DNA of 64,000 nucleotides, taken from Bacillota bacterium (GTDB lineage Bacteria; Bacillota; Sulfobacillia; JAJZIM01). Below, in pieces: positions 1-64,000 of this stretch. The DNA is taken from assembly GCA_021810565.1 (NCBI GenBank), contig JAJZIM010000002.1, positions 18,429 through 82,428 of the forward strand, read 5' to 3'. How positions within the stretch are numbered: the first letter of the stretch is position 1; every line of letters begins with the position of its first letter. The position numbers and the translations under genes were made by a program. The notes under the pieces were generated by a model. The model was not told the origin of the DNA, searched no databases, and saw only the letters and a program-made list of their open reading frames with translations.

Positions 1-713
1 AGATCGGCGCTCGGCGCGCCGCGCCGCAGGGCGGTGAGCGCCGCGGTCTTCAACCCGCTGAAGCTGAAGTCCGCAGAGTCTTGCCCCAACCAGGCCCGGG
101 GCAGGGGCACGGCCGCGGGATCCCCCCCTCGGGCCAGGCGCTCGAGTGCCGCTCCGCCGGGGTATCCCAACCCCATCTCCCGCGCCAGCTTGTCGAACGC
201 CTCCCCCGCGGCGTCGTCCCGGGTGCGTCCGAGCACCGTGAGGCGCTCCGCCGCGTCCAGCACCACCAGGTCCGTGTGGCCGCCGGACACCACCAGGCAT
301 ACCGCCGGCAGGGCCGGCGCCTCCGGCAGGAAATTGGCGTAGATGTGGGCCAGCACGTGGTGCACCCCCACCAGGGGCACGTCCAGCGCCCAGGCCAAGG
401 TCTTGGCGGTGCACACCCCCACCAGCAAGGCCCCCACCAGCCCCGGGCCCTGGGTCACGGCCACGGCGTCCACCGCCTCCAGCCGCACCCCTGAGCGCTC
501 CAGCGCCGCCGTCACGGCGGGCAGCAGCAGCTCCAGGTGGTGTCGGGAGGCGATCTCCGGCACCACTCCGCCGAAGCGGCGAAACAGCTCGGCTTGGCTG
601 GCCACCACGTCGGCCAGCACCCGCTGCCCGTCGGCCACCACCGCCGCCGCCGTCTCGTCGCAGCTGGTCTCGATGCCAAGCGTCAGATGCGCTCCGGTCG
701 GCCCTTCCGGCAT
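1..713 (-). CDS. tsaD: tRNA N6-adenosine threonylcarbamoyltransferase TsaD (Kae1/YgjD), N-terminal ~237 aa; gene continues past window start
   Basis: Manual minus-strand translation from ATG (cat at 711-713): MPEGPTGAHLTLGIETSCDETAAAVVADGQRVLADVV...SRHHLELL...TQGPGLVGALLVGV. The ORF track omits it because it is truncated. Completes the tsaE-tsaB-rimI-tsaD operon. Confidence 0.85.
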   Translation of the reverse strand, partial: MPEGPTGAHLTLGIETSCDETAAAVVADGQRVLADVVASQAELFRRFGGVVPEIASRHHLELLLPAVTAALERSGVRLEAVDAVAVTQGPGLVGALLVGVCTAKTLAWALDVPLVGVHHVLAHIYANFLPEAPALPAVCLVVSGGHTDLVVLDAAERLTVLGRTRDDAAGEAFDKLAREMGLGYPGGAALERLARGGDPAAVPLPRAWLGQDSADFSFSGLKTAALTALRRGAPSAD

Positions 714-732
714 CACCGCCCTCCCTTCCCGG

Positions 733-1158
733 CTACAGCTCCTCCAGCCACATGATGATGGCGTCCTCGTGGGTATCGGTGTAGTATCCCTTGCGCAAGC
801 CGCGGTTGACGAAGCCCAGCTTCCGGTACAGCGACTGGGCCACCAGGTTGGAGCGGCGCACCTCCAGGGTCATCCGCTGGGCCCCCAACTCGGCGGCCAG
901 CAGGATCAGCTCCCGCAGCAGCCGCTCCCCCACCCGCCGTCCGCGCAGCCTGGGCTCCACCGCGATGTTGGTGATATGGGCCTCGTCCAGAACGATCCAC
1001 ATTCCCGCGTAACCCACCGGCCGCTCCTCCGACACCGCCACGATGTAGTGGGCGTAGAGGTTCTCGGTCAGCTCGGCCAAGAAGGCCCGGGAGGACCAGG
1101 GCGTCGGGAAGGACCGCAGTTCGATCTGCTGCACCGCCGGCAGGTCGCCGGGGCGCAT
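733..1158 (-). CDS. rimI: ribosomal-protein-alanine N-acetyltransferase RimI (GNAT)
   Basis: Track ORF 733..1269 trimmed to the internal ATG (M38, cat at 1156-1158): MRPGDLPAVQQIELRSFPTPWSSRAF...VAEYAGMWIVLDEAHITNIAVEPRLRGRRVGERLL. GNAT motif present and it sits in the tsa operon. Confidence 0.85.
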   Translation of the reverse strand: MRPGDLPAVQQIELRSFPTPWSSRAFLAELTENLYAHYIVAVSEERPVGYAGMWIVLDEAHITNIAVEPRLRGRRVGERLLRELILLAAELGAQRMTLEVRRSNLVAQSLYRKLGFVNRGLRKGYYTDTHEDAIIMWLEEL

Positions 1159-1204
1159 CTCCCGCACCTTGAGCCCCCGCGGCCCCACCGCCTCGGGCGA
1201 GACG

Positions 1205-1927
1205 TCATCCCTGGGCGAGCTCTGCCTGCGACGGCTTGAGATAAACGGGAAGGAGAGCCATCGGGTCATCCTGCATCCCCTCCTCCAGGCGGCGCAACCC
1301 CAGCCGGGCCACCTTGGCCCCTTGGGGCAAGCCCGCCGGTCCCGGTCTGAACAATGCCCGCCTCCCCAGCGCGTCCTGCAAGAGAAGGCGGTGCCGCACC
1401 GCCGCGTCCCCCAACAACGCCACCTCCTGCTCCTGCCGCGCCAGCCAGGCGGCCAGGTCCCGCACCGCGCCGATCCCCGGCTCTCCCGTCGCCCGGGGCT
1501 CGCCCGCCGCGCGGTGGTAGACCCGATAGTAGACGTTCTCCCGCCTGGCGTCCAGCATGGCGCAAATCAGCGGCGCCGGCGGCGGCAACTCCCAGGCCAG
1601 GGCATCCAGGCTCGGCACCCCCACCAGGGGTATGCCGCGGGCCCAGGCCAGGGCCTTGGCCGTGGCGACCCCGATGCGCACGCCGGTGAAGGAGCCGGGG
1701 CCCACGCCCACCGCCACGGCGGCGAGCCCTTCCCGGCCCACCCCCGAGCACTCCAGCACCCGGATGGTCAAGGGCAGCAGGACGCTGCCATGAATCTTCT
1801 GCCCTTCCAGACGCTCCTGGGCCAACACTCGGTCGGCGGCGACCACGGCCACGGTGCACACCGCAGTGGAGGTATCCAAGCCCAGGATCGCACCCTCGCG
1901 GATATCACCGCCCCCTTTTTCCCCCAT
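1205..1927 (-). CDS. tsaB: tRNA threonylcarbamoyladenosine biosynthesis protein TsaB (YeaZ)
   Basis: ORF 1205..2092 trimmed to M56 (MGEKGGGDIREGAILGLDTSTAVCTVAVV...). ATG overlaps the tsaE stop by 1 nt (TAATG-type coupling). Confidence 0.8.
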   Translation of the reverse strand: MGEKGGGDIREGAILGLDTSTAVCTVAVVAADRVLAQERLEGQKIHGSVLLPLTIRVLECSGVGREGLAAVAVGVGPGSFTGVRIGVATAKALAWARGIPLVGVPSLDALAWELPPPAPLICAMLDARRENVYYRVYHRAAGEPRATGEPGIGAVRDLAAWLARQEQEVALLGDAAVRHRLLLQDALGRRALFRPGPAGLPQGAKVARLGLRRLEEGMQDDPMALLPVYLKPSQAELAQG

Positions 1928-2406
1928 TATAACCCCGCGGGCTCCCCTTGGGTAGCCGCCAGGGCCGCCACCACCGCGGCGAGCGCAGTCCCGTGGGCGG
2001 TGAGGCGGATCCGGCGCACCCCGTCCGGGAGCACTTCCAGCCGCACCTCCAGCCGCCGGGGCGGCAACAGCTCCGCACACCGGTCCGCCCACTCCACCAG
2101 GGCCACCCCTTCCCCCCCCAGGTATTCTTCCCAGTCCAACGCCGTCTCGGTCTGCGGCTGCTCCAGCCGGTAGAAGTCCAGGTGGTAGACCGGACCCGGG
2201 TATTCGTGCACCAGGGAGAAGCTGGGGCTGTGCAGGTAACCATGCACCCCCAGCCCCTCCAACACCCCACGGGCGAAGGTGGTCTTGCCGGCTCCCAGCT
2301 CCCCCACCAGGGCCACCGCCGCCCCGGGGAAAAGCAGCCGACCCAGGGCGCGGCCCAGCGCCTCGGTGTCCTGGGCCGCGGGGCAGCGCACGCTCCAGGA
2401 CCTCAT
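1927..2406 (-). CDS. tsaE: tRNA threonylcarbamoyladenosine biosynthesis ATPase TsaE (YjeE)
   Basis: ORF 1927..2871 trimmed to M156 (MRSWSVRCPAAQDTEALGRALG...VALVGELGAGKTTFARG). P-loop present. ATG overlaps the thiL stop (ATGA). Confidence 0.85.
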   Translation of the reverse strand: MRSWSVRCPAAQDTEALGRALGRLLFPGAAVALVGELGAGKTTFARGVLEGLGVHGYLHSPSFSLVHEYPGPVYHLDFYRLEQPQTETALDWEEYLGGEGVALVEWADRCAELLPPRRLEVRLEVLPDGVRRIRLTAHGTALAAVVAALAATQGEPAGL

Positions 2407-3398
2407 CGGAAACTGTCCCATCCCCATCCCTCCAAGGGCCGCTCCCTTCCCGACGCCTCTACCACCCGGATGCCCTCGCCGGCCGGCAACACCTCTCCCA
2501 CCACGGTGAGCGGCGTGCCGGTGGCCCCAACCACCTCCGAAATCAACCGCCCGGCCGCTGGGACCGGGGCGGTGCACAACAGCTCGTAGTCCTCCCCGCC
2601 GAAGAGCGCCGGCTCCCAGGCCGGTCGACCCACCACGGCCGCGGCCCGACGCACGGCGGCCGACAGCGGCAACCGGTCCAAAAAGACCCGGAAGCCCACC
2701 CTCCCGGCCTCGGCCAGCTCCCGCAGCTCCGAGGCCAAGCCGTCGCTGACGTCGTCGGCGGCGGTGGCGCCCCCCGACGCCAGCCTCCTCCCCTCCTCCA
2801 GGCGGGGCAGCGGCCGGCGCTGGGCCTGGAGCAGTTCCTCTCGTGGCGGGCAGCGCCCCTCCATGGCCCACAGGCCGGCCATCCCCTTGCCCAAAGTGCC
2901 CGTGACCAAGAGCCGCTCGCCGGGATGCGCCCCCGCCCGGCGCAGGGCGCGGCCCACCGGCACCTCGCCCAGGACCGTCACGCTCACCGTCACCGCCTGG
3001 GCCCGCACCGTGTCGCCGCCCACCAAGGCCACCTCGTACCGTTCGGCCAATTCATGCAGCCCGGCGTAGAAGCCCTCGACCCAGGCCGCGGACATATCGG
3101 GCGGCAGGGCCAAGGACACCAGGCAGTAGCGGGGCGTCCCCCCCATGGCGGCCACGTCGCTCAGGGAAACCGCCAAGGACTTCCACCCGACGTCCCGGGG
3201 GCCGAAGCCGTCCCGACGAAAATGCACGTTCTCCACCAGGGTGTCGCAGGTGGCCACCTGCCAGCCGCGGGCCGGCTCCAGGAGCGCGGCGTCGTCCCCG
3301 ATGCCCAGGACGACTCCCGAAGGGGCCGGCGGCGCCGCGTCCCGGATGCGCCGCACCAGGGCGGCCTCCCCGATCTCCCGCAGCTCTTCCCTAGACAT
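2403..3398 (-). CDS. thiL: thiamine-monophosphate kinase ThiL
   Basis: ORF 2403..4094 trimmed to the internal ATG (cat at 3396-3398), 331 aa: MSREELREIGEAALVRRIRDA...LGIGDDAALLEP...VENVHF...GGDT. AIR-synthase/ThiL fold motifs. Confidence 0.85.
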   Translation of the reverse strand: MSREELREIGEAALVRRIRDAAPPAPSGVVLGIGDDAALLEPARGWQVATCDTLVENVHFRRDGFGPRDVGWKSLAVSLSDVAAMGGTPRYCLVSLALPPDMSAAWVEGFYAGLHELAERYEVALVGGDTVRAQAVTVSVTVLGEVPVGRALRRAGAHPGERLLVTGTLGKGMAGLWAMEGRCPPREELLQAQRRPLPRLEEGRRLASGGATAADDVSDGLASELRELAEAGRVGFRVFLDRLPLSAAVRRAAAVVGRPAWEPALFGGEDYELLCTAPVPAAGRLISEVVGATGTPLTVVGEVLPAGEGIRVVEASGRERPLEGWGWDSFR

Positions 3399-3993
3399 CG
3401 GCTCCCAGCGCGTCGTAGGCGGCCCGGATCTGCCGGAAGTCCTCCCACACCGGACGCTTCTTGCTCTCGTCCCGCAGCAGCGCCGCCGGGTGGAAGGTGG
3501 GGAAGTAGCGGATGCCGTCCCGCTCCACCACCTGCCCGCGCAGTCTGGTGATCCGCGCCTGCGGGTCCACCAGGGTCTGGGTGGCCAGCGCCCCCAGGCA
3601 GACCACCAGGGCCGGTCGGATGAGGGACAGCTTGAGCTCCAGCCAGGAGCGGCAGGCCGCCACCTCCCGGGGCTCGGGCAGGCGATTGCCCGGGGGGCGG
3701 CACATGACCACGTTGGTGATGTAGACCTCCTCCCGCCGGAAGCCCGCCGCGGCCAGGATGCGGTCCAGGAGCTGCCCCGCCGCCCCCACGAAGGGCCGGC
3801 CAACCTCGTCCTCCCGGGCGCCGGGTCCCTCCCCCACCAACACCAGCGCGGCATGGGGATCCCCCTCTCCGAAAACCACCCCCCGACAACCCTCGCGCAG
3901 GCCGCAGCGCCGGCAGCGCCCGGCCTCGGCGGCCAACTCCGCCAAGGTGCCCCGCTCCACGAAACCCAACCGCTGTTGCTCCGGCATCGCCAT
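3391..3993 (-). CDS. family 4 uracil-DNA glycosylase
   Basis: 200 aa containing CRRCGL...VVFGEGDPHAALVLVGEGPGAREDEVGRPFVGAAGQLLD, the classic family-4 UDG motifs GEGPG and PFVG. Confidence 0.85.
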   Translation of the reverse strand: MAMPEQQRLGFVERGTLAELAAEAGRCRRCGLREGCRGVVFGEGDPHAALVLVGEGPGAREDEVGRPFVGAAGQLLDRILAAAGFRREEVYITNVVMCRPPGNRLPEPREVAACRSWLELKLSLIRPALVVCLGALATQTLVDPQARITRLRGQVVERDGIRYFPTFHPAALLRDESKKRPVWEDFRQIRAAYDALGADV

Positions 3994-4115
3994 CCCTCCC
4001 GAGGAGGAGAATACGACCCGGCCCAGGCAAATCCTGCTCCCCCGGCGGCAGGAACCGTCTCCGCCCCCGTCGAAGAGGGCCTCAAGACGGACAATTACCC
4101 TGAGGCGGTGCCCGG

Positions 4116-5225
4116 TTGCTGCATTATCTTGTGCTGCAGCTTCGCTATATCGTGCTCCCGGACGTGACGGCCACCACGCAGACCATCCTGCTGGAGGCCG
4201 CCTTCTGGCTGGTGTTGACCTTCCTGCTGGGCGGCCTGATCCGCGGCCTGATCCCCCTGAACTGGCTGCGCCGGCGGCTGGGCGGCCGGGGTGCGCGGCC
4301 AGTGGCCTGGGCCACCTTCCTGGGGATGTTGCTGCCCATGTGCAGCTGCGGCGCCATCCCCTTGGGGATCAGCCTGTACTACTTCGGCGCCCGGCTGCCC
4401 ACCGCCCTAGCCTTCATGGGCGCGAACCCCATCATCAACCCGGCGGCAGTCCTGCTCTCCTACGCGCTCTTGGGCCCGCGCTGGACCGCGGCCTACCTGG
4501 CGGCGGGTTTCCTGGTGCCCGTGCTCATGGGCGTGGTCGCCAGCCGCTTCGGGGGGCTGGAGCTGGAGGCCGCCAAGCGCACCGGGGCGCCGCTTTTGAG
4601 CTGGGGGGACGCCGCCGGCCTGAGCCTGCCCCGCCGGGTATTCCACGGCCTGCGCTGGGGCTTCCTCGAGTTGGGTCCTTTAGTGAGCCTGTACGTGCTC
4701 CTGGGCGCCGTGCTCACCGGCGTGGTCACCGCCATCTACCCCCGGGGGATGTCCCTGGACGCGGCGTCGCTGCCCTCCCTGCTGCCCGTGGCCGCCGTGG
4801 CGGGCCTGATGTATGTGTGCGCCGTGGCCTTCATCCCCGCCGTGGCCTATGCCGTGGTGGCCCTGGGGCTGTCCCCCGGCGGCGCCATGGTCTTCCTGAT
4901 CGTGGGGGCCGCCACCAACCTGCCGGAGCTCTTGAGCATCTGGCGCCTCATCGGCCGACGGGCGGTGCTGATTTACGGCCTGGTCTTGATCGGCCTGGCG
5001 CTGGTAGCCGGATGGCTGGTCAACCGCTGGCTGGGGCCGTCCTTCTTTCCGGCGGTGGCGGCGCCGGCCGCCCATGCGGCCCGCCATGCCGCCGCCTTCC
5101 TCTACCCGACGGCGCCCCTGCCCCTGGACCAGGCGGCCATGGGGCTGGTCATCCTGCTGGGCCTATGGGGCCTGGCCGGACGGGTGGCCCGCCGGCTGCG
5201 CCCGAGCGCCCCTCAGCCCAGGTAG
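4116..5225 (+). CDS. DUF318/YraQ-family predicted permease
   Basis: 369 aa with multiple TM segments and the conserved CSCGAIP motif typical of COG0701 permeases. The exact start is uncertain. Confidence 0.65.
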   Translation: MLHYLVLQLRYIVLPDVTATTQTILLEAAFWLVLTFLLGGLIRGLIPLNWLRRRLGGRGARPVAWATFLGMLLPMCSCGAIPLGISLYYFGARLPTALAFMGANPIINPAAVLLSYALLGPRWTAAYLAAGFLVPVLMGVVASRFGGLELEAAKRTGAPLLSWGDAAGLSLPRRVFHGLRWGFLELGPLVSLYVLLGAVLTGVVTAIYPRGMSLDAASLPSLLPVAAVAGLMYVCAVAFIPAVAYAVVALGLSPGGAMVFLIVGAATNLPELLSIWRLIGRRAVLIYGLVLIGLALVAGWLVNRWLGPSFFPAVAAPAAHAARHAAAFLYPTAPLPLDQAAMGLVILLGLWGLAGRVARRLRPSAPQPR

Positions 5226-6220
5226 ACGGCCAGGTGGCGGGCCGCCGCCGCCTCCCAAGTGTGCCGCTCGCAGTAGGCCCGAGCCGCCTGGATGAGGGCC
5301 GCCTGCGCGGCCGGATCCCCCAACAGCTGGGCCACCCCGGCGGCGATGGTGTCGGCGTCCCCCGCCGGCAGCTTGCGCACCTCGGGTCCCAGGTCGGAGA
5401 AGAAGGAGGTGTCCGTGACCAGGACGGGCCGGGCGGCGGCCAAAGCCACGCGCACCGCGGCGGAGGTGCCCACGGCCCGGTGCTCGCGGTAGGGCAGGAC
5501 CACCAGGTCCAAGGCGGACAAGCGCCGCACCGCCTCCTCCTCCGGCAGGTAGCCCTCCCACATCGTCACCCCTCCCAGCCGGCGCTCCCGGAGGTGATCC
5601 AGGAAATGGGCCAGGCTACGCCGCGAGGTGTCGTTAGGCGCCGCGCTGGTCAGGAAAAAGGCGCCGAGCTCCGGGCGGCTCTCCTGCAGCTTCGCCACCG
5701 CGTCCAGGAGCGGGATCATCGCCTTGTGCGGGTAGGCGAAGCCGAAGAACCCCACGGCGGGGCCGTCTCCCACCCCGAGCTCCCGGCGCAGCCCCTCCCG
5801 GGGCACTACGGCGGGGCGCGGCGTCGGCATAGCGATCAACTCGATGCGCCCGGGGTCCGCCCCCGCCGCGATCAGCCCTCGGCGCACCAACTCGGAATGC
5901 ACGATGATCCGGGAGCAGGCGCAGATCAGGGCGTTGTGGTCGGCAAGCTCGGGCGCGAAGGAGTGCGCCGTCACCACCGCGCCCCGGCCGCGCCGGTGCA
6001 GCCGGCGCAACAGCTCCCGCAGCGCGGTCGGGTCGTGCAGGCTGTACTCGTATTGCAGATGGACCCGTCTGCCCCGTGCGCGCTGCTCCAAGCCGTCCAC
6101 GCTGCCGACCACCTCCACCGGGTGGCCCAGCCCCTCCAGGGCCGCCGTCAGGGACCGGGCATACTCCGCCACCCCGCAGGGCCTGCCCCAACTGGGCACC
6201 ACCATCACCGTCCCGTTCAT
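5213..6220 (-). CDS. glycosyltransferase, GT-B fold (GT4-like)
   Basis: ORF 5213..6322 trimmed to M35 (MNGTVMVVPSWGRPCGVAEYARSL...). It is the last gene of the 22-gene co-directional glycosylation locus. Confidence 0.7.
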   Translation of the reverse strand: MNGTVMVVPSWGRPCGVAEYARSLTAALEGLGHPVEVVGSVDGLEQRARGRRVHLQYEYSLHDPTALRELLRRLHRRGRGAVVTAHSFAPELADHNALICACSRIIVHSELVRRGLIAAGADPGRIELIAMPTPRPAVVPREGLRRELGVGDGPAVGFFGFAYPHKAMIPLLDAVAKLQESRPELGAFFLTSAAPNDTSRRSLAHFLDHLRERRLGGVTMWEGYLPEEEAVRRLSALDLVVLPYREHRAVGTSAAVRVALAAARPVLVTDTSFFSDLGPEVRKLPAGDADTIAAGVAQLLGDPAAQAALIQAARAYCERHTWEAAAARHLAVYLG

Positions 6221-6314
6221 GGGACAAACCTGCGGCCCCGCCCGGGGCGCCACGCGCTCATAGGTGATGGTGCCCCAATGCAGCCCCTTCTCGGCCCTGA
6301 CCACGCGCACCTCG

Positions 6315-7433
6315 TCAGGCATCGCCCGCCACCACCTTCAGCCGCCCGACCATCCGAGGGGCCACCTTCCGCCAGTCCAGGCGGGCCATGTCGGCCGCCG
6401 CTCGGCGTCCCGTCTCCCTGACCTGAGCCGGGTGGGTGAAGACCCAGCGCATGGCCGCCTTGAGCGCCTCCGGATCCGGGCGCGCCCAGCGGCTGCCCGC
6501 GTAGATCTGATCGTTGGGGTGATCGCAGGGCGGTACCCGCTCCAGACCGGCGACGGCCACCGGATAACCGTTGGCCGCGTCGACGAAATCCCCCGGCGCC
6601 GACCAGGCCGGCAGGATGCAGGGACGGGCGCAGGCCATGGCCTCCGCCGCCGGCAGGTTCCATCCCTCGCCGCGGCTGGCGCTGACGTAGCAGTCCACAG
6701 CGGTGTAGACGGACCCGATCCGCGCCACGCTCACCATTCCCGGCAACAGGACCACCCGCGGTGGCCGGGGAAAGGGCTCGAGCAGCCGCTCCATCTCCCG
6801 CCGGATCTTTTCGCCCCGGGGATCGAAATCAGGCCCGTTGGAGTAGGCCTTGATGAACAGGCAGACGTCCTCCTCCCGCCGGAACTCCCCGGCATAGGCC
6901 GCCAGCAGCAGGTCATACCCCTTGCGGGGCACCCACTCGAAGCTGGACAGAAAGTTGAAGGAGGCCCGCCCCGGCAGCGGCACCGGCGCCAAGCCGGGGT
7001 GGAAACGGCGGGTGTCCACCCCCACCGGCATGAGCTGCAGCCGCTCGGGAGCCACCCCGCTGGCCCGGAAGGTACCCAGGTTGAAGCTGGACGGCACCCA
7101 TACCTCGTCCAGGTCGTTGCAGCGCTCCACCCACAAGGGCGGGATGCGGTCCACCTCCAGCATGGTGTAGCCGATGCACGGCCTGCCCGGCACCCGCTCG
7201 AAGAAGTTGGCCACACTCACGTAGATCACCGGACCCCGCGGGTCCTCCGGGCGCCCTCCCATGCACTCCAACCGGCGCCGCAGCGGTGGATCCAGCTCCA
7301 CCCCGGCATAGCCCCAGGGCAGCGCCCGCAGCGCCACCTCCACCCCCTGCTCCTCCAGATGCACCGCCACCTGGCGCGTCAGTTCCGCGTATCCCGATGC
7401 GTCATATACCGGTCCCTTGACCGTCACCCGCAT
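6315..7433 (-). CDS. glycosyltransferase, GT-B fold (GT4 / 'group 1')
   Basis: ORF 6315..7625 trimmed to M65 (cat at 7431-7433): MRVTVKGPVYDASGYAELTRQ...RGEGWNLPAAEAMACARPCI. EX7E-like C-terminal GT4 motif. Confidence 0.75.
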   Translation of the reverse strand: MRVTVKGPVYDASGYAELTRQVAVHLEEQGVEVALRALPWGYAGVELDPPLRRRLECMGGRPEDPRGPVIYVSVANFFERVPGRPCIGYTMLEVDRIPPLWVERCNDLDEVWVPSSFNLGTFRASGVAPERLQLMPVGVDTRRFHPGLAPVPLPGRASFNFLSSFEWVPRKGYDLLLAAYAGEFRREEDVCLFIKAYSNGPDFDPRGEKIRREMERLLEPFPRPPRVVLLPGMVSVARIGSVYTAVDCYVSASRGEGWNLPAAEAMACARPCILPAWSAPGDFVDAANGYPVAVAGLERVPPCDHPNDQIYAGSRWARPDPEALKAAMRWVFTHPAQVRETGRRAAADMARLDWRKVAPRMVGRLKVVAGDA

Positions 7434-7446
7434 GCGTGCTCCTCCT

Positions 7447-8136
7447 CTAGACCCGGGGGCCCGGCCCCCAGCGGCGGAAGTAGCGGTCCATGTTGAGCCC
7501 GGGCGCCTCCCCCTGCCCGATCCGGCCGCGGGTGCCCATCCCCTGGTGCCAAACCGCTCCGGCGCGACTGACCTCGACCGCGAAGCCCGCCTCCAGCACC
7601 CGATTGTTGTAGTCCCAGTCCTCATAGCCGCCGCAAGCCAGGTAGCCCTCGTCGAAACCCCCCACCCGCCGCACCACCCTGACCGGCATCACCCAGGGAC
7701 AGCCGTTGCCCGGCTCCCGCTCATCCCGATGCTCCCGCATGAAGGCCGAGGCCCGCTCGTCGTTCCACTCTTCCCGCCGCCCCGGCAGGTTCCAGGCCGC
7801 CACCTTCCCTATCTGCGGCTGCCTTTCCAGGACCCCCGCCAATCCCTCCAGCCAGCCCGGGAAAAAGACCATGTCGTTGTGGACCCAGGCCACGTAGGGC
7901 AGCTTCTCCGCCAGCAGCGTGCGCAGTCCCTGGTTCAAGGCCTGGGCCAGGGAGATGCCCTCCGGATTGGCCAACACCTCGATTCCCCGGCGGCCCAGCA
8001 GCTCCACCGTCGCGTCCGCCGAGCCCCCGTCCACCACCAAGAGCCGCGGCTGCCCACCGGCGCGCTCCAGGCTGTCCAAGGCCTCCCGCGTCATCTCCCA
8101 GAAGCCGCAGGTGGTCAGGATGATCCCGATCCGCAT
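7447..8136 (-). CDS. small GT2-family glycosyltransferase, paralog family A (copy 1 of 4)
   Basis: Trimmed to M51: MRIGIILTTCGFWEMTREALDSL...LLVVDGGSADAT...WVHNDMVFFPGWLEGL...YEDWDYNNRVLEAG. The same signature recurs at 21759, 23482 and 27108. Confidence 0.75.
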   Translation of the reverse strand: MRIGIILTTCGFWEMTREALDSLERAGGQPRLLVVDGGSADATVELLGRRGIEVLANPEGISLAQALNQGLRTLLAEKLPYVAWVHNDMVFFPGWLEGLAGVLERQPQIGKVAAWNLPGRREEWNDERASAFMREHRDEREPGNGCPWVMPVRVVRRVGGFDEGYLACGGYEDWDYNNRVLEAGFAVEVSRAGAVWHQGMGTRGRIGQGEAPGLNMDRYFRRWGPGPRV

Positions 8137-8834
8137 GAGGCGTCCTCCTTGCGCCGCACAAACTCCCGGATCGCCTCGGGATGCTCCCGGGTGAAGGGCC
8201 GCACCGGCCGGTCGTCCAGGATGGTGTCCGGGTTCACCCCGGCATAGCGATCCGGATCGCCCTCCAGCCGGGCATACTTCTCCCACCGCCGGAAGATGGC
8301 CCGGGGCGGCTTCACGTAGCCGTAGTGCACGAAAAAGATGCCCGCGTCCCGCACCCGCGGTCCCACCCCCACCGGATGTTCATGCACCGCCCCTTCCCAG
8401 TGCAAGGCGGCCGTGCGTCGGATCAGGACCAGGCGCCGGTACTGCTCATCGTGGTCGGCGGCGTTCTGCACGTGGCCGAAGTCCCGCATCAGATGGAAGA
8501 AATAGCTGTAGTAGGCGTCGGCGTCGGAGGCGACCAGCTGCGGGATCCGCCGGGCGGCGTCGGCATAGAACACCATGTCGGCGTCCATGGGCATGACCCA
8601 CCGACCCACGCTGGCCGCCAGGGCCAGGTTCCGCAGCGCCGCGTAGTTCTCGACCCGGGAGCGCAAGAGGCGCACCTTGGGAAAGGCCCGGGCGACGGCA
8701 TCGGTGCCGTCCGAGGAGTAGCCGTCCACCACCACCACCTCGTCCGCCGCCTCGTGCACCGACCGGAGGGAGTACGGCAGGTACTCCGCCTCGTCTTTCA
8801 CGATGTACAAGACACTCAAAGCCCGCTCGCGCAC
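8115..8834 (-). CDS. GT2-family glycosyltransferase
   Basis: 239 aa: MRERALSVLYIVKDEAEYLPYSLRSVHEAADEVVVVDGYSSDGTDAV. GT-A N-terminal DxD-region architecture. Confidence 0.7.
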   Translation of the reverse strand: MRERALSVLYIVKDEAEYLPYSLRSVHEAADEVVVVDGYSSDGTDAVARAFPKVRLLRSRVENYAALRNLALAASVGRWVMPMDADMVFYADAARRIPQLVASDADAYYSYFFHLMRDFGHVQNAADHDEQYRRLVLIRRTAALHWEGAVHEHPVGVGPRVRDAGIFFVHYGYVKPPRAIFRRWEKYARLEGDPDRYAGVNPDTILDDRPVRPFTREHPEAIREFVRRKEDASCGSGSS

Positions 8835-9865
8835 CTTGGACCTCCTCGTCTCGACAGATCTGCCGGTCCCACCCGCCGTCCCGCAGGGATCCGTACGTCG
8901 GGCGGCACCCGCGTGTTCGGCTCCACCGTGCTTCCCGCCCCCAGGGTCACCCGAGCACCCAGCATCGCCCGGGCGCCCACCCGGGCACCCTCACCCACCA
9001 CGCAGCCGTCGGCCAGCACGCAGCGCTCCAGCACCGCTCCCGCCTCCACCTGCACCCCGTCCCACAGCACGCATCCCTCCAGCCGGGCGCCGCGCTCCAC
9101 GCGGCAGCCCCGACCCAGCACCACCGGCGGCTGCAGTTGCGCCGTCGCCTCCACCCGGCTGTCCGCGCCCAGCAGGAGTCCGGGGCCAGGGGTCAGCATG
9201 TCCCCCTGGACCGCCAGATAATCCCGGACCTCCCCCACGTCCCGCCAGGCGCCCCGCAAGAGACACCCGCGGACGGACCCGGCCTCGCAAAGCCGCGGCA
9301 GGACTTCCCGCCCGAAATCCCGCCGCTGCCCCGGCGGCAGCCAGGACAGGGCCGCCGGCTCCAAAACGTAGATCCCCGCGCTGGCCAGGAAACCGGGGGC
9401 CACCCTGCCCGGCTTCTCCACGAACCGCTCCACCGTGGCGCCGCGGCAGCGGGCATACCCCAGCCGACCCGGATCCCGCCGGCGCAGCAGGGCCAGCGTG
9501 ACCAAGCCGCCCGCCTCCCGGTGGTGCCGCACCAGCCGCCGCAGGTCGAGCCGCAACCAAAGGTCCCCCATCAGCACCAACAGCGGCCGGCGGCTCCCCT
9601 CGACCACGGCCCGCACCGCCCCAGCGGTGCCCAGCTCCCGAGCCTCCCGCCGCACCGTCAGGCGCATCCCCGGGGGGAAGGCCTCCCTGAAGCCGTCCCG
9701 GGCCCCGGCAAGCAGCTCCACCCGGGGGAAGCCCTGCGCGCGCAACTGCTCCAGCAGGTGGGCCAAAAGCGGTCGATCCCCCACCGGCAGCATGGGTTTG
9801 GGCCGGGAGAGGGTCAGCGGCCACAGGCGCCGGCCCCGCCCCCCCGCCAAGATCAGCACGCGCAA
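8816..9865 (-). CDS. NDP-sugar pyrophosphorylase (nucleotidyltransferase domain plus C-terminal left-handed beta-helix; mannose-1-P guanylyltransferase / G1P-thymidylyltransferase-like)
   Basis: TTG start: MRVLILAGGRGRRLWPLTLSRPKPMLPVGDRPLL (the GXGXR NTP-transferase motif). The C-terminus is rich in hexapeptide-like repeats (VGEGARVGARAMLGARVTLGAGSTV). Confidence 0.8.
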   Translation of the reverse strand: MRVLILAGGRGRRLWPLTLSRPKPMLPVGDRPLLAHLLEQLRAQGFPRVELLAGARDGFREAFPPGMRLTVRREARELGTAGAVRAVVEGSRRPLLVLMGDLWLRLDLRRLVRHHREAGGLVTLALLRRRDPGRLGYARCRGATVERFVEKPGRVAPGFLASAGIYVLEPAALSWLPPGQRRDFGREVLPRLCEAGSVRGCLLRGAWRDVGEVRDYLAVQGDMLTPGPGLLLGADSRVEATAQLQPPVVLGRGCRVERGARLEGCVLWDGVQVEAGAVLERCVLADGCVVGEGARVGARAMLGARVTLGAGSTVEPNTRVPPDVRIPAGRRVGPADLSRRGGPRCASGL

Positions 9866-9993
9866 GCGTCAGCCCCCCTTGCCGTCTCCGGCGCTCGCAG
9901 GTTATGTATCATCCTCGGGGAAGGTGCCGTTCGTCGGGCCGCGGCGCAAGGAACCATCCGTTCCGTCCGCGGATATTATGTAACCGGGGTCCG

Positions 9994-11013
9994 TCAGTCC
10001 AAAGCGGCCCGGTACACGGCGCAGGTCTCCCGAGCCGTGCGCTCCCAGCTGAAGTCCCGGGCGCGGGCGCGGCCCCGCTCGGCCAACTCGCTGCGCCACC
10101 GGGGATCCTCCAGCGCCCGGACCATGGCCGCCGCCAACTGGACCGGGTCCGCCGGATCCACCGCCGCGACGGCATCCCCCCCCACCTCCCGCAGCACCTG
10201 GATCCGCGAGGCGATGACCGGCGTGCCCAAGCTCATGGCCTCCAGCACCGGCAGGCCGAACCCCTCCCCCCGGCTGGGATACAGCAGGGCGACGGCCTGG
10301 TCCATCAGGGCCGCCAGGGTCGCGGAAGTCAGATAGCCCGTGAGCACCAGCCGGGGATCACCGGCGAGGCCCGCCGCCTGAACTTGCTGCACCACCCGCC
10401 GCCGCGCGTCCCGCGGGCAGCACATCAATAGCCGGCAGGGCAGGGAGGGCGGCAACCGGCGCCACGCCTCCAGCACCCCGGAGAGGTTCTTGCGGGGAAA
10501 GGCGCCCGCCAGGTGCAGGAAGAAGGAGCCGTAAAGAGCGTACCTTGCGCGGACCTGATCCCGCTGGGCCGGATCGGGAGGCCGCAAGGTCGGCGCCAAG
10601 GGCACCACCGCTATGCGTTCGGCCGCCACCCCCGCTCGCTGCCGCAGCTCGTGAGCCGTGACCTGGGAAGGTGCCAGCACCCGTCGCGCCTGAGCCACGG
10701 CCCGACGCAGCGACTCTTTCAGCAGCCGCCGCACCCGAGGTGGATACTCCTCCGGAAGCTCCTCAAAGAGCAGGTCGTGGACGCTCACCACCAGGGGATG
10801 CGCCAGCCCCACCCGGGGCGAGAAGAAAAGCGGATGGTGCACCAGATCCACCCTCGTCGGCGGCCCGGCCAATTCGGAGCCCTTCCAAAGCACCACCCCG
10901 ACCCCCGTCGCCCGGTCCAAGGCTTCGGCCAAGCGCCGGGGGTATAACTGCAGGCCGGTGGCCTCCCCGCCCAGGGCCGCCAGGTCCAGCGCCACCCGCA
11001 GCGGCCTAGTCAT
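9994..11013 (-). CDS. glycosyltransferase GT4
   Basis: 339 aa: ...SRGEGFGLPVLEAMSLGTPVIASR... (GT4 EX7E region). Its start overlaps the stop of the upstream 654-aa ORF by 8 nt. Confidence 0.8.
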   Translation of the reverse strand: MTRPLRVALDLAALGGEATGLQLYPRRLAEALDRATGVGVVLWKGSELAGPPTRVDLVHHPLFFSPRVGLAHPLVVSVHDLLFEELPEEYPPRVRRLLKESLRRAVAQARRVLAPSQVTAHELRQRAGVAAERIAVVPLAPTLRPPDPAQRDQVRARYALYGSFFLHLAGAFPRKNLSGVLEAWRRLPPSLPCRLLMCCPRDARRRVVQQVQAAGLAGDPRLVLTGYLTSATLAALMDQAVALLYPSRGEGFGLPVLEAMSLGTPVIASRIQVLREVGGDAVAAVDPADPVQLAAAMVRALEDPRWRSELAERGRARARDFSWERTARETCAVYRAALD

Positions 11014-12967
11014 CCGGTCGGATGACCAGGTCCCACAGGCGATATTCCACCGCGAGGAGGCACTCCCAGCCCTCCGCAGCGGGACCGGTCTTTGCGGCCC
11101 GGGTCCGCAGGCAAACCCGCATACCCGGTCTGGCGGTCTCCACGGGCAGCCGAAGGTTGAAGGGCGCCTCGCGCCACCAGTGCAGCGCCTCCCAACGCAG
11201 CCGGCCCTGGACGAGGACGAAGCCGCGCCCAGCCGTGCCCCTGATCTCGCGCACCCTTGCCGTCAAGCCACCCTCCGCCGCCGGCGGCTGCCAACGCACC
11301 GGCACCGACAGCTCCCCCCGCTCCCGCAATCGCGCCGCCGTCCGCAGCCGGGTGGGCGCACCGGTTCCCTTGCTGCGAAGCCTAAGCGGCGTCTCCCGCA
11401 GGAGCAGCGCCTGGGCCTCCACCACCAGCCAGCCGCGTACTCCCCCCGGCACCGCCTCCCAGCGTTCCCCCACCAACCGCACTCGGCCCAGCGCCACCCC
11501 TCCCGGTCCCGGTGCCGGGCCAGGCAGGTGCACCTCCACTCGCCGCCTCGTCTCCCAGCGGCTCGCACGCCCCAGAGGGTCCGCCGCCGCGAGCTCCACC
11601 CGCAACCAGCCGCCTACCAGCACCCCGCCCGCCGTGACCCAGGCCCCGCGGGAGCGCAAAGTGCCCGAGGCGTTCAACCCCGTGGCGGCCGACACGGGTC
11701 GGCGCACGAATATCCGGCGCACCGTGCGCCGCCGGAGTCTGGCGATCAGGCGCGGCAGCAGGCAGCTGACGCCCGACCCCTGGGCTTCCTCGACCAATAG
11801 CGGCAGCAGCCGGGAGCGGCTGACCTCCAGCTGCACGGATACCACCAGCCGCACCGTGCTCCGAGGGACGCCCATGCCTTCGAGTTGCAAGCGGGGCCGG
11901 GCACGCATGCCCCTCTTGGCCTCGGGCACGCCCAGCACGGTTTCCCATCGCCGCGCCACGCTAAGCCGGCGCAAGACACCGTCGCCCTCCGCCAGCAACT
12001 GTCCGCCCACCCTGGCCTCCACCAGCACCCTGCCGGAAAGGACCCGTGCCAGGGCAGGCCCCGCCTCGGGGATGAAGCGCAACGCCCGCCACCCCGGCGG
12101 CAGCTCCAGAGGCAGTTCCAGGAGGGTGCTGGAGCTTTTCCGAGTGACCAACTGCTCCGCCGCCACCAGCGCCCGGGGCAGCCCGGAGCCGCGCCGCGTA
12201 CAGGCCACCTCCCGCCACCCGACGCTAAGCCGGCGCACCCGCACCGTCAGGGGGATCGCCAGCAACATCCACCAGCCGCCGGCGGCCAACCGCGCTTCGG
12301 GTTCCCCCGGCCGCGCTTCCCAGCGCACCTCGTCCCCCGGCACGCATCCCGCCAGGGGCAGGAAAACGTCCCAGGAGGTGCGCCCCTCGAACCGGTGCAT
12401 GGTGCCGTCGAAGGCCGTACAGGCCACCCGCAGCGCCAGAGTGCCCGCAAGGCGTATGCCACCGACCAGCGCCTCGCCCCGCACCGCCTCCGACCGGGCC
12501 CGCACCGTGTTCAGATCCCGGGCCCGGGCTTGCAGCAGCCGGCCCACGCTCACCAAGAGTTCGGTTCCGGTCTGCCCCGCCGGACAGGGCAGCCGGATGG
12601 TGACCCAACGCACCGCATCCCGCGGCTCGGAGGGAACGGACTCCAGCTCCAAGCGGGTGTGCAGGGTGACCCATGCGGGATCCGTATCCTCCAGCACGTA
12701 GGCCACGGCCCCGGAGCGCACCGTCAGCTCCCAGCCCTCCTCCGACAGGAAGGGACAGGGGATGCCGAACCGCATCTCCCCCGCGCAGCGTTCCACCGAA
12801 CCGTCGGTGGCCAGGTAGCGCATGGCCCAGCTCCACACGCCCTCCACCACCCCTGCCGCCTCGCCGTCGTGCCACCACCGCTCCACCCTGCCCAGCACCT
12901 CGCTCACGCCGGCCGCCGGCTTCGCCAACGCCACCCGGCACAGCAGCGGAAAACCGCGCCCCGGCAT
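11006..12967 (-). CDS. hypothetical protein, 654 aa, no family recognised by me
   Basis: ORF 11006..13705 trimmed to M247 (cat at 12965-12967), because the first 246 codons overlap the clearly real GT4 at 12979..13962 in another frame. Composition is protein-like (W/F/Y/C/D/E present, alternating hydrophobics). The opposite-strand ORF 11022..12701 is an S/T/R/P low-complexity artefact. Tightly coupled to both neighbours. Confidence 0.55.
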   Translation of the reverse strand: MPGRGFPLLCRVALAKPAAGVSEVLGRVERWWHDGEAAGVVEGVWSWAMRYLATDGSVERCAGEMRFGIPCPFLSEEGWELTVRSGAVAYVLEDTDPAWVTLHTRLELESVPSEPRDAVRWVTIRLPCPAGQTGTELLVSVGRLLQARARDLNTVRARSEAVRGEALVGGIRLAGTLALRVACTAFDGTMHRFEGRTSWDVFLPLAGCVPGDEVRWEARPGEPEARLAAGGWWMLLAIPLTVRVRRLSVGWREVACTRRGSGLPRALVAAEQLVTRKSSSTLLELPLELPPGWRALRFIPEAGPALARVLSGRVLVEARVGGQLLAEGDGVLRRLSVARRWETVLGVPEAKRGMRARPRLQLEGMGVPRSTVRLVVSVQLEVSRSRLLPLLVEEAQGSGVSCLLPRLIARLRRRTVRRIFVRRPVSAATGLNASGTLRSRGAWVTAGGVLVGGWLRVELAAADPLGRASRWETRRRVEVHLPGPAPGPGGVALGRVRLVGERWEAVPGGVRGWLVVEAQALLLRETPLRLRSKGTGAPTRLRTAARLRERGELSVPVRWQPPAAEGGLTARVREIRGTAGRGFVLVQGRLRWEALHWWREAPFNLRLPVETARPGMRVCLRTRAAKTGPAAEGWECLLAVEYRLWDLVIRPDD

Positions 12968-12978
12968 GCCCGGCTTCC

Positions 12979-13962
12979 TCAGCGCTCCAGGCACGAGCGA
13001 TACACCTCCAGGGTGCGCCGGGCGGTGAGGGACCACGAGAACCGCCGCAGGCGCCGCCCGGCCCGCCCGGTACGCGGCTCCCGCCAGGCCGCCAGCACCG
13101 CTTCCCGGATGGTCTCGGGCCGCCCCGGATCGCAGTAGCGGGCGTGAGGCCCCAGGTAGGCGGCGGCGGTCCCCCGATCGGTGCTCACCACGTTGCACCC
13201 GGCCACCGCCGCCTCCAGGCTGGCCAGGCCGGGCAGCTCGTACCAACTGGCCAGCGCATGCACCCGTGCTCCGACGAAGGCCGCCCCCAGCGCCGTCCCC
13301 CGGGCCGGGCCGCAAAAGCGCACCTGTTCCCCCGCGGCCGCCCGGCACCGCCGGAGGTACCAAGGATCGTTGACCGGCCCCAGGATCACCAGCGGCAGCC
13401 CGAGCGGCCGCAGCGCCTCGATGAGCGCCAGTTGATTTTTCTGGGGGGTGATGCGGCCCACGCACAGCACGTAGGCGCCCTCTCCCGACGCCGAGGCAGG
13501 CCGGCCCTCCTGGTCGCAGGCCAGGGGCACCACCGTGCTGGGTACCCCCTCGGAGCGCAATAGCGCCGCCTCCGCCTCCCCCGTGGTCAGCACGGCCCGG
13601 GCGTGGGACAGCACCTTGCGCCGCCAGGGCAGGTCCCGCCGCCAGCGCAGCACCTCCTCGCCCTCCGCCTGGGGGCAGCGGCACATATATTCCTCCAGGT
13701 CCCAATACATGGGGGTTAGCACGTAGGGGACGCCGTGCTCCGAGGCGTGCTGAGCCATCAGTCCGAGCTCATGGATGCGGGACAGGTTGAACAGGTGCAC
13801 CAAGTCGCAGCCCCTCAGGTCCGGCCGCAGCTCGGTGGACACCTGTGCCGCGACCCCCCGCTCCCGCAAGGCCGCCACGGTGCGGCGCACCAGGAGGGTG
13901 TCCCCGGCCGGCAGCGCCCACAGGTCGGGTCTCCCCTGCAGCAGCACACGCAAGGGCCTCAC
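12979..13962 (-). CDS. glycosyltransferase GT4
   Basis: 327 aa: MRPLRVLLQGRPDLW...ITPQKNQLALIEAL...WYELPGLASLEAAVAGCNVVSTDRG. Confidence 0.8.
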   Translation of the reverse strand: MRPLRVLLQGRPDLWALPAGDTLLVRRTVAALRERGVAAQVSTELRPDLRGCDLVHLFNLSRIHELGLMAQHASEHGVPYVLTPMYWDLEEYMCRCPQAEGEEVLRWRRDLPWRRKVLSHARAVLTTGEAEAALLRSEGVPSTVVPLACDQEGRPASASGEGAYVLCVGRITPQKNQLALIEALRPLGLPLVILGPVNDPWYLRRCRAAAGEQVRFCGPARGTALGAAFVGARVHALASWYELPGLASLEAAVAGCNVVSTDRGTAAAYLGPHARYCDPGRPETIREAVLAAWREPRTGRAGRRLRRFSWSLTARRTLEVYRSCLER

Positions 13963-14029
13963 CTCCCAACGAAAAACAGGTATCTGCGGGTGGATACCTG
14001 TTTCCCCTCCCCAGCGCAGGCGCTACGGC

Positions 14030-15637
14030 TCAAGGATCGCACACGTGGAGCTGTTGGAACTCGGTCACCGTGACGTCGCAATGGATGATGACCTTCTGGG
14101 TCAGCGCACCGGTGTCCGGAACGAACTCCCACAGCAGGTTCTCCACGTGGCAATGCTCGTGCTCCTGCATGCCTTCCTGGACCGGCACCTCCGGGTTCAG
14201 GGGGGTGACCTCCACCATCTCGCTGAAGTCCACATCCTCGAACTCGTGGTGCACCAGGCCGTCGGTCTTGCCCACGAAGTAGATCTGCTTGTGCAGCACG
14301 CCCTGGATGATCACCTTGCCCGCCTTGACGATGGAGACTACGTCCCGCAGGGTGGCGGTGATGTCGACGATCTTCAGGCCGGGAATGGTGATGGTACGCT
14401 CGATGAATTTCTGCTTGTGGCCGCGCCCGATCACCACCGGGGTCTTGATGAAATATCCGTAGGGGGACAGGCACACGGGGATCTCGCGGAACTCATCCAC
14501 CGTTACCTGCACCAGGATGATCACCTTCTGGATCAGCTGACCCGTGGCGGGATCGAACTCCCAGATCAGGTTCTCCACCACGGAGTGGTCCTGCTCGTGC
14601 ATCCCCTCCCGCACCGGCACCGCCGGGTCCAGGGGGGCAACCTCCACCATCTCGCTCCAGGGAACGTCCTCGGCCACGTGATGCACGATGCTGTCCGTGC
14701 CCACGTAGTAGATTTGCTTGTGCAAGGTGCCCTGGACGATGACCTTGCCGGTCTTGACGTGAGAGTGCACCCCGGTAAGCTTCGCCTCGATGTCCACGAT
14801 CTTGACCGCATCGGGGAGCAGGGTCTCGTGGCGCAGGAACTTCTGCTTCTGACCATGCCCGACCACCAGCTTGGCTTCGATGTACGGACCGAAGGGATCC
14901 TCCAGCACGCTGATCTCTTGGGTCTGGGTGACCTTGATGCACAGGTTCAGAATGACCTTCTGGATCAATTGCGCGGTGGCGGGATCATACTCCCAGATCA
15001 GGTTCTCCACGTAGGAGTGGTCCTGCTGGTTCATCCCCGGCTGCACCGGCACGGCGGGATCCACCGGGGGTATCTCCACCAACTCGCTCCACTCGATGTC
15101 CTCGGCCAGGTGGTGCTCCAGGTTGTCTGGTCCGACATAGTAGATCTGCTTGTGCAGGGTGCCCTGCACGATCACCTTGCCTTCCTTCACTATCGAGCGC
15201 ACGTGCACCAAGCTAGGGACGATGTCGACGATCTTCACCGCTTCCAGGCTGATGATCTCCTCGATGAACTTCTGCCTGCAGTTCTCTCCGACGACCACCT
15301 CGGCCTTGATGAGCACCTTCTCCGGCGTCTCCACGCTATCCATGGCTATCCCCCCTTCGCCTCCCGCTCCCGGAACGACCGCTTCCACCACCACGCTGGC
15401 ACCCCGGATCTCCTCCTCCTGCATCGGTTTGGCCGCCTCTTCCTCCCCCGGCTCCGCCTCCTGGCCAGGAGGCATCGCCGCGTCCGGGCCGATGAGCGAC
15501 CCCTGCACCTCGGGCGGCTCCTCGACTAGCAGGTGCTCCCGCGCCGCTGCCGCCTCCGCCGCCATCGCTCCCGCCAACCGGCCGCCCCCCAGGGCGCTCC
15601 GCGCCCGCGACACCCAATCCCTCAGCAACCTGTGCAC
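14030..15637 (-). CDS. tandem-repeat DUF3794/SPOCS-like protein (spore-coat-assembly-type domain), 3 x ~144-aa modules
   Basis: 535 aa. The motif KIVDI...GKVIVQGTLHKQIYYVG..HH.AEDV.WSEMVEV.PLDP.VPV.EGM...DH.VENLIWEFDP.TG.LIQKVI starts at aa 135, 279 and 422. The acidic N-terminal linker and the true start (several in-frame M) are uncertain. The SPOCS assignment is from memory of Pfam PF12673. Confidence 0.7.
   Translation of the reverse strand: MHRLLRDWVSRARSALGGGRLAGAMAAEAAAAREHLLVEEPPEVQGSLIGPDAAMPPGQEAEPGEEEAAKPMQEEEIRGASVVVEAVVPGAGGEGGIAMDSVETPEKVLIKAEVVVGENCRQKFIEEIISLEAVKIVDIVPSLVHVRSIVKEGKVIVQGTLHKQIYYVGPDNLEHHLAEDIEWSELVEIPPVDPAVPVQPGMNQQDHSYVENLIWEYDPATAQLIQKVILNLCIKVTQTQEISVLEDPFGPYIEAKLVVGHGQKQKFLRHETLLPDAVKIVDIEAKLTGVHSHVKTGKVIVQGTLHKQIYYVGTDSIVHHVAEDVPWSEMVEVAPLDPAVPVREGMHEQDHSVVENLIWEFDPATGQLIQKVIILVQVTVDEFREIPVCLSPYGYFIKTPVVIGRGHKQKFIERTITIPGLKIVDITATLRDVVSIVKAGKVIIQGVLHKQIYFVGKTDGLVHHEFEDVDFSEMVEVTPLNPEVPVQEGMQEHEHCHVENLLWEFVPDTGALTQKVIIHCDVTVTEFQQLHVCDP
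14033..15328 (-). repeat. three ~432-nt tandem direct repeats inside the SPOCS-like CDS
   Basis: Nucleotide-level repeats, e.g. ctgcttgtgcag(c/g)(a/g)(c/t)gccctg(g/c)a(t/c)gat(c/g)accttgcc at ~14283, ~14712 and ~15146 (spacing 429/434). Confidence 0.8.
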
Positions 15638-15805
15638 ACCTCCTGGCCCACACCGCTTCTCGCCCGCCCGCCACGGTTGCCGATACCACGATATGCCGGG
15701 CCACCGCTTATGTTACAGCGGCTGATTTTTCTCTTTCGGGAAACGACTGATCCCGTCATGCGACGGTTGCAGCCGGCCTCTCCCGCAGGCCGGACGCGGA
15801 GTGGG

Positions 15806-16861
15806 TCAGGGGGAGAGCACCACCTCCGTGACCACCTGCAAAGGCATCAGCCGCTCGGTGCCGTCTTCCACCACGTCCACCCACACCGTGCGACGCTCCA
15901 CCCGGACGATCCCCGGCCCCGTGACGTCGGTGGCCACCTCCACCGTCCGGCCGTCCTGACGGATGGCCACCCGGGACACCCGGATCCCCGGCCCGCGCAC
16001 GTCCTGCACCACCTGCACCACCTCGTCGAAAATGATGGCCACCACCTCGATCAGCAGCACCGCCTTCAGACGCAGCAGGCCCCGCACCGGCAGGAGTTCC
16101 GGGATCAAGAACTCCACCTTCACCGCCACCTCCACCGAGGCACCCGGCTGCAAAGCCGGCAGCGGCAGCGCGTGGGTGAAGGCGACATCCTCGACGGCCA
16201 GTCGCACCACGCCTTCTGTCGTCACGTAGTAGAGCTGCTGGTGCAGCACGCCGCTCACCACCACCGACCCGTTGATCTGGCGGTAGGTCACGTCTTGCAC
16301 CTCGGCCGTGACCCCCTTGATCTTGACGGCCACCAGCGGCAGCTCCCGCACCAGGAGGACCTGCGCCCGGGTCTCGAAGACCGCTCCCACCAGGATAGGC
16401 CGCTTCAACACGCAGATGAACTCCCGGATGTGCTCCACCAGCACCTGCCGGCTGGCCTCCCCCACCACGGTCCCGTCCGCGGCGAAGACCCGCGCCTGCA
16501 CCACCAGCACGATCTGCTGCAAGAGCCGCGCATGGTCCGTGCTGAGGCGCCAGATCAGGTATTCCACCTCGGCCCTGGCCACCACTCCCATGCCGGGGGC
16601 CGTCCCGGGCACCTCCAACGCGCAGCTGAAGGGCACCTCCTCCGCCTCGTGGCGGACGATGTTGTCGACCCCCACATAGAAGACCTGCTTTTGCACCATC
16701 CCCTGAATGATGACTTGGTTGGTGACCGGCTGCGCGGCGAGGTTTTGGACCTGAGCGGTCACCTCCTTGATCTTGCGGACCGGACAGGTGCCGGCCTGAG
16801 CGCGCTCCCCCGCCAGTTGCCCCGCCGTGCCGTTCAATCCCCCCTCCTCCCTTCCCTCCAT
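15806..16861 (-). CDS. DUF3794/SPOCS-like protein (2 modules), paralogous to 14030..15637
   Basis: 351 aa containing VIIQGMVQKQVFYVGVDNIVRHEAEEVPFS and VVVSGVLHQQLYYVTTEGVVRLAVEDVAF, the same module signature as the neighbouring gene. Confidence 0.65.
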   Translation of the reverse strand: MEGREEGGLNGTAGQLAGERAQAGTCPVRKIKEVTAQVQNLAAQPVTNQVIIQGMVQKQVFYVGVDNIVRHEAEEVPFSCALEVPGTAPGMGVVARAEVEYLIWRLSTDHARLLQQIVLVVQARVFAADGTVVGEASRQVLVEHIREFICVLKRPILVGAVFETRAQVLLVRELPLVAVKIKGVTAEVQDVTYRQINGSVVVSGVLHQQLYYVTTEGVVRLAVEDVAFTHALPLPALQPGASVEVAVKVEFLIPELLPVRGLLRLKAVLLIEVVAIIFDEVVQVVQDVRGPGIRVSRVAIRQDGRTVEVATDVTGPGIVRVERRTVWVDVVEDGTERLMPLQVVTEVVLSP

Positions 16862-16943
16862 GGTTATGTAAAAAGCGTCCCGATTGCCCCCGACAAAAAA
16901 AGGGCCGCCCCGGGGGGGGGGCGACCCTTTGGATCCGGTCTGG

Positions 16944-18521
16944 TCAGTTGCCGGAGGCCTGGCTCAACAGCAGCGCCTGCTCGTCGCCGATGTTCTTGAC
17001 CTCCTCGGTGGTTATACCGCTGGCGATGCCGGCGTAGAAGGCGATGAGGCTGCCCACCGCCACCACCACCATGTCCCAGGGATACGGCAGGAGCTTGATT
17101 CCGCCGAAGCTGCCCAGATAGGAGACCACGATCATGAAGATCAGGAAGGCGATCAGCCAAATCCCGGCCTTGGCGTGGGAAACCTCCAGTTTGTTCTTGA
17201 CGTGGAAGTAGTAGTACAAGGGCAGGCCCACGGCCATGGCGATGAGCACGTCGCCGGTGATGGGCCAGCCTGCCCAGTAGATGATCAGGCTGGCGATTAC
17301 GAAGGCCACCGGAGCGATGATGGACATTCCGGCCAGGTGCAGGGGGCGGCGGGCCTGGGGCGCGGTGCGCCGCAGGACCAGGGCGGCCACCGGCCCCACG
17401 ATGTAGGTGAAGACGACGGCGGTGGATACGATGCCCACCAGCTTGCTCCAGCCCGGGAAGGGCAAAAGGAGCAAGAGGCCGATGACGGTGCTGGTGATCA
17501 GGCCGACGTAGGGCACGCCGCGGGCGTTGAGGATGGCGAAAGAGGACGGCCAGTAGCCGTTCTTGGTCAAGGCCAGGGACACCCGCGGCGTGGAGGCGGT
17601 GTATACGATGCCGGTGCCGCCCGGGGACAGCACGGCGTCGGCCAAAAGCAGCGAGGCCAGCCAGCCCAGGCCCAAGGCGCCCGCCACATCGGCGAAGGGA
17701 GCGCTGAAGGACAGCTTGGCCCAGCCGTGGGCCAGCGCCGCAGGCTGCACCGCGCCTATGAAGGCCACCTGCAGCAACACGTACAGCACGATGCCGATGA
17801 TGATGGCGATGATCACCGCCCGGGGCACGTCTCGTTGCGGGTTCTTGGCCTCCCCGGCCATGTCTACCGCCTGGCGAAAGCCCAGGTAGGCGAAGACCAC
17901 CCCACCGGTGGCGATGGCGGTGAGGACGCCGGACGATCCGCTGGGAGCGAACCCGTGGCTGGAGAAGTTGCTGGCGTGGATCCCCACCGCGAACAGCACG
18001 ATCAGGGTCAAGGATGGCACCAGGAACTTCAGGATGGTGATCTTGGTGTTCACCGTGGCGAACAGTCGCACGCCGTAGAAATTGACGAGAAAGAAGACGA
18101 CCATCAACAGCGCCGACACCAGGATGCCGGTGGGCGTCAGGCTGCCCTTGGCGAACAAGCCGTGGAGCCAGTGGTTGGCGTACTGGGTCACCGCCTCGGC
18201 CTCGATGGGCGGCACGGTGCAGTAGCCGATCCAGGCGGCCCAGCCCATGAGGAAGCTGACCAGCGTGCCGTGGGAGTACTGGGGATAGCGCACCACGCCG
18301 CCGGCCTGGGGCAGCATGCCCCCCAACTCCGCATAGACCAAGCCGATGAGCATCACGGCGATGCCGCCGATGATCCACGAATAGATGGCGGCGGGTCCGG
18401 CCAGGTTGGCGGCCACCAGTGCCCCGAACAGCCAGCCGGAACCGATGATGGCGCCCAGAGAGGACATGGTCAAATCCAATAGGCCAAGCTCGCGTTTCAG
18501 ACCGCCCGATCCTGAGGTCAT
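16944..18521 (-). CDS. APC-family amino-acid/polyamine permease
   Basis: 525 aa, 12-TM pattern, SLGAIIGSGWLFG N-terminal consensus of APC transporters. Confidence 0.85.
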   Translation of the reverse strand: MTSGSGGLKRELGLLDLTMSSLGAIIGSGWLFGALVAANLAGPAAIYSWIIGGIAVMLIGLVYAELGGMLPQAGGVVRYPQYSHGTLVSFLMGWAAWIGYCTVPPIEAEAVTQYANHWLHGLFAKGSLTPTGILVSALLMVVFFLVNFYGVRLFATVNTKITILKFLVPSLTLIVLFAVGIHASNFSSHGFAPSGSSGVLTAIATGGVVFAYLGFRQAVDMAGEAKNPQRDVPRAVIIAIIIGIVLYVLLQVAFIGAVQPAALAHGWAKLSFSAPFADVAGALGLGWLASLLLADAVLSPGGTGIVYTASTPRVSLALTKNGYWPSSFAILNARGVPYVGLITSTVIGLLLLLPFPGWSKLVGIVSTAVVFTYIVGPVAALVLRRTAPQARRPLHLAGMSIIAPVAFVIASLIIYWAGWPITGDVLIAMAVGLPLYYYFHVKNKLEVSHAKAGIWLIAFLIFMIVVSYLGSFGGIKLLPYPWDMVVVAVGSLIAFYAGIASGITTEEVKNIGDEQALLLSQASGN

Positions 18522-18642
18522 ATGTATCCCTCCCGCAGATTATTGGCACCCCCCCCTCGTGCTTTCTGTCGGCCTCACCCCCTCTGCGCAAATTATGCTC
18601 GCTTGCGTTAAGATTTCTACGCCTCGCTCTATTCTCCTTTTT

Positions 18643-19014
18643 TCAGTCCGTTGTCGATCCGTCCCGCGGCGCGATGTCCGGCCGGTGCGGATCGTATTCC
18701 CTGGACAGGAGCACCGCCAGGACGCTGGCCTGCAGCGCCCACACCCGGTGCTCCTCCCCCGGGCGAACGATGAAATACCAGCCGGCCGCGATCTCCTCCC
18801 GGGCCAGCCGGCCGGTACGCCCGTCCCGCACCTCCAGGCGCACCCGACCGGACACCACGTAGAAAAGTTCCTCGGTGCGGGCATGGAGATGCCCGCCGCG
18901 GCAGGCGCCCGCCCTCAGGCGCAGGACGTTCAGCTGCCGCCAGCGGCCCTGGGCCACCTGCACCAGTTCCCCGCGCTCGTCCGCCCGCCGCTGCTGCGGC
19001 CGCCGCCTTCTCAT
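18643..19014 (-). CDS. small cupin-domain protein (possibly sugar ketoisomerase/epimerase-like given context)
   Basis: ORF trimmed to M28 (ATGA overlap with upstream epimerase stop). Cupin motif 1 is GGHLHARTEELFYVVSG (G-x-H-x-H-x3-E-x6-G). Confidence 0.6.
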   Translation of the reverse strand: MRRRRPQQRRADERGELVQVAQGRWRQLNVLRLRAGACRGGHLHARTEELFYVVSGRVRLEVRDGRTGRLAREEIAAGWYFIVRPGEEHRVWALQASVLAVLLSREYDPHRPDIAPRDGSTTD

Positions 19015-19973
19015 CGCAACTGCGCCGCCGGTCGGGTCCGCCAATGCTCCAGCACGTCGGCCAGGCTGCGCTCCCAGGGGATGGCCGGCACCCATCCCGT
19101 GGCTTCCCGCAGTTTCCCGGCGTCACCCCGGATGTCGGGCAGGTCCACCGCCCGCACCCGCCGCGCCTCCTGCTCCACCCGCACCGGAACCCGCGCCAGA
19201 CGGCGCAGGGACTCCAGCACCTCGGCCACCGATCGGCTGTGTCCCGTGGCCAAGTTGTATACCTCGCCCACCCGGCCACCGGTGGCCGCCAGGAGGTAGC
19301 CGCGCACCACGTCCCGCACGTCGCCGAGGTCGCGCCGCGGCGCGAGATTCCCCACCCGCAGCACCGGCGGGCCCAGGCCCCGCTCCGCCGCCGCCACCTG
19401 CCGGGCCAGGTCGGGTACCAGGTGGCGGCGGTCCTGGCCGGGGCCGGTGTAGCTGAAGCTGCGCACCACCACCACCCCCAAGCCCCAACGGCGGGCGTAG
19501 CTAAGCCCCAGCAGGCTCTGGCACAGCTTGCTGATCCCGTAGGGGGTGCACGGCCGCAGCCGGCTGTCCTCGGTGAGCGGCAGCTCCGCCCGGGGCGCGG
19601 GGCCATACTCCTCGCAGGACCCTATCAGGAGGACCCGGGCCTCGGGTGCCTGGCGCCGCACCGCTTCCAGCAGCCGGGCGGCACCGGTCGCGTTGGTCCG
19701 GAGGGTGGCCAGGGGGTCTTCCCAAGAGGCCGGCACCGAGGTCCTCCCCGCCAGATGGAAAACCACCCGCGGCGTCGCCTCGGCCACGATCTCCTCCCAT
19801 CCCTTGGCCGTGAGATCCGCCCGCCGCATTCTAACGCGGTCCCGAAAGGGAGTCACCCGGTCCAGGCTGCCGGCCGAGCGGGCCGTGCCCCACACCTCCC
19901 ATCCCTCACCCAGCAGCAACCGGGCCAGATGGCTGCCGGCGAATCCGTTGATGCCGGTGATCAGCGCCCGCAT
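19011..19973 (-). CDS. NAD-dependent epimerase/dehydratase family protein (GDP-4-keto-6-deoxy-D-mannose reductase Rmd-like), copy E1
   Basis: ORF 19011..20732 trimmed to M254 (cat at 19971-19973): MRALITGINGFAGSHLARLLLGEGWEVWG...YGISKL (Rossmann GxxGxxG plus catalytic YxxxK). Paralog of 25243..26214. Confidence 0.8.
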   Translation of the reverse strand: MRALITGINGFAGSHLARLLLGEGWEVWGTARSAGSLDRVTPFRDRVRMRRADLTAKGWEEIVAEATPRVVFHLAGRTSVPASWEDPLATLRTNATGAARLLEAVRRQAPEARVLLIGSCEEYGPAPRAELPLTEDSRLRPCTPYGISKLCQSLLGLSYARRWGLGVVVVRSFSYTGPGQDRRHLVPDLARQVAAAERGLGPPVLRVGNLAPRRDLGDVRDVVRGYLLAATGGRVGEVYNLATGHSRSVAEVLESLRRLARVPVRVEQEARRVRAVDLPDIRGDAGKLREATGWVPAIPWERSLADVLEHWRTRPAAQLR

Positions 19974-20692
19974 CCGCGCGTCCCCCGATTGCACTCGAAC
20001 AACTCGCCCTTGCGATCGTCCCAGCGCTCCCGCAGCAGCCGGTCGTGGTCCGCCATCAGCCGCTCCACGTTCTCCACGTAGCGGGCGCTGGTGGCGTGCG
20101 CATGGTGGCACACCGCCGCTTGATGCACCTCCAGCCGTAAGCCTTGGGCCTTGAGGCGCAGGCAGAAATCTGCCTCCTCGTTCCAGAAAGGACCAAAGGC
20201 CCAATCGTAGCCGCCGATCTCGGCGACCAGGTTGCGGAAGAGGAAGCAGTAGCCCACCAGCACGTCCACCCGCAGGCCCTCCCGCCGATCGGGAGACAGC
20301 TGCCAACTCTGCACGGCGTGCGCCCAGGCATTGTCGAAGCACACGCCCTCCACCCCCGTGCCCCCCACCCCGGGCTCGGCCAGGGGGGCCAGGAGCGCTT
20401 CCAGCCAGCCTTCCCCCACCTCGGTGTCGTTGTCCAAGGTGCAGATGAACTCCCCCCGGGCCTGGGCGAACCCGAAGTTGCGGGCGCACACCCCATAGTT
20501 GCGCTCCCGCGCCACCGCGTGCACCCGCGGGTCCCGCCTGGCCAGGCTTTGGAAATAGGCGGCGGTGCCGTCGGTGGAGCCGTTGTCCACCAGGATCAAC
20601 TCGTAGGCGGGTCGGGTGTGGGCGAGCACGCTCGCCACGCAGCGCCGACTGACCTCCCGGTTGTTGTGGGCCAAGACCACGATGGATACCAC
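19961..20692 (-). CDS. GT2-family glycosyltransferase (type B, copy 1)
   Basis: MVSIVVLAHNNREVSRRCVASVL...LILVDNGSTDGT...LDNDTEVGEGWLEALL. Paralog of 26290..27114. Confidence 0.8.
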   Translation of the reverse strand: MVSIVVLAHNNREVSRRCVASVLAHTRPAYELILVDNGSTDGTAAYFQSLARRDPRVHAVARERNYGVCARNFGFAQARGEFICTLDNDTEVGEGWLEALLAPLAEPGVGGTGVEGVCFDNAWAHAVQSWQLSPDRREGLRVDVLVGYCFLFRNLVAEIGGYDWAFGPFWNEEADFCLRLKAQGLRLEVHQAAVCHHAHATSARYVENVERLMADHDRLLRERWDDRKGELFECNRGTRGCGR

Positions 20693-20695
20693 CGT

Positions 20696-21742
20696 TCACG
20701 CCCCTCCCGCCGCGGCGATGCGGGCCAGCCAACGCCGCGCTGTCCGATGATAGGAGAAACCGCGGGCCCGGCGCCGCGCCTGCCGCGACAGCCGCGCCAG
20801 CCGTGGCGGGTCTGCCAGGAGGTCGGCGACCGCTCCAGCCATCCGCAAGGTGAAGTCACCCTCCCCCGGCCATCCGGGAAGCAGGATGCCGGTGGCCCCG
20901 TCGGCCACCGTGGTGGTGAGCGCCCCCAGGCGAGTGGCCACCGTGGGCGCCCCGGCCGCCTGGCACTCCAAGGCAGCCAGACAGAACAGCTCCGGCACGG
21001 TGCATGGATACAGGTGCATGGCGGCGGTCATCTGCTCCCGCACCAACCGGGAGCGGGAGACCTTGCCCAGATACTCCACTCCCGGCAGTCCGGCCAGCCG
21101 CCGCCGGTGCTCCTCGTCCCCCGGAGGGCGGCCCCACAGGGAGAAATCGCTGGTGACCACCAGGTGCGCCGCGGCGCAGCGCCGCTGGATCTCCTCCAGG
21201 ATCGGCCCCAGGTGCTCGGCCCCCCGGCCCGGCACCGAGCAGTAGAGCAGCTTCGCCGGATCCCGCCGCGGCCCGGCGCGGTAATCGGAGAGGTTCACCC
21301 CCAGGGGGATCTCCCACAAGAGCGCCGGGGACAACCCCGAGCGGCGCGCCAACTGGGCCGTGTGGTAGGGGCTCAGGGTGACCACCGCCCGCAGGTGGGG
21401 CAGCAGGTGCTCCCAGTCCCCCACCAACACGGCATCTTCCTCACAGGACCAAAACAGCTTGACCCGCGAGCGCACCCCGGGCAGGCACTCCACCGGGCCC
21501 CGCATCCCCACGAAGGCATCCCACCCCTCCCCCTTTCCGAGGCTGCCCCGGGGCCGGTAGCACACCCCCCGATGCACCTCGGGCCGGCCCACGCCGCAAA
21601 ACACCGTCACCGCCGCGTGCCGGGCCAGGTGCCGCACCAGCAAGATCAGGGCCGTCTCCGTGCCGCCCAATCCCCGGCCCTCCAGATCGGCGCCACGCCA
21701 GCCCCAATCCCCGGGGGCGTCATAGTAGAAGGCGATGCGCAC
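20696..21742 (-). CDS. glycosyltransferase GT4 (type G, copy 1)
   Basis: MRIAFYYDAPGDWGWRGADLEGRGLGGTETALILLVRHLA...ELFCLAALECQAAGAPTVATRLGALTTTVADGATGILL. Paralog of 24197..25246. Confidence 0.8.
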   Translation of the reverse strand: MRIAFYYDAPGDWGWRGADLEGRGLGGTETALILLVRHLARHAAVTVFCGVGRPEVHRGVCYRPRGSLGKGEGWDAFVGMRGPVECLPGVRSRVKLFWSCEEDAVLVGDWEHLLPHLRAVVTLSPYHTAQLARRSGLSPALLWEIPLGVNLSDYRAGPRRDPAKLLYCSVPGRGAEHLGPILEEIQRRCAAAHLVVTSDFSLWGRPPGDEEHRRRLAGLPGVEYLGKVSRSRLVREQMTAAMHLYPCTVPELFCLAALECQAAGAPTVATRLGALTTTVADGATGILLPGWPGEGDFTLRMAGAVADLLADPPRLARLSRQARRRARGFSYHRTARRWLARIAAAGGA

Positions 21743-21758
21743 CCCCGCACCCTCCTTT

Positions 21759-22457
21759 TCAGTACAGATTGGTTACCCGTGGCGCGTCCGACCCCCACCG
21801 CGCCACGTAGCGGCGGCGGTTGGCCGCCTCGCCGTCCAGACGCACCGCATAGCGGGTGGCGGCGGCACGGTGCCACACCACGCTGCCCTTGGTCACCAGC
21901 ACGGCGTAGCCGGCCGCCAGGAGGCGGTTGTTGTAGTCCCAATCCTCGTACTCGGCGTGGTTGACATAGCCCTCGTCGTGGGGACCCACCGCCTCGGCCG
22001 CCGCCCGGGGGATCACCCACGGGTTGCCGTTGCCGGCTTCCAGAAAAGCGCCCTGGGTCCGGACGAATTCCGCCACCTCCGCCTCGGTGTATTCCCGGTC
22101 CAACAGGTTCCAGGAGGACACCTTGCCCGCCCCGGGCCGGCGCTCCAGGACCGCCAGCAATCCCGACAGCCAACCCGGGTAGAAGACCATGTCGTTGTGG
22201 ATCCAACAAAGGCAATCCACGACCGGATCGGTCAGCAGATGGGAGCGCGCCCGGTTCTGAACCCAGGGCAGCGATCGGGGAGCACGGCCCGTCAGCACCT
22301 CCACCCCCTCTCGGCGCAAAAACTCCGGCGTCCCGTCCCGGGATCCGTTGTCCACCGCGATCAGGCGGTGCGGCGCGTCCACGGTACGTCGAAAGCTCTC
22401 CAGGCAGCGCCGGGTGAGCGGCAGGAAGTCGAAACAGGTGAGGAAGACGCCCACCAT
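21759..22457 (-). CDS. small GT2-family glycosyltransferase, paralog family A (copy 2)
   Basis: MVGVFLTCFDFLPLTRRCLESF...LIAVDNGSRDGT...WIHNDMVFYPGWLSGL...YEDWDYNNRLLAAG. Confidence 0.75.
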   Translation of the reverse strand: MVGVFLTCFDFLPLTRRCLESFRRTVDAPHRLIAVDNGSRDGTPEFLRREGVEVLTGRAPRSLPWVQNRARSHLLTDPVVDCLCWIHNDMVFYPGWLSGLLAVLERRPGAGKVSSWNLLDREYTEAEVAEFVRTQGAFLEAGNGNPWVIPRAAAEAVGPHDEGYVNHAEYEDWDYNNRLLAAGYAVLVTKGSVVWHRAAATRYAVRLDGEAANRRRYVARWGSDAPRVTNLY

Positions 22458-22460
22458 GGC

Positions 22461-23468
22461 TCACGCCACCAGCTCCAGATAGCGGCGGGCCACCTGGTCC
22501 CAGCAGTTGGCATCGATGAAGGCCTGCTGGCGGCGCTCCCGCTCGGGGTCCACCAAGCCGTGCTGCAGCCAGACGGCCAGCTCCCCGGGATCACGCAGCT
22601 TGACGAACACATCTGCCGGCAGGTCTTGGAACCAGGGTACCCCGTTGTTCACCAGCACCAGGCGGTGCGCGGCCACGGCCAGTTGCGCCGCGCTCGAGAC
22701 CACCTGGGCGTCCACCGGCGGATACCACAACACGGTGGCGTGGGCCGCCGCCAGCCGACCCACCAATTCGCGCTGGTCGAACCAATCGCGCAGCAGGATC
22801 AGGTCGGCGGCGTTGGGCAGGGTGCAGGAATACAGGGGATCGAAGGCCAGGGTGGTCCAGCCGATGCTCCGGGCCGCGCCGTAGATCAGCCGGTAATCCA
22901 CCTTTCCCATTCCCAGGGTGGCCACCAGGTCGGCGGGCCAGCCCTCCCGGTGCTGCACCTCCCGCCGGGGCACCTCGGGCAGCCGCTGCACCCCCTGGGG
23001 GATCACCGTAGCCCCCGGCAACCGACGGAGAAGGCTGGCGCCATGCACCACCCGAACGTCCGCCAACTCGGGCAGCCCCGAGGGGATGTACGAGTCGTGG
23101 AAGGTCACCACCCGCCGCAGCCCCCGGGCGGCGCAGCGAGCCAACAGCTCGGTCAGAAAAGCCCCCGGATAGATGGAGGCCTGGTACTCCACCAACAGGG
23201 CCCGGATCTCCCAGCCCATGATCTGGCGCCAGACCAGCTCAAGGTCGTAGCCCGCCCCCCGGGACCACGGCTGCACCTCGAAGCAGGCCACCGCTTCCGG
23301 TTCGGAGCGGGTCAGCCGTCCCCGGTGCTCGGGGCGGATGCGCCCGTCGGTCCAATTGCCGAAGATGGTCACCGCGTGTCCCTGCTCCCGCAGTTTGCCG
23401 GCCAACTCCACCGCGTTCTCGGCCACCGCGCACTTGATGCCGTGGGAGGACAGGATGCCGATGCGCAA
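22461..23468 (-). CDS. glycosyltransferase, GT-B-like (GT1/GT4 superfamily, divergent)
   Basis: 335 aa: MRIGILSSHGIKCAVAENAVELAGKLREQGHAVTIFG... Two Rossmann-like halves; weaker similarity, hence lower confidence. Confidence 0.55.
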   Translation of the reverse strand: MRIGILSSHGIKCAVAENAVELAGKLREQGHAVTIFGNWTDGRIRPEHRGRLTRSEPEAVACFEVQPWSRGAGYDLELVWRQIMGWEIRALLVEYQASIYPGAFLTELLARCAARGLRRVVTFHDSYIPSGLPELADVRVVHGASLLRRLPGATVIPQGVQRLPEVPRREVQHREGWPADLVATLGMGKVDYRLIYGAARSIGWTTLAFDPLYSCTLPNAADLILLRDWFDQRELVGRLAAAHATVLWYPPVDAQVVSSAAQLAVAAHRLVLVNNGVPWFQDLPADVFVKLRDPGELAVWLQHGLVDPERERRQQAFIDANCWDQVARRYLELVA

Positions 23469-23481
23469 GGGGGTCCCTCCT

Positions 23482-24192
23482 TCAAAAGGGTGCGGGCAGG
23501 CGCAGGTGCAGGCTGCCCCATTTCCCGATGTAGCGCGCCTTGTTGCTCTCGTCCCAATCCGGCCGGTGGGTGTGACGTCGGGTGCCGGCCTGCTCGTGCC
23601 GCACCGCGCTGGCCTTGGTGATCATCACCGGGTATCCGGCCAGGAGCAGGCGGTTGTTGTAGTCGTGGTCCTCGTAGATGCAGTCGCCCACGTAGCCCTC
23701 GTCGTGCAGGCCCACCTCCTCCACCACCGCTCGGGGCATGATCCAGGGCACCGCGTTTCCCAGCTTGAGGTAGCCGCCGGACAGGCGCATGAAGCGTCCC
23801 ACCTCCTCCTCGGTGAAGTCTCTGGACTCGGTCAACTCCCACGGGGAAAGCTTGCCGATCCACGGCGCGCGCTGAAACACCTGCCCCAGGTTCGCGAGCC
23901 ACCCCGGGAAGAAGCGCATGTCGTTGTGGATCCAGGCCAGGTGGGTCACCCCCGGATCCGCCAGGAGCCGGCATAACCCCAGGTTGATGGCCGCCGCCTG
24001 GCTGCACGGCGCCGCCACGGCGATCACCTCGTAGCCCCGGGAAAGCAGGTATTCCCGGGTGCCGTCCTCGGACGCGTTGTCCACCACCACCAGGCGGTGG
24101 GGCGTGTGGTCGGACCCGTAGTGGAAGCTGTCCAGGGCCGATCGGGTCTTCTCCAGGAAATTGTAGGTGGTGAGCACCACTCCCGCCAACAT
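23482..24192 (-). CDS. small GT2-family glycosyltransferase, paralog family A (copy 3)
   Basis: MLAGVVLTTYNFLEKTRSALDSF...LVVVDNASEDGT...WIHNDMRFFPGWLANL...YEDHDYNNRLLLAG. Confidence 0.75.
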   Translation of the reverse strand: MLAGVVLTTYNFLEKTRSALDSFHYGSDHTPHRLVVVDNASEDGTREYLLSRGYEVIAVAAPCSQAAAINLGLCRLLADPGVTHLAWIHNDMRFFPGWLANLGQVFQRAPWIGKLSPWELTESRDFTEEEVGRFMRLSGGYLKLGNAVPWIMPRAVVEEVGLHDEGYVGDCIYEDHDYNNRLLLAGYPVMITKASAVRHEQAGTRRHTHRPDWDESNKARYIGKWGSLHLRLPAPF

Positions 24193-24196
24193 CGCA

Positions 24197-25246
24197 TCAT
24201 CTCCCCTCGGACAACGCGGCCAGTTTCGCCGTCCAGTCCCCCGCCACCGCCTCCCAGGAAAAACCGCTCAGGGCCCGGCAATGGGCCGCCTCCCCCATGG
24301 CCTGCAGCCGCTGGGGATCGCGCAGCAGGGCCAACACCGCCTCGGCGAAAGCGCGATGGCCTTCGGGATCGGCGTGGGGGGAACGCTCCAGGAGGATCCC
24401 CGTGACCCCGTCCGCCACCGTGGTGGCCAGGGCTCCGATCCGCGGCGCCACCGTGGGCGCCCCCGCCGCCTGGCACTCCAGGGAGGCCAGGCAGAACAGC
24501 TCCTGCACCAGACACGGGTACAGGTGCACCACGCTCTCACCCTGCAGCCGCACCAGCTCGCGCCGCGGCAACTTTCCCAGATAGCGCACCCCCGGCACCC
24601 CGGCCAAGGTGGCCCGATAAGGGGCGTCCCCCGGATCCGAGCGGCCCCACAGTCGAAAGTCGCCGGTGACCACCAGGGAGGCGGCCGGATATGCTTCCCG
24701 GATCATCCCGAAGATGGGCGCCAGATGCTCCGCCCCGCGGTCGGGCACCGAGCAGTAGATCAGCCGGCCCGGCACCTTGCGCGCCGGCGCGGCATACTCC
24801 GCCGGGGACACCCCCAAGAAGCCGGTGTGCAGCTTCCCGGGGGGAATGGCGAAACGTCGGGACAAAAGCTCGGCATGAAAGGGGCTCAAGGCGAAGACGC
24901 AATCCAGGTGGGGCAGGTAGTCGCGGTAGCTTTTCACCCGCACCTGGTCATCCTCCAAGGACCAGTGCACCTTGACCCGGGCGGGAAGCTCCCGGATGCC
25001 GGGGGTGTAGGACAGGCTGACGAAGGCGTCCCAAGGGCCGCCGCGCTCCAGCAGTCCGACCGGCAGGTAGGTGACGCCGGCGTGCCGGCCCGGGCGGCGC
25101 GTGCCGTTGTACACCGTGACCCGGTGGTGGCGGGCCAGCTCCCGGGCCAGGAAGACCAGGGCGGCCTCCGTGCCGCCCAGGCCCCTTCCCTCCAGATCCT
25201 CTCCCCGCCAGTCCCAGGTGTCCGCCAGGTAAAAGGCGATTTTCAT
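24197..25246 (-). CDS. glycosyltransferase GT4 (type G, copy 2)
   Basis: ORF 24197..26140 trimmed to the internal ATG (cat at 25244-25246), 349 aa: MKIAFYLADTWDWRGEDLEGRGLGGTEAALVFLARELA...ELFCLASLECQAAGAPTVAPRIGALATTVADGVTGILL. The upstream 298 codons of the track ORF are an antisense/alternate-frame artefact over the epimerase gene. Confidence 0.8.
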   Translation of the reverse strand: MKIAFYLADTWDWRGEDLEGRGLGGTEAALVFLARELARHHRVTVYNGTRRPGRHAGVTYLPVGLLERGGPWDAFVSLSYTPGIRELPARVKVHWSLEDDQVRVKSYRDYLPHLDCVFALSPFHAELLSRRFAIPPGKLHTGFLGVSPAEYAAPARKVPGRLIYCSVPDRGAEHLAPIFGMIREAYPAASLVVTGDFRLWGRSDPGDAPYRATLAGVPGVRYLGKLPRRELVRLQGESVVHLYPCLVQELFCLASLECQAAGAPTVAPRIGALATTVADGVTGILLERSPHADPEGHRAFAEAVLALLRDPQRLQAMGEAAHCRALSGFSWEAVAGDWTAKLAALSEGR

Positions 25247-26214
25247 GCCGTCCGCCTGCCGCCCAGCCGTTCCCGCCAATATTCCAGGAGGTCGGCCAGC
25301 GTGCGCTCGAAGGGAAGCTCGGGACCCCAGCCGGTGCGCTCCCGGAACCGGCCCGCGTCCCCCAGCAGCACCGGCACGTCGGAGGGACGCAGCCTGGTCG
25401 GATCCCGGCGCACCTCGATGGGCACCCGCGCCAGGTCCAGGAGGATATCCACCACCTCGCCGATGGAGTGGGCCTGGCCGCTGGCTAGGTTGTAGACCGC
25501 CCCGGGCTCCCCCAGCTCCAGGGCCAGCCGGTAGGCGCGGACCATGTCCCGCACGTCGGTGAAATCGCGGCGGGCGGAAAGGTTCCCCACCCACAGCACC
25601 GGCTCCTTGAGGCCCAGTTCGATCTGAGCCACTTGGCGAGCGAAATCGGAGGTGGCGAACACCTTGCCCCGCCGCGGGCCGGTGTGGTTGAAGGCCCGGG
25701 TGCGCACCACCGCCAGACCGTAGCTGGCGAAATACTGGTATCCTAGGTAGTCTTGGGCCACCTTGCTCACGGCGTAGGGGGAAAGGGGACGCAGGGGATT
25801 CTCCTCCCCGATGGGCAGTTCCTCCTCCCGCACCAGTCCGTACTCCTCCGAGGAGCAGGCCACCAGGATCCGCGGGGCGGGATCGAGCCGGCGGGACGCC
25901 TCCAACAGGTTCAACTCCCCCAGCACATTGGTGGCGAAGGTCTCCTCCGGTTCCCGCCAGGAGGTGGGCACGAAGCTCTGGGCCGCCAAGTGGAAGATCC
26001 CCTCGGGAGCCACCTCCGCCACGGCCCGCCAAGTCGCCCAGGAATCGCGCAGGTCCGCCTCCACCAAGTGCACCCGTCCCGCCAAGTGGCGGATGTTGTC
26101 CAGGGGGCTGCGCCAGCGCACCAGGCCCCATACCTCCCAACCGGACTGCTCCAGGAGATGCTCGGCCAAGTGACTGCCCGCGAAGCCGGTGATACCCGTG
26201 ATCAGCACCCGCAA
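25243..26214 (-). CDS. NAD-dependent epimerase/dehydratase family protein (Rmd-like), copy E2
   Basis: MRVLITGITGFAGSHLAEHLLEQSGWEVWG...YAVSKV. Paralog of 19011..19973. ATGA overlap with the downstream GT4. Confidence 0.8.
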   Translation of the reverse strand: MRVLITGITGFAGSHLAEHLLEQSGWEVWGLVRWRSPLDNIRHLAGRVHLVEADLRDSWATWRAVAEVAPEGIFHLAAQSFVPTSWREPEETFATNVLGELNLLEASRRLDPAPRILVACSSEEYGLVREEELPIGEENPLRPLSPYAVSKVAQDYLGYQYFASYGLAVVRTRAFNHTGPRRGKVFATSDFARQVAQIELGLKEPVLWVGNLSARRDFTDVRDMVRAYRLALELGEPGAVYNLASGQAHSIGEVVDILLDLARVPIEVRRDPTRLRPSDVPVLLGDAGRFRERTGWGPELPFERTLADLLEYWRERLGGRRTA

Positions 26215-26289
26215 GGATATCTCCTCCGTCCCTTCGTTATGTCACCACATGCTATGCACCTGCCCTTCCGCCGGTCACCCTTGGTCGGC

Positions 26290-27114
26290 TCAAAGGTCCG
26301 TGATCACCGCGTTGGACCACAGCGCCGCCGATTCGGCCTGGCCCACCGAACCCCATTTGCGCAGGAAGGCCTTGCGGGCGGCGGCATCGGAACCGGACGG
26401 CAGGTGGCGGTCCGTGGCCCCGCCGAAATGGTGGACGTACACCCCGCCGTAGACGTAGACCCGGGAGCAGCGAGGATGGCGCTGGGTGCGCAGGAAGTAG
26501 TCAATGTCCTCGTACCAGGCCGGGCCGAAGCTCTCGTCGAAGGGACCCAGCTCCTCCACCAACTCGCGGCGCAGCAGCATGCACGCGGCGTTGTGCATCG
26601 CCAGGCGCACTCCGGCGTGCCGCTCGCCGAAGGCTGCGGCGAAGGCGTCGAAGCTGCCGCCGTAGGCCCCGTCCAGGTCGTCCCAGGTGCGACCCGACCC
26701 GATGCGCTCCCGCTCCGGGAACAGATCCGGCCGCAGGCTCAGACGCCAGTTGTCGCAGGCGCACACGATGCCAGCTGTGGGGTGGCCTTCCATCTCCCGC
26801 AGCAGTCCCTCCAGCCATCTCGGCGACAACACCACGTCGTTGTTGCAGATGCACACGTGCCGAGCGCCGGCGGCGGCCAGCCCCTGGTTCCACGCCCGGG
26901 CCACTCCCAGGTTGCCCCGGTTGCGGATGACCCGGGCACCGGCGGCGGCGAACAGCGCCGCGGTGTCGTCGTCGGAGCCGTTGTCCACCCCGATCAACTC
27001 GGTTGCGCCTGGGGTGTGGCGCCGGAAGGAGCCCAGGAACCCCCGGGTGAATTCCCGTTGGTTGTGGGCGGCCACCACCACCGCGCAGGACGCCTCCCCG
27101 CCCGCCCTCACCAC
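26290..27114 (-). CDS. GT2-family glycosyltransferase (type B, copy 2)
   Basis: Track ORF 26290..27399 has an ATG start that would overlap the upstream gene by ~140 nt. I propose a GTG start at ~27111-27114, overlapping the upstream TGA: VVRAGGEASCAVVVAAHNQREFTRGFLGSF...LIGVDNGSDDDT...CNNDVVLSPRWLEGLL. Confidence 0.65.
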   Translation of the reverse strand: MVRAGGEASCAVVVAAHNQREFTRGFLGSFRRHTPGATELIGVDNGSDDDTAALFAAAGARVIRNRGNLGVARAWNQGLAAAGARHVCICNNDVVLSPRWLEGLLREMEGHPTAGIVCACDNWRLSLRPDLFPERERIGSGRTWDDLDGAYGGSFDAFAAAFGERHAGVRLAMHNAACMLLRRELVEELGPFDESFGPAWYEDIDYFLRTQRHPRCSRVYVYGGVYVHHFGGATDRHLPSGSDAAARKAFLRKWGSVGQAESAALWSNAVITDL

Positions 27115-27836
27115 AGGCGGCGCTCCAGGGCCGCCCCCGGGTGGCACCAGCCCCAGTGCAGGTGACCCCACTTGCGGCTGTAATAGGCGCGGTTTTGCTC
27201 CTCCGCCCCGACCGGCTGCAGGGCGCCACGGGTGGTGGCGTTGCATCCGTGCCACACCAGGCTGCGGCGGGTAACCATGACCGGGATCCCCCGCTCCAGC
27301 AGGCGGTTGTTGTAGTCCCAATCCTCGTAGGCCCCCCCGTGGACGAACCCCTCGTCGTGGGGACCGACCTCGGCGACGGCCCACTTGGGCATCAGCCACG
27401 GGATGGCGTTCCCCAGGCGCAGCCAGTTTCGCTCCCGCTCGATGCGCGCCAGGACCTCGCCGTCGTCGGGCACCTCCCCCGTGAGATGCGTGGCCCCCAG
27501 CTTGCCGATCTCGGGGTGTTCCCGCAGCACGGCCACCAGATTGTCCAGCCAGCGGGGCAAAAGGATCATGTCGTTTTCAATCCAGCCGATGTACTCCACC
27601 TCCGGATCGTCCATGAAGGCGGCGGTACCCAGGTTCATGGCCCGGGGCAGGCTCACGCGCTCCGGGCTGATCCACACCTCGTGGCCCATCTCCCGCAGCC
27701 GCTGCGGCGTTCCGTCGTCGGAACAATTGTCCAGGATCAAGAGGCGGCACCGGCCCTCGGTGCAGCGCCGAAAGCTCTCCAGACAGCGTTGGGTCTGTTC
27801 CCAAAGGTTGAAGGTGGTCAGGAATATCCCCACCAA
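27108..27836 (-). CDS. small GT2-family glycosyltransferase, paralog family A (copy 4)
   Basis: Track ORF 27108..27908. By analogy to the other three copies (MVGVF/MRIGII/MLAGVV), the probable start is TTG at ~27836 (or GTG at 27833) with GGAGGG 8 nt upstream: (M)VGIFLTTFNLWEQTQRCLESF...LLILDNCSDDGT...WIENDMILLPRWLDNL...YEDWDYNNRLLERG. Confidence 0.7.
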   Translation of the reverse strand: MVGIFLTTFNLWEQTQRCLESFRRCTEGRCRLLILDNCSDDGTPQRLREMGHEVWISPERVSLPRAMNLGTAAFMDDPEVEYIGWIENDMILLPRWLDNLVAVLREHPEIGKLGATHLTGEVPDDGEVLARIERERNWLRLGNAIPWLMPKWAVAEVGPHDEGFVHGGAYEDWDYNNRLLERGIPVMVTRRSLVWHGCNATTRGALQPVGAEEQNRAYYSRKWGHLHWGWCHPGAALERRLW

Positions 27837-27949
27837 GGTTGAAACCCTCCTTCCCCTCCAGGATATGTTCCGGCCGCAGCAGCGTGACCCCCGGCGACCG
27901 GACAGCAAAAAAAGGCCGCCCCCGAGGGCGACCGGCAGGTCTAGGCCCG

Positions 27950-29074
27950 CTAAAAGCTGATCTTGCGGCGGTGGGCGTACACGTTTAGCAAGAGGCCCAG
28001 GGCCAGGAAGTTTGCCAGCATGGCGGAACCGCCGTAGCTGACGAAGGGCAGCGGCACCCCCACCACCGGCAACAAGGCCACCGCCATGGCCGCGTTGACC
28101 AACACATGGAAGGCAAAGAAGGACACCACGCCCGCCGCCAGCATGCTGCCGTAAAAATCCCGCGCCAGCACGGCCACCCGCAGTCCGCGGATCAGCAGGT
28201 AGAAGTAGAGCAAAAGCAGCAGTCCCGCGCCCAAAAAGCCCAGATCGCGGCCCACCACGGCGAAGATGAAGTCCGTCTGATTGGACGGCAGGAAGCTCAG
28301 CAGCACGCCATGGTAGGCCTGGATGCCCGCCCCCGTCAAGCCTCCTGATCCCAGAGTGATCATGGCCTCCACGATCTGGTACCCCGAGCTTTGATAGTAG
28401 GCATACGGATTGAGGAAGACCAGCAAGCGCTGCAGCTGGTAGTCATGCAGGGGAATGGGCACACCGTAGCGCAGGTGCAGCACGATGTCCAGGATCACCA
28501 GCGCCGCGCCGCCACCGTAGATGCCGAGGAGGGTGGGCAGCGGCGCCCCGGCCATGATCAGCATGCCGAAGAGGATCCCCGCGAACACCATGGCCGTGCC
28601 CAGATCCGGCTGCTTGAAGATGAGCAGCATGGGAACGCCCACGTGGGCGAAGAAGGGCAACAGGTCCCGCGCCCGCTTCAGTTGCCCCTGCTTCAGGGTC
28701 AGATGGTGGGCCAAGGTCAGGATGATCACCACCTTGGCCACCTCCGAAGGCTGCAGTTGGAAGGGCCCCAGGTTGATCCAGCGCTCGCCCCCCAAGACCG
28801 AGGTTCCCTTCACCAGCACCCAAAGCAAAAGAAAGATCATCAGCCCGTAGAGATAGTAGGACAGCCGGGGCAAAGCCTCGTAGTTCATCGAGAGCATGAT
28901 CAGGAAGCCCACCACGCCCACGGCCACCCAAACCGCCTGGTGCACCATGTAGTAGTGCCCGCCGGGTTGCGTGGTGGACATGACCGCCAGTCCCAAGGCA
29001 ACGATCAGCGCCACCGTCACCAGGATCTGGTAGTCCAGGTTGCGCAGCACCCGCTTCAGCGCCAAGGGCCTCAA
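27950..29074 (-). CDS. rodA: rod shape-determining protein RodA (SEDS family, FtsW/RodA/SpoVE)
   Basis: 374 aa, 10-TM protein with FtsW/RodA consensus ...GGERWINLGPFQLQPSE..., ...FIFAVVGRDLGFLG..., ...VGVPLPFVSYGGSAML... It sits downstream of minCDE. Confidence 0.9.
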   Translation of the reverse strand: MRPLALKRVLRNLDYQILVTVALIVALGLAVMSTTQPGGHYYMVHQAVWVAVGVVGFLIMLSMNYEALPRLSYYLYGLMIFLLLWVLVKGTSVLGGERWINLGPFQLQPSEVAKVVIILTLAHHLTLKQGQLKRARDLLPFFAHVGVPMLLIFKQPDLGTAMVFAGILFGMLIMAGAPLPTLLGIYGGGAALVILDIVLHLRYGVPIPLHDYQLQRLLVFLNPYAYYQSSGYQIVEAMITLGSGGLTGAGIQAYHGVLLSFLPSNQTDFIFAVVGRDLGFLGAGLLLLLYFYLLIRGLRVAVLARDFYGSMLAAGVVSFFAFHVLVNAAMAVALLPVVGVPLPFVSYGGSAMLANFLALGLLLNVYAHRRKISF

Positions 29075-29165
29075 CTCCTCGACAGCCGACGGGCGGGCTC
29101 AGCCCGCCTCCTTCCCGATTATAGCACAGGAAGGCCGGGGCGGGCACCGCAAATTTTGCGGCCCC

Positions 29166-29453
29166 TCAGGCGTTGGAGAAGCGCTTCAGCCGCTTGACGG
29201 GGATGTTGGCCACCAAGGCCACCTGGTTCTCGGTGGTGGTCAGGTTCACATCCATATCCCGGTCGTCGATGTCCATGTAGCGGCTGATCACCAGCAGCAG
29301 ATCCTCCCGCAGGCTCTGCAGAAATTGCGGCGACACGCTGGAGCGATCGTGCACCAGCACCAGACGCAGCCGCTCCTTGGCCACCTCCTTACTGGGGGTC
29401 TCGCGCCCGAAAACCCGATTGATCAGGTCCAGCAAGTCCTCCACCCCCTTCAA
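29166..29453 (-). CDS. minE: cell division topological specificity factor MinE
   Basis: Tail of track ORF 29166..30266: (M)KGVEDLLDLINRVFGRETPSKEVAKERLRLVLVHDRSSVSP...NIPVKRLKRF. There is no in-frame ATG. Start is TTG at ~29453 (or GTG at ~29444), overlapping the minD stop. Coordinates here may be off by 1. Confidence 0.75.
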   Translation of the reverse strand: MKGVEDLLDLINRVFGRETPSKEVAKERLRLVLVHDRSSVSPQFLQSLREDLLLVISRYMDIDDRDMDVNLTTTENQVALVANIPVKRLKRFSNA

Positions 29454-30250
29454 TTCTGCCCGAACCCCATGATCTTGCGCAGCCGCTGGAAGATGCCTCC
29501 ATCCAAAGCCAACGGCTGGATGGGCACCACCTCTCCCTGGAGCCGGCGGGTGATGTCCCGGTAGGCCTCGCCCGCCTTGGAGCTGTGGCTGAGCACCGCG
29601 GGCTCGCCCCGGTTGGTGGAAATCACGATCTGCTCGTCCTCGGGCACCACCCCCAAAAGATCCACCGCCAAGATCTCCAGCATGTCCTCGATGTCCATCA
29701 TGTCGCCGCGGCGCACCATGCTGGGGCGCATCCGGTTGATGATGAGATGCGGCGAACGCATGTTGGCCGCCTCGAGCAGCCCGATGATGCGGTCCGCGTC
29801 GCGCACCGCCGCCACCTCGGGCGTGGTGACGATGATCGCCTTGTCCGCCCCGGCCACGGCGTTGCGAAAGCCCTGCTCGATGCCGGCCGGCGAGTCGATC
29901 AGGACGAAGTCGAACTCGCCGCGCAGCTCCTGGCACAGCCCCCGCATCTGGTCCGGGGTCACCGCGGTCTTGTCCTTGGTCTGGGCCGCGGGCAAGAGGT
30001 AGAGGCTCTCCATGCGCTTGTCCTTGATCAGTGCCTGCTTCAGACGGCAGAACCCCTCCACCACGTCCACCAAGTCGTAGACGATGCGGTTCTCCAGCCC
30101 CATGACCACGTCCAGGTTGCGCAGGCCGATGTCCGCGTCCACCAGCGCCACCTTGTTGCCGCTCATGGCCAGGCTGGTGCCCAGATTGGCCGTGGTGGTC
30201 GTCTTGCCCACCCCACCCTTGCCGGAGGTAACCACCAAAACTTCTCCCAT
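29450..30250 (-). CDS. minD: septum site-determining ATPase MinD
   Basis: MGEVLVVTSGKGGVGKTTTTANLG... deviant Walker A, 266 aa. Confidence 0.95.
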   Translation of the reverse strand: MGEVLVVTSGKGGVGKTTTTANLGTSLAMSGNKVALVDADIGLRNLDVVMGLENRIVYDLVDVVEGFCRLKQALIKDKRMESLYLLPAAQTKDKTAVTPDQMRGLCQELRGEFDFVLIDSPAGIEQGFRNAVAGADKAIIVTTPEVAAVRDADRIIGLLEAANMRSPHLIINRMRPSMVRRGDMMDIEDMLEILAVDLLGVVPEDEQIVISTNRGEPAVLSHSSKAGEAYRDITRRLQGEVVPIQPLALDGGIFQRLRKIMGFGQN

Positions 30251-30316
30251 GCGCGCCCGACCCCACCTTGCGGCGGGTCGGCCCTCACCTCCTCCTACAA
30301 GCTCCTCCCGTGCGCC

Positions 30317-30898
30317 TTATCCGGAGCCGTCCGCGCCGTGCCGCTCGCCGCGGGGCAGGTAGCCCTCGATCACCACCTTGCCGCTGCGCACCCGCGCCAC
30401 CTCCGGCAATCCCGGCGGGCTCTCCCCCTCGGGCGGCCGGCTGATGAGCCGACCAATGCGCAGTTGCATGGGCTGCAGGCGAAAGGCCGCCACGATGGCC
30501 CGGCTGTTTCCCATGGCTCCAGCGTGGGCCACGCCCCGCAGGGTTCCCAGCACCAGGATGTCGCCCCGCGCCACCACCTCCGCCCCGGGGTTGACGTCCC
30601 CCAGGACCACCACGTTGCCGCGGCAGCTTATCCGCTGCCCGGAGCGCAACGTGCGCCGCCACAGGAGGGTGCTGCGCTCCTCCGGGCAGCCGGCGTACTC
30701 CCTGGCCCGCCCCGGCGCGCTGCGCTCCCCCGCGGCACTCAGCACCTGATCCAGTCCCAGGCCCGCCTGACGCAGATACCGTTCGGTCGCCGCCAACTTG
30801 CTCTGCATGCGTTCCTTCAGCTCCGGGGCATCCTGCTCCTGCATGAAGAGCGCCAGCAGTCCCTCCTCCCCCTCGATGGTCGACTCTTCCTTGCCCAC
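30317..30898 (-). CDS. minC: septum site-determining protein MinC
   Basis: Track ORF 30317..31438 trimmed to a GTG start (V181; RBS GAGAGGATGGGGGGG upstream): (M)GKEESTIEGEEGLLALF... (compare B. subtilis MKTKKQQYVTIKGTKNGLTLHL). C-terminal beta-helix domain ...NVVVLGDVNPGAEVVARGDILVLGTLRG... Confidence 0.7.
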   Translation of the reverse strand: MGKEESTIEGEEGLLALFMQEQDAPELKERMQSKLAATERYLRQAGLGLDQVLSAAGERSAPGRAREYAGCPEERSTLLWRRTLRSGQRISCRGNVVVLGDVNPGAEVVARGDILVLGTLRGVAHAGAMGNSRAIVAAFRLQPMQLRIGRLISRPPEGESPPGLPEVARVRSGKVVIEGYLPRGERHGADGSG

Positions 30899-31005
30899 CG
30901 TCGACCCCCCCCATCCTCTCTCTTGTTTCCACGCGGGAGGGCCAAGTCCTTCCGGGGAAACCGCAAAAGAGTGCGACAAATATGGACGGCCTTTTTCGCC
31001 GAGGA

Positions 31006-31509
31006 TCAGCCTCTCATGCCCAGCCGCACCGGTCGGCGGCGACACCGGAAAACGCCATGCACCGGGATGGCCAGGAACATGTCGTAGACGGCCACCAACC
31101 CTGCCGTGTGCAGGAGCACGTCCACCGGCAGCCGTCCCCGAAAGACCGCCTCGTACACCAGGCCCAGGATCCCCTCCTCCAGCGCTCCGGCCAGGAAGAC
31201 CGCCAACATGACCACCAGCAGGTTTTCCCGCACCATCCGGCGGCCCAGCGCCCCGCTCAAAAGGCCCGCCGCCCCCAGGGCCAGGGCATGGAGGCCCAGG
31301 AGCCGGCCGGTCAGCAGGTCCTCCAGCAGGCCCGCCCCCAGGCCCAGGGCCACGCCGGCGCCCTCGCTCCCCAGGCCGTAGATGGCCACCACCACCAGCA
31401 CCAGATCCGGCCGGATTCCGAAAATGGTAAGCTGCCACACCACCGTGGTCTGCAACAGCACCGCCCCCAGGACCACCAGGCCGGGCACCGCCCGTCGCAA
31501 GGCCGCCAC
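31006..31509 (-). CDS. mreD: rod shape-determining protein MreD
   Basis: 167-aa hydrophobic tail of track ORF 31006..32322 (...LTIFGIRPDLVLVVVAIYGLGSEGAGVALGLGAGLLEDLL...). Start is GTG at 31509 overlapping the mreC TAG (or TTG 4 codons in). Start confidence is low. Confidence 0.65.
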   Translation of the reverse strand: MAALRRAVPGLVVLGAVLLQTTVVWQLTIFGIRPDLVLVVVAIYGLGSEGAGVALGLGAGLLEDLLTGRLLGLHALALGAAGLLSGALGRRMVRENLLVVMLAVFLAGALEEGILGLVYEAVFRGRLPVDVLLHTAGLVAVYDMFLAIPVHGVFRCRRRPVRLGMRG

Positions 31510-32315
31510 TATCCTTCCTGCACCAGGACGTACTCCAAGCGGTTGAAGGACACGGCCGGCCGCAACACGGCGTAGCGCACCAGGCCGTACTCCTGGTAGC
31601 CCGTCTTGACCACCCGCCCGATGAGCAGCCCGGCCGGATAGATGGTGCTGATGCCGGAGGTTACCACCGTGTCCCCCACCTTGACCTTGGCCTGGCGCCC
31701 GAAAAACTTCATCTGAAGCTCGGCCTTGCCCGGCACCCCCTCCACCACGCCCGTCTCTCCGGTCTGCGCCACCGTCGCCCCGGCGCCGGAGTCGTCGCTG
31801 GTGAGCAAGAGCACCGTGGCGGTATGCGCCGTCACCGAGATCACCCTCCCGACCACGCCGGCGGCGGTGACCACCGGCTGGTTGCGGGCCACCCCCGAGG
31901 CGGCTCCCCGATCCAGGGTCAGGGTGTCGAACCATTGGCTGGGGTTGCGTCCGATCACCCGGGCGGCCAGGTAGCGGCGACGGGGATGCGCTCGCACCAA
32001 GCCCAGGAGTGTCTCCAAGGACCGTTTCTGGCTGCGCAGGGTCTGCACCTGCGCCTGCAGCGACCCCACCCCGGCAAGCTGCCGCCGGAGGGCCTGGTTC
32101 TGGCGCTCGGTGGTCCCCAAGCCGGCCACGAATCCGACGGCGTGGTAGACGGCGCCAGACACCGTCTGGATGCCGCCCTGCAGGGGAGCCAGCGCCTCCT
32201 GCGCCGCCGTGCTCAGGGGGCCGGGGGTCTTCTCCCGGGCCGTCAGGCTGAGCAGCACGATCAGGGCCAGGGCCGCCGCTCCGATGAGCAGCAGTCGGCC
32301 ATGTTTGAATTCCAC
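31509..32315 (-). CDS. mreC: rod shape-determining protein MreC
   Basis: 268 aa. N-terminal TM segment and coiled coil, then ...VVTAAGVVGRVISVTAHTATVLLLTSDDSGAGATV...GISTIYPAGLLIGRVV... Confidence 0.9.
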   Translation of the reverse strand: MEFKHGRLLLIGAAALALIVLLSLTAREKTPGPLSTAAQEALAPLQGGIQTVSGAVYHAVGFVAGLGTTERQNQALRRQLAGVGSLQAQVQTLRSQKRSLETLLGLVRAHPRRRYLAARVIGRNPSQWFDTLTLDRGAASGVARNQPVVTAAGVVGRVISVTAHTATVLLLTSDDSGAGATVAQTGETGVVEGVPGKAELQMKFFGRQAKVKVGDTVVTSGISTIYPAGLLIGRVVKTGYQEYGLVRYAVLRPAVSFNRLEYVLVQEG

Positions 32316-32340
32316 GCTTCACCGCCCTTCCACAGCTGCG

Positions 32341-33369
32341 CTAGCGGCGGTTTCTCCGGCGCAGGAATTGCAACAGGTTGGAATATTCCAGGCACTTGCC
32401 CGTCCCTCGCACCACGCACAGGAGGGGTTCCTCCGAGAGGTTCACCGGCATCCCCGTCTCCCGCGTCACCAGCCGGTCGAAATTGCGCAGCAGGGAGCCG
32501 CCGCCGGTCATGACGATCCCCCGGTCCATGATGTCCGCCGCCAGCTCCGGAGGGGTCTTCTCCAGGGTGACCTTGATGGCCTCCACGATCTGCCCCACCG
32601 GTTCCTCCATCGCCCTTTGAATCTCCGTGGCCTTGACCTGCAGGGTCTTGGGCAGCCCCGTGACCAGGTCGCGGCCACGCACGTCCATGGAGCCCTCCCC
32701 CGGGTCGCAGGCGGCGCCGATGCGGATCTTGACCTCCTCCGCCGTGCGCTCCCCGATCATCATGTTGTAGGTGCGCTTGATGTAGTTGATGATCGCCTCG
32801 TCCATCTCGTCCCCGGCCACCCGGATGGACCGGGCGGTGACGATGCCTCCCAGGGAGATGATGGCCACCTCGGTGGTGCCGCCGCCGATGTCCACCACCA
32901 TGTTGCCCATGGGCTCCTCCACCGGCAGCCCCGCCCCGATGGCCGCCGCCATGGGCTCCTCGATCACGTAGGCCTCCCGGGCGCCCGCCTGCTCCGCCGC
33001 CTCCTTGACCGCCCGCTCCTCCACTCCCGTGACCCCCGAGGGGACGCAGATCACCACCCGCGGGTGGATGATGTTGTTCTTGCTCTGGGCCTTGCGGATG
33101 AAATATTTCAGCATGCTCTGGGTCACGTCGAAGTCGGCGATGACCCCGTCCTTCATGGGGCGGATGGCCACGATGTTGCCCGGCGTGCGGCCGATCATCT
33201 GTTTGGCCCCCTCCCCCACGGCCAGCACCGCCCCGTTGCTGCGGTCGATGGCCACCACCGAGGGCTCCTGGAGCACGATGCCCCGGCCCTTAAGATACAC
33301 CAGGGAGTTGGCCGTCCCCAGGTCTATGCCCATGTCCCGCGACAGATGCCGGTAGATGAATTCGAACAC
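32341..33369 (-). CDS. mreB: rod shape-determining actin homolog MreB
   Basis: [41 protein letters not shown]...[16 protein letters not shown]... The start may be M1 or M13. Confidence 0.95.
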
Positions 33370-33388
33370 CCTTATCCCCTTTCCCCGC

Positions 33389-34069
33389 TTAGAATCCCCA
33401 CTCCAACCCTTGCTCCCGCAGGCTCACGTACCGGTTCTCCCCGATCACCAGGTGGTCCAACACCTCGATCCCCAACAATCGCCCGGCCCTGCCCAGCCGA
33501 CGGGTCAGGTCCTTGTCCTCGGTACTGGGCGTGGGATCCCCGCTGGGGTGGTTGTGGGCCAGGATCACCGCCGCCGCGTTGCGCCGGATGGGTCCCTTGA
33601 AGATGTCCCGGGGATGCACCGGCACGGCGGCCAGACTCCCCACGCAGACCGTCTCCACCGCCAGCACCCGGTGCCGGGTGTCCAAGGCGATGGTCTGGAA
33701 ATGCTCCTGCTCCAGGTAGCGCATCCGCTCCATCAGCAGCCTGGCCGCATCGCCGGCGCCCCGGATCAGGGTGCGCTCCTCCCGCCACGCGGCTAGCCGA
33801 CGCCCCAGCTCCAAGGCCGCCAGCAGGCGCGCCACTTTGGCCGGTCCGAGCCCGCTCACCCGCAACAGTTCCGGCCCGGACAGGCTCGCCACGGCGCGGA
33901 GGCTGCCCCCGGACAAGAGGCGCTGGCCCAGTTCCACCGCCGTCGCCGTGCGGGTGCCGCTGCCGATCAGGATGCCCAACAGCTCGGCGTCGGAAAGCAC
34001 CCCCGCCCCCCCGGCCAGCAGCCGTTCCCGCGGTCGCTCGGCCGCCGGCAGGTCCTTCAGCTTGAGGTG
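33389..34069 (-). CDS. radC: RadC-like JAB-domain protein
   Basis: 226-aa tail of track ORF 33389..34579: (H)[17 protein letters not shown]...[14 protein letters not shown]...[28 protein letters not shown] (JAMM HNHPSG). There is no canonical ATG/GTG/TTG where homologs start (M..IKDLP). The nearest ATG is ~80 codons upstream inside maf. Start is uncertain. Confidence 0.7.
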
Positions 34070-34665
34070 GGCGCTGCGGTGGGCAGCACTTCCAGCCCTG
34101 CCGCGCGCAAAAGCCCCGCCAGCCGGAACAGCGGCAGCCCCACCACGTTGAAGAAGCAGCCCTCGATCCGCTCGACGAAGATGGACCCCAGCCCCTGGAC
34201 GGCGTAGGCCCCTGCCTTGTCCAGGGGTTCGCCGCTGTCCACATAGGCCGCGATCTCCCACGGCTCCATCGGGCGCATGTACACCCTCGTGACCTCGCTG
34301 GCCGTCAGGCATCTCCCCGTCTCCACCTCCTTCAGCGCTATACCCGTGTGCACCATATGGGAGCGTCCGGACAAGAGGGTGAGCATCCCTCGGGCCGCCG
34401 CGGCGTCCACCGGCTTGCCCAGAATGCGCCCCCCGACCGCCACCACGGTGTCCGCCCCCAGCACCACACCACCGGTGCGTCCGGCGGCCACCGCCTCCGC
34501 CTTGGCCCGGGCCAGCCGGCACACCGCCTGCTCCGCCGGCAACCCGGGCGGCACCTCCTCCGGCACCCCGCTTCGGCACACCTCGAAGGTCAGCCCCAGT
34601 TGGCGCAAGAGCTGAGCGCGCCGCGGCGAGGCCGAGGCCAGCACCAAGGCGACGGGCCTAGGCAC
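34057..34665 (-). CDS. maf: Maf-like nucleoside-triphosphate pyrophosphatase (septum formation protein Maf)
   Basis: MPRPVALVLASASPRRAQLLRQLGLTFEV...ADTVV...GKP...AGAYAVQG. Confidence 0.9.
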   Translation of the reverse strand: MPRPVALVLASASPRRAQLLRQLGLTFEVCRSGVPEEVPPGLPAEQAVCRLARAKAEAVAAGRTGGVVLGADTVVAVGGRILGKPVDAAAARGMLTLLSGRSHMVHTGIALKEVETGRCLTASEVTRVYMRPMEPWEIAAYVDSGEPLDKAGAYAVQGLGSIFVERIEGCFFNVVGLPLFRLAGLLRAAGLEVLPTAAPTSS

Positions 34666-34987
34666 GCCGCACCAGCAGCCACAAAGCCACCACCGCGGCG
34701 GCTATCCCGGCCAGGTTGACGTGCAGCCAGATGGACAGCCCCAGGATGTACAGGTTGAGCCCCGTCAGAGAGAAGCCGTAGGGCTTGGCCAGGAAGGGGG
34801 CATAGGGGGCCGCAAGGCTACCGATCACCGATCCGGCCAGGAGCGCCACGAACAGACTCAGGACGAACAGCCACCCGTTGATCGACCTTCCGCGCACCGC
34901 TTCGCCTCCCACACCCGGGCAATGCCTAGGGGAATTCGTCCCGAGCGGGTCAAAATCCTGTCTACCTGCCTCTGACGCGCTCCCCAC
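34658..34987 (-). CDS. small hydrophobic membrane protein (possibly DUF4321-like; start uncertain)
   Basis: 2-3 TM segments (...WLFVLSLFVALLAGSVIGSLAAPY...LNLYILGLSIWLHVNLAGIAAAVVALWLLV). The track ORF start overlaps the tnpB 3' end by 130 nt. An internal GTG (~34849) would give a 63-aa protein. Confidence 0.4.
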   Translation of the reverse strand: MGSASEAGRQDFDPLGTNSPRHCPGVGGEAVRGRSINGWLFVLSLFVALLAGSVIGSLAAPYAPFLAKPYGFSLTGLNLYILGLSIWLHVNLAGIAAAVVALWLLVRRA

Positions 34988-36672
34988 GGCTGAAGCCGGG
35001 GGGTTCTACCGGAGGACCCCATTACGCCTTTTCCGGGCTCTCCTGGCCCCGTGGTCCCATGCCTCAGGCCGGCAAGGCCAGGGGCACGGACCTCAGCATC
35101 ATGGCTTCCACGATTTCCGACCGTGGCTCCGGCTTTCGTCGCGACGGGCTCAGACCCGAAGCCCAGGAGTCGAGCCTCCTTGAGCCCCAGGGAGGCAGGA
35201 GTCCAGTTCCCGCCGACTCGCCCGTTGGTTTCGGCCTGCAGCCGCTCGAACGCCGCACGCAGGAGGTCGTCCCCACCCGGCCAGGCCTCTTGTGCTCGGC
35301 CCGCGTTCAGCAGCCATATCTGCCGGTCGCATGACAGCGCCATGGGTTCCACGAAGGACGCCAGGTAGGCGCTGTACAGGTCGCGCTGGGCCACCGCGCC
35401 GCAGGCCGGGCAGCGGTGCCAGCGAAGGGACCGGGGCTTTTTCTCCCGGTGTCCGCAGTGGCAAACCTGGGACAGGGCGGTGGTCCGCGTGGGGAAGGCT
35501 CGCACGGCTCCGCCGGCACTCTCAGCCTTGCGGGAAAGCCGGGCGAAGAACATCCCCGGAGCGCGGAAGCCCACCGATTTGCCGAAACGCTTCTGCCAGC
35601 CCCTAATCGACACGTCCTCGTGGAGGAAGACATCCCCGAGGGCGAGCACCCGGTTAACCAGACGCCCCTGCAATGATTTGCGGTGTGCCGCCAGGGTGCG
35701 ATGGGCATCTCCCAAAGCCGCCTGCGTCTTCTTCATCCCCAGGGACGTGCGCCATTTCTTCGGTCCCTTGCGGATGGTGCCGTTGGGGTGGTAGTTCCCG
35801 GGGTTGTTGGCCCGGCGCTGCCGGTCCAGCTTGCGGGAGAGCCGCCGGATCTCCAGGTGCTTCGGCATCAGTTCCCCGCAGAAGGGAGTGACGAGCACAT
35901 GGTCCTCTCCCACGGCGGCCAGGGCGGGGGGCCCCGCGTCCAGGCCCACGGTCCCCTTCCCCAGGGGATATTTGACCGAGCCGTCCGGGTTCAGCTTACG
36001 GTACGGCTCGCCCTCTAGGACCAGTTGGGCAGAAAAACGGTTGCGCATCCCCATCTTCCGGCGCACGATACGCACGTACTTCACCCGGCAGGACAGCCCA
36101 TGATTGACCACGGGATCATTCCGATCGATGACGGCGTCAAGCGCCAACCCCCTCCACTCCACGGCGCCGTCGCGCCAACGGATGCCGGCGTCGTTGCTCT
36201 TGCCCTCCACGGTGTCCATTTGATTCTTCCCCTTGAACCTGACGCGCCGGGCCAGGCCGAGGGTTACCCGCTGCTGGGCACCGAAGGCCCGGGTGGCCAG
36301 CTTCTGGGCGACGTGGACGTCCAGGTGTTCTCCCAGCCAACTGCGGCGTACCTGCACGGCGTATCTCTGCAGGCCGTAGTCGGAAAAGCCGTGGGCCTTT
36401 TTCGCCCGGGAAAATGCCTTGGCCCTTTCCTTTCGTTCCTCGTCGGTGCTGTGCGGCATGGCCGTAGCGGCCCGGTAGGCTTTGGACTGACGAACCAGTT
36501 CCCAGCGACGGCAGGCCTCGCCCAGGCAGGCATTGTACAACTGCCGCGCCGCCTCCAGGCCGGCGTTGAGCACCCGCTCGTCCACCGGGCTGGTCCGGAG
36601 CGGGACCTCGCACACGAAGGATGGAGTTTCAGGCCGACTTTTGGTCTTCAACGTACTGCTTGATGAAGGCAA
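34858..36672 (-). CDS. tnpB: TnpB-like RuvC nuclease (IS200/IS605 OrfB, IS1341-type; solo, no tnpA seen)
   Basis: TTG start. N-terminus ...FVCEVPLRTSPVDERVLNAGLEAARQLYNACLGEA... is the typical OrfB N-terminal region. The zinc ribbon plus RuvC-III is ...CHCGHREKKPRSLRWHRCPACGAVAQRDLYSAYLA... 604 aa, i.e. ~170 aa longer than usual at the C-terminus (Gly/Arg-rich). Confidence 0.75.
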   Translation of the reverse strand: MPSSSSTLKTKSRPETPSFVCEVPLRTSPVDERVLNAGLEAARQLYNACLGEACRRWELVRQSKAYRAATAMPHSTDEERKERAKAFSRAKKAHGFSDYGLQRYAVQVRRSWLGEHLDVHVAQKLATRAFGAQQRVTLGLARRVRFKGKNQMDTVEGKSNDAGIRWRDGAVEWRGLALDAVIDRNDPVVNHGLSCRVKYVRIVRRKMGMRNRFSAQLVLEGEPYRKLNPDGSVKYPLGKGTVGLDAGPPALAAVGEDHVLVTPFCGELMPKHLEIRRLSRKLDRQRRANNPGNYHPNGTIRKGPKKWRTSLGMKKTQAALGDAHRTLAAHRKSLQGRLVNRVLALGDVFLHEDVSIRGWQKRFGKSVGFRAPGMFFARLSRKAESAGGAVRAFPTRTTALSQVCHCGHREKKPRSLRWHRCPACGAVAQRDLYSAYLASFVEPMALSCDRQIWLLNAGRAQEAWPGGDDLLRAAFERLQAETNGRVGGNWTPASLGLKEARLLGFGSEPVATKAGATVGNRGSHDAEVRAPGLAGLRHGTTGPGEPGKGVMGSSGRTPRLQPWGARQRQVDRILTRSGRIPLGIARVWEAKRCAEGRSTGGCSS

Positions 36673-36947
36673 GCGGCGCCCCCCCCACTAAAGACGTTGC
36701 CGTTGGGCTTGAATCGGCGAACCATGGACAAAGCATACCACGCACCCCCGTATGATAGCAACCCGCAGGTGGCTGTTCCCCAAGGCTGAAGCCCGGGGCT
36801 TGCGCCGCCCTGCTCTTTGGTCATATAGTGCCGCGGATGAATTTTTCCTGCCAGCGTCCCCGGGCCGTCCAGCTTCCGGCAACGCGCCGGCCGGCTCCGG
36901 GAGCTTTCCCGAACCGGCCGGATAGGGGTCAGGAAAACCGTTCCACT

Positions 36948-39524
36948 TTAGGCCGCCTGCAGCACGATCTCCCCGCCCTGGGCGTCCACCCGCACCTTCT
37001 GTCCCTCCTGGAACTCCCCCTTCAGCAGGGCCATGGCCAGCCGGTCCTGGATCTCCCGCTGGATGATCCGCTTCAAAGGCCGCGCCCCGAAAGCCTGATC
37101 GTAGCCGTGCTCCGCCAGCCAGTCCTTGGCCTGATCCGTAAGCTCCAGGGCGATCCCCCGCTCTCCCAGGCGTCGCTCCAGCAGGGCCGCTTGGATGTCG
37201 ATGATCTGCCGCAGGTCGTCTTGGGTGAGGGCCCTAAAGATCACGATCTCGTCGATGCGGTTCAGGAACTCCGGACGGAAGTGGCCGTGCAGCACTTCCA
37301 GCACCCGCTGACGGGTCACCTCGGCGGTGCCGGCACCGAAAAGCTCGCTGCCCAGGTTGGAGGTCATGATCACCACGGTGTTGCGGAAATCCACCGTGCG
37401 CCCCTGCCCGTCGGTCAGGCGTCCGTCGTCCAAGAGCTGCAGCAGGACGTTGAAGACCTCCGGATGGGCCTTCTCGATCTCGTCCAGGAGCACCACCGAG
37501 TAGGGATGGCGGCGCACCGCCTCGGTTAGCTGGCCGCCCTCCTCGTAGCCGACATATCCGGGAGGCGCTCCGATTAGGCGGGCCACCGCGTGGCGCTCCA
37601 TGTACTCGCTCATGTCCAGGCGCACCATGGCCCGCTCGTCGTCGAAGAGAAATTCCGCCAGGGCCCGGGCCAGTTCCGTCTTGCCCACCCCGGTGGGTCC
37701 CAGGAAGATGAAGGACCCGATGGGCCGGTTGGGATCGGAAAGCCCGGTACGGGCCCGCCGCACCGCGTTGGCCACGGCCTCCACGGCCTGGTCCTGGCCC
37801 ACCACCCGCCGGTGCAGCCGTTCCTCCATCCGCACCAGCTTGTCCATCTCTCCCTCCATCAGGCGCGCCACGGGGATGCCGGTCCACTTGGCCACCACCT
37901 GGGCGATGTCCTCGTCGTCCACCTCCTCCTTGATCATGCGCCCCTTGGCCTGCCGCTCCTCCAAGCGCGCCTGCTCCGCGGCCAGCTCCTTGGTCAGGGC
38001 GGGCAGCTCGCCGTAGCGCAGCTGCGCAGCCCGCTCCAAGTCGCCCTGGCGCTCGACCCGCTGCTCCTCGTTGCGGATGTCCTCGATGCGCGCCTTCAAG
38101 GTTTGCAGCCTGACGACCACCGCCTTCTCCGCCTCCCAGCGGGACTTGAGGCCGGCCGCGCGCTCCCGCAGTTCGGACAGTTCCCGCTCCAGCTTGGCCA
38201 GCCGCTCCCGGGCCGCCCCCTCCGACTCCTTGGACAGGGCCTGCCGCTCTATCTCCAGCTGCCGGATGCGCCGCTCCACCTCGTCCACCTCCGCCGGCAC
38301 GGAGTCGATCTCGATCCGCAGCCGGGACGCCGCCTCGTCCACCAGGTCGATGGCCTTGTCCGGCAGGAAGCGGTCGGCGATGTAGCGGTGGGAGAGGACG
38401 GCGGCCGCCACCAGGGCCGAGTCCTTGATGCGCACCCCGTGGTGCACCTCGTATCGCTCTTTTAGTCCCCGCAGGATGGCGATGGTGTCCTCCACGTTGG
38501 GCTCGCCCACGAAGATGGGCTGGAAGCGCCGCTCCAAGGCTGCGTCCTTCTCCACATGCTTGCGGTACTCGTCCAGGGTGGTGGCCCCGATGGCCCGCAA
38601 CTCGCCCCGGGCCAGGGCCGGCTTCATCAGGTTGGCCGCATCCACGGCACCCTCGGCGGCTCCGGCTCCCACCAGGGTGTGCAGTTCGTCGATGAACAGG
38701 ACGATCTTGCCCTCCGCCGCCTGGATCTCCTTCAGCACGGCCTTCAGCCGGTCCTCGAACTCCCCCCGGTACTTGGACCCCGCGATGAGCGCCCCCACGT
38801 CCAGGGCCACCACCCGCTTGTCCTTCAGGCCCTCCGGCACATCCCCGGACACGATGCGCTGGGCCAGCCCTTCGGCGATGGCCGTCTTGCCCACCCCGGG
38901 CTCGCCGATGAGCACCGGGTTGTTCTTGGTGCGCCGGGACAGCACCTGGATCACCCGCCGGATCTCCTCGTCCCGACCGATGACCGGGTCCAGCTTGCCG
39001 CGCTTGGCCTGCGCCGTCAGGTCGCGGCTGTAACGCTCCAAGGCTTGGTACTTGTCCTCGGGGTTCTCGTCGGTCACCCGGTGGCTGCCCCGCACTTCCG
39101 CCAAGGCGCGATAGATGTTCTCGTGGTCCACCCCCGCCTCGCGCAGGATGCGCCGCACCTCCCCGCCGTCCTCGGAGGCCAGGGCCAAGAGCAGGTGCTC
39201 CGTGCTGATGTACTCGTCCCGCAGGGCCTCCGCCTCCCGGCCAGCCCGCTCCAGGACCTTGGCCAGGCGCGGCGAGAGGTACTGGCTCGCCCCGGCCCCC
39301 TGGACCCGCGGCAATCTGCCCACCGCCGCTTCGGCCTGCTCCCGCAACCGTTGCGGCTTGGCCTCCAGCCGCTCCAGCACGGGGGCGACCACCCCCTCCG
39401 GCTGCTCGATCAGGCTCAGCAGCAGGTGCTCCGGCGTGATCTCCTGTTGGCCGTGCTCCGCCGCCCGGCGCTGGGCGTCTTGAAGCGCCTCTTGGGACTT
39501 CACGGTCAAGCGATCCGTGCTCAC
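36948..39524 (-). CDS. clpB: ATP-dependent chaperone ClpB
   Basis: 858 aa: [38 protein letters not shown]..., two AAA+ modules (GEPGVGKT..., GPTGVGKT...). 4-nt overlap with the upstream J-protein gene. Confidence 0.95.
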
Positions 39525-40405
39525 GACCCGCCACCTCCCGACCGCAATTGGGCCAGCTCCCGGTACAGATCCCGCTCCCGCTCGCTAAGATTGCGGGGCA
39601 CGCTGATGCGCACCCGGACCAGTTGGTCCCCCGATCCGCCCGCCAGGCGCGGCATCCCCAGCCCCCGCAACCGGAACACCCTGCCGTCCTGGGTCTCCGC
39701 CGGCACCTTCATGGCCACGTTGCCCTGCATGCTGGGCACCTGTATCTCGCCGCCCAGCACCGCCGTGGTCACCGGCACCTGGATCTCCGTCTCCAGGTCA
39801 TCCCCCCTCCGGTGGAACCGGTGGTGCGGCTGGATGTGGACGCGCAGCAATAGGTCCCCCATGTGGCCGCCCAGGCCCCGCTGCCCCTGGCCGGCCAGGC
39901 GCAGCTTGGTGCCGTCCCGCACGCCGGGTGGCACCTTCACGTCCACCAGGCGGCTGCGATCACCCTCCTCCAGCCGAAACTGGCGCGTGGTGCCGCGGTA
40001 AGCGTCCTCCAGGCTGATCTCCAGGGTGGCCTCCACGTCGCGGCCGGCCCCGCCCCAGGCCGCAGCCCCCGTCCGGCCCTCAAACCCGGCGCCCTGGCCG
40101 CCGAAAAAGGCCCGAAAGAAGTCCGAGAAGCCGTCGTCCGCCCCGCCCCAGGTGAAATGTGCCTGGCCGAAGCCCGGCTCGCGGCTCTTCTGATCCCAAT
40201 CGCGGCCCAGAAGGTCGTACTTCTGGCGCTTCTCCGGATCCCGCAGCACCTCGTAGGCTTCGTTGATCTCCTTGAACTTCTCCTCGCTGCCGCGGTGGGT
40301 GTCCGGATGGTGCTCCCGCGCCAAGCGGCGAAAGGCCCGCTTGATGTCTTCCTGGGAGGCGTCGCGTGCCACCCCCAGGAGCTTGTAGTAGTCCTTGAAT
40401 TCCAT
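39521..40405 (-). CDS. DnaJ-class J-domain co-chaperone lacking the CxxCxGxG zinc-finger (CbpA-like)
   Basis: [37 protein letters not shown]... (J domain, HPD), 294 aa, with C-terminal client-binding domains but no Cys-rich repeats. Confidence 0.85.
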
Positions 40406-40493
40406 CGTCTTAGCGCGGCCGTTGGCGCTGGGCCGCCTTCCCTCCTCTCCCCCGGGCCGCCGGCCCCCACTGTTCCCTTGACGAGGAAAGGTC

Positions 40494-41021
40494 CTACGCC
40501 GTCCCGATCGGCGGCGCCGGGCGCACCACCCGCACCCGCGCCGGGCGCAAGAGCTCCCCCTCGTAGGTGTAGCCCTTCTGCAGCTCCTCGCTCACCCGCT
40601 CCGCGTCGGCGTCCAGGCTCTCCCACACCTCCACCGCCTCGTGGCGCGCCGGGTCGAACTCCTGCCCCACGGTCTCCAAGGAGGCCACCCCTTCCGCGGC
40701 CAAAAGCTCCTTCAGCTGCCGGAAGATGATCTCCACTCCCGTCCGCAGAGTCTGAACGTCGCCCCCGGCATTAAGCGCCCGCTCGAAGTTGTCCACAACG
40801 CCCAGGATGCCCAGCAACAGGCGCCGCTTGCCGCGGCGGATGTTTTGCGCCAGATCGCGCTCCACCCGCCGGCGGTAGTTCTCAAAGTCCGCCTGCACCA
40901 GCAGGCTCTGAGCACGGTACTCCTCCGCCTGGCGCCGCCAGCCGTCCGCCTCCTCGCGGAGGGCCTCCAGCCGCTGTTCCTCCCGCTCCTCGGGCAACTC
41001 CCCGTCACCTTTCTCGCTCAC
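40494..41021 (-). CDS. grpE: nucleotide exchange factor GrpE
   Basis: Track ORF 40494..41120 trimmed to a GTG start (V34) with RBS GGGAGGAGG 6 nt upstream: (M)SEKGDGELPEEREEQRLEALREEADGWRRQAEEYRAQSLLVQADFENYRRR... The untrimmed start would overlap hsp20. Confidence 0.85.
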   Translation of the reverse strand: MSEKGDGELPEEREEQRLEALREEADGWRRQAEEYRAQSLLVQADFENYRRRVERDLAQNIRRGKRRLLLGILGVVDNFERALNAGGDVQTLRTGVEIIFRQLKELLAAEGVASLETVGQEFDPARHEAVEVWESLDADAERVSEELQKGYTYEGELLRPARVRVVRPAPPIGTA

Positions 41022-41109
41022 CTTGAACCTCCTCCCGCTCTCAAGATCTAAAGCCGGGGCGAGAGCCCCGCCCCCGCCCCGGCACCCGCTGGGAAAGTGT
41101 TCACGAGCT

Positions 41110-41556
41110 TCAGCTGGCACTTACCTGGATCTTCTTGGGGCGGACCTCCTCGGCCTTGGGCAACTCCAAGTGCAGCACGCCGTCCTTGTAGGTGGCCTTG
41201 ACCGCATCCGCCTTGACCGGGTTGGAGAGGGTGAAGGCTCGGCAGAAGCTGCCCTGCCGGATCTCCCGGCGCAGGTAGTTCTCGCCCTTCTCCTCCTTCT
41301 CCTCCTTGCGCTGTGCCTTGATCACCAACTGGTCGCCCACCAGCTGCACCTCGATGTCCTCCTGCCTCATGCCCGGCAACTCGGCATCGATCACCATGGT
41401 GTCTTCCGTCTCCTGGACGTTCACCGGGAACTCCCAGTCCCCCGCCAGCAGCTCGTCGTCGTGCCAGCGGCGCGGCAGCACCTGTCCGAAAATGCGTCCT
41501 ACGGACCGTTGAAAGTCCTCCATCTCCCGGAAGGGATCCCACCTAACCAGCGCCAT
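41110..41556 (-). CDS. Hsp20/alpha-crystallin family small heat-shock protein
   Basis: MALVRWDPFREMEDF...ELPGMRQEDIEVQLVGDQLVIKAQRK...GSFCRAFTLSNPV... RBS GAAGGAGGTG upstream. Confidence 0.9.
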   Translation of the reverse strand: MALVRWDPFREMEDFQRSVGRIFGQVLPRRWHDDELLAGDWEFPVNVQETEDTMVIDAELPGMRQEDIEVQLVGDQLVIKAQRKEEKEEKGENYLRREIRQGSFCRAFTLSNPVKADAVKATYKDGVLHLELPKAEEVRPKKIQVSAS

Positions 41557-41614
41557 CCCGGGGCACCTCCTTCATCGATCGATCATATCCGGCTATTTCC
41601 CAGCGGGAAACCCC

Positions 41615-43513
41615 TTACTTCTCGTCGGTGGTCTTGAACTCCGCGTCCACCACCGGCTCCTCCCCCGGCGGGGGCGTTGCGGCCTCGGGACCGCCCGCGC
41701 CCTCGGCCCCCTTCTGCTTGTACAGCTCCTCGGCCAGGTGGTGGGAGGCCTGCTGCAACTCCTCGGTCGCCGCCTTGATCGAGTCCGTGTCGCCGCCGGA
41801 GAGCGCCTCCTTCAGCTTGCCCAAGGCGGCCTCCACCTTGGCCCGCTCCTCGGCCGGGAAGCGGTCTCCCACCTCCCGCAGGTTCTTCTCGGTGTTGTAT
41901 GCCAGGCTGTCCGCCTGGTTGCGCGCCTCGACCTCCTCCCGCTTGCGGGCGTCCTCGGCGGCGTGTCCCTCGGCCTCCCTCACCAGCCGCTCCACGTCGT
42001 CGCGGCTCATCTGGGTGGAGGCGGTGATGGTGATCCGCTGCTCCCGCCCCGTGCCGCGGTCCTTCGCCGAGACGTTGACGATGCCGTTGGCATCGATGTC
42101 GAAGGTGACCTCTATCTGGGGCACCCCCCGGGGAGCCGAGGGTATGCCCTCCAAATGGAAGCGCCCCAGCGTGCGGTTGTCCGTCGCCATCTGCCGCTCC
42201 CCCTGGAGCACGTGGATCTCCACGCTGGTCTGGCCGTCGCCGGCGGTGGTGAACACCTCGCTCTTGCGGGTGGGGATGGTGGTGTTGCGGTCGATCAGGC
42301 GGGTCAGCACGCCGCCCAGGGTCTCGATGCCCAGGGAGAGCGGGGTGACATCCAGGAGCACCACGTCCTTGAGCTCTCCCGCCAGCACGCCGCCCTGGAT
42401 GCCCGCACCCACGGCCACCACCTCGTCGGGGTTCACGCCCCGATGGGGCTCCTTGCCCGTGAGCTTGCGCACCAGCTCCTGGATCACGGGCATCCGGGTG
42501 GAGCCGCCCACCAGGATCACCTCGTCGATATCCTTCTCGCTAAGTTTGGCGTCGGCCAGGGCCTGCTTGAAGGGGCCCACGGTGCGCTCGGTTAGGTCCG
42601 CCGTCAGCTCCTCAAACTTGGCGCGGGTCAGCTTGGACTCCAGGTGCTTGGGGCCGGCCTGGTCGGCGGTGATGAAGGGCAGGCTGATGGTGGTCTCCGG
42701 CACCGTGGAAAGTTCCGTCTTGGCCTTCTCCGCAGCTTCGATCAGCCGCTGCAGCGCCTGCCGGTCCTTGCGCAGATCGATGCCCTGCTCCCTCAGGAAC
42801 TCATCGGCCAGGTAGTTGACCACCCGCTGATCGTAGTCGTCGCCCCCCAGGTGGGTATCCCCCGAGGTGGCCTTGACCTCGAAGACCCCCTCGCCCACGT
42901 CCAGAACGGACACGTCGAAGGTGCCGCCGCCCAGGTCCCAGACCAGGATGGTCTCGTTCTTCTTCTTGTCCAGCCCGTAGGCCAGGGAGGCCGCCGTGGG
43001 CTCGTTGATGATCCGCAGCACCTCCAGGCCGGCGATCTTGCCCGCGTCCTTGGTGGCCTGGCGCTGAGCGTCGTTGAAATAGGCCGGGACGGTGATGACC
43101 GCCTGGGTCACCGGCTCGCCCAGATACTTCTCCGCATCCTCCTTCAGCTTGCGCAACACCATGGCCGAGATCTCCTCCGGGGTGAGGGCCTTGCCTCCCG
43201 CCGGCAGGTTGATCCGCACGCCCCCGCCGGGACCCTCCCGCACCTCGTAGGGAACCAGCTTGCGCTCTTGGCTAACCTCCTCGAAGCGCCGTCCGATGAA
43301 GCGCTTCGCCGAGTACACCGTGTTCTCGGGGTTGAGCACCGCCTGCCGGCGGGCCAACTGCCCCACCAGACGCTCCCCGTCCTTACGGAAACCCACCACC
43401 GAGGGGGTCAGCCGACTGCCCTCGGCGTTGACGATCACCGTCGGCTTGCCGCCCTCCAGGACGGCGATGACCGAGTTGGTGGTCCCCAGATCGATCCCCA
43501 CTACCTTGCCCAC
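41615..43513 (-). CDS. dnaK: molecular chaperone DnaK (Hsp70)
   Basis: Track ORF trimmed to a GTG start (V33; RBS AGGAGGG + 6 nt): (M)[31 protein letters not shown]... (compare [14 protein letters not shown]). Confidence 0.95.
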
Positions 43514-43524
43514 ATCGATCCCTC

Positions 43525-43791
43525 CTACTCGCTGCCCTGTTCGCGCTCCAGGGTCAGGATGATCTTTATCCCCGCCAGGTTCACCTTTTGGTCTTTCAGC
43601 AACACGCAAATCCGGTGCAAGATGATGAGCTCGTTCTGAGAGTAAAGGCGCGTGTTGCTCGACGTCCGGGCGGGGTAGACCAAGCCCTCCCGCTCCAAGG
43701 AGCGCAAGAGTTGGGCCGACACCCCGAGGATCCGCGCGGCCACGCCGATGGTGTAGACCGGCTCGTCTTCCCCATGCATTGCTCCTCTCAT
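43525..43791 (-). CDS. hspR: MerR-family heat-shock repressor HspR
   Basis: ...[70 protein letters not shown]... (HTH_MerR). Start is M12 or M16 of track ORF 43525..43824, since M1 sits on the -10. It is the first gene of the dnaK operon. Confidence 0.8.
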
Positions 43792-43819
43792 CTTTCCTCC
43801 CACCTCGACTCCCTTGCAG

Positions 43820-43885
43820 GTCATATGCTAGAACATTTGCGGTGTGCTTGTCAAGTGCCTTGATGCGATTCCTTCAAGGTATTTA
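43820..43885 (-). promoter_or_regulatory. putative sigmaA promoter of the hspR-dnaK operon plus HAIR-like inverted repeat
   Basis: Minus strand: TTGACA (plus 43849-43854) - 18 nt - TAGCAT (plus 43825-43830). IR CCTTGA-N10-TCAAGG at 43858-43879 (compare HAIR CTTGAGT-N7-ACTCAAG = CTTGA-N11-TCAAG). A palindrome CTTGTCAAG overlaps the -35. Confidence 0.45.
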
Positions 43886-43951
43886 CTCAGGAAGACGCGG
43901 GCTTAGTTTTACCGCCGGCAGGGCAGGGATATTCCCGCGGCGCGGTCCGCG

Positions 43952-43980
43952 TTGACATCCCCGTCCCGGCGCGCTATACT
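43952..43980 (+). promoter_or_regulatory. sigmaA-type promoter for tRNA-Ser
   Basis: TTGACA (43952-43957) - 17 nt - TATACT (43975-43980), 12 nt before the tRNA 5' end. Confidence 0.6.
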
Positions 43981-43992
43981 CGAGAGTGCTTC

Positions 43993-44085
43993 GGAGGGGT
44001 ACCCAAGCGGCCGAAGGGGCGGGTTTGCTAAACCTGTAGTAGGGTTTTGGCTCTAGCGAGGGTTCGAATCCCTCCCCCTCCGCCA
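43993..44085 (+). tRNA. tRNA-Ser (anticodon GCT), class II with long variable arm, encoded CCA
   Basis: GGAGGGGTACCCAAGCGGCCGAAGGGGCGGGTTTGCTAAACC...GGGTTCGAATCCCTCCCCCTCCGCCA. Acceptor stem GGAGGGG/CCCCTCC, anticodon loop TTGCTAA, T-arm GGTTCGAATCC. Confidence 0.9.
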
Positions 44086-44102
44086 TCCAAATCTGCGGAA
44101 GC

Positions 44103-44130
44103 CGACCAGCCGGTCGGTTTCTTTCATTGA
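44103..44130 (+). terminator. rho-independent terminator after tRNA-Ser
   Basis: CCGACCAGCCGGTCGG hairpin followed by TTTCTTTC. Confidence 0.6.
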
Positions 44131-44388
44131 GGATACGGTCCTCCTCGCCGCGCTCCCCGCGGCAGGGCTCGCCCAAAGCCCGCCAGCCGAGTCGTCGTTG
44201 TCCCTCTCGCGGGTGCTCGGCGGAAAGCTTCCCCGCCCGCAGGTTCCGCGGCCGTCAGCCGGCACCCGCCGGTGGACGGGAGGAGCGCCCCCTCGGCCTT
44301 TGAGCCGCCGCCGCAACCGCTCCCGGATTCCCGCCGGGCGCCCACCTCGGAGCATAAGCAGTCCCCCCGGTGATGCCGAGGGGAGCCG

Positions 44389-44880
44389 TCATCGCTCCGT
44401 TTGCGCCAGGGCCTCGTCCAGGAAGCGCCCAAAATCCGCCAACTCGGTTCGTACCAACGTCATCGTGTCATTCACCGTCAGCACCAGTCGTTCCATGTGC
44501 TCCCAGTTCAGGGGGCGTCGGTATATCCTGTACACCACGTGGCGGAAACTGCGCAACTCGTCAAGTTTGTCGTAGGTGGCCTCGGAGATGACCGCTGGCC
44601 GTTCCGGAGTCTTGGACGCGGCCAGCCGGAGCAAGCCCGTGTGCCAACTGGGACCCTGGGGCTTATACTCATCGAACACGCTCACGATGTGCTCCAACAC
44701 GTCCTCTACCGCCGTGTAGAAGCGCGCTATGTTGAGAGCCACCGCCAAGACCAGTTCTATCTGTGGATCGGCCGAAGCCACCCGTGCGCTCATCTCTTCG
44801 ATGGCCTGGTGCAGTTCCCCGGCAACTCTCAGGATGAAGTCCATTTCGGCTAGGAGTTCACGCAACTGTCCCTTGCTCAA
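44389..44880 (-). CDS. HEPN-type (HepT/NTase-substrate-binding-like) putative toxin, partner of the upstream MNT
   Basis: Track ORF 44389..45237 trimmed to a TTG start whose TTG overlaps the MNT TGA (cTTTGAgc). 163 aa, all-helical: (M)SKGQLRELLAEMDFILRVAGELHQAIEEM...DELRSFRHVVYRIY... The RxxxH motif is not a perfect Rx4-6H. Confidence 0.5.
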   Translation of the reverse strand: MSKGQLRELLAEMDFILRVAGELHQAIEEMSARVASADPQIELVLAVALNIARFYTAVEDVLEHIVSVFDEYKPQGPSWHTGLLRLAASKTPERPAVISEATYDKLDELRSFRHVVYRIYRRPLNWEHMERLVLTVNDTMTLVRTELADFGRFLDEALAQTER

Positions 44881-45278
44881 AGCAGCCGCACCCCCTGCCT
44901 TAGGAACCGTTGCAGCAACCGATCGTCCAACTCCTCCCAAGGGATGAGGTCCACGGCGAACTCGCCCTCGGTTAGGCGTTCCGCCACCGCTCCGGCGCGA
45001 TAATACGCGTCCGGGGACAACCCATGCACCAACAGGTCTATGTCCGTAGACGGATACACGGGGCTGTCCGGCCGCGCCAGGGAGCCCACCAGAAGCACTT
45101 GATCCACCGAGAAATCCGCCGCCAGGGAGGCGGCGATGGACCCGGCCACAGCTACGCCCCGCTCCCGCCGGGCCCGCATCCACCGCTCCCATTGCTTGAT
45201 CCGACGCGCGGCGTTTTCCACTTGCTCTTGGGTCCACATCGCGGCATCACCTGGCTTCATTATACCAGAGCGCGGCAT
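44877..45278 (-). CDS. minimal nucleotidyltransferase (MNT/MntA-like) putative antitoxin
   Basis: ...VAGSIAASLAADFSVDQVLLVGSLARPDSPVYPSTDIDLLVHGLSPDAY... (GS...D.D NTase fold motif), 133 aa. Confidence 0.65.
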   Translation of the reverse strand: MPRSGIMKPGDAAMWTQEQVENAARRIKQWERWMRARRERGVAVAGSIAASLAADFSVDQVLLVGSLARPDSPVYPSTDIDLLVHGLSPDAYYRAGAVAERLTEGEFAVDLIPWEELDDRLLQRFLRQGVRLL

Positions 45279-45304
45279 CGAGAGCCAGTTGGTCCCATGC
45301 TTTG

Positions 45305-45665
45305 GTCACCTCGCACCGCCGCAAGTCCCCGGTAGGGCAGACCGCTCCAAATCAGCCTCTAAGCGGCGAACGTCCGGATAGCCCGCCAAACCCCGGCGGG
45401 CCTGCTCCAACCTGACGGGCGAGGCATCGACGAAGTCCCCAAAAGCCGCTGGATACAGACGCAGCAACACCTCCCCCGTTACCCCGTCCCCGCAACCCGG
45501 ACCCAGGATCCGCTGCGGCGGACGCCCGAGTCGGAGCGCAGTTCCCGCACCACCTCCAGCCGCTCGCCGACGAGCGGCATGCCGCCGCGGAGGCGCTGAA
45601 AGGCCCGAACCGTCTCGGAGTTCCTCCAGCCGCTATGCGTCCGATCCGCCCCTCCAGGTTCCACG
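45305..45665 (-). pseudogene. frameshifted and truncated fragment of a class I SAM-dependent methyltransferase
   Basis: Frame 1 (track ORF 45479..45664): MPLVGERLEVVRELRSDSGVR. After a frameshift, frame 3 gives RILGPGCGDGVTGEVLLRLYPAAFGDFVDASPVRLEQARRGLAGYPDVRRLEADLERSALP*. Only ~120 aa remain. It resembles the N-terminus of the intact MTase at 61874..62533. Confidence 0.5.
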
Positions 45666-46058
45666 CCGGCGCACCGTGGCCGCGAACATCAGGTTCAGGA
45701 TGGCCATGAGCAGGTTCAAGGCCAAGTCGTGCGGCTCTTTGAACCCCAAGGTCAGGAGAAAGATCAGGTTCAGCGCAAATAAAAGCAGCGCGGCCGGCCG
45801 TAGGAGCCACCCCGCCGCGAGGGCCAACCCGCCCGATAGCTCCAGGGCCGCCAACACCCAGCCGAAGAGGACGGCGTGGGGCAGGATGAAATGTCTGATC
45901 ACCGGCGCCAGAGGGGTGGTGGGCAGGGCGGGCACCACGCGGGGAAAAAGCCAGACCGCGGGACCGTTCAGGACCTTGAACAGCCCGCGCCAGACGAAAT
46001 AGCCGCCGTCCACCACCCGCAGCAGTTGCAGCCACCCGTCAGGAGGTCGCGCGTTCAT
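45633..46058 (-). CDS. DoxX-family membrane protein
   Basis: Track ORF trimmed to M92: MNARPPDGWLQLLRVVDGGYFVWRGLFKVLNG...FGWVLAALELSGGLALAAGWLLRPAALLL..., 141 aa, 4 TM segments. Confidence 0.65.
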   Translation of the reverse strand: MNARPPDGWLQLLRVVDGGYFVWRGLFKVLNGPAVWLFPRVVPALPTTPLAPVIRHFILPHAVLFGWVLAALELSGGLALAAGWLLRPAALLLFALNLIFLLTLGFKEPHDLALNLLMAILNLMFAATVRRRGTWRGGSDA

Positions 46059-46062
46059 CCCC

Positions 46063-47358
46063 TCATGCCTCCCCGCCGTACCGGACCGCCGCAGCGCGCA
46101 GGGCTCCCACCAGGTACAAGGAGCCCGCCGCCACCACCAGTTCCTCCGGATCCGCCTCGGCCAGGGCGCGCTCCAGGGCGGCGGCAGGCTCGGGCTCCAC
46201 CACCGTGACGAAGCCGCGGGCGCGGGCCAGGGCGGCCAATTCCTCGGGCGGCAGCGTGCGCGGATTGGGCACCCGGGTGCACACCAGCTGCGGTCCCGCC
46301 TCGGCCAGGGCGTCCAGGATCCCCGGGGCATCCTTGTCCGCCAAGACCCCCAGCACCAAGCGCACCCGCCGACCGGGGAAGTGCTCCCGCAGGGCCGCCG
46401 CCATGGCCGCCGCCCCCGCCGGGTTGTGGGCCCCGTCCAAGATCAGTTCCGGCCGTCCCGGAAAGAGCTCCAGGCGCCCCGGCCAGCGAACCGCCGCCAG
46501 GCCCCGCCGCACCGCGTCCTCCCCCACCGGCAGGCCCTCCTCCATCGCCAGCTCCGCCGCCCCCACGGCAAGCATGGCGTTCTCCAGTTGGTGGCGTCCC
46601 AGGAGCGGCAACGTGACCCCCCGGTAGATGCCCCGCCGCCCCTGCAGGGTCCCCTGCCAGCCCCGGTCGGTGGGCCGGGCCTCCCGCCAGGCCAACTCCT
46701 GGGCCGCGAAATGCAGGGGAGCTCCGGCCGAGTGCGCCGCCGCCTCCAGCACCCGGCGCACTTCCGGACCTGCGGGAGCCGAGAGCACCGGCCGTCCCGG
46801 CTTGATAATCCCCGCCTTCTCCCCGGCGATGGCGGCCAAGGTGTCGCCCAGCCGGTCCTGGTGATCCAGCCCGATGCTGCAGATGACCGACACCAGGGGC
46901 GACTCCACCACGTTGGTGGCGTCGTGGCGCCCCCCCAGCCCCACCTCCAGCACCACCGGATCCGCCTCGGCCCAGGCGTAGTAGGCGAAGGCCAGGGCGG
47001 TGACCGCCTCGAACTCGGTGGGAGACTCCGCCAAGCCGGCGGCGGCCTCCCGCACCCGCTCTGCCCAGCGCCCCACCTGGGACGGCGGGATCTCTTCCCC
47101 CGCCAAGCGGATCCGCTCGGTGAAGCGCTCCAAATAGGGCGAGGTGTAAAGCCCGGGCCGGTACCCGGCCGTGCGCAGGATGGAGTCCAGCATGGCGCAG
47201 GTGGAGCCCTTGCCGTTGGTGCCGGCGACATGCAGCACCCGCAAGCGCCGCTGCGGGTCGCCCATCCGGGACAGCATCGCCCGGACGCGCTCCAGCCCCA
47301 GCCGGATGCCGAAGCGGTTCAGACCCTCCAACCAATCCAAGGCTTGCTCGTATTGCAT
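46063..47358 (-). CDS. folC: bifunctional folylpolyglutamate synthase/dihydrofolate synthase FolC
   Basis: Trimmed to M72 (cat at 47356-47358): MQYEQALDWLEGLNRFGIRLGLERVRAML...VAGTNGKGST... Sits 13 nt after the valS stop. Confidence 0.9.
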   Translation of the reverse strand: MQYEQALDWLEGLNRFGIRLGLERVRAMLSRMGDPQRRLRVLHVAGTNGKGSTCAMLDSILRTAGYRPGLYTSPYLERFTERIRLAGEEIPPSQVGRWAERVREAAAGLAESPTEFEAVTALAFAYYAWAEADPVVLEVGLGGRHDATNVVESPLVSVICSIGLDHQDRLGDTLAAIAGEKAGIIKPGRPVLSAPAGPEVRRVLEAAAHSAGAPLHFAAQELAWREARPTDRGWQGTLQGRRGIYRGVTLPLLGRHQLENAMLAVGAAELAMEEGLPVGEDAVRRGLAAVRWPGRLELFPGRPELILDGAHNPAGAAAMAAALREHFPGRRVRLVLGVLADKDAPGILDALAEAGPQLVCTRVPNPRTLPPEELAALARARGFVTVVEPEPAAALERALAEADPEELVVAAGSLYLVGALRAAAVRYGGEA

Positions 47359-47371
47359 GTCTGCCTCTCCT

Positions 47372-49990
47372 TCAGCGCAAGGCCAGCAGGGTTTCCTCCA
47401 GCTTGCGCAACCGCTCCCCCAGGTCCTGGCGTCGGGCGCGCTCCTTCTCCACCACCTGGGCGGGCGCCTTGGCCACGAAGGCCGGGTTCTCCAGCTTCGC
47501 CGTGACGCGCTCCAGCTCCCGGCGTGCCGCCGCGGCCTCCCGCTCCAGCCGGGCCGTCTCCCGGACCACATCGATCAGTCCCTCCACCGGCAGCAACAGC
47601 TCCAGGCCCCGGGCCCGCCCCGACACCGAGCGCAGCGGCGGTGCCTCGGCGGCGATAAACCGCGTCACGGACAAGTCCGCCAGTTGCCGCACGTAGGGCA
47701 GGCCCGGACGCAGGAACTCCTCCACCTCCGGGGAATCCGCCCGCAGGTACAGCTGGGCCGGACGGCCCGGCGGCACGCCCACCACCTGGCGCAGATTCCG
47801 CGCCGTCCGGGTGACCTCCTGGACCAATTCCATCCGCTCCAAGGCGTCCGGGTAGCTCTCCGCCCCGCCCTCAGGCCAGGCGGCCACCGTCAGGCTCTCT
47901 CCGGTGCCCGGCAGACGGTGCCAGATCTCCTCGGTCACGAAGGGCACGAAGGGATGCAATAGGCGCAAGGTCCCCTCCAGCACCCGGTACAGCGTGGCCT
48001 GGGCCGCCGCGCGTCCCGGGGCGCGGCCCGCCAGCCGCTCCTTGACCAACTCGATGTACCAGTCGCACAGCTCCCCCCAGAAGAACTCCTGCAGCACCCG
48101 CCCCGCCTCGCCCAGCTCGTAGGACTCCAGCAGTTCGGTGGCCTGGGCGGCCACCCGGTGGTGGCGGGAGAGGATCCAGCGGTCGGCCAGCTCCAGCTCC
48201 TCCGACCGCGCTCCCGGGTCGAAGTCTCGCAGGTTCAGCCAGGCGAAGCGGGCGGCGTTCCAGATCTTGTTGGTGAAATTGCGGCCGGCCTCCACCCGCT
48301 CCCAGGAGAAGCGCAGGTCGTTGCCGGGCGAGTTGCCGGTGATCAGGGCGAAGCGCAGCGCGTCCGCGCCGTACCGGTCGATAACCTCTGCAGGATCGAT
48401 GCCGTTGCCCAAGGATTTGGACATCTTGCGCCCCAACTCGTCACGGACGATGCCGTGGATCAGCACGTCCCGGAAAGGCACCTGCCCCGTGAGCTTTAGA
48501 GCCTGGAAGATCATCCGCGCCACCCAAAAGAAGATGATGTCGTAGCCGGTGACCAGCACCGCGGTGGGGTAGAAGAAGCGCAGTTCCGGCGTGTCCTCCG
48601 GCCATCCCAGGGTGGAGAAAGGCCACAGGGCGGAGCTGAACCAGGTATCCAAGACATCGGGATCCTGTACCAGCTGCGTGCCCCCGCACTTGGGGCACCG
48701 AGTCGGCTCCTCCTCGGCCACCACCGTCTCCCCGCAAGGACAGTACCAGGCGGGAATGCGATGCCCCCACCAAAGCTGACGGGAGATGCACCAGTCCTCC
48801 ACCCGCTCCAGCCAGTTGAGGTAGACCCGGGTGAAGCGCTCCGGCACGAAGCGCACCTGCCCGGTCAGCGCCGCCCGGGCCGCCGGCTGCGCCAGGGGGC
48901 CCATCCGCACGAACCACTGGTCCGAGACCAAGGGCTCCACCACCGTACCACAGCGGGAGCAATGCCCCACGGCGTGGGTGTGCTCACGCACTTCCTCCAG
49001 CAGGCCTTGGCGCTCCAACTCAGCCACCACCGCCCGACGCGCCTCGTAGCGGTCCAGGTCCCGGAAGGGACCGGCCTCGGGGGTCATGCGGGCATCCAGA
49101 CCGATGACCACGATCCTGGGCAAGCCGTGGCGCTCTCCGATCTGGAAGTCCGTCGGGTCGTGGGCCGGCGTCACCTTCACCGCCCCGGTCCCGAACTCCC
49201 GCTCCACCGCCTCGTCCGCCACCACCGGGATCTGCCGACCCAGAAGGGGCAGGCGCAGGCTTCTCCCCACCAGGGAAGCGTAGCGGGGATCCTCCGGGTG
49301 CACGGCCACCGCCGTATCGCCCAGCATGGTCTCCGGTCGGGTCGTCGCCACCGTGACTTCCCCGGAGCCGTCGGCCGCGGGATACCTTATGTGCCATAGG
49401 TGGCCGGGCAGCTCCCGGTGCTCCACCTCGATGTCCGACAGCGCGGTGCCGCAGCGGGGGCACCAGTTGATGATGCGCTGACCCCGGTAGATCAGCCCCT
49501 GACGGTACAGGCGCACGAAAGTGGTCCGCACCGCCCGGGACAGGCCGGGGTCCAGGGTGAAACGCTCCCGCGACCAGTCGCAGGAGGCGCCCAGGCGTTG
49601 CAGTTGGCGGGGGATGATTCCGCCGTAGCGCTCCTTCCAGGCCCACACCCGCTCCAGGAAGGCCTCCCGCCCCAGCTCCTGGCGCGTCAGGCCCTCGCGC
49701 CGCAACTCCTCCTCCACCTTGGTCTGGGTGGCGATGCCGGCGTGGTCGGTGCCGGGCAGCCACAAGACCGCGTACCCCTGCATCCGCCGCCAGCGCGCCA
49801 GGATGTCCTGGAGGGTGCTGTCCAAAGCGTGCCCCAGGTGCAGGATGCCGGTGACGTTGGGCGGCGGGATGACGATGCAAAAAGGCGTCCGGTCCGGATC
49901 CACCTCGGCCCGGAAGTAAGCGCCCTCCAGCCAGCGGTGGTACCAACCCTCCTCCACCGCCTGCGGGTCATATGCCTTGGGAAACTCCAA
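47372..49990 (-). CDS. valS: valine--tRNA ligase ValS
   Basis: 883-aa track ORF. The annotated ATG lies inside the T-box terminator U-tract. The likely true start is TTG at 49990 (RBS GAGGAGGG + 7 nt): (M)[19 protein letters not shown]... Class I motifs: HLGH, KMSKS, plus a C-terminal coiled coil. Confidence 0.9.
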
Positions 49991-50010
49991 ACCGGCGCCC
50001 TCCTCATCAA

Positions 50011-50232
50011 CACTAAAAATCAATCCCTCTCACCGTCAAGGGCGAAAGGGATGCTTCCGCGGTACCACCTTGTTTTCCGCCGCAGCGGGCGCTGTGTGGG
50101 CTTTAACGGGCCCGCCGCTCGGCTCGGGGGCGACCTTCGAGCTGCCCGAAACCTGGGGAGCCTTCCACCCGCGGACTCCCCTCGCTGCAGGGCGGCAGCC
50201 CTACTCCTCCCCCTCCTGGCCGTTATCCCTAT
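50011..50232 (-). promoter_or_regulatory. T-box riboswitch leader of valS
   Basis: Minus-strand T-box consensus AACAAGGUGGUACCGCGG (plus 50057-50072) followed by terminator AUCCCUUUCGCC/GGUGAGAGGGAU (plus 50023-50052) and then UGAUUUUUAG. A GGUC (Val GUC) lies in the upstream leader. Confidence 0.75.
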
Positions 50233-50239
50233 CGTCCCG

Positions 50240-50268
50240 AATATACCGGAAAGCCCGCCCGCTGTCAA
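50240..50268 (-). promoter_or_regulatory. sigmaA promoter driving the valS T-box leader
   Basis: Minus strand TTGACA (plus 50263-50268) - 17 nt - TATATT (plus 50240-50245). Confidence 0.65.
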
Positions 50269-50347
50269 CGCGCCCCGCCGACCGGGTCATGCCCCCCGGC
50301 GCGGGGGCATAGCTTCTGAAAGACCACGGTCCGAAAGGAGCTGAGGG

Positions 50348-51853
50348 ATGCGCGGCAACACCGTCCTGCAGGGCACCCTGATCCTGCTGGCCGCCGGCCT
50401 GTTCACCCGCTTCCTGGGCTTCTTCTACCGGATCCTGCTCTCCCGCCTGGTCGGTCTGGAAGCCATGGGCCTCATCCAGATGGTCTTCCCCGTGCTCCTG
50501 TTTGCCACCACCCTGGCCACCGCCGGACTTCCGGTGGCCATCGCCAAGCTGGTGGCCGAGAAGAGCGCCCGGGGCGACACCCGCGGCATCGCCGCCGTGC
50601 TGCGCGCCTCTACCCTGCTGGTGCTGGCGACCTCCGGCACCTTCTCCCTGGCCATCCTCTTGAGCGCCCGCTTCCTGTCCACCCACCTCCTCTCGGATCC
50701 GCGCTCCTACTACCCGCTGCTGGCCCTGGGGCCCGGCATCGTGATCATCTCCCTGGGTTCCATCCTGCGCGGCTACTTCCAGGGACTGCAGAGCATGACG
50801 CCCGCCGCCGCGGCCCAAGTGGTGGAACAGGTCACCCGCATCGCCGGCGCCCTGATCCTGCTGGGCTTTTTCCTGCCGCTGGGCCCGGGCTATGCCGCCG
50901 CCGGGGCGGTCCTGGGCATGATGCTGGGAGAGGTGGGCGGAGTGCTGACCCTGCTGCTGTTTTTCCGGGCTCGCCCCCGTCTCCTCCCCGGCGGTGCCGT
51001 GCCCGGCCTGGGTTCGCTGCGAGAGGTGCTCTCCCTCTCGCTGCCCGTGACCCTCACCCGCTTGGTCAACTCCGGCACGGAGGTCCTGGACGCCACGGTG
51101 ATCCCCCGTCGCCTGGAGGCCAGCGGCATGCCCCGGGACGCCGCCACCGCCTTCTTCGGAGCCCTCACCGGGATGGCGGTGCCGCTCTTGTTCTTCCCCG
51201 CCGTCATCACCTCCTCCCTCTCCACCGCCCTGGTGCCGGCCATCTCCGAAGCCACCGTCGCCCGGGATCTGCGCCTGGCCCGCCGCCGCGCCGAGCAGGC
51301 CATCTTCGCCACCATCCTGGTGGCCCTGCCTTCCGGCGCCGCGTTCCTGGTCCTGGGCCATCCCCTGGGGCAGCTGTTCTACGGCCACCGGGAGGTGGGA
51401 GACCTGATGGTCCCCTTGGCCGTGGCCGCCCCTTTCCTGTACTTGGAGCAAACCCTGTCCGCGGTTTTCCGAGGTCTGGGGCGCCCCACCGTCCCCATGG
51501 GCAACGGGATCGTCGGCTCCACCCTGCGCCTGGGCATCATCTATTTCTTGGCCGCCGTCCCCGCCTTGGGAGTGCGAGCGGTGCTGTGGGGCATCGTGGC
51601 CGACCTGGCCCTGTGCTTCTCCCTGAACTTCGCCGCTTTGGGCCGAGTGCTCTCCCTGGGCGTGGACCTCAAGAACTGGCTGGGCAAGCCCCTTTTGGCC
51701 ACCGGGGTGATGCTGGTCGCCACCTGGTGGGGCTACACCACCCTGGCTCAGCGGGGCGAGCTTACCGCCGTGGGCGGTGCCCTGGTCCTCGGCGGGGCGG
51801 GCTACCTGCTCTGCCTCCTGGGCACCCGAGGCCTGCGCCCGTTGCGCTCGTGA
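50348..51853 (+). CDS. spoVB: stage V sporulation protein B-like MOP-superfamily (MurJ/Wzx-like) polysaccharide transporter
   Basis: MRGNTVLQGTLILLAAGLFTRFLGFFYRILLSRLVGLEAMGLIQMVFPVLLF... (compare B. subtilis SpoVB MSKQTFLKGTLILIAAGMVTRMLGFVNRVVIAR), 501 aa, ~14 TM. Confidence 0.75.
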   Translation: MRGNTVLQGTLILLAAGLFTRFLGFFYRILLSRLVGLEAMGLIQMVFPVLLFATTLATAGLPVAIAKLVAEKSARGDTRGIAAVLRASTLLVLATSGTFSLAILLSARFLSTHLLSDPRSYYPLLALGPGIVIISLGSILRGYFQGLQSMTPAAAAQVVEQVTRIAGALILLGFFLPLGPGYAAAGAVLGMMLGEVGGVLTLLLFFRARPRLLPGGAVPGLGSLREVLSLSLPVTLTRLVNSGTEVLDATVIPRRLEASGMPRDAATAFFGALTGMAVPLLFFPAVITSSLSTALVPAISEATVARDLRLARRRAEQAIFATILVALPSGAAFLVLGHPLGQLFYGHREVGDLMVPLAVAAPFLYLEQTLSAVFRGLGRPTVPMGNGIVGSTLRLGIIYFLAAVPALGVRAVLWGIVADLALCFSLNFAALGRVLSLGVDLKNWLGKPLLATGVMLVATWWGYTTLAQRGELTAVGGALVLGGAGYLLCLLGTRGLRPLRS

Positions 51854-51885
51854 GGCGGCCTGGCCGCCCGCCCCGGGCCGGCGCC

Positions 51886-52407
51886 CTACGGGCCCAGCTT
51901 CAGGGAGTTCCCGACCGCCGAAGGCGCCCGCAGCCGCTGAAGCCCCTCCGGGCGGCGCAGGCTCATCAGGAGCAGCGGACGTTCCACCCGGCCCCCGCCG
52001 CGCAGGAGGCCCTCCTTGACGAAGCCGCACTTCAGGTAGCAGCGCACGGCCGGCCGATTGTCGGCGTGCACCCGCAGGTAGACCCGCTCCAGGCCCAGGA
52101 CCTCGAAGGCGTAGCGTACCGCGGTGCGCACGGCGTCCGTGCCGTAGCCCCGGCTCCGCTGGGATTCCTCCCCGATATGGACCCAAAGCTCCGCGGTGCG
52201 CTGCCGCCAGGCGATGTGCTCCAGGGCGATCTGCCCGATGAATTCCCCGCCGCGGGTGTCGATGGCCAACACCCGCCGATCGGAGCGCCGGCCGAAGCCC
52301 GCCTGGGCCACGCCGGCGTTCCCCTGGGCCGCCTCCCGCCACTGCCGCAGCCGCGGCCCGTCACCGGCACCGACGGGTCGCAGCCTGATATGCTCACCTT
52401 CCAGCAA
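51886..52407 (-). CDS. GNAT-family N-acetyltransferase
   Basis: 173 aa: ...IGQIALEHIAWRQRTAELWVHIGEESQRSRGYGTDAVRTAVRYAFEVLGLERVYLRVHADNRPAVRCYLKCGF... Confidence 0.8.
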   Translation of the reverse strand: MLEGEHIRLRPVGAGDGPRLRQWREAAQGNAGVAQAGFGRRSDRRVLAIDTRGGEFIGQIALEHIAWRQRTAELWVHIGEESQRSRGYGTDAVRTAVRYAFEVLGLERVYLRVHADNRPAVRCYLKCGFVKEGLLRGGGRVERPLLLMSLRRPEGLQRLRAPSAVGNSLKLGP

Positions 52408-52496
52408 GATCCGCCACCCTTTCCTCCGGTTGATCGACCCTGAATTCGCCGGAGTGGCGGCCCCCTCCTCCAGAAACTGTTTGCCAATTCATTCCG

Positions 52497-53054
52497 TCAC
52501 GACGCCGAGTTGCCTTCCACTGCCCCCACGGCGTAGTCCGCCAGATCCACCTCCCGGAAGTTCCCGGGCTTTAGCGCCTTCAGCAGCACTCCCGGCGCCT
52601 CCCGGTCCGACTCGAGGGTTAGGATCTCCAGATCGGCGAAGATCCGGACGCAGTCCGCCAACTCGAACCGCCAGCAGTCTTCGGGAAAGTCGTGGCGGGG
52701 AAAGCCCCGGGAACGGGTGGTGAGCAGCAGCACCCCGCCCGACCGCAGCACCCCCTTCAGGTTATGCACCGCCTCCCGCCAGCGTCGGGCGTGCTCCAGC
52801 ATCTCCGTGCACAGGACGAGGTCGAAGGAGGCCTCTCCGAAGCGGGCCAAGAGGTCGCAGGCGTCGCAGATCTCGTCCACGCCCGGACCCGGCTGCAGAT
52901 CCACCCCCAGATAGCGGCGCGGCTGCATGGCCTGCACCACCCCCCGCAGGCTGCCGTTAACATCCAGGGCACCCACCTCCAACACCTCCCGCCCGTCCAC
53001 CTCCGCTGGCGTCAACTGGCGGGCCCCGAAATCCAGGCAGGCGGCATGGCACAC
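52497..53054 (-). CDS. class I SAM-dependent methyltransferase
   Basis: Track ORF 52497..53276 trimmed to a GTG start (V75; RBS GGAAGGAGGAG + 5 nt): (M)CHAACLDFGARQLTPAEVDGREVLEVGALDVNGSL... 22 nt downstream of the GT2 stop. Confidence 0.7.
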   Translation of the reverse strand: MCHAACLDFGARQLTPAEVDGREVLEVGALDVNGSLRGVVQAMQPRRYLGVDLQPGPGVDEICDACDLLARFGEASFDLVLCTEMLEHARRWREAVHNLKGVLRSGGVLLLTTRSRGFPRHDFPEDCWRFELADCVRIFADLEILTLESDREAPGVLLKALKPGNFREVDLADYAVGAVEGNSAS

Positions 53055-53076
53055 CGTCGCTCCTCCTTCCGTTCGA

Positions 53077-53874
53077 TCAGGGCAGCTCGTGCCGCAGGGT
53101 GAAGTCCTCCTCCGCGTACACCGGCATGAACCAGCTCCATTTCTCCTGCAGGTAGGCGAAGTTGCGATCGAACTCCGCCCGGTCCCCCTCCTCTCCCCCG
53201 AGACGCTCGTCGATCCAACGCCGATAGGCGGGGGAGCAACTGGTGGTGCCGCCCGGGTGGTGGCAGGAAACGCCAACCACCGCGTTGCGGTAGCCCGCCG
53301 CCAAGGAGGCCAGGGACGCGTCGCAGTCGTAGAAATGGTGGTAGCGAAAGTGGGGATCGAAGCCGCCGGTGCGCTCCAGGCACTCCCGCCGGAAGATCAG
53401 GCAGCAGCCGTCCAACAGAACCACGGGCAGGTACGCCCGCTGGAGGCGTGCCCCGTGGTTCTCGGCGTTCACCAGGTTGGAGCAGGGCTCCACCCGGCTG
53501 CCGCCGTTGGAGGTGCCCCGGGAACCGTGAAAGCCGGCCATCCCCAGGAAGGGTAAGCGCGCGAACAGGTCCAGTACCCGCTGATCCCAGCCGCGCTCGT
53601 AGATGTGCAGGTCGTTGTGGAGACAGGCGACGATCTCCCCGTCTGCCGCCGCGCAGCCCTGGCGCAGGGCCGCCACCACCCCCACGTTCTCCGCATTGCG
53701 CAAGACCCGCAGCTCGGCCACTGCCGGACGCACCTGGCGTTCCAGGTAGGAGGGGGTGTCGTCGGTGGAGCCGTTGTCCACCACCACCAACTGGAACGGG
53801 GCGGTCGAGTTGCGCCGCAAAAGCTCCCAAGTGGCGGCGGTGGTCTCCAGTTGGTTCAGCACCGGGATCACCAC
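53077..53874 (-). CDS. GT2-family glycosyltransferase
   Basis: [23 protein letters not shown]...[12 protein letters not shown]...[14 protein letters not shown]... (GT-A), 265 aa. Confidence 0.75.
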
Positions 53875-53942
53875 GGACAGCCGCAGCGGACCTCCCCCCT
53901 TCCGCCGAGATTGCTACATAATATGCGGAGGGGATCCGGGGG

Positions 53943-53971
53943 TTGACTTTGGCCGTCCGGGAATTTATAAT
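53943..53971 (+). promoter_or_regulatory. sigmaA promoter for padR-MFS operon
   Basis: TTGACT (53943-53948) - 17 nt - TATAAT (53966-53971). RBS AAGGGGGAA precedes the ATG at 54021. Confidence 0.65.
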
Positions 53972-54020
53972 GCACGTAACACTGTAAATAGCAGTATTAC
54001 CGGCCAAGGGGGAACTCACC

Positions 54021-54380
54021 ATGGCCCGACGGCCCGCCGGCAAACAATACCGGCATCTGCCCGCCTTCCTGCTGCTGCTCTTGGCCGAGGAGTCCGAGGC
54101 CTACGGCGGCCGGTTGCTGGAGCTTTTGCGCTTTCTGGTCCCCCCCCAGCTGCCGCTGGACAGCGGTGCCGTCTACCGCTGCCTGCACGATCTGGAGGCG
54201 CGGGGGGCGGTCGCCTCTCAGCCGGCGCCGGGGGAGCGGGGCATGCCGCGGCGCATGTACCGAATCACCGCCGCCGGACGAAGGGAACTGGCCGATTGGC
54301 GGGAGGACCTCCGGTTGCGCCGCGACCTTTTGAACCGCTTCCTGGACCGCTACGCCGCTTTGCCCAAGGGGGAGGTCTGA
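54021..54380 (+). CDS. PadR-family transcriptional regulator
   Basis: 119 aa: ...[13 protein letters not shown]...[22 protein letters not shown]...[14 protein letters not shown]... (winged HTH, PadR). Confidence 0.8.
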
Positions 54381-54383
54381 TCG

Positions 54384-55529
54384 ATGCGCCTCATAGTGGT
54401 GTTCCTGATCCACATCATCAACGACGGCTACATGAACTTCCTGCCGCCGCTATTGCCCTTCCTGCTGCCGGCCCGCCATCTGACCATCGTGGAGGGGGCT
54501 TTGCTCATCTCCGCGTTCAACCTGATCTCGGCCGTTTCCCAGCCGCTGATGGGCTACCTGGTGGACAACCGCGGCCAGCGCTGGCCGATCTTCGTGGGCA
54601 CGGCCTGGATGGGCACCCTGCTGGGGATCACCGGCCTGGTCCCGTCCTATGCCCTCCTGCTGCCCCTGGTGGCGCTGGCCGCTTTCGGCACCGCCGCCTT
54701 CCACCCCCAGGCGACCTCCCTGGTGGCCCGGCTGTCCTCGGTGGCCCGCCGCGGTCTGGTCATGTCGCTGTTCATCGCCATGGGCAACATCGGCTGGTCC
54801 CTGAGCCCCCTGCTGGAGACCCCGTGGCTGAAGGACCACGGCCTTCCCGGCACCACGATCTTCGTGATCCCCGCCCTGATCGCCGGCGTCCTGCTGCTGG
54901 TCTGGGGCCCGCGGCGCCCGGACACCCGGCCGACCACGGTGCCCTTCAGGGATCTTTGGCGGGCCGTGCGCCGGAAGACGGGACCTTTGAGCGCCCTGAT
55001 CTCCGTGGTGGCGGTGCGCTCCTGGACCTATTTCGGCTTCGTGGCCCTCTTGCCCCTGTACCTGGAGGGGCGCGGCCTGCCGGCGGTGGCCGCCGGCCAG
55101 TCCCTGTCGCTGATGCTGTTCGCCGGCGCCTTCGGCGGCTTCGCGGGCGGGTATCTCTCGGACCTGCACGGCCGGCGGGTGGTCATCGCCACCTCCCTGA
55201 TCCTGACGGTACCCTGCTTCTACCTCTTCCTGCACAGCACCGGCCTCATGTCCATGGTCTTCCTGGCGCTGGCCGGCGCCACGCTCCTGGCTTCCTTCTC
55301 CGTGACCGTGGTCAGCGCCCAGGAGATCCTGCCCAAGAACGCCGCCCTGGCCGGCGGGCTGGTGCTGGGACTCTCCGGCGGCCTGGGCGCCCTGGGCTTG
55401 GCCGCCATCGGCTACCTGGCCCAGGTCCTGGGCCTGCCGACAGCATTGGAGTACGTGACCTTCCTGCCCCTGGCCGCGGCGGCGCTGTCCTTCCTGCTGC
55501 CCGGCAAGCCCAAGGCCACAGCGGCCTAA
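54384..55529 (+). CDS. MFS transporter
   Basis: 381 aa, 12-TM pattern. 3-nt gap after padR. Confidence 0.8.
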
Positions 55530-55774
55530 GCGCCGCCAAGCCCGCGCCGCAGGAGGGCCGCCGCCAGGAAGCCGCTGCCGGCGACCGCCGCCAGCCGCAA
55601 GGCCGTCCCCGGCACGGAGCCCGGGTCGTGGCCGAAGAGCAGCACCGCCGTGGTGATGGCCGTCAGGCAGCCCGCCGCCAGGTCGTCCGGCAGCCCCGCG
55701 TATCCCTCTTGTCGGATGTCCCAGGCGACCACGCCGCCCGCCGCCGCCAGGAGCAGGAGGAAAAGAACGATCAT
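55526..55774 (-). CDS. hypothetical small membrane protein
   Basis: 82 aa with two hydrophobic stretches. It lies between the convergent MFS and lon genes. Coding status is doubtful. Confidence 0.3.
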
Positions 55775-55969
55775 CGACGGCCCTCCTTTATGCAGAATAT
55801 TCTGGTTTTTTCTTTGACAGGACCCCGCCCCCCGCTTCCCCCTCCCCCGGTCGACAAAATGGCCCCCGACCTCCTAAGGCCAGGAGTCATCAACTTTGCC
55901 GTCCTGGTTTCTAAGAAAATTCTAACCGAAGGGCGCCACCCCTGTCAAGATGGTCGCCCAAGTCGAAGA

Positions 55970-55985
55970 GGGCCCGGCCGGGCCC
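55970..55985. terminator. perfect 16-nt GC palindrome (GGGCCCGGCCGGGCCC), candidate bidirectional terminator between lon and MFS
   Basis: ~20 nt 3' of the lon stop. Followed on the minus strand by UCUUCGACUU, a weak U-tract. Confidence 0.4.
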
Positions 55986-56004
55986 CCTCCTTCCTCGCCG
56001 CCGC

Positions 56005-58380
56005 TCAGTGGCTGATGGGCAGCGGACCCTCCAGGCGCTCCTCGGCGGCCGCCGGGATGGCCATGGTCAGCTCGGGCACCAGGGCTCCCCCCAGCACCTG
56101 GTCCATATGCTCCACCAGCACGAAGTGCATCCGCCGGCGCACGTTGGGCGGGATCTCCTCCAGGTCCTTTCGGTTGTCCGCCGGAATGATCATGGTGGTG
56201 ATGCCCGCCCGGTGGGCCGCCAGCACCTTCTCCTTCAACCCGCCGATGGGGAGCACCCGGCCCCGCAGGGTGATCTCCCCGGTCATGGCCACGTCGTGGC
56301 GTACCGGTCGTCCCGACAGGGCCGACACCAGGGCCGTGGCCATGGTGATGCCGGCCGAGGGGCCCTCCTTGGGCGTCGCCCCTTCGGGCACGTGCACGTG
56401 GATGTCGTAATGCTCGTGAAAGTCCTCGGGGATGCCCAGGGTCGCCGCCCGGGACCGGATGTAGCTGAAGCCGGCCTGAGCCGATTCCCGCATGACCTCC
56501 CCCAGCTTGCCGGTCAGGAGCAGGTTCCCCTTGCCCTTCATCACGGAGACCTCGATGGGCATCACGTCGCCCCCCATCTCCGTCCAGTACACCGCCGTGG
56601 CCACACCCACCTCGCTGGCCGTCTCGGCGTAGCCGGTGCGGTAGCGCGGCGCCCCCAGGTAGCGGTGCAGGTTCTGACGGGTGATGCGCACGGGGGGCTT
56701 CTCCCCCTGAACGATGGCCCGGGCCGCCTTGCGGCAAAGGGCCGCCAGCTCCCGCTCCAGGTTGCGCACCCCCGCCTCCCGGGTGTACTCCCCGATCAGG
56801 GTGCGGATGGTGTTGTCGGACACCTCCAGGTCGTGCTCCCCCAGACCGTGCTGGCCCTTCTCCTTGGGCAGGAGGTAGCGCCGGGCGATGCCGATCTTCT
56901 CCTCCTCGGTGTAGCCGGAGATGTTGATGACCTCCATGCGGTCCAGGAGGGGGCGCGGGATGTTGTAGGCGGAGTTGGCGGTGGTGATGAACATGACCTT
57001 GGACAGGTCGTAGGGCAGCTCGATGTAGTGGTCGCTGAAGTTCTGGTTCTGCTCGGGATCCAGGACCTCCAGCAGCGCCGACGAGGGGTCGCCGCGGAAA
57101 TCGGAGGAGAGCTTGTCGACCTCATCCAGCAGGAACACCGGGTTGCGGGAGGCGGCCTGCCGCATGCCCTGGATGATCCGTCCCGGCAGGGCCCCCACGT
57201 AGGTGCGCCGGTGCCCGCGGATCTCCGCCTCGTCCCGCACGCCGCCCAGGGAGATGCGCGCAAAGTGGCGCCCCAGGGCGCGGGCGATGGAGCGGCCCAG
57301 GGAGGTCTTGCCGACCCCCGGCGGCCCCACCAGGCACAGGATGGGACCCTTCATGTTCTTGACCAGCTTGCGGATGGCCAGATACTCCAGGATCCGCTCC
57401 TTGACTTTGGACAGGCCGTAATGGTCCTCCTCCAGAATGCGTTCCGCCTGCGTCAGATCCAACTGGTCCTGAGTCTCCACCTCCCAGGGCAGGGCCAGGA
57501 TCCAATCCAGGTAATTGCGCACCACCACCGCCTCGGCGCTCATGGGCGGCATCTTCTCCAACCGCTCCAGCTCCCGCACGGCCTTCTCCCGGGCTTCCTG
57601 CGGCAGGGCCAGGGACTCGATGCGCGAGCGCAACTCCTCGGTCTCGCTGCCCTTCTCGTCGCGCTCCCCCAGTTCCCGCTGGATGGCCTTGATCTGCTCC
57701 CGCAGGTAGTACTCCCGCTGGGTGCGCTCCATCTGCTTGCGCACCCGCACGTTGATGCGCCGTTCCATCTCCTGCAGTTCCACCTGCCGGTTCAGGATCT
57801 CCTGGACCTTGTCCAGCCGCTCGCGCACCGAGAAGGCCTCCAGCACCGCCTGCTTCTCCTCCGTCCGCACGTCCAGCTGGCTGGTGATGGTGTCCGCCAG
57901 CCGGCCGGGAGACTCCACGCTGAAGTTGGCCAGACCCTCCTGAGCCATCTTCTTGGATGCCTTCATGTACTGCTCGTAGTTGTGCACCAGGCTTCTGGCC
58001 GAGGCCTCCGTCTCCTTGGAGTGGTCCCGCTCCTCCCGCACCTCCCGAATGCGCACGCTGAAATGGGGCTCGGTCTCCAGGTACTCCAGGATCTCCACCC
58101 GGCTGACGCCCTCCACCACCACCTTGAAGGTGCCGCCGGGCAGCTTCACCATCTGCTTGATCTCCGCCAGGGTGCCCACGTCGTAGATATCCTCGGGTCG
58201 AGGGGTGTCGGTGTGCACCTCCCGCTGACTGGCGAACACCAGCAGCCGGTCCCGATCCGCCACCGACTCCAAGGCGCTGATGGACCGCTGCCGGCCCACT
58301 TCCAGGGGCACCACCAGATGGGGAAACGCGAACACCCCGCGCAGGGGTAGCAAAGGATACACGTCCCGCCTGCCGCTCAT
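56005..58380 (-). CDS. lon: ATP-dependent protease Lon (LonA)
   Basis: 791 aa. LON N-domain, AAA+ (GPPGVGKTS), S16 protease (...[19 protein letters not shown]...). Confidence 0.95.
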
Positions 58381-58420
58381 TGCAGATCACCTCGCTAGTT
58401 CCAACGCTCTCACCTCCTCC

Positions 58421-58429
58421 ATTTTAACA
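58421..58429 (-). promoter_or_regulatory. extended -10 (TGTTAAAAT) candidate promoter for lon
   Basis: Minus strand ...tatgTGtTAAAATggaggaggtg... ~40 nt upstream of the lon ATG. The -35 is weak. Confidence 0.4.
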
Positions 58430-58506
58430 TAGACGGGCCGGAAAAGCTCCTGGCAACCATCCCTCGTTCGATGGCAAAAGCTGCCCCCGGGGGCGAAGCT
58501 ATGGCC

Positions 58507-60183
58507 TCAATGGAAACTCACCGGGGCCGCACTGGCCGGCAGCGGCGCGTTAGCGCCCGGCACCGCCGCCGGACGCAGCAAGGCCGCCTCCAGCACCTCC
58601 TGGAAGGTGCCCACCGGGATCACCTGCATCCCGTCGCCGCGCGACGACTCCGGCCTGTTTTCTCGGGGGATCAGCACCCGCTGGGCCCCGGCCCGCCGCG
58701 CCGCCTCCAACTTGGCCGGGATCCCCCCTACCGCCTTCACCAGGCCCTGCACCGACAGCTCCCCCGTGAGGGCCACCCGGTTGTCGACCGCCTGGCCGAC
58801 GACGGCCGAGTAGACCCCCAGCGCCATGGCGACCCCGGCCGACGGACCGTCCACCGGCGTGCCGCCGGGGAAGTTGATGTGTATGTGGTAATCCGTGGGA
58901 TCCCGCGGCAGGTAGCGGCGCAGCACCGTGAGCACGTTCTCCACGGCGGTTCTGGCCGTGCCGCGCCGCTTCAGCCGGCGGCCCGGCGCACCGGTCTCCT
59001 CCTCGTCCACCACCCCCGTCACGGCCAAGGTACCGCACCCCGGCGTCGCCTCCCCGGCGACCACCTCCAGCTCCAGCAGCGCCCCCAAGTTCGGCCCGTA
59101 CACCGCCAGGGCATTCACCCGCCCCACCTGAGGGCGCTCCGGCACCCGCCGCTCCGGCCGCGGCTGGTACTGGCCGTGGTTGACCACCCACTCCAGCGCC
59201 GCCGCTCCCACCCGTCCCCGAGCGGCGGTCTCCTCCAGGCCCGCCGCCAACTGCACGATGTTCACGGCCTCCCGCCCGTTTACGGCATAGCGCCGCACCA
59301 CCTCCAGGGCCGCCGGCTCCAGGGGGCAGGCCACCTTCCGCCCGGCCGCTTCCGCGATGCGGCCCACCTCCTCCGGCGCAAGCTGGCGGAAGAACACCTC
59401 CACGCAGCGGGAGCGCAAGGCGCTCGGCAGCTCGGAGGGCATGCGGGTGGTGGCGCCCACCATGCGAAAATCCGCCGGCAGCCCCCGGTCGAACAGGTCC
59501 TTGATGTGCCCCGGCACGGCGGGATCCTCGGCGTTGTAGTAGGCGCTCTCCAAGAAAACCTTGCGGTCCTCCAGCACCTTCAGGAGCTTGTTCATCTGGA
59601 TGGGATGCAGCTCCCCGATCTCGTCGATGAACAGGACCCCCCCGTGGGCCCGGGTCACGGCCCCCGGCTTGGGCTGGGGCACGCCCGCCATGCCCAGCGG
59701 CCCCGCCCCCTGGTATATGGGGTCGTGCACCGAGCCCAGCAGGGGATCGGCGATGCCCCGCTCGTCGAAGCGCGCCGTGGTGGCGTCGATCTCCACGAAC
59801 CTGGCGGCTTCCTTGAAGGGAGAGCGCGGGTTGCGCTTGGCCTCCTCCAGGATGAGCCGGGCCGCGGCCGTCTTGCCCACCCCCGGCGGGCCATACACCA
59901 GGACGTGCTGCGGATTGGGACCGCAAAGGGCCGCCCGCAGGGCCCGGATCCCCTCCTCCTGCCCCACCACCTCGGCCAGGGAAGCCGGCCGCGTCTTCTC
60001 CGCCAGGGGCTCAGTCAAGGAGATCTCCCGCAGCCGGCGCCATTTCTCCCGCTCCTTGCGCGACTCCCGCTCCACCGCCGTCCGGGTGCCCTGCTGGCCG
60101 CGCAGCAGGTTCCAGAAGTACAGGCCGACCACCACGGCGAAGAACAACTGCACGAAGGTGACCAACTCGCCCGCCCAGTTCAC
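58507..60183 (-). CDS. lonB: sporulation-type membrane-anchored Lon-like protease LonB
   Basis: Track ORF trimmed to a GTG start (V81; [14 protein letters not shown] + 7 nt): (M)NWAGELVTFVQLFFAVVVGLYFWNLL... (compare B. subtilis LonB MSWTGIALFIQLFFGIIIGLYFWNLL). AAA+ [15 protein letters not shown]16 DGPSAGVAMAL. Confidence 0.9.
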   Translation of the reverse strand: MNWAGELVTFVQLFFAVVVGLYFWNLLRGQQGTRTAVERESRKEREKWRRLREISLTEPLAEKTRPASLAEVVGQEEGIRALRAALCGPNPQHVLVYGPPGVGKTAAARLILEEAKRNPRSPFKEAARFVEIDATTARFDERGIADPLLGSVHDPIYQGAGPLGMAGVPQPKPGAVTRAHGGVLFIDEIGELHPIQMNKLLKVLEDRKVFLESAYYNAEDPAVPGHIKDLFDRGLPADFRMVGATTRMPSELPSALRSRCVEVFFRQLAPEEVGRIAEAAGRKVACPLEPAALEVVRRYAVNGREAVNIVQLAAGLEETAARGRVGAAALEWVVNHGQYQPRPERRVPERPQVGRVNALAVYGPNLGALLELEVVAGEATPGCGTLAVTGVVDEEETGAPGRRLKRRGTARTAVENVLTVLRRYLPRDPTDYHIHINFPGGTPVDGPSAGVAMALGVYSAVVGQAVDNRVALTGELSVQGLVKAVGGIPAKLEAARRAGAQRVLIPRENRPESSRGDGMQVIPVGTFQEVLEAALLRPAAVPGANAPLPASAAPVSFH

Positions 60184-60215
60184 GCCAAGCCCTCCCTCCC
60201 GTAATTTGCGCCGTT

Positions 60216-60245
60216 TAGTATGTCCCGGCCCGCAAGGGAAAATGC
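60216..60245 (-). promoter_or_regulatory. candidate forespore (sigmaF/sigmaG-type) promoter of lonB
   Basis: Minus strand GCATT - 18 nt - CATACTA (compare sigmaG GHATR-N18-CATXHTA), ~35 nt upstream of the lonB GTG. Confidence 0.35.
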
Positions 60246-60440
60246 CGCATAGGCCTTGACAGGACGGGCCGGGCAAGGCGATAATGGAGCGTGGGAATAG
60301 GCGGAACCTTGTATCATGCACGAAAAATCTGTCCCGCCTTAGGCGGGCAACCCGTCGCGGCCCGGCCGCGGGAAGGAGGGGCGATGCGTCCCGGCCGAGG
60401 GACCTCGAGCGGGAAAAAAGCAAGTGAGGTGGCTTATTCC

Positions 60441-61112
60441 ATGGGGTGGAGGAGATGGACCCTGGTCCTGTCCGGCTCGATCCTGCTGACCCTGCTCCTG
60501 GGCGGCCTGGTTTTCGCCGCCAAGGCGCCGCCGCAGTTGACGGCGGCCATCGGCGCGGTCGGCGCGGCCAAGGCCGTGGTGCCCCTGATGCTCACCGGTG
60601 CCTTCTTCATCATGGCCAACGCCATGCTGCACCTGAACCCCGAGCGCACCAAAGTCTCGGTGGCCTCCGTGGGCACGGTGGGCATCGTCGCCGGTCTCAT
60701 CTTTCTAGCCAACCTGTTCGTGATGATGCTGACCAACTTCACCGGCGTGGCCTCGCCCTCGAACCTCGGTCCCCTGACCAACTTCGTCGGCGGTCTGGCC
60801 ACCATGTACGGCTTCTTCTTCCTGGTGGTGGGCCTGAACCAGCTGCTGGGCCTCAAGCACAACGTGCTGGGCCCCATCGCCATCCTGATCGCCTTCCTGA
60901 CCCTGGGCTACGCCTGGATGTTCTTCGCCGCCGGTTGGTACTACCACATGACCATAGCCCTGGTGTGGTTCGTGGCCATGCTCTTCGCCGGCCTTTTTCA
61001 GGTGGGCAAGCTCTCCGAGAAGACCCTGGGCTACTGGCTGCTGTTCACCGCGGTGTGGACCTTCGCCATCCCCGGCTTCATCTGGGCCTCGTCCATGCCG
61101 GGCGCGTTCTAG
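60441..61112 (+). CDS. AmiS/UreI-family-like membrane channel protein
   Basis: Track ORF 60291.. trimmed to M51 (RBS GTGAGGTGG upstream): MGWRRWTLVLSGSILL..., 6 TM. Motifs NFVGGLATMY and FAIPGFIWAS resemble UreI NFFVGGLS / AWIPAWLLF. Confidence 0.5.
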   Translation: MGWRRWTLVLSGSILLTLLLGGLVFAAKAPPQLTAAIGAVGAAKAVVPLMLTGAFFIMANAMLHLNPERTKVSVASVGTVGIVAGLIFLANLFVMMLTNFTGVASPSNLGPLTNFVGGLATMYGFFFLVVGLNQLLGLKHNVLGPIAILIAFLTLGYAWMFFAAGWYYHMTIALVWFVAMLFAGLFQVGKLSEKTLGYWLLFTAVWTFAIPGFIWASSMPGAF

Positions 61113-61133
61113 CCTGAGAGGAGGAGAGTAGAT

Positions 61134-61307
61134 ATGTGGGCAGTGCCCTTCCCCGTGAGCATCGGCATGTGGCTGGTGGTCATCGGGTGGTTGGTGGCGA
61201 TGTGGGCCATGTTCGGCCAACTGGGGCGGGAGAATTTCGACGCCAGCAACGAGACCAGCCTGGCCAAACACTCCGCCAGCCAAGGCAAAGGCTTGGGCGC
61301 CTGAGCG
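61134..61307 (+). CDS. unannotated 57-aa small membrane peptide
   Basis: ATG at 61134 preceded by GAGAGGAGGAGAG (5-nt spacer): MWAVPFPVSIGMWLVVIGWLVAMWAMFGQLGRENFDASNETSLAKHSASQGKGLGA*. Missing from the ORF track (<60 aa). The track's overlapping 61136 GTG frame is low-complexity. Confidence 0.5.
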
Positions 61308-61416
61308 CGGAAAGATAGCCCCTGAACCGATCGAGGGCCCCCGGTGTCAACCGGGGGCCCTTCCTGATCTGGTGACCGGGGCACGGGGGCAGGTCTGGGC
61401 AGGGAGGTCGATCCGG

Positions 61417-61896
61417 GTGATCACGCCCGAACTCTTGGAGCGCTGGGGAACCAGCCGCGGGGAACTTTCCTGGTTCGCCGCCCGTTTCGGGACGGCCACC
61501 GCTCTTTTGCCCCTGGCGGAGGCTTTGGCGTCCGAGGGCCGCTTCCATTGGCTGCGTCGGATATACCGGGGGTACCTGGACCAGTTGGAACCCGGACCGG
61601 CGGCGGACCTGGCGGTATTCGCCGCCTCGCTGGTGGTGGAAGACTCCTCCGGCGACCTGGAGCACGTCTCCCCCGCCGATCCCGGATACCACACCGCCGG
61701 CGCGGCCCTTTTCGCCCTGCAGGCCGCGGCTAGAGCCGAGACGGGGCAGGAGGGGCAGGTGGTGACCTGGTCCTTGACCGCCGCCGAGTTCGCCGCCGAC
61801 GCCGTGGCGGCCCAAGCCGACATGCGCGAGGTGGCGGCCTTCTGGCTGATGCTCTTCCGGCGCCTAAGCTTCCTCAGGCCGGCCCTGCCGCCTTGA
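61417..61896 (+). CDS. hypothetical protein
   Basis: Track ORF 61372..61896. Likelier start is GTG at ~61417 (RBS GGGAGG upstream): (M)ITPELLERWGTSRGELSWFAARFG... No family recognised. Confidence 0.4.
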   Translation: MITPELLERWGTSRGELSWFAARFGTATALLPLAEALASEGRFHWLRRIYRGYLDQLEPGPAADLAVFAASLVVEDSSGDLEHVSPADPGYHTAGAALFALQAAARAETGQEGQVVTWSLTAAEFAADAVAAQADMREVAAFWLMLFRRLSFLRPALPP

Positions 61897-62533
61897 CCCC
61901 CGTGACCACCGCCCAGCGGCCCACCGATCGCACCGCCACCTCCTGAAAGCCCGCCGCCGTGGCCTGCTCCCGCAGCTGGGCGGCACCGTACGGACCGGCC
62001 CCGTGGGCACCCCGCAGGGGCGGGGCCAGCCGGGTCAGGGCGTTCGTCTGGAAGTCGCTGACCAAGACCCTGCCGCCCGGGCGCAGCAGCCGGTGGGCCT
62101 CCGCCCACAACCCCCCGGGGTCGGACAGCTCGTGCAGCACATTGTTGGAGTAGACCAGGTCCGCCGCGCCGGAGGGAAGTCCGGTCTTGGTGACTGAGGA
62201 GCGCGTCAGCGTCAGGCGCTCGGCAAGGCCCCGCCGCCTAGCCCGCGCCGCCGCCTGGCGCAGCATCTCGGAAGACAGGTCAACCCCCAGCACCCGGCCC
62301 TGCGGCAAGCGCGCCGCCACCCGCAGGGCAAAGTATCCCGAACCCACCCCCAAGTCCACCGCCGTGACCGCCCCCGGACAGGCGGCCACCTCCCGCTCCA
62401 GGCAGGGCCAGGGATCCCCCAGGAGCCAGCGCTCCAAGCCGCGACGCAGGGGGCCCGCCAGGAACCGCCCCCCCAGCTTACCTTTCAAGCCCTCCCAGGT
62501 GGAACGCTCCACGCCCATCCCTCCCCAGGGCAA
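61874..62533 (-). CDS. class I SAM-dependent methyltransferase
   Basis: ...VTAVDLGVGSGYFALRVAARLPQGRVLGVDLSSEMLRQA...LVYSNNVLHELSDP...GGRVLVSD (motifs I, post-I, II, III). Confidence 0.8.
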   Translation of the reverse strand: MPWGGMGVERSTWEGLKGKLGGRFLAGPLRRGLERWLLGDPWPCLEREVAACPGAVTAVDLGVGSGYFALRVAARLPQGRVLGVDLSSEMLRQAAARARRRGLAERLTLTRSSVTKTGLPSGAADLVYSNNVLHELSDPGGLWAEAHRLLRPGGRVLVSDFQTNALTRLAPPLRGAHGAGPYGAAQLREQATAAGFQEVAVRSVGRWAVVTGVKAAGPA

Positions 62534-62563
62534 GGCCCCGGGGCTGCCCCCGGGGCCGACCGG

Positions 62564-63835
62564 TCAGGCCGTCTCCTCGTGGTGCTTCTTGCGCGGCACC
62601 TTGCGGTCCACCGTCACCAGCAGGGGCTCTTCCCGCTTGGTGACCACCTCGCGGGTGACGATGCACTTGGACACGTCGTCGCGGGAGGGCACATCGTACA
62701 TCACGTCCAGCATGATGTCCTCGATGATGGCCCTAAGGCCCCGCGCCCCGGTGTTGCGGCTCATGGCCTCCCGGGCGATGTTGCGGATGGCGTCCTCCTT
62801 GAACTCCAGGTCCAGCCCGTCCAGCTCGAATAGCTTCTGGTACTGCTTCACCAGCGCGTTGCGCGGCTCCAGCAGGATGCGCACCAGATCGCTCTCGTCC
62901 AAGGCATCCAGGGTCACGATGATGGGCAGGCGTCCCACGAACTCCGGGATCAGCCCGAATTTCAGGAGGTCCTCGGGCAGCACATGGCGCAGGATCTCCC
63001 CGATCTTCTTGTCACCCTTGCTGCGCACGTCGGCCCCGAAGCCCAGGCCCTTCTTGCCCACGCGGTTCTGGATGATCTTGTCCACCCCGTCGAAGGCCCC
63101 GCCGCAGACGAACAGGATGTTGGTGGTGTCGATCTGGATAAACTCTTGGTGCGGGTGCTTGCGGCCACCCTGGGGCGGCACGCTGGCCACCGTCCCCTCC
63201 AGGATCTTCAGCAGCGCCTGCTGCACTCCCTCCCCCGACACGTCCCGGGTGATGGAGGGGTTCTCGGACTTGCGGGCGATCTTATCCACCTCGTCGATGT
63301 AGACGATGCCCTTCTCGGCCTTCTCGATGTCGTAGTCGGCGGCCTGGATCAGTTTTAGGAGGATGTTCTCCACGTCCTCCCCCACGTAGCCCGCCTCGGT
63401 CAGGGAGGTGGCGTCGGCCATAGCGAAGGGAACGTTCAGGATCCGCGCCAGGGTCTGAGCCAGGAGCGTCTTGCCGCAGCCGGTGGGACCCAGCATGACG
63501 ATGTTGGACTTCTGCAGCTCCACGTCGTCCACCTTGCTGCCGGTGTTGATCCGCTTGTAGTGGTTGTAGACCGCCACCGCCAGCGTGCGCTTGGCCCGCT
63601 CCTGGCCGATGACGTACTGGTCCAGGACATCCTTGATCTCCCGCGGCTTGGGCACGTCCTTCAACTCGAAGTCCATGTCCTCGTTCAGCTCTTCGTCGAT
63701 GATCTCGCTGCAAAGCTCGATGCACTCGTCGCAGATGTACACGCCCGGGCCGGCGATCAGCCGCTTCACCTGGTCCTGATACTTTCCGCAAAAGGAGCAT
63801 TTGAGCTGCCCTTTGTCGTCGGTGAACTTGAACAC
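62564..63835 (-). CDS. clpX: ATP-dependent Clp protease ATP-binding subunit ClpX
   Basis: [42 protein letters not shown] (C4 zinc finger) ...[17 protein letters not shown]... Confidence 0.95.
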
Positions 63836-63880
63836 TTCTACGCCCCCCTTAATGGCGTGTCCGGGACCCGTGCCTCATGC

Positions 63881-64000
63881 CTACTGTGCAGCCGCCTTCG
63901 TCCTGATCTGGGACATCATGACCTCGTCGATCAGCCCGTATTCCTTGGCCTCCTCCACGGACATGAACTTGTCCCGCTCGGTGTCTTCGACGATCTGCTC
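63881..64000 (-). CDS. clpP: ATP-dependent Clp protease proteolytic subunit ClpP, C-terminal 39 aa (5' part beyond window)
   Basis: Manual translation: EQIVEDTERDKFMSVEEAKEYGLIDEVMMSQIRTKAAAQ*. clpP-clpX order. Confidence 0.8.
   Translation of the reverse strand, partial: EQIVEDTERDKFMSVEEAKEYGLIDEVMMSQIRTKAAAQ

Follow-up and report, generated by a model that had tools for sequence, protein, structure and literature searches.

Cysteine-poor SPOCS-repeat proteins paired with a dedicated glycosyltransferase: candidate spore-envelope scaffolds in a Thermaerobacter glycosyltransferase array

The window analysed here is a stretch of 64,000 nucleotides with a GC content of 70% from a MAG of the heat-loving genus Thermaerobacter. 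Two adjacent genes within it (gene 1 and gene 2; Table 1) had been picked out in a preliminary description as candidate coat proteins embedded in a glycosyltransferase (GT) locus. Both open reading frames are real, lie on the minus strand and have coding-type composition (GC3 of 0.88 for gene 1 and 0.89 for gene 2). The setting stands: GTs and sugar-nucleotide enzymes do surround the pair in an array of about 23 kb. The array also contains a cupin, an epimerase and an amino-acid permease, however, and the permease gene interrupts the run of GTs. The lineage fits the suggestion of coat proteins, as spore formation has been reported for the genus Thermaerobacter (PMC3035304, PMC11008173) and equivalogs of LonB (TIGR02902, 844 bits against a cut-off of 723) and SpoVB (TIGR02900, 395 bits against a cut-off of 372) lie inside the window. 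The likely start of gene 1 is TTG 15628, with AGGAGG (15639-15644) 10 nt upstream; this agrees with the 532-aa NCBI call, and the product is identical to the NCBI entry 'DUF3794 domain-containing protein [Thermaerobacter sp.]'. Gene 2 would encode 351 aa from ATG 16861, but more likely 343 aa from TTG 16837, which we prefer because the ATG overlaps the -10-like element CATAACCA and precedes a GGAGG run.

Table 1. Positions in the window of the SPOCS genes, the cassette GT4, the enclosing array and associated signals
Feature	Position	Strand	Basis
Co-oriented array: about 15 soluble GT2/GT4, NTP-transferase, 4,6-dehydratase, epimerase, cupin	5216..27908	-	Pfam, TM scan
X653, 653-aa Arg-rich, highly diverged SPOCS-repeat protein (putative)	11009..12970	-	Transitive homology
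Cassette GT4, dedicated glycosyltransferase orthologue group	12979..13953	-	Pfam GT4/GT1, orthology, synteny
Hairpin and T-run, terminator-like, past gene 1	13972..14003	-	Sequence
Gene 1, LysM-less 3xSPOCS protein, 532 aa	14033..15628 (stop 14030-14032)	-	PF12673, module HMM, AF2
Gene 1 module 3	14042-14470 (aa 387-529)	-	Module HMM
Gene 1 module 2	14474-14902 (aa 243-385)	-	Module HMM
Gene 1 module 1	14906-15331 (aa 100-241)	-	Module HMM
Gene 1 disordered acidic N-terminus	15332-15628	-	Composition and disorder prediction, first ~100 aa
SigmaK-type promoter-like motif ACATAAGCGGTGGCCCGGCATATCGT upstream of gene 1	15688..15713	-	Motif scan
Hairpin CCGGCCT-N7-AGGCCGG, gene 2/gene 1 gap, no T-run	15773..15793	-	Sequence
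Gene 2, 2-module SPOCS protein, cassette 'SPOCS-A' position	15809..16861	-	PF12673, homology, AF2
Gene 2 C-terminal beta tail with duplicated DV.GPGI.V motif	15809-16024	-	Sequence
Gene 2 module 2	16037-16375 (aa 163-275)	-	Module profile, 69 bits
Gene 2 module 1	16484-16789 (aa 25-126)	-	Module profile, 92 bits
-10-like CATAACCA upstream of gene 2, followed directly by GGAGGGAAGGGAGGAGGGGGGA and TTG 16837	16861..16868	-	Sequence; weak
Hairpin and T-run, intrinsic-terminator-like, past permease gene; isolates gene 2 from upstream transcription	16895..16927	-	Sequence
SigmaK-like motifs in promoter position, sugar/GT genes	27885-27860, 26275-26249, 9998-9973, 9925-9899	-	Motif scan

The SPOCS family was reportedly defined by Delerue et al. 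in 2022. Both genes had been proposed as members of it, and the Pfam check bears this out: gene 1 matches PF12673 (SipL/SPOCS, formerly DUF3794) with 83.5 bits over three stretches (E=1.2e-23) and gene 2 with 72.9 bits over two (E=2.5e-20), where the curated gathering score is 23.6 bits. The module profile agrees with the proposed three modules in gene 1, each complete and scoring 204-214 bits, and two in gene 2. The acidic N-terminus and the module signature quoted for gene 1 are both present, and the repeat period proposed for it is recovered by TRF as a single array (14083-15181, period 432 nt, 2.6 copies, 74% matches, score 1026). The modules had, however, been called near-identical, and they share only 50-60% protein identity. 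Within the close clade, orthologous gene 1 modules are more alike (63-67% identity) than these paralogous ones and the triplication is therefore old; for this clade we reject the idea that the modules were duplicated in tandem recently or evolved in concert. In a distant clade of 416-aa proteins, module similarity is higher within proteins (51-59%) than between the clades (33-47%), and some homogenisation or co-evolution of modules may have taken place.

The AF2 model of gene 1 is all-beta, with residues 101-530 at pLDDT >95 and the same seven-strand pattern in each module, and it reaches a pTM of 0.71 despite 100 disordered residues; that of gene 2 is also all-beta, at a pLDDT of 68. A search for a solved homologue found none. 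At the position of gene 2, three related loci (L005, L006 and L007) carry four-module SPOCS proteins that are 29-32% identical to it, and either half of these aligns with the whole of gene 2. Cysteine makes up 1.1% of gene 1 and 0.9% of gene 2, with a family median of 0%. SPOCS is named for SpoVID-CotE-SipL; the family members CsxA and CsxC build exosporium and parasporal layers as trimers, and a morphogenetic role is ascribed to the cysteine-poor members (bioRxiv 10.64898/2026.09.03.749163). The typical SPOCS module is a beta-barrel or sandwich of two small sheets, set in a threefold or pseudo-threefold tripod.

Two genes downstream of gene 1 lies X653, which has no match in Pfam and behaves as a near-orphan in homologue searches. 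Its direct score against the module HMM is not significant (0.6 bits), and its SPOCS homology was therefore established transitively. The sole relative found, P0124 (E=3.4e-8), and the positional equivalent of X653 in locus L010 both match PF12673, with scores of 142 and 129 bits. When 3323 ORFs were compared with X653, the best 40 were all SPOCS-positive, and the protein scores 9.5 bits against a SPOCS-A profile where shuffled sequences reach at most 3.7. On these sequence comparisons we take X653 to be a hyper-diverged SPOCS-repeat protein and the third SPOCS gene of the locus, an example of how apparent orphan genes in such loci may prove to be hyper-diverged SPOCS repeats.

Between gene 1 and X653 sits a GT4 gene, and gene order in related genomes shows that the four genes belong to a conserved cassette, made up of a multi-module SPOCS-A protein, a LysM-less 3xSPOCS protein, a diverged SPOCS-repeat protein X and one GT4. 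Among loci from species-representative genomes, the 3xSPOCS gene is followed by a GT4 orthologue in 50 of 66 (76%), and a SPOCS partner lies ahead of it in 40 of 61. The functional tie to GTs put forward in the preliminary description thus comes out much stronger than that description could show. The cassette GT4 shares 37-48% full-length identity with the GT4 adjoining the 3xSPOCS gene in L005, L006, L008 and L009, compared with 29% over a partial alignment with another GT4 of the window, and judged by these identities it is a specific orthogroup. The three-module architecture is met again, in the same gene order, at 71 species-level loci of deep Bacillota lineages; the identities of the related loci (34-64%) exclude assembly duplicates of one organism, and the 77 related loci are essentially all Bacillota. 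One carrier of the cassette, T. acetatoxydans, is described as sporulating and as possessing sigE/F/G/K. It could be argued that neither the repeats nor their position mean anything, a DUF3794 gene having been duplicated in this lineage alone and having ended up in a sugar locus by chance, and word-based searches with gene 2 and X653 do return almost no homologues. This account is contradicted by the synteny tally and by the age of the triplication, and we give it hardly any credence. In our preferred overall reading, which we hold to be rather probable, the cassette is ancient.

The label 'SpoVID/SipL-type' that had been attached to these proteins does not hold in its strict sense. Neither gene 1 nor gene 2 has a LysM match in Pfam at E<=0.01, and a true SipL (SPOCS and LysM, 3xSPOCS) is encoded by a separate gene a few kb from the cassette in L006, L013, L016 and L021. 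These observations bear on the idea that gene 1 is an early, sigmaE-dependent adaptor of the basement layer which, like SipL or SpoVID, bridges SpoIVA to the coat, its place among GTs being meaningless. The three-module SPOCS architecture that gene 1 shares with SipL and the presence of SipL genes near the cassette in several genomes would both suit this idea, but gene 1 lacks the SpoIVA-binding part that SipL and SpoVID have in common, separate true SipL genes occur beside the cassette in the same genomes, and a meaningless position sits poorly with a GT4 linkage retained in three quarters of the loci.

Promoter-like motifs also count against an early adaptor. In addition to a -10 resemblance to sigmaE or sigmaK sites that had been pointed out upstream of gene 1, we scanned for a full sigmaK-type pattern (AC at -35, a 16-17 nt spacer, a CATAnnnT(A) -10 and a suitable distance to the start codon). 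It is the AC at -35 that marks sigmaK, the CATA -10 being held in common, and the consensus holds from Bacillus through to Clostridioides (PMC3789822). The sigmaK half of the original hint stands and the sigmaE half does not. The CATATC element of gene 1 belongs to a complete AC-N16-CATATCGT match located 60 nt upstream of its TTG, with AC rather than ATA at -35, and the window contains no sigmaE-type match at all. Seven sigmaK-type motifs occur in the window, where 2.8 would be expected, and every one is on the coding strand. Five of them precede a gene by 30-70 nt, namely gene 1, the dehydratase, the NTP-transferase and two GT2 genes; none is found at a housekeeping gene. For gene 2 there is a -10-like element and no AC at -35; its CATAACC core is the same as that of the sites at 52785 and 9925. 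In 1.19 Mb of related loci, promoter-positioned matches number 52, compared with 2-24 for permuted cores, and the ACA(T/C)A...CATAT arrangement seen at gene 1 is also found upstream of orthologues in L005, L017, L035, L074, L084 and L086. Set against this, the strict pattern precedes just 7 of 68 orthologues, and in the related loci SPOCS genes show no enrichment for it over neighbouring genes (p=0.15). Given these figures and the shortness of the motif, we regard it as supportive rather than decisive: gene 1 has a putative sigmaK-type promoter, and a match is not proof of use. Since hairpins or terminators bracket gene 1 and gene 2, each looks monocistronic, and it is therefore only the similarity of the motifs that points to their co-regulation with the GTs. 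Taken with the missing LysM, the upstream motif of gene 1 leaves the adaptor idea very improbable.

The make-up of the array has to be considered alongside another possibility, namely that the cassette and the GTs build a vegetative cell-envelope layer, such as an S-layer-like glycoprotein or a sheath, and not a spore layer. S-layer glycosylation loci typically consist of GT arrays beside repeat-protein genes, and the array follows the cell-shape genes mreBCD-minCD-rodA. Against this, neither a signal peptide nor an SLH domain is present in gene 1, gene 2 or X653; Pfam reveals no exporter, ABC exporter, flippase, polymerase, priming GT or oligosaccharyltransferase in the array, and none of the array enzymes, the cassette GT4 included, has a membrane segment. 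Where relatives are anchored by a transmembrane segment, the charge topology is N-out/C-in in 15 of 15, a reverse signal-anchor that keeps the SPOCS modules in the cytoplasm. The sigmaK-type motifs described above also speak against a vegetative layer, as does the occurrence of SPOCS proteins in sporulation-specific networks and the tie of the family to sporulating Bacillota (PMC11513918). We think a vegetative role very unlikely.

It seems to us rather probable that these are scaffold proteins of the spore envelope, made late in the mother cell and working with the dedicated GT4 and the array of soluble GTs. Gene 1 and gene 2 would then be cysteine-poor SPOCS-repeat proteins of the Thermaerobacter spore envelope, either of the coat or of an exosporium-like layer, produced late in sporulation from sigmaK-type promoters. 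The three-module chain of gene 1 is expected to fold as a pseudo-threefold 'tripod' resembling that of SipL, a unit which CsxA, CsxC and CotE build by trimerising, and gene 2, with its two modules, and the diverged X653 would supply partner subunits. Self-assembly of these SPOCS proteins on the side of the developing spore that faces the mother cell could create a lattice that serves as a platform, and probably as the acceptor, for a glycan built by the GT4 together with the remaining cytoplasmic GTs. The product would be a spore-surface glycan, analogous to those of the B. subtilis crust and of C. difficile BclA3/SgtA.

How the glycan might be attached can be viewed more narrowly. The SPOCS proteins may themselves be glycoproteins, with the GT4 directly O-glycosylating gene 1, gene 2 or X653 in the manner of SgtA and BclA3 (PMC7157674), instead of a mere scaffold that recruits enzymes for another acceptor. 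The tight and conserved adjacency of a single GT4 orthogroup to the 3xSPOCS gene would favour this, as would the fact that all enzymes of the array are cytoplasmic, so that the acceptor must be cytoplasmic as well. A check of the proteins for glycosylation sites, which the preliminary description had proposed, turned up no Ser/Thr-rich or collagen-like tract in gene 1 or gene 2 and no other recognisable acceptor tract, and in 69 of 94 family members nothing extends past the folded modules. A PDB sequence search found no close characterised enzyme for the cassette GT4 that could point to its type of acceptor. Direct glycosylation is in our view a tentative possibility. More speculatively, the scaffold reading could be extended to an ancient and so far undescribed 'glyco-lattice' module of the spore surface of deep-branching Bacillota (Thermaerobacter, Symbiobacterium, Hydrogenispora, Halanaerobiales and Thermoanaerobacterales), in which the lattice's own GT4 would start a glycan directly on the SPOCS proteins. 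In function such a module might correspond, on the clostridial side, to the crust of Bacillus, and it may represent the ancestral outer layer of the spore. We would not rank this broader proposal above the possible but doubtful.

To our knowledge, the outer layers of spores are almost unknown outside Bacillus and a few Clostridia, and we know of no anchor protein of a spore-surface glycan that has been identified with certainty, B. subtilis included. The pairing of a SPOCS scaffold with a dedicated GT offers a concrete and testable candidate for the attachment of such a glycan, and at least one sporeformer that carries it, T. acetatoxydans Re1 (TepRe1_0795), can be cultivated and has a sequenced genome. 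The pairing also broadens a view now taking shape, in which spore envelopes have the SPOCS 'tripod' as their common building block.

Amongst known systems, gene 1 shares PF12673 with SipL (C. difficile CD3567) and the N-terminal region of SpoVID. SipL too is one chain with three tandem SPOCS/DUF3794 modules, and it is predicted to form a pseudo-threefold tripod; like gene 1, it is poor in cysteine and restricted to sporulating Bacillota. Unlike SipL and SpoVID, gene 1 is without the C-terminal, SpoIVA-binding LysM, has a sigmaK-type and not a sigmaE-type -35 and is linked to a GT4. CotE, the outer-coat morphogenetic protein of B. subtilis, is also cysteine-poor, is assigned to the SPOCS superfamily and forms a trimeric tripod; it differs from gene 1 in being a single-module, trimerising chain with no GT linkage, and the CotE Pfam family has no match in gene 1 or gene 2. 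The SPOCS fold predicted for gene 1 is also that of CsxA and CsxC, structural proteins of the outermost spore layers (the exosporium basal layer and the parasporal layers) of C. sporogenes, whose lattices self-assemble from threefold tripods. The Csx proteins are single-module, trimerising and cysteine-rich (14-24 cysteines), a composition linked to disulphide-stabilised lattices, whereas gene 1 joins three modules in one chain and is poor in cysteine, and no GT linkage was described for them in the Csx study. The CsxC family model (NF045794) gives a weak match to gene 1 at 35.2 bits, under the curated cut-off of 135 bits, and none to gene 2. The closest functional parallels may be the B. subtilis crust (CotX/Y/Z and CgeA, with SpsA-L, CotSA, CgeB/D and the Yfn and Ytc GTs), whose GTs are driven by sigmaK (PMC10502511), and the C. 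difficile BclA3-SgtA pair. Both combine late mother-cell (sigmaK) surface proteins with soluble GTs and sugar-nucleotide enzymes, and in both the glycan is made in the mother-cell cytoplasm without export machinery. Their structural proteins are unrelated to those described here, being cysteine-rich (CotY/Z) or collagen-like (BclA) instead of SPOCS repeats. What sets the SPOCS-GT4 cassette apart from the crust and from BclA3-SgtA is a fixed and widely conserved pairing of scaffold and GT, for which we infer a comparable function in decorating the spore surface.

The two repeat proteins encoded within the glycosyltransferase (GT) array belong to the family that the preliminary description had named. 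Against PF12673, the Pfam SipL/SPOCS domain formerly called DUF3794, the three-module protein (gene 1) scores 83.5 bits and its two-module neighbour (gene 2) 72.9 bits (cut-off 23.6); DUF3794 is the only annotation carried by the SPOCS proteins. Because the window has a G+C content of ~70%, long spurious ORFs are plentiful, and real frames were told from these by third-position GC (GC3), which is of coding type for both proposed ORFs, at 0.88 for 14030-15637(-) and 0.89 for 15806-16861(-). Gene 1 likely starts at TTG 15628, with AGGAGG 10 nt upstream, as in the NCBI 532-aa call; it is identical to NCBI 'DUF3794 domain-containing protein [Thermaerobacter sp.]', and four further assemblies carry the same locus. 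The start of gene 2 is probably TTG 16837, since ATG 16861 precedes the GGAGG run. Both genes are bracketed by hairpins or terminator-like structures and so each looks monocistronic. Ten consecutive C residues (16911-16920) fall within the stem of the terminator-like hairpin that follows the permease gene, and may mark an assembly error or a place prone to slippage.

Tandem Repeats Finder reports a sole array in gene 1 (14083-15181; 2.6 copies, 74% matches, score 1026), whose 432-nt period agrees with that given in the preliminary description. Scanned with a profile built from family modules, gene 1 yields three full-length modules (aa 100-241, 243-385 and 387-529) and gene 2 yields two (aa 25-126 and 163-275). 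To call the gene 1 modules near-identical was an overstatement: they share 50-60% identity with one another and 63-67% with same-position modules of orthologues and, since the orthologous modules are closer than the sister modules, the triplication is old. The N-terminal ~100 residues are acidic, as had been noted, and predicted to be disordered. The AlphaFold2 model of gene 1 (59-sequence alignment) is confident and all-beta (pLDDT >95 at residues 101-530; pTM 0.71), with a seven-strand pattern common to every module; comparison with solved structures found none resembling it. For gene 2 the model, of only moderate confidence, is likewise all-beta, its two SPOCS modules being followed by a tail of four strands. 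This tail (15809-16024), a predicted beta unit, has a duplicated DV.GPGI.V motif, kept in the sole distant homologue, P0123.

The preliminary description had placed these proteins with SpoVID and SipL, a placement that stands for the domain but not for the type. SPOCS denotes SpoVID-CotE-SipL, and SipL itself has three tandem modules with pseudo-threefold symmetry (bioRxiv 10.64898/2026.09.03.749163). Gene 1 resembles SipL in carrying three tandem modules on one chain, but SipL has a LysM domain, and Pfam finds none in gene 1 or gene 2. True SipL orthologues (three SPOCS modules plus LysM) also lie within a few kb of the cassette described below in several genomes, so that gene 1 is a SipL paralogue rather than SipL, and the idea that it acts as a SipL-like adaptor fails on both counts. 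Among NCBIfam models only CsxC_fam matches, below threshold (35 bits against a cut-off of 135).

The contexts of homologues in other genomes reveal a recurring gene set, comprising a multi-module SPOCS protein, a LysM-less three-module SPOCS protein, a GT4 and a large Pfam-poor protein, X; it is present in the cultured sporeformer Tepidanaerobacter acetatoxydans Re1. Neither the domain family nor the notion that spore surfaces carry glycans is new. In the papers examined, we found no mention of a conserved SPOCS-SPOCS-SPOCS-GT4 cassette. Our synteny tally took in 77 loci of species-representative genomes, 71 of them with a clean three-module ORF, and counted a GT4 as orthologous above 200 bits. 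Such a GT4 lies downstream of the three-module gene on the same strand at 50 of 66 eligible loci, either adjacent or past a ~2.2-kb gap filled by X, and a SPOCS protein with at least two modules lies immediately upstream at 40 of 61. Chance co-location of SPOCS genes and GTs is excluded by this tally. The paired GT4 is a specific orthologue group: its full-length identity is 37-48% across loci, compared with a partial 29% to another GT4 of the window. Gene 2 shares 29-32% identity with four-module proteins at the upstream position, each half of which matches gene 2 over its full length, and is a half-length relative of them; the closest relatives also have two-module versions here.

Variants of the cassette were also seen. 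In the clade of loci L020-L027 and L032 (~11.8-15.1 kb, locus coordinates) the cassette has no GT4, and SipL (~549 aa, three SPOCS modules plus LysM) and another LysM-less three-module paralogue (~472 aa) come after it instead, so that sipL lies in a cluster of SPOCS genes. A local family expansion in Candidatus Frackibacter sp. WG13 (L075, 793-13103) puts six SPOCS-positive ORFs in one 13-kb stretch, five with a sigmaK-like motif ahead. Four loci from PRJNA950955 (L015, L050, L070 and L078) place this Bacillota-specific cassette in MAGs labelled Betaproteobacteria, Bacteroidota and Patescibacteria, and their contigs are probably mis-binned or mislabelled.

The X position in our window is held by X653 (11009-12970(-)), an Arg-rich protein of 653 aa with no Pfam match, for which direct homologue searches give almost nothing. 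Library-wide it has a single relative, P0124 (E=3.4e-8); this protein and the one that takes the equivalent position in L010 both clearly belong to PF12673. With a profile of the upstream multi-module proteins, the X proteins found elsewhere reach 44-78 bits, and the best 40 matches of X653 among 3323 ORFs are SPOCS-positive in 40 of 40 cases. X653 is therefore the product of a third SPOCS-repeat gene, a hyper-diverged one. A mechanically listed 899-aa ORF (11006-13705) consists of the X653 gene and a spurious stretch that runs on over the GT4 gene.

As first described, both SPOCS genes are co-oriented with the GT locus around them. The array (5216-27908) holds ~15 GT2/GT4 enzymes, an NTP-transferase, a 4,6-dehydratase, an epimerase and a cupin; mreB-mreC-minC-minD-rodA precede it, and an amino-acid permease gene adjoins gene 2. 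No transmembrane segment occurs in any enzyme of the array, and genes for a flippase, a polymerase, a priming transferase or an ABC exporter are absent from it, so any glycan that these enzymes produce has to be assembled on an acceptor in the cytoplasm. That the SPOCS proteins are themselves glycosylated is plausible, but the model finds no support in sequence: Ser/Thr-rich tracts, proposed as glycosylation sites, are absent, and most family members have no extension (69 of 94 three-module relatives lack one at the N-terminus).

A further 19 of the 94 bear an N-terminal hydrophobic helix and are membrane-tethered versions of the same protein. In all 15 anchored relatives inspected, 0-1 K/R precede the helix and 2-6 follow it, the charge pattern of a reverse signal anchor (N-out/C-in) that keeps the SPOCS modules on the cytoplasmic side. 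A low-complexity linker of 100-380 aa follows the helix in P0010, P0012, P0019, P0022, P0072, P0104 and others. Cytoplasmic modules are consistent with assembly at the forespore surface that faces the mother cell, and count against a secreted or S-layer protein; a vegetative S-layer-type layer, which this topology opposes and for which secretion or export features are lacking, fails as an explanation.

Sporulation is further indicated by two markers in the window, LonB and SpoVB (table), and Thermaerobacter marianensis and T. composti are reported to form spores (PMC11008173, PMC3035304). A GNAT gene (51889-52488) and a GT2 gene (53080-53913) adjoin spoVB. The window also holds clpX, lonA, valS, folC and maf, a co-oriented chaperone cluster (dnaK-hsp20-grpE-dnaJ-clpB, 36951-43873(-)) and, between maf and clpB, a 609-aa ORF (34861-36687(-)) with a Cas12f1-like TNB domain (TnpB-like transposon-associated nuclease).

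Features located in the window, with supporting detail
Feature	Position	Strand	Detail
Hairpin/terminator-like structures flanking genes 1 and 2	16895-16927, 15773-15793, 13972-14003
SigmaK-type motif, first array GT2	27885-27860	(-)	then GGAGG RBS, TTG start
SigmaK-type motif, 4,6-dehydratase	26275-26249	(-)	then GGAGG RBS, TTG start
SigmaK-type motifs, NTP-transferase, two tandem	9998-9973, 9925-9899	(-)	then GGAGG RBS, TTG start
SigmaK-type motif, separate GT2	53943-53918	(-)	then GGAGG RBS
LonB	58510-60591	(-)	TIGR02902, 844 bits vs NCBI curated cut-off 723
SpoVB	50345-51850	(+)	TIGR02900, 395 bits vs NCBI curated cut-off 372

For promoters we sought AC-N16/17-CATAnnnT, in which the AC -35 is that of sigmaK promoters and the -10 is common to sigmaE; B. 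subtilis and C. difficile have this consensus in common (PMC3789822). The window has 7 occurrences against 2.8 +/- 1.7 expected, on the coding strand every time and at none of its housekeeping genes. Five sites lie 30-70 nt ahead of start codons, at gene 1, the first array GT2, the dehydratase, the NTP-transferase (two in tandem) and the GT2 at 53913. The sigmaE/sigmaK-like element suspected upstream of gene 1 is a match, with a -35 of sigmaK type; gene 2 has a -10-like element only. The motifs ahead of the GT and sugar genes (table) suggest that the whole glycan array is a late mother-cell regulon. Across 1.19 Mb of related loci the motif stands in promoter position 52 times, whereas permuted cores give 2-24 such hits, and ACA(T/C)A...CATAT is common to orthologous promoters of the close clade. 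The strict motif precedes only 7 of 68 orthologues, and SPOCS genes are not enriched for it over neighbouring genes in the related loci (p=0.15). The 416-aa clade (L008, L009, L039, L043, L047, L048, L051 and L054) has a conserved block, A(A/G)G(C/G)GAGGTG(T/C)T, ~65-75 nt upstream of the three-module start, which resembles neither a sigmaK nor a sigmaE element and could be a leader-peptide RBS or regulatory site.

That one GT4 is the fixed partner of the SPOCS genes, that soluble GTs surround them and that the promoter type is shared all argue that a SPOCS layer would serve as platform, and probably also as acceptor, for a glycan of the spore surface that is made in the mother cell. Trimers ('tripods') of CsxA and CsxC crystallise into exosporium and parasporal layers, and a morphogenetic organiser role is ascribed to cysteine-poor SPOCS members (bioRxiv 10.64898/2026.09.03.749163). 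Gene 1, with 1.1% cysteine and three modules, would most likely form a tripod from a single chain and, with gene 2 and X653, most likely a spore-envelope layer; what the analysis shows directly is linkage, anatomy and motifs, from which lattice formation, location, timing and the identity of the acceptor stand apart as inferred. Parallels to such a layer are the sigmaK-driven glycan system of the B. subtilis crust (PMC10502511) and the SgtA-BclA3 pair of C. difficile (PMC7157674).

Follow-up and report, generated by a model that had tools for sequence, protein, structure and literature searches.

The 64-kb stretch of DNA analysed here (the window) carries, on its reverse strand, a tnpB reading frame that lies between the clpB operon and a block made up of a small gene, maf, radC, mre and min (Table 1). 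The frame, of 604 codons, agrees with that given in a preliminary description of this DNA, and both peptide strings quoted there are present in it; the start codon is uncertain, other annotations starting 7–29 codons later. The preliminary description had proposed that a TnpB element was inserted between the two gene blocks, and that comparison with an empty site would define its boundaries. In the comparison, the empty site was located by exact look-up of the neighbouring Maf protein, in a contig (L087) that is 99.5–99.6% identical to the window over 12.6 kb (blastn) and whose sole structural difference from it is a 1848-bp insertion. In global alignment, window positions 37064..36820 (left flank) corresponded to L087 5450..5694 and positions 34971..34600 (right flank) to L087 5695..6066, giving base-exact junctions with 0 shared bases and no target duplication. 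The TnpB element is therefore an insertion, since a 99.5%-identical sister strain has an empty site. Insertion or excision of the element is very recent. The limits first proposed, 34658–36947, were too wide: the neighbouring gene ends at 34658, and 36947 adjoins the clpB stop codon.

The same insertion was present in 19 contigs from several samples. These are 99.9–100% identical to the window and hence represent the same strain, giving no evidence of deep fixation. A scan of genome contigs with Maf for an empty site in a related species returned distant relatives only (≤55% identity), and a search with the Maf protein revealed no close relatives of the host lineage other than its own strains. 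The proteins P0246–P0248 were considered as extra copies at other sites and rejected; all three are this locus in this strain, annotated with differing start codons.

Table 1. Features of the element and its flanks, in window coordinates.
Feature	Position	Strand	Basis
Whole insertion element	34972..36819	-	Global alignment with the empty site in L087 (GCA_028064995.1)
Target tetranucleotide TGAC, TAM-like, abutting the left end on its 5' side (context TATGAC)	36820..36823	-	Empty versus occupied site
Left end (LE): junction to TTG start, subterminal hairpin and leader of ~105 nt, no tnpA	36673..36819	-	Empty-site junction
LE subterminal imperfect hairpin CCCCGGGCTTCAGCCTTGGGG, TTCA loop	36778..36798	-	Direct repeat of the RE hairpin
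Open reading frame of tnpB, TTG start, 604 aa	34858..36672	-	ORF call
Folded TnpB core, about aa 14–484	36633..35221	-	AlphaFold2 pLDDT
RuvC catalytic and zinc-ribbon span	35380..35940	-	22-sequence alignment A1 and profile alignments
Predicted ωRNA scaffold gene, all inside the tnpB frame, reaching the right end	34972..35225	-	Covariation in alignment A2
Right end (RE) subterminal hairpin CCCCCCGGCTTCAGCCGTGGGG, TTCA loop, one C/T mismatch	34982..35003	-	Direct repeat, junction and fold
Predicted ωRNA guide, host flank AGGCAGGTAGACAGGATTTT directly 3' of the right end	34952..34971	-	RE junction and TnpB mechanism (inferred)
Continuation of the tnpB frame in host DNA, outside the element (38 codons with the stop)	34858..34971	-	Present in the empty site

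At the left junction (marked by a slash) the empty site reads cactatATGAC/aggcagg and the occupied site cactatatgac/CAAAGAGCAGG. TGAC also abuts the 5' side of the LE in L095, L134, L102, L159, L160, L115, L121, L165 and L147, while some relatives have TTAC or TGAT. The LE loops vary, so a regular expression for the LE hairpin matched only part of the loci, and the TGAC consensus therefore rests on ~10 loci (at least 10). Insertion 3' of a short specific sequence is a property of the IS200/IS605 family: IS608 of Helicobacter pylori uses TTAC and ISDra2 of Deinococcus radiodurans uses TTGAT. By analogy with the biology of these two elements, TGAC is a candidate TAM.

As in IS200/IS605 elements, terminal inverted repeats and target duplication are absent, similar imperfect subterminal hairpins lie at both ends, and tnpB is followed by the RE. 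The two hairpins, near-identical and on the same strand, constitute a direct repeat (D7) of 25 nt with 88% identity and a spacing of 1796, self-complementary at both ends. A motif search found these two sites only in the 64 kb, and both hairpins appear in the DNA fold. Their folding energies were no better than those of shuffles in this GC-rich DNA (z = −0.25 and −0.62), and support for them was therefore taken from position and family-wide conservation. The LE motif GCGCAAG followed by the hairpin is conserved and common to relatives. The RE is conserved across the family as gaaCCCCCCGGCTT[T/C]AGCCGTGGGGAG(n)TCA[G/A]; similarity ends right after TCAG or TCAA, beyond which the flanks are unrelated. 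The right end of the window element, at ...AGCGCGTCAG (34972), lies 10 nt past the hairpin foot, the same distance as in IS608, while the left junction, unlike those of IS608 and ISDra2, lies 21 nt from its hairpin foot. The left end was thus found upstream of the TTG start, as the preliminary description had expected. A strict sigma-70 scan of 34600–37000 gave zero promoters, and terminator-like matches in the same interval did not exceed those in shuffles. By eye, the LE leader holds a weak promoter candidate, TTGCTA-18-TATGCT, which is not significant.

The protein was recognized by a single Pfam domain, the Cas12f1-like TNB zinc ribbon (PF07282; aa 373–435, 35.1 bits against a cutoff of 26.3). 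It also matched the NCBIfam model guided_TnpB (NF040570) over aa 26–436, covering model positions 6–384 of 389, at 78.3 bits (E 6.7e-22), below the curated cutoff of 100. AlphaFold2 predicted a core with pLDDT mostly >80. Foldseek against the PDB placed this core closest to the TnpBs of ISDra2 and ISFba1 (8h1j, 8exa, 8bf8 and 8iaz; E 1e-15 to 1e-13, with 1.1e-15 for ISDra2 8h1j, 2.1e-14 for ISFba1 8iaz and 9.4e-13 for 8exa). The best matches were TnpB ternary complexes, with Cas12f and Fanzor2 ranking below the TnpB structures. The window protein is divergent, being 14–16% identical to ISDra2 TnpB by structural alignment and having about 75 more folded residues.

Loss of RuvC-I, -II or -III residues, which the preliminary description had named as evidence of a degenerate gene, was not found. 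D245 (codon 35938–35940), E352 (35617–35619) and D431 (35380–35382), together with the cysteines of the CxC...CxxC zinc ribbon (C404, C406, C421 and C424), are invariant in the 22 sequences of alignment A1. In profile alignments E352 and D431 fall on the motifs TEHL and RDENAA of ISDra2 TnpB, and D245 falls on GIDLG of ISFba1 TnpB; profile matches to the ISDra2, ISFba1, LaTranC and Fanzor2 structures aligned the D/E/D triad, and the zinc ribbon also aligns with those of ISDra2 and ISFba1. The sequence and the structural model indicate a TnpB of about 480–500 functional residues with intact catalytic residues and predicted RNA-guided nuclease activity. The protein family recovered has >3800 members. 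Among them P0030 of Calderihabitans maritimus, named ISChy9 orfB in UniRef, has 57% identity across 79% of the query length and has the same domain order and C-terminal segment (...LNAGRAxxAWPGxDxLLRAA). Unlike the window TnpB, P0030 is 465 aa long and ends upstream of most of the ωRNA region.

The preliminary description had pointed to about 34700–35200 as a candidate ωRNA and right end. A conserved structured RNA and the RE hairpin were indeed found there, but the scaffold occupies about 35225..34972, and 34700–34897 belongs to the neighbouring gene. The 5' end of the scaffold, ~250 nt long, is approximate. In an alignment of 31 relatives (A2), RNAalifold gave a consensus structure of 35 pairs, 20 of which show compensatory changes. 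Pairing was kept in 96% of cells against 78.7% in shuffles, and compensatory changes occurred in 177 cells against 47.7; none of 500 shuffles was as good. The covariation score was 0.517, against 0.185 in shuffles and ≤0.143 in slid controls, the latter contrast being inflated because the tested structure was derived from the same alignment. An nhmmer profile of A2 recovered the module in 81 of 83 related loci, immediately following tnpB, and did so in every locus with enough sequence. In the window copy, stem P1 reads ACGGGC/GCCCGT where the consensus is ACCTGC/GCGGGT, and is kept by fully compensatory changes. Folding the window sequence singly recovered P1, P2, P3 and the RE hairpin; its folding energy was not significantly better than that of shuffles (z = −1.63), so we relied on covariation and position. 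The conserved 3' structure is, as a predicted transcript, an ωRNA scaffold.

As with ISDra2 and ISFba1, the ωRNA would derive from the 3' end of tnpB and the RE, and take its guide from the flank. The guide, starting at 34971 and running downward, is given a length of 16–20 nt, as in characterised TnpBs. In the empty allele TATGAC is followed by AGGCAGGCAGACAGGATTTT, which corresponds to the candidate TAM and the predicted guide sequence with one mismatch at position 8. Unlike the ωRNAs of ISDra2 and ISFba1, which overlap only the 3' end of tnpB, the window scaffold lies wholly inside the reading frame. No Rfam family matched the 3' RNA at threshold in the window region and eight related loci. 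Below threshold, HgcC (RF00062) gave 17.9 bits in the window (34960–35081, reverse strand) and 23.1 bits in L124, both exactly at the RE hairpin with its TTCA or TTTA loop. Archaeal IS1341-type elements make a sense transcript (sotRNA) that overlaps the 3' end of tnpB, has a RE hairpin with a UUCA tetraloop and has been linked to HgcC (PMC4615843). With scores far under the gathering threshold of 50 the window RNA is not a member of HgcC by the Rfam criterion, and probably resembles it only in the RE hairpin.

The window ωRNA has the lowest score of all against the family profile (77 bits). It shares with L001 the absence of the near-invariant family motif GATGCTGTA, in place of which both have a different hairpin, so the functionality of this variant is not assured. 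In this sub-lineage a longer GC-rich hairpin may replace the near-invariant GAUGCUGUA of the family scaffold; both of two alternative pairings of the replacement hairpin are preserved, as the window and L001 differ there by compensatory changes. As the whole scaffold lies inside the tnpB frame, translation through it could also be linked to the folding or processing of the ωRNA. Both proposals, a distinct ωRNA architecture in the sub-lineage of the window and L001 and such coupling to translation, are unlikely. The coupling, if real, would provide a cis-regulatory link from nuclease synthesis to guide-RNA production, which to our knowledge is undescribed for ISDra2-type TnpBs.

The element lacks tnpA. 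In agreement with the preliminary description, tblastn found no Y1 transposase in the element or elsewhere in the 64-kb window (best E 0.7). The element is therefore non-autonomous, and a trans-acting transposase is assumed. In this it differs from IS608 and ISDra2 and resembles the IS1341 group, of which the absence of tnpA is the defining trait. Its close relatives, like IS200/IS605 elements, have a Y1 tnpA upstream of tnpB: the closest (L001–L006) all carry it, and in those with 74% and 68% amino acid identity a 132-aa gene lies 6 nt upstream. A Y1 tnpA match adjoins tnpB in ~30 of 80 metagenomic relatives; the other ~50 loci show none, and some of these have no upstream sequence.

The presence of tnpA in the closest relatives would also be consistent with a decaying relic, its tnpA deleted and the element itself on the way to becoming a pseudogene, with the missing stop codon in its RE hairpin loop as one symptom. 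The C/T mismatch in the RE hairpin, which close relatives do not have, and the low-scoring ωRNA lacking the family motif point the same way. We regard decay as distinctly improbable, however. The reading frame has neither frameshift nor internal stop, the residues invariant in A1 are all present (as they must be by construction), and compensatory changes have preserved the ωRNA stems. L001, which bears tnpA and has a TnpB 26% different, carries the same ωRNA variant, which is therefore old and maintained rather than a sign of recent decay. The abundance of tnpB-only copies, the occurrence of stopless TTCA loops in many relatives and the recent date of insertion or excision also argue against a relic.

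The preliminary description had noted that the frame continues ~170 codons beyond the usual end of TnpB. It does extend ~168 codons beyond the generic profile, but this is not a protein feature. The first part, aa 437–484 (about 50 residues), is a conserved family-specific C-terminal segment in A1, and the folded core ends at about aa 484. The remaining ~120 codons comprise the ωRNA gene and the RE hairpin, followed by 114 nt of host DNA. In most relatives the RE loop, TTTAG, provides the tnpB stop (TAG); in the window it reads TTCAG and the frame consequently stays open. The stop lies −155 to +114 nt from the RE end among relatives, the window copy being the furthest of 30 measured, and the chance of 43 stop-free codons at the local base composition is ~0.33. 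The run-on stretch matches the empty-site allele at 98.9% identity. It overlaps the 5' UTR and first 40 nt of a 79-aa membrane-protein gene (34658..34897, called in L087 and L088), a gene overlap that the preliminary description had noted.

A genuine functional extension of ~120–170 residues, whether a new domain or a disordered interaction tail, would agree with a frame open for 604 codons, with the many relatives of 505–545 aa that have common tail motifs (GRxxPxSFG and ...GRTPRL), and with the 20 of 31 relatives in which tail, RE hairpin and core share one frame. It is the ωRNA stems and the RE hairpin that encode these motifs, however, and in other relatives the same DNA is read in another frame (EPPGF... 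instead of RTPRL). Residues 485–604 are predicted to be disordered (pLDDT 24–35), without consistent secondary structure. P0002 ends at aa 504, and its non-coding DNA beyond that point is ~90% identical to the window ‘extension’. Divergence by codon position is 0.17/0.14/0.35 in the core and 0.13/0.09/0.16 in the tail; the tail thus has little codon periodicity or third-position excess, and its DNA is more conserved than that of the core. Together with the variable stop and the presence of the last 38 codons in the empty site, this makes a functional extension very improbable, although part of the tail may be translated and have some function. The C-terminal extension is not a domain: stop codons are scarce in this GC-rich DNA, and the reading frame consequently crosses the guide-RNA gene and passes the end of the element.

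Domestication as an immobile host gene or TldR-like RNA-guided repressor regulating the adjacent operons, which could be read into the lack of tnpA, the position in the same orientation between two housekeeping operons and the recurrence of the insertion in 19 contigs, is scarcely credible: TldRs have lost the RuvC catalytic residues, have a truncated C-terminus and lack transposon ends, whereas here the D/E/D triad is intact and invariant, both ends and their hairpins are intact, the site is polymorphic between 99.5%-identical strains, and the contigs bearing the insertion are from one strain.

We conclude that the window very probably holds an ordinary 1.85-kb tnpB-only insertion sequence of the IS200/IS605 type, IS1341-like in character. 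Its transposition would require a Y1 (HUH) TnpA supplied in trans, which would bind the two subterminal hairpins on single-stranded DNA and cleave after the TGAC of the left junction and after the ...GTCAG of the right end. The element would then move as a circular single strand and insert 3' of another TGAC without duplicating the target. Its last ~250 nt would give rise to the structured ωRNA, the 3' end of which would read into the host flank and supply a guide of ~16–20 nt; conservation and covariation of the scaffold are observed, and its transcription and processing are presumed. Retention by cleavage of the donor joint has been demonstrated for ISDra2 and GstIS elements. Here TnpB–ωRNA would likewise cleave the excised joint (TGAC + AGGCAGGTAGACAGG...), leading to recombinational repair from an element-bearing copy. 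The tnpB frame itself passes through the ωRNA gene, misses the TAG of the RE loop and runs 114 nt into host DNA.

Scientifically the element is routine: TnpB insertion sequences form a very large family of a known kind, to which it adds one well-delimited case. For annotation, it clearly illustrates that in GC-rich genomes a tnpB frame can traverse its own ωRNA gene and leave the element, giving rise to apparent ‘extensions’ and gene overlaps that are not genuine. Comparison of the two natural alleles, with and without the element, fixes its ends to the base and yields a candidate TAM (TGAC) together with a native pair of predicted guide and target, and the family alignment supplies an ωRNA scaffold supported by covariation. 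With a TnpB of ~480–500 residues from a probable thermophile (the metagenome-assembled genome is labelled Thermaerobacter sp.), these are the inputs for testing a thermostable, compact RNA-guided nuclease.

The insertion site was identified by searching for exact matches to the Maf protein encoded next to it, which led to an empty site in another assembly of the same species (contig L087 of GCA_028064995.1). In L087, clpB is followed directly by a gene for a 79-aa protein and maf, and tnpB is absent. L087 and the window are 99.5–99.6% identical over 12.6 kb with a single structural difference (blastn), and global alignment placed the break between window positions 36820 and 34971. The empty site reads cactatATGAC followed by aggcaggCagacagg; the occupied site reads cactatatgac, then the element (CAAAGAGCAGG...GCGCGTCAG), then aggcaggTagacagg, with zero shared bases and zero duplication at the junctions. 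Comparison of the empty and occupied junctions therefore defines the element exactly, and gives precise boundaries to the insertion between clpB and the maf-side block proposed in a preliminary description. Insertion-bearing contigs from several other samples were 99.9–100% identical to the window; they represent a single strain, that of the window, and differ in the start codon assigned. The occupied strain is represented by GCA_021830145.1 and related assemblies.

Coordinates of the element, its end hairpins and the predicted ωRNA scaffold in the window
Feature	Position	Strand	Remarks
Whole element	34972..36819	-	1848 bp; from empty versus occupied site
LE hairpin CCCCGGGCTTCAGCCTTGGGG	36778-36798	-	foot 21 nt from left junction
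RE hairpin CCCCCCGGCTTCAGCCGTGGGG	34982-35003	-	foot 10 nt from right end
Predicted ωRNA scaffold	~35225..34972	-	covariation in alignment A2; profile matches in 81/83 loci

Just inside each junction lies one copy of a direct repeat of 25 nt (spacing 1796; copies 88% identical); each copy is self-complementary, and the two form the left-end (LE) and right-end (RE) hairpins; the left end had been anticipated upstream of the TTG start of tnpB. The hairpin motif matched only these two copies in 64 kb. Folding energies of the two hairpins in this GC-rich DNA were no better than those of shuffled sequences, and their support is positional and comparative. In the ~30 related loci where the motif was found, the RE reads gaaCCCCCCGGCTT[T/C]AGCCGTGGGGAG(n)TCA[G/A], directly beyond which similarity ends, and TGAC immediately precedes the LE in at least 10 related loci, a few others having TTAC or TGAT. 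Elements of the IS200/IS605 family are defined by four features, all present in the window element: they have no inverted terminal repeats, duplicate nothing on insertion, have a specific target on their 5' side and carry subterminal hairpins that match each other. In the closest relatives that carry a Y1 tnpA, L001 and L005, the 5' target is TTAC, and the LE hairpin (in L001, CCCACTCATTTTATGGGTGGG at 2505-2560) is unlike the RE hairpin of the same locus (CCCACGGCTTCAGCCGTGGG at 4640-4670) in loop and stem, whereas the window copy has TGAC and near-identical hairpins. The window LE is closer in kind to those of more distant relatives (L095, L102 and L115), a likeness that hints at end exchange between sub-lineages. 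L095 and L115 also have the TGAC target and the hairpin type of the window copy.

No Y1 transposase was detectable by tblastn in the 64-kb window, in agreement with the earlier remark that no TnpA is encoded nearby, and the LE hairpin is separated from the TTG start by only ~105 nt. More than 3800 homologues of the protein were found. In the two groups nearest to it (74% and 68% identity), tnpB belongs to a complete IS605-type element and is preceded, at a distance of 6 nt, by a Y1 tnpA encoding 132 aa; among 80 metagenomic relatives, some on contigs missing the upstream sequence, ~30 had a Y1 tnpA match adjoining tnpB and ~50 had none. We conclude that the window copy is a non-autonomous, IS1341-like form.

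The 604-codon open reading frame (34858..36672, minus strand, TTG start) contains both peptides quoted in the preliminary description. Its only Pfam match was the Cas12f1-like TNB zinc-ribbon domain (aa 373–435, 35.1 bits, cutoff 26.3), and NCBIfam guided_TnpB aligned to it from aa 26 at 78.3 bits, below the cutoff of 100. In a 22-sequence alignment, every sequence has D245 (GLDAG), E352 (HED), D431 (QRD) and the four cysteines of the zinc ribbon. The profile of this alignment matched ISDra2 TnpB (8bf8/8exa/8h1j), ISFba1 TnpB (8iaz), LaTranC and Fanzor2, with E352 and D431 aligned to the TEHL and RDENAA motifs of ISDra2 TnpB and D245 to GIDLG of ISFba1. AlphaFold2 modelled aa 14–484 confidently and aa 485–604 with pLDDT of 24–35; the top Foldseek matches in the PDB were the TnpB ternary complexes of ISDra2 and ISFba1 (E 1e-15 to 1e-13), with Cas12f and Fanzor2 next. 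The identification as TnpB is thus borne out: the protein is an intact TnpB, and its folded part stops near residue 484.

The claim of a ~170-aa C-terminal extension held only in part: the frame is open for ~168 codons beyond the generic TnpB profile, and no protein feature was found beyond about aa 484. The profile comparison suggested for locating the true C-terminus showed guided_TnpB ending at aa 436, and aa 437–484 form a conserved, folded segment specific to the family (22-sequence alignment and AlphaFold2). In P0002, the nearest relative, the protein ends at residue 504, at a TGA where the window has GGA; the ~170 nt that follow are non-coding there, yet ~90% identical to the coding 'extension' of the window. 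The stop position varies among 30 relatives, from 155 nt short of the RE end to 114 nt past it, the window run-on being the longest; the commonest stop is a TAG within the RE hairpin loop (TTTAG), where the window has TTCAG. The shared tail motif ...GRTPRL is translated hairpin DNA, and other homologues use another frame (EPPGF...). Divergence between the window and L001 by codon position was 0.17/0.14/0.35 in the core and 0.13/0.09/0.16 in the tail, so that the tail is more conserved than the core with little third-position excess, as constraint at the RNA or DNA level predicts. The final 114 nt of the frame are host DNA, also found in the empty site, and at the local base composition a further 43 codons would be free of stops with a chance of about one in three. 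We conclude that the tail beyond the folded core is not a protein feature.

The 3' region had been put forward as a candidate ωRNA and RE. When the stretch between residue ~474 and the end of the RE was aligned for 31 relatives (alignment A2), the consensus structure showed compensatory changes at 20 predicted pairs. In a 35-pair version, 96% of cells pair as against 78.7% in shuffles, and 177 cells were changed on both sides as against 47.7. The covariation score was 0.517, compared with 0.185 in shuffles (0/500 reached 0.517) and at most 0.143 with slid partners, a contrast flattered because the structure came from the same alignment. Given the number of independent pair types, a chance origin appears unlikely. 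A sequence profile of A2 gave a single match to the module per locus, on the same strand as tnpB and adjoining the tnpB core, in all but two loci, where the sequence runs out. In the window copy, long-range stem P1 is kept by fully compensatory changes (ACGGGC/GCCCGT versus ACCTGC/GCGGGT), and P2, P3, the RE hairpin (with one mismatch) and most of P4 are retained; a single-sequence fold recovered P1, P2, P3 and the RE hairpin. This conserved structured region is the expected ωRNA scaffold, presumably transcribed and processed.

The family motif GATGCTGTA is near-invariant (A2 columns 199-207), but is absent from the window (~35075-35140) and L001, which have a longer GC-rich hairpin in place of this element (consensus module GAUGCUGUA). 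The segment TCCGTG could pair with either CCCGGA or CATGGGA, each pairing being backed by compensatory changes that distinguish the window from L001. Because L001 bears tnpA and its TnpB differs by 26% from that of the window, this form is probably a maintained variant rather than a product of decay.

No Rfam family matched the 3' RNA at threshold. The sole recurrent match, HgcC (RF00062; gathering score 50), scored 17.9 bits at 34960-35081 (minus strand) and 23.1 bits at 3986-4112 of the related locus L124, in both cases coinciding exactly with the part of the ωRNA near the RE. For IS1341-type tnpB genes, transcripts that overlap the 3' end in the sense direction have been described; they bear a UUCA-tetraloop RE hairpin that was also found in HgcC (Gomes-Filho et al., 2015; PMC4615843). 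The TTCA/TTTA loop of the window family agrees with that hairpin. HgcC may be an old, unrecognised ωRNA family.

The predicted guide, presumably 16–20 nt long, would be the host flank from 34971 downward, and the empty allele, TGAC plus flank, would be the recognition sequence for the element's TnpB–ωRNA, with one mismatch. Cleavage-based retention is reported for ISDra2 and GstIS elements, and the window element could be retained likewise through TnpB–ωRNA cleavage; its TnpB is predicted to have TAM (target-adjacent motif) specificity and cleavage activity.

The small membrane-protein gene (34658-34897, minus strand, 79 aa) has only weak DUF4321/DUF2569 Pfam matches. A GTG at 34897 is preceded by GGGAGG and called identically in L087 and L088; the start is most likely here, not at 34987. 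The element lies ~75 nt upstream of this GTG, so that the native upstream region of the gene is now split. Between the clpB stop (36948) and the insertion point, a GC-rich palindrome without a T tract (CCGGCCGG...CCGGCCGG, ~36895-36930, minus strand) may be the clpB operon terminator; were it to leak, heat-shock transcription would enter the element. L001, from another Thermaerobacter MAG, has a cobalamin riboswitch (7010-7175, 77.8 bits, E 1e-17) upstream of a CobS gene and beside its related element; this riboswitch has no connection with the window element. Although the source MAGs carry the label Thermaerobacter sp., the nearest non-self Maf homologue among 5.8 billion proteins is only ~55–60% identical, which suggests that few members of the host lineage have been sampled.

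From its sequence, the window element is best described as a tnpB-only member of the IS200/IS605 family that is well delimited and recently mobile and whose TnpB and predicted ωRNA are intact. The core of the preliminary description holds, its C-terminal extension excepted. It adds to an already known kind of element, and its 'extension' is a cautionary example for annotation. Its main value is a clean definition of TAM, guide and ωRNA for the TnpB of a probable thermophile.

Follow-up and report, generated by a model that had tools for sequence, protein, structure and literature searches.

Considering that heat-shock control in Firmicutes is, in the textbook view, exerted by HrcA at CIRCE and by CtsR, a dnaK cluster headed by a small MerR-type gene in a Bacillota genome raises the question of which regulator governs it. 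This question was addressed in the window, the whole 64-kb stretch of contig that was analysed. The host belongs to an uncultured high-GC thermophilic Bacillota lineage and bears the NCBI label "Thermaerobacter sp.". Genes neighbouring the cluster are B. subtilis-like (valS-folC, maf-radC-mreBCD-minCDE, tig-clpP-clpX-lonB-lonA and SipL).

The first-pass annotation had read the locus as a minus-strand cluster in the order hspR-dnaK-hsp20-grpE-J-protein-clpB. All six genes were found in this order on this strand, as judged by ORFs, Pfam, NCBIfam and the gene calls on identical public contigs (table 1), and both DnaK and ClpB scored above their NCBIfam equivalog cut-offs. The gap between hspR and dnaK measured 11 nt, not 12 nt as first given. 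The proposed restart of grpE at a GTG with its own ribosome-binding site was borne out, as was the 4-nt overlap between clpB and the J-protein gene. A longer ORF of 99 aa is available for the hspR-like gene, but its start would fall within the -10 box.

Table 1. Features of the chaperone locus, with positions counted within the window.
Feature	Position	Strand	Remarks
22-bp inverted repeat CCTTGAAG-GAATCG-CATCAAGG	43858..43879	.	core CTTGA-N10-TCAAG; candidate operator
9-bp palindrome CTTGACAAG	43847..43855	.	overlaps -35 hexamer; inside ACTTGACAAG
Sigma-70-type promoter TTGACA-N18-TAGCAT	43825..43854	-	10/12 hexamer matches
hspR-like gene, minimal MerR regulator	43525..43791	-	88 aa; without C-terminal tail
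dnaK	41615..43513	-	632 aa; NCBIfam NF001413, 1010.3 bits vs cut-off 648
hsp20 (alpha-crystallin small heat-shock protein)	41110..41556	-	148 aa; Pfam, NCBIfam, gene calls
Stem-loop directly after hsp20	41053..41083	-	14-bp GC-rich stem, then UUUAGAUCUU; -44.7 kcal/mol (region), z -2.4
grpE	40494..41021	-	175 aa; GTG start behind GGAGG
Predicted class-B J-protein, short "DnaJ 2" type	39521..40405	-	294 aa; zero Cys
clpB	36948..39524	-	858 aa; NCBIfam TIGR03346, 1361.7 bits vs cut-off 1232.1
Strong stem-loop after clpB	36887..36921	-	27 nt after clpB stop; -58.4 kcal/mol, z -3.2; no U tract

The classical Firmicutes system was not found at this locus, in agreement with the first reading. An HrcA query validated by Pfam (241.8 bits) gave no tblastn match in the window or in the fetched loci L001-L086, and the gene calls of L001-L006 and L089-L092 contained no HrcA Pfam domain. 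CIRCE (TTAGCACTC-N9-GAGTGCTAA) did not occur within 3 mismatches in the 64-kb window or within 4 mismatches in any fetched locus, and the window contained no CtsR box.

What, then, is the protein encoded by the leading gene? Its description as an HspR-type regulator holds in that it heads chaperone genes and that HspR (NF047375, 76.2 bits) is its best NCBIfam family, compared with FtsR (32 bits), CarH (30 bits) and TnrA (27 bits). HspR was also the first family for all 25 aligned relatives (best E-value 1e-41). The description is weakened by a score below the curated HspR equivalog cut-off of 105 bits and by the missing tail, the match covering profile positions 1-75 of 92 and the C-terminal third of the profile having no counterpart in the regulator. 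In NCBI, the regulator and its relatives carry no more specific name than "MerR family transcriptional regulator". The Pfam MerR_1 domain scored 54 bits against a cut-off of 21.6, and the AF2 model (pLDDT 88) has a winged-helix MerR fold with helices at residues 15-22, 26-34, 52-66 and 72-86 plus a beta wing. The top Foldseek matches of this model were GlnR, TnrA, NmlR, CarH and CbpM; the nearest folds were DNA-bound GlnR/TnrA structures (TM 0.83-0.85), and the nearest solved structure by sequence was 4r4e (GlnR/TnrA, E 1.7e-10). As modelled, the regulator is a winged helix-turn-helix protein of the MerR family and looks like the minimal MerR proteins GlnR and TnrA.

The promoter TTGACA-N18-TAGCAT that had been proposed upstream of hspR was confirmed, reading from 43854 to 43825. 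Two sigma-70-like sites were found in 8 kb against 0.5 expected, and this promoter was the only one on the minus strand between 36400 and 44400, where no second promoter-like site was found even in the gene gaps. Since the regulator belongs to the MerR family and the spacer of 18 nt is one above the optimum, the protein might activate transcription in the manner of MerR, by remodelling a promoter whose spacer is sub-optimal, instead of repressing it. This is very unlikely, considering that classical MerR activators bind within spacers of 19-20 nt whereas the repeat here lies upstream of the -35 hexamer, that the hexamers are already near consensus, that the regulator has no effector domain and that all characterised HspR proteins are repressors.

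This repeat, CCTTGA-N10-TCAAGG, can alternatively be read as 8-N6-8 with one mismatch and is predicted to span about -61 to -40. Both the repeat and a palindrome had at first been placed over the promoter. The palindrome does overlap the -35 hexamer, but the repeat stands just upstream of it, across a 3-nt gap. The repeat is unique within the window, and the 64 kb contain a single match to the pattern CTTGA-N(8-12)-TCAAG where 0.07 would be expected. In the sister species, whose HspR is 90% identical, the CTTGA-N10-TCAAG core is unchanged, and the sequence just upstream of the repeat and the promoter spacer have diverged. Generic inverted repeats with arms of at least 6 bp are not rare, being found in 10-20% of random 60-nt stretches; what speaks for an operator is therefore the identity of these particular arms, their placement and the conservation of the core in the sister species.

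The resemblance of this repeat to HAIR, the consensus CTTGAGT-N7-ACTCAAG (PMC7464140), was found to be partial. The CTTGA/TCAAG core is common to both. However, no stretch of the promoter region matched HAIR at more than 8 of 14 positions, and the distance from CTTGA to TCAAG is 10 nt in the repeat, one base shorter than the 11 nt of HAIR; written as HAIR-style arms, the repeat becomes CTTGAAG-N6-CATCAAG. No site within 3 mismatches of HAIR was present in the 64-kb window. As judged from its letters, the repeat is not the classical HspR operator.

In a four-way alignment, the left-arm TTGA and the ACTTGACAAG block at -35 were the only elements shared unchanged by all four lineages, while the right arm was degenerate in the next-nearest relatives (TCATG in L023 and ATAAA in L092). 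These observations, together with the frequency of generic inverted repeats, would suit the same regulation acting through another operator, made of TTGA(A/G) plus the -35-overlapping ACTTGACAAG as two CTTGA-type half-sites 23 bp apart, with the perfect 22-bp palindrome a lineage-specific accident. The HspR proteins of H. pylori and C. jejuni occupy 70-80 bp, and the flanking determinants there are poorly conserved (PMC6032397, PMC7464140, PMC6102357). We regard this alternative as possible but the less probable choice, because the perfect core is kept in the sister species, its arms are the HAIR core, and the conserved TTGACA may be merely the -35 hexamer.

A second copy of the repeat was not found upstream of lonA, clpX, tig or clpP in the 64 kb and about 5 kb of extra flank, so there is no support at the regulon level. 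In more distant relatives with hspR in first position, an unrelated motif, ATAnnTTTCTTA, is found instead. The single copy, the other motifs of relatives and the abundance of generic inverted repeats would all be expected if the repeat had arisen by chance, control then lying with an HrcA/CIRCE system or alternative sigma factor whose genes lie beyond the window, or with intrinsic thermolability of the small repressor on another site. We consider chance improbable: a CTTGA-N(8-12)-TCAAG match has a probability of about 0.07 in 64 kb and yet lies 3 nt from the -35 hexamer, and the searches for CIRCE in the window and the fetched loci were negative.

Whether the six genes form one transcript is a separate matter. 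A single 6.9-kb unit, as first proposed, agrees with the common strand and with the lack of an internal promoter-like site, but is made uncertain by the strong GC hairpin in the 88-nt gap between hsp20 and grpE. A comparable strong hairpin followed hsp20 in all 10 relatives with hsp20 that were examined. It could be an attenuator, a partial terminator or an mRNA 3' stabiliser inside the cluster. Taken further, the 14-bp stem, the UUUAGAUCUU behind it and their conserved counterparts would fit a hairpin that ends most transcripts. The cluster would then not be transcribed as a whole, and grpE-dnaJ-clpB would depend on a low level of read-through or on a promoter that escaped recognition. Such a split is conceivable, although we doubt it: the gaps contain no promoter-like site on the minus strand, the operator-like motif of the relatives is absent before grpE, no clean U tract follows the stem, and the dnaJ-clpB overlap and same-strand order are conserved. 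The stem-loop after clpB likely marks the end of the unit; it lies outside a TnpB insertion and also occurs in sister contigs without TnpB.

The J-protein has Pfam DnaJ and DnaJ_C domains. It had been described as CbpA-like and without a zinc finger, and the second half of this description stands, since a protein with no cysteine has no CxxCxGxG motif. Its affinity lies closer to the solved "DnaJ 2" structures (residues 4-286; 6psi, E 1e-61, and 4j80, E 1e-57), which we take to be Thermus thermophilus entries, and to PRK14299 (short DnaJ; 267 bits, below its own cut-off of 392) than to CbpA. An identity with E. coli-type CbpA was rejected based on 173 bits for NF007618, below the equivalog cut-off of 403, and on the lack of a cbpM partner after the gene, where clpB comes next. 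On sequence grounds, the protein is assigned to the zinc-finger-less class-B DnaJ proteins of the "DnaJ 2" type.

The distribution of the layout was also investigated. Of the 58 Bacillota-type species genomes L007-L064, about 50 have an hspR-like gene immediately before dnaK, and the same adjacency occurs in three further loci (L090-L092). The arrangement hspR-dnaK(-hsp20)-grpE(-dnaJ-clpB) is repeated across about 50 Bacillota genomes at species level, almost all of which are MAGs; the full six-gene order was present in at least six of the hspR-first loci, and the order hspR-dnaK-dnaJ-clpB occurs in Sulfobacillus harzensis and Ca. Hydrogenisulfobacillus. Dozens of uncultured relatives at species level share the layout, which makes it a trait of the lineage and not a one-off. 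Thus, the initial view of an Actinobacteria/Deinococcus-like architecture was given up: this is the usual layout in these Bacillota, and hspR is first here but last in actinobacterial loci.

Taken together, the reading that we favour, with a probability of about 60%, is that negative autoregulation of the HspR type controls this chaperone cluster of an uncultured thermophilic Bacillota lineage. By analogy with the HspR of Streptomyces and Mycobacterium, a dimer or oligomer of the regulator would bind the CTTGA-containing repeats flanking and overlapping the -35 hexamer and block RNA polymerase, and free DnaK made from the same transcript would aid this binding. When unfolded proteins titrate DnaK, or when heat weakens the repressor, the promoter would fire. 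Owing to the hairpin behind hsp20, hspR-dnaK-hsp20 is probably present in larger amounts than the read-through portion grpE-dnaJ-clpB. Repression by HspR, DnaK as its co-repressor and the membership of clpB and lon in HspR regulons are documented (PMC6032397, PMC7464140, PMC6102357).

The present evidence amounts to an annotation-level refinement and not a new mechanism, the locus being a divergent form of known HspR-type regulation. Instead of the textbook arrangement, this locus and about 50 related genomes show that a whole set of largely uncultured, mostly thermophilic Bacillota put an HspR-like putative repressor before dnaK, in clusters that often include hsp20, a zinc-finger-less DnaJ and clpB. 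If the repressor truly binds non-HAIR sites, the family would illustrate, in compact form, how operators turn over while the regulator and its operon stay paired, and the confidently predicted 88-aa minimal MerR protein would be useful for studying chaperone or temperature gating of DNA binding. A wider and distinctly speculative extension is that deep-branching thermophilic Bacillota (relatives of Thermaerobacter, Sulfobacillus, Symbiobacterium and Fermentithermobacillaceae) might use a distinct GlnR-like minimal HspR sub-family, always encoded by the first gene and replacing HrcA as regulator of the dnaK operon. Its operators would by now belong to no fewer than three types unrelated to one another (ATATA-N7-TATAT, the long leader repeat TAAGAAA...TTTCTTA and CTTGA-N10-TCAAG), and the lineage of the window would also have lost the C-terminal tail. 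The loss of the tail, if true, would imply a mode of sensing other than the one described for actinobacterial HspR by the DnaK-tail model; intrinsic thermolability would be one example.

Compared with known systems, the locus shares with the HrcA/CIRCE hosts Bacillus and Clostridium a Bacillota genome and B. subtilis-like neighbour genes. Unlike their hrcA-grpE-dnaK-dnaJ, it has no hrcA or CIRCE, another gene order, a zinc-finger-less DnaJ and clpB within the cluster. The cbpA-hspR operons of H. pylori and C. jejuni also group the HspR gene with a zinc-finger-less J-protein, the two being co-transcribed there, and the binding sites of HspR in these species lie at the core promoter or upstream of it (PMC6032397, PMC7464140, PMC6102357). 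However, their dnaK and grpE belong to another operon, which begins with hrcA and is controlled by both HspR and HrcA, whereas here dnaK directly follows hspR and the window contains neither hrcA nor CIRCE. The regulator resembles B. subtilis GlnR/TnrA in its winged helix of about 85 residues with a short C-terminal helix and no long coiled coil. GlnR and TnrA recognize the consensus TGTNA-N7-TNACA, with which the 17-bp ATATA-N7-TATAT motif of the relatives shares its 5-N7-5 geometry. In contrast to GlnR/TnrA, the regulator scores 27 bits with the TnrA model and 76 with HspR, and its context is chaperone rather than nitrogen genes.

The dnaK operon of Thermus thermophilus has the order dnaK-grpE-dnaJ-dafA-clpB. 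The locus is similar in its dnaK...grpE-dnaJ-clpB order and in a short DnaJ without the zinc-finger domain; it differs in that hsp20 is inserted after dnaK, the regulator gene leads, and dafA is absent, given that dnaJ and clpB overlap. In the HspR/HAIR system of Streptomyces coelicolor and Mycobacterium tuberculosis (dnaK-grpE-dnaJ-hspR, with clpB and lon in the regulon), hspR comes last instead of first. Unlike that HspR, the regulator here has 88 aa, no tail and a score below the equivalog cut-off; the repeat is 7-N6-7 instead of 7-N7-7, with 8 of 14 positions matched, and hsp20 and clpB are physically part of the cluster. Nevertheless, the two systems have in common a MerR-family regulator in the dnaK operon whose best family match is HspR, presumed autoregulation, clpB under the same predicted control, and a repeat core, CTTGA/TCAAG, that matches the arms of HAIR.

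All six chaperone-cluster genes that the first-pass annotation had placed on the minus strand were found by ORF analysis, Pfam and NCBIfam, and their boundaries match public gene calls (see table). The 4-nt overlap of dnaJ and clpB was confirmed, and the gap between hspR and dnaK is short as claimed, although it measured 11 nt rather than 12 nt. Recent horizontal transfer of the cluster was unsupported, with 65-71% GC in the cluster versus 64-73% across the whole window (about 69% GC overall). The hsp20 protein is identical to one on contigs of several MAGs labelled 'Thermaerobacter sp.' at NCBI, and the six-gene locus occurs on those contigs at 99-100% protein identity (e.g., GCA_028063925.1, contig JAPTXS010000050.1). 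Thermaerobacter is placed in Bacillota, Clostridia in the NCBI taxonomy. Neither the 80 top-ranked HspR loci nor the 120 top-ranked DnaK matches included a cultured Thermaerobacter, and the next-best DnaK was just 80% identical, which makes the genus label of these MAGs doubtful. On one sister contig (L002:12033-14609), clpB was called as two ORFs of 233 and 621 aa, reflecting a frameshift or, alternatively, misassembly.

Features of the chaperone cluster and its flanks, in window coordinates
Feature	Position	Strand	Evidence or location
MerR-family (hspR-like) gene, 88 aa	43525-43791	minus	ORFs, Pfam, NCBIfam
dnaK	41615-43513	minus	ORFs, Pfam, NCBIfam
hsp20	41110-41556	minus	ORFs, Pfam, NCBIfam
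grpE	40494-41021	minus	ORFs, Pfam, NCBIfam
J-protein gene	39521-40405	minus	ORFs, Pfam, NCBIfam
clpB	36948-39524	minus	ORFs, Pfam, NCBIfam
Sigma-70-like promoter TTGACA-18-TAGCAT	43854->43825	minus	directly upstream of regulator gene
Inverted repeat CCTTGAAG-GAATCG-CATCAAGG	43858-43879		3 nt upstream of -35 hexamer
9-bp palindrome CTTGACAAG			overlapping -35 of hspR promoter
tRNA-Ser(GCU) gene	43993-44085	plus	divergent from hspR promoter
tRNA-Ser(GCU) promoter TTGACA-17-TATACT	43952-43980	plus	~100 bp from hspR promoter
14-bp GC stem-loop	41053-41083		in 88-nt hsp20-grpE gap, then UUUAGAUCUU
Strong hairpin after clpB	36887-36921		z -3.2

The regulator encoded directly before dnaK had been called HspR-type. 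HspR was indeed the best NCBIfam family (76.2 bits, versus only 27-32 bits for FtsR, CarH and TnrA) and the first NCBIfam match in 25 of 25 aligned relatives, but its score is short of the curated threshold (105), and the match covers only positions 1-75 of the 92-position profile, leaving out its C-terminal part. In the alignment, the window protein ends directly after the conserved NLAGIKIIL helix, as does its sister (90% identical), while most relatives are 20-40 residues longer, often with an acidic tail at the end. The PDB held no HspR structure, and the nearest solved structures by sequence were Bacillus subtilis GlnR and TnrA (E 1.7e-10). The AF2 model (pLDDT 88) also matched DNA-bound GlnR and TnrA in Foldseek (TM 0.83-0.85), and as modelled the regulator is a minimal MerR-type winged-helix protein whose C-terminal helix has just 15 residues. 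An identity as GlnR or TnrA was rejected on the family scores and the genomic context, and the regulator is treated here as a divergent HspR-like protein, not as a certified HspR member. Some relatives are already named 'MerR family transcriptional regulator/heat shock protein HspR' by JGI automatic annotation.

The view that the cluster is not of the HrcA/CIRCE type held as far as the window goes. Scans of the window for CIRCE and for CtsR boxes found nothing, and tblastn with an HrcA query (241.8 bits on Pfam HrcA) gave no match in the window or in 86 related loci. Otherwise the gene order of the window resembles that of B. subtilis, and sporulation genes are present (valS-folC, maf-radC-mreBCD-minCDE, tig-clpP-clpX-lonB-lonA and SipL). 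The tig-clpP-clpX-methyltransferase-...-lonB-lonA cluster lies at 56005-63835 and in L094, and none of its genes is preceded by a CtsR box, a CIRCE element or a CTTGA repeat. Two SipL/SPOCS sporulation-type proteins (14030-16861) adjoin a large glycosyltransferase/polysaccharide cluster at about 5-28 kb. Three ORFs show high third-codon-position GC and no Pfam match: 11006-13705 (899 aa, within the polysaccharide cluster), 1169-2173 (334 aa) and 60434-60883 (149 aa).

To determine how widespread the gene order is, the HspR alignment was run against one genome per GTDB species, yielding 80 loci, and synteny was assigned by tblastn and ORF-level blastp. Of the 58 Bacillota-type genomes (L007-L064), about 50 have the hspR-like gene directly before dnaK; some contigs stop too soon for a call, and one genome is labelled Ignavibacteriales. 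Among the labels in this set are Candidatus Fermentithermobacillaceae, a MAG of Symbiobacterium and numerous lineages from anaerobic digesters. The complete order hspR-dnaK-hsp20-grpE-dnaJ(no zinc finger)-clpB was found in seven loci (L007, L011, L012, L013, L014, L017 and L026), hspR-dnaK-grpE-dnaJ-clpB in L092, and hspR-dnaK-dnaJ-clpB in Ca. Hydrogenisulfobacillus filiaventi and in Sulfobacillus harzensis, an isolate (PMC8489842). In contrast, actinobacterial loci of the same survey show the classical dnaK-grpE-dnaJ-hspR(-clpB), so that the description of the layout as Actinobacteria-like was not borne out. With some 50 of 58 genomes sharing it, the hspR-first layout is a lineage trait of deep-branching Bacillota and not an isolated oddity. 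The chromosomal neighbourhood is not conserved in relatives, with the exception of HepT, which adjoins hspR also in sister species L087. In the window, the HepT-like ORF (PF20797) overlaps an upstream 133-aa ORF without Pfam match (44389-45278, minus strand), and the two, between DoxX/folC and the tRNA, probably form a toxin-antitoxin pair of the MNT/HepT kind. Dormibacteraeota-type loci (L081, L083 and L084) have two hspR-like genes separated by about 600-650 bp, and Caldisericota MAGs (L079 and L080) have hspR-hsp20-dnaJ(no zinc finger)-clpB with dnaK absent. In the literature searched, we found no paper joining HspR or hrcA with Thermaerobacter, Symbiobacterium, Limnochorda or Sulfobacillus.

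A sigma-70-like consensus scan of 8 kb returned two sites versus 0.5 expected, namely the hspR promoter and, on the plus strand, the one serving the divergent tRNA-Ser(GCU). The proposed overlap of operator and promoter applies to the 9-bp palindrome over the -35, but not to the 22-bp repeat, which lies clear of it. CTTGA-N(8-12)-TCAAG occurs once in 64 kb versus 0.07 expected. Because generic perfect inverted repeats with 6-bp arms arise by chance in 10-20% of random 60-nt stretches, the repeat is meaningful only through its particular arms, position and conservation. The first codons of clpB contain a copy of the N10 repeat with one mismatch (39491-39510; minus-strand reading CTTGACCGTGAAGTCCCAAG), most likely by chance in conserved coding sequence, and no further copies were found upstream of lonA, clpX, tig or clpP. 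In an Rfam search the tRNA was the sole match, with no known RNA thermometer or leader.

The likeness of the repeat to HAIR, whose consensus is CTTGAGT-N7-ACTCAAG (PMC7464140), was only partial. The CTTGA/TCAAG core is shared, but the arms stand one base closer (7-N6-7), the promoter region matches at no more than 8 of 14 positions, and the window has no site at ≤3 mismatches; judged by these matches, the repeat is not a HAIR operator. When 86 related loci, actinobacterial ones included, were scanned for HAIR and CIRCE, no convincing site was seen near hspR or dnaK either. The comparative evidence for the repeat as an operator is mixed. The sister species (L087/L088) keeps both the core CTTGAAGGAATCGCATCAAG and the -35 as in the window but differs in the outermost C, in the upstream sequence and in the -35/-10 spacer. 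Across the lineages next in proximity (L023 and L092, DnaK 79-80% identical), invariance is limited to the left-arm TTGA and ACTTGACAAG at the -35, and the right arm is degenerate. The hspR leaders of these two also have a common inverted repeat, ATTAGC-N6-GCTAAT (L023:9950-9975 and L092:7505-7530), whose arms match the outermost bases of CIRCE but stand much closer together. More distant hspR-first loci (L007-L036) carry a different motif with core ATAnnTTTCTTA about 20-100 nt upstream of hspR. This motif, GATATAAcTTTcTTATATC, is usually a 17-bp pseudo-palindrome, ATATA-N7-TATAT (e.g., L012:9897-9913), found almost nowhere else in each 20-kb locus than at the hspR promoter, and a second copy occupies the -35/-10 spacer in L020, L025 and L027. 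For the Bacillota HspR-like clade it is a candidate operator; it bears no relation to HAIR, and the window lacks it. Fermentithermobacillaceae-type loci (L038-L063) have a long inverted repeat, TAAGAAAnnTAT-N~10-ATAnnTTTCTTA, in the 5' leader downstream of the -10 and just before the hspR RBS, which could be a DNA operator or a thermometer-like RNA stem masking the ribosome-binding site.

In the window, then, a divergent HspR-like gene heads the chaperone cluster behind a near-consensus sigma-70-type promoter flanked by CTTGA-type repeats. By analogy with the systems of Streptomyces, Mycobacterium, Helicobacter and Campylobacter, the regulator would be an autorepressor that binds on the -35 and beside it, and this binding would be modulated by DnaK, temperature or both. 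We give this general model of HspR-like autorepression of the cluster a probability of roughly 0.6; assigning the operator to the 22-bp palindrome itself is tentative and somewhat more likely wrong than right.

The 8-kb scan detected no second promoter-like site on the cluster strand. The hsp20-grpE gap region folds at -44.7 kcal/mol (z -2.4), and an equally strong hairpin is at the same place in 10 of 10 relatives with hsp20. It looks like a conserved attenuator or 3'-stabiliser, and hspR-dnaK-hsp20 and grpE-dnaJ-clpB may thus differ in expression level. A 1,848-bp insertion (34972-36819) starts 128 nt past the clpB stop, with a TnpB-like ORF (34858-36672, minus strand; Pfam Cas12f1-like_TNB); present in sister contigs L001, L003, L004 and L006 and missing from L002 and L005, it is a polymorphic mobile element. 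The hairpin after clpB lies outside it and is therefore native.

The J-protein lacks the zinc finger, as had been claimed, and has no cysteine at all, but CbpA was not its closest relative. The zinc-finger-less 280-aa 'DnaJ 2' structures 6psi and 4j80 (E 1e-61 and 1e-57, full length) surpassed the CbpA-like 3lz8 (E 1.6e-44), and in NCBIfam the short-DnaJ PRK14299 (267 bits) scored above CbpA (173 bits), each under its own cut-off. We take 6psi and 4j80 to be Thermus thermophilus DnaJ. The operon of this organism has the order dnaK-grpE-dnaJ-dafA-clpB, the closest known match to the distal part of the window cluster. Overall, the type of regulator and the operon logic are already known, and the differences from known systems lie in the gene order, the truncated GlnR-like form of the regulator, a site other than HAIR and the wide occurrence in Bacillota.
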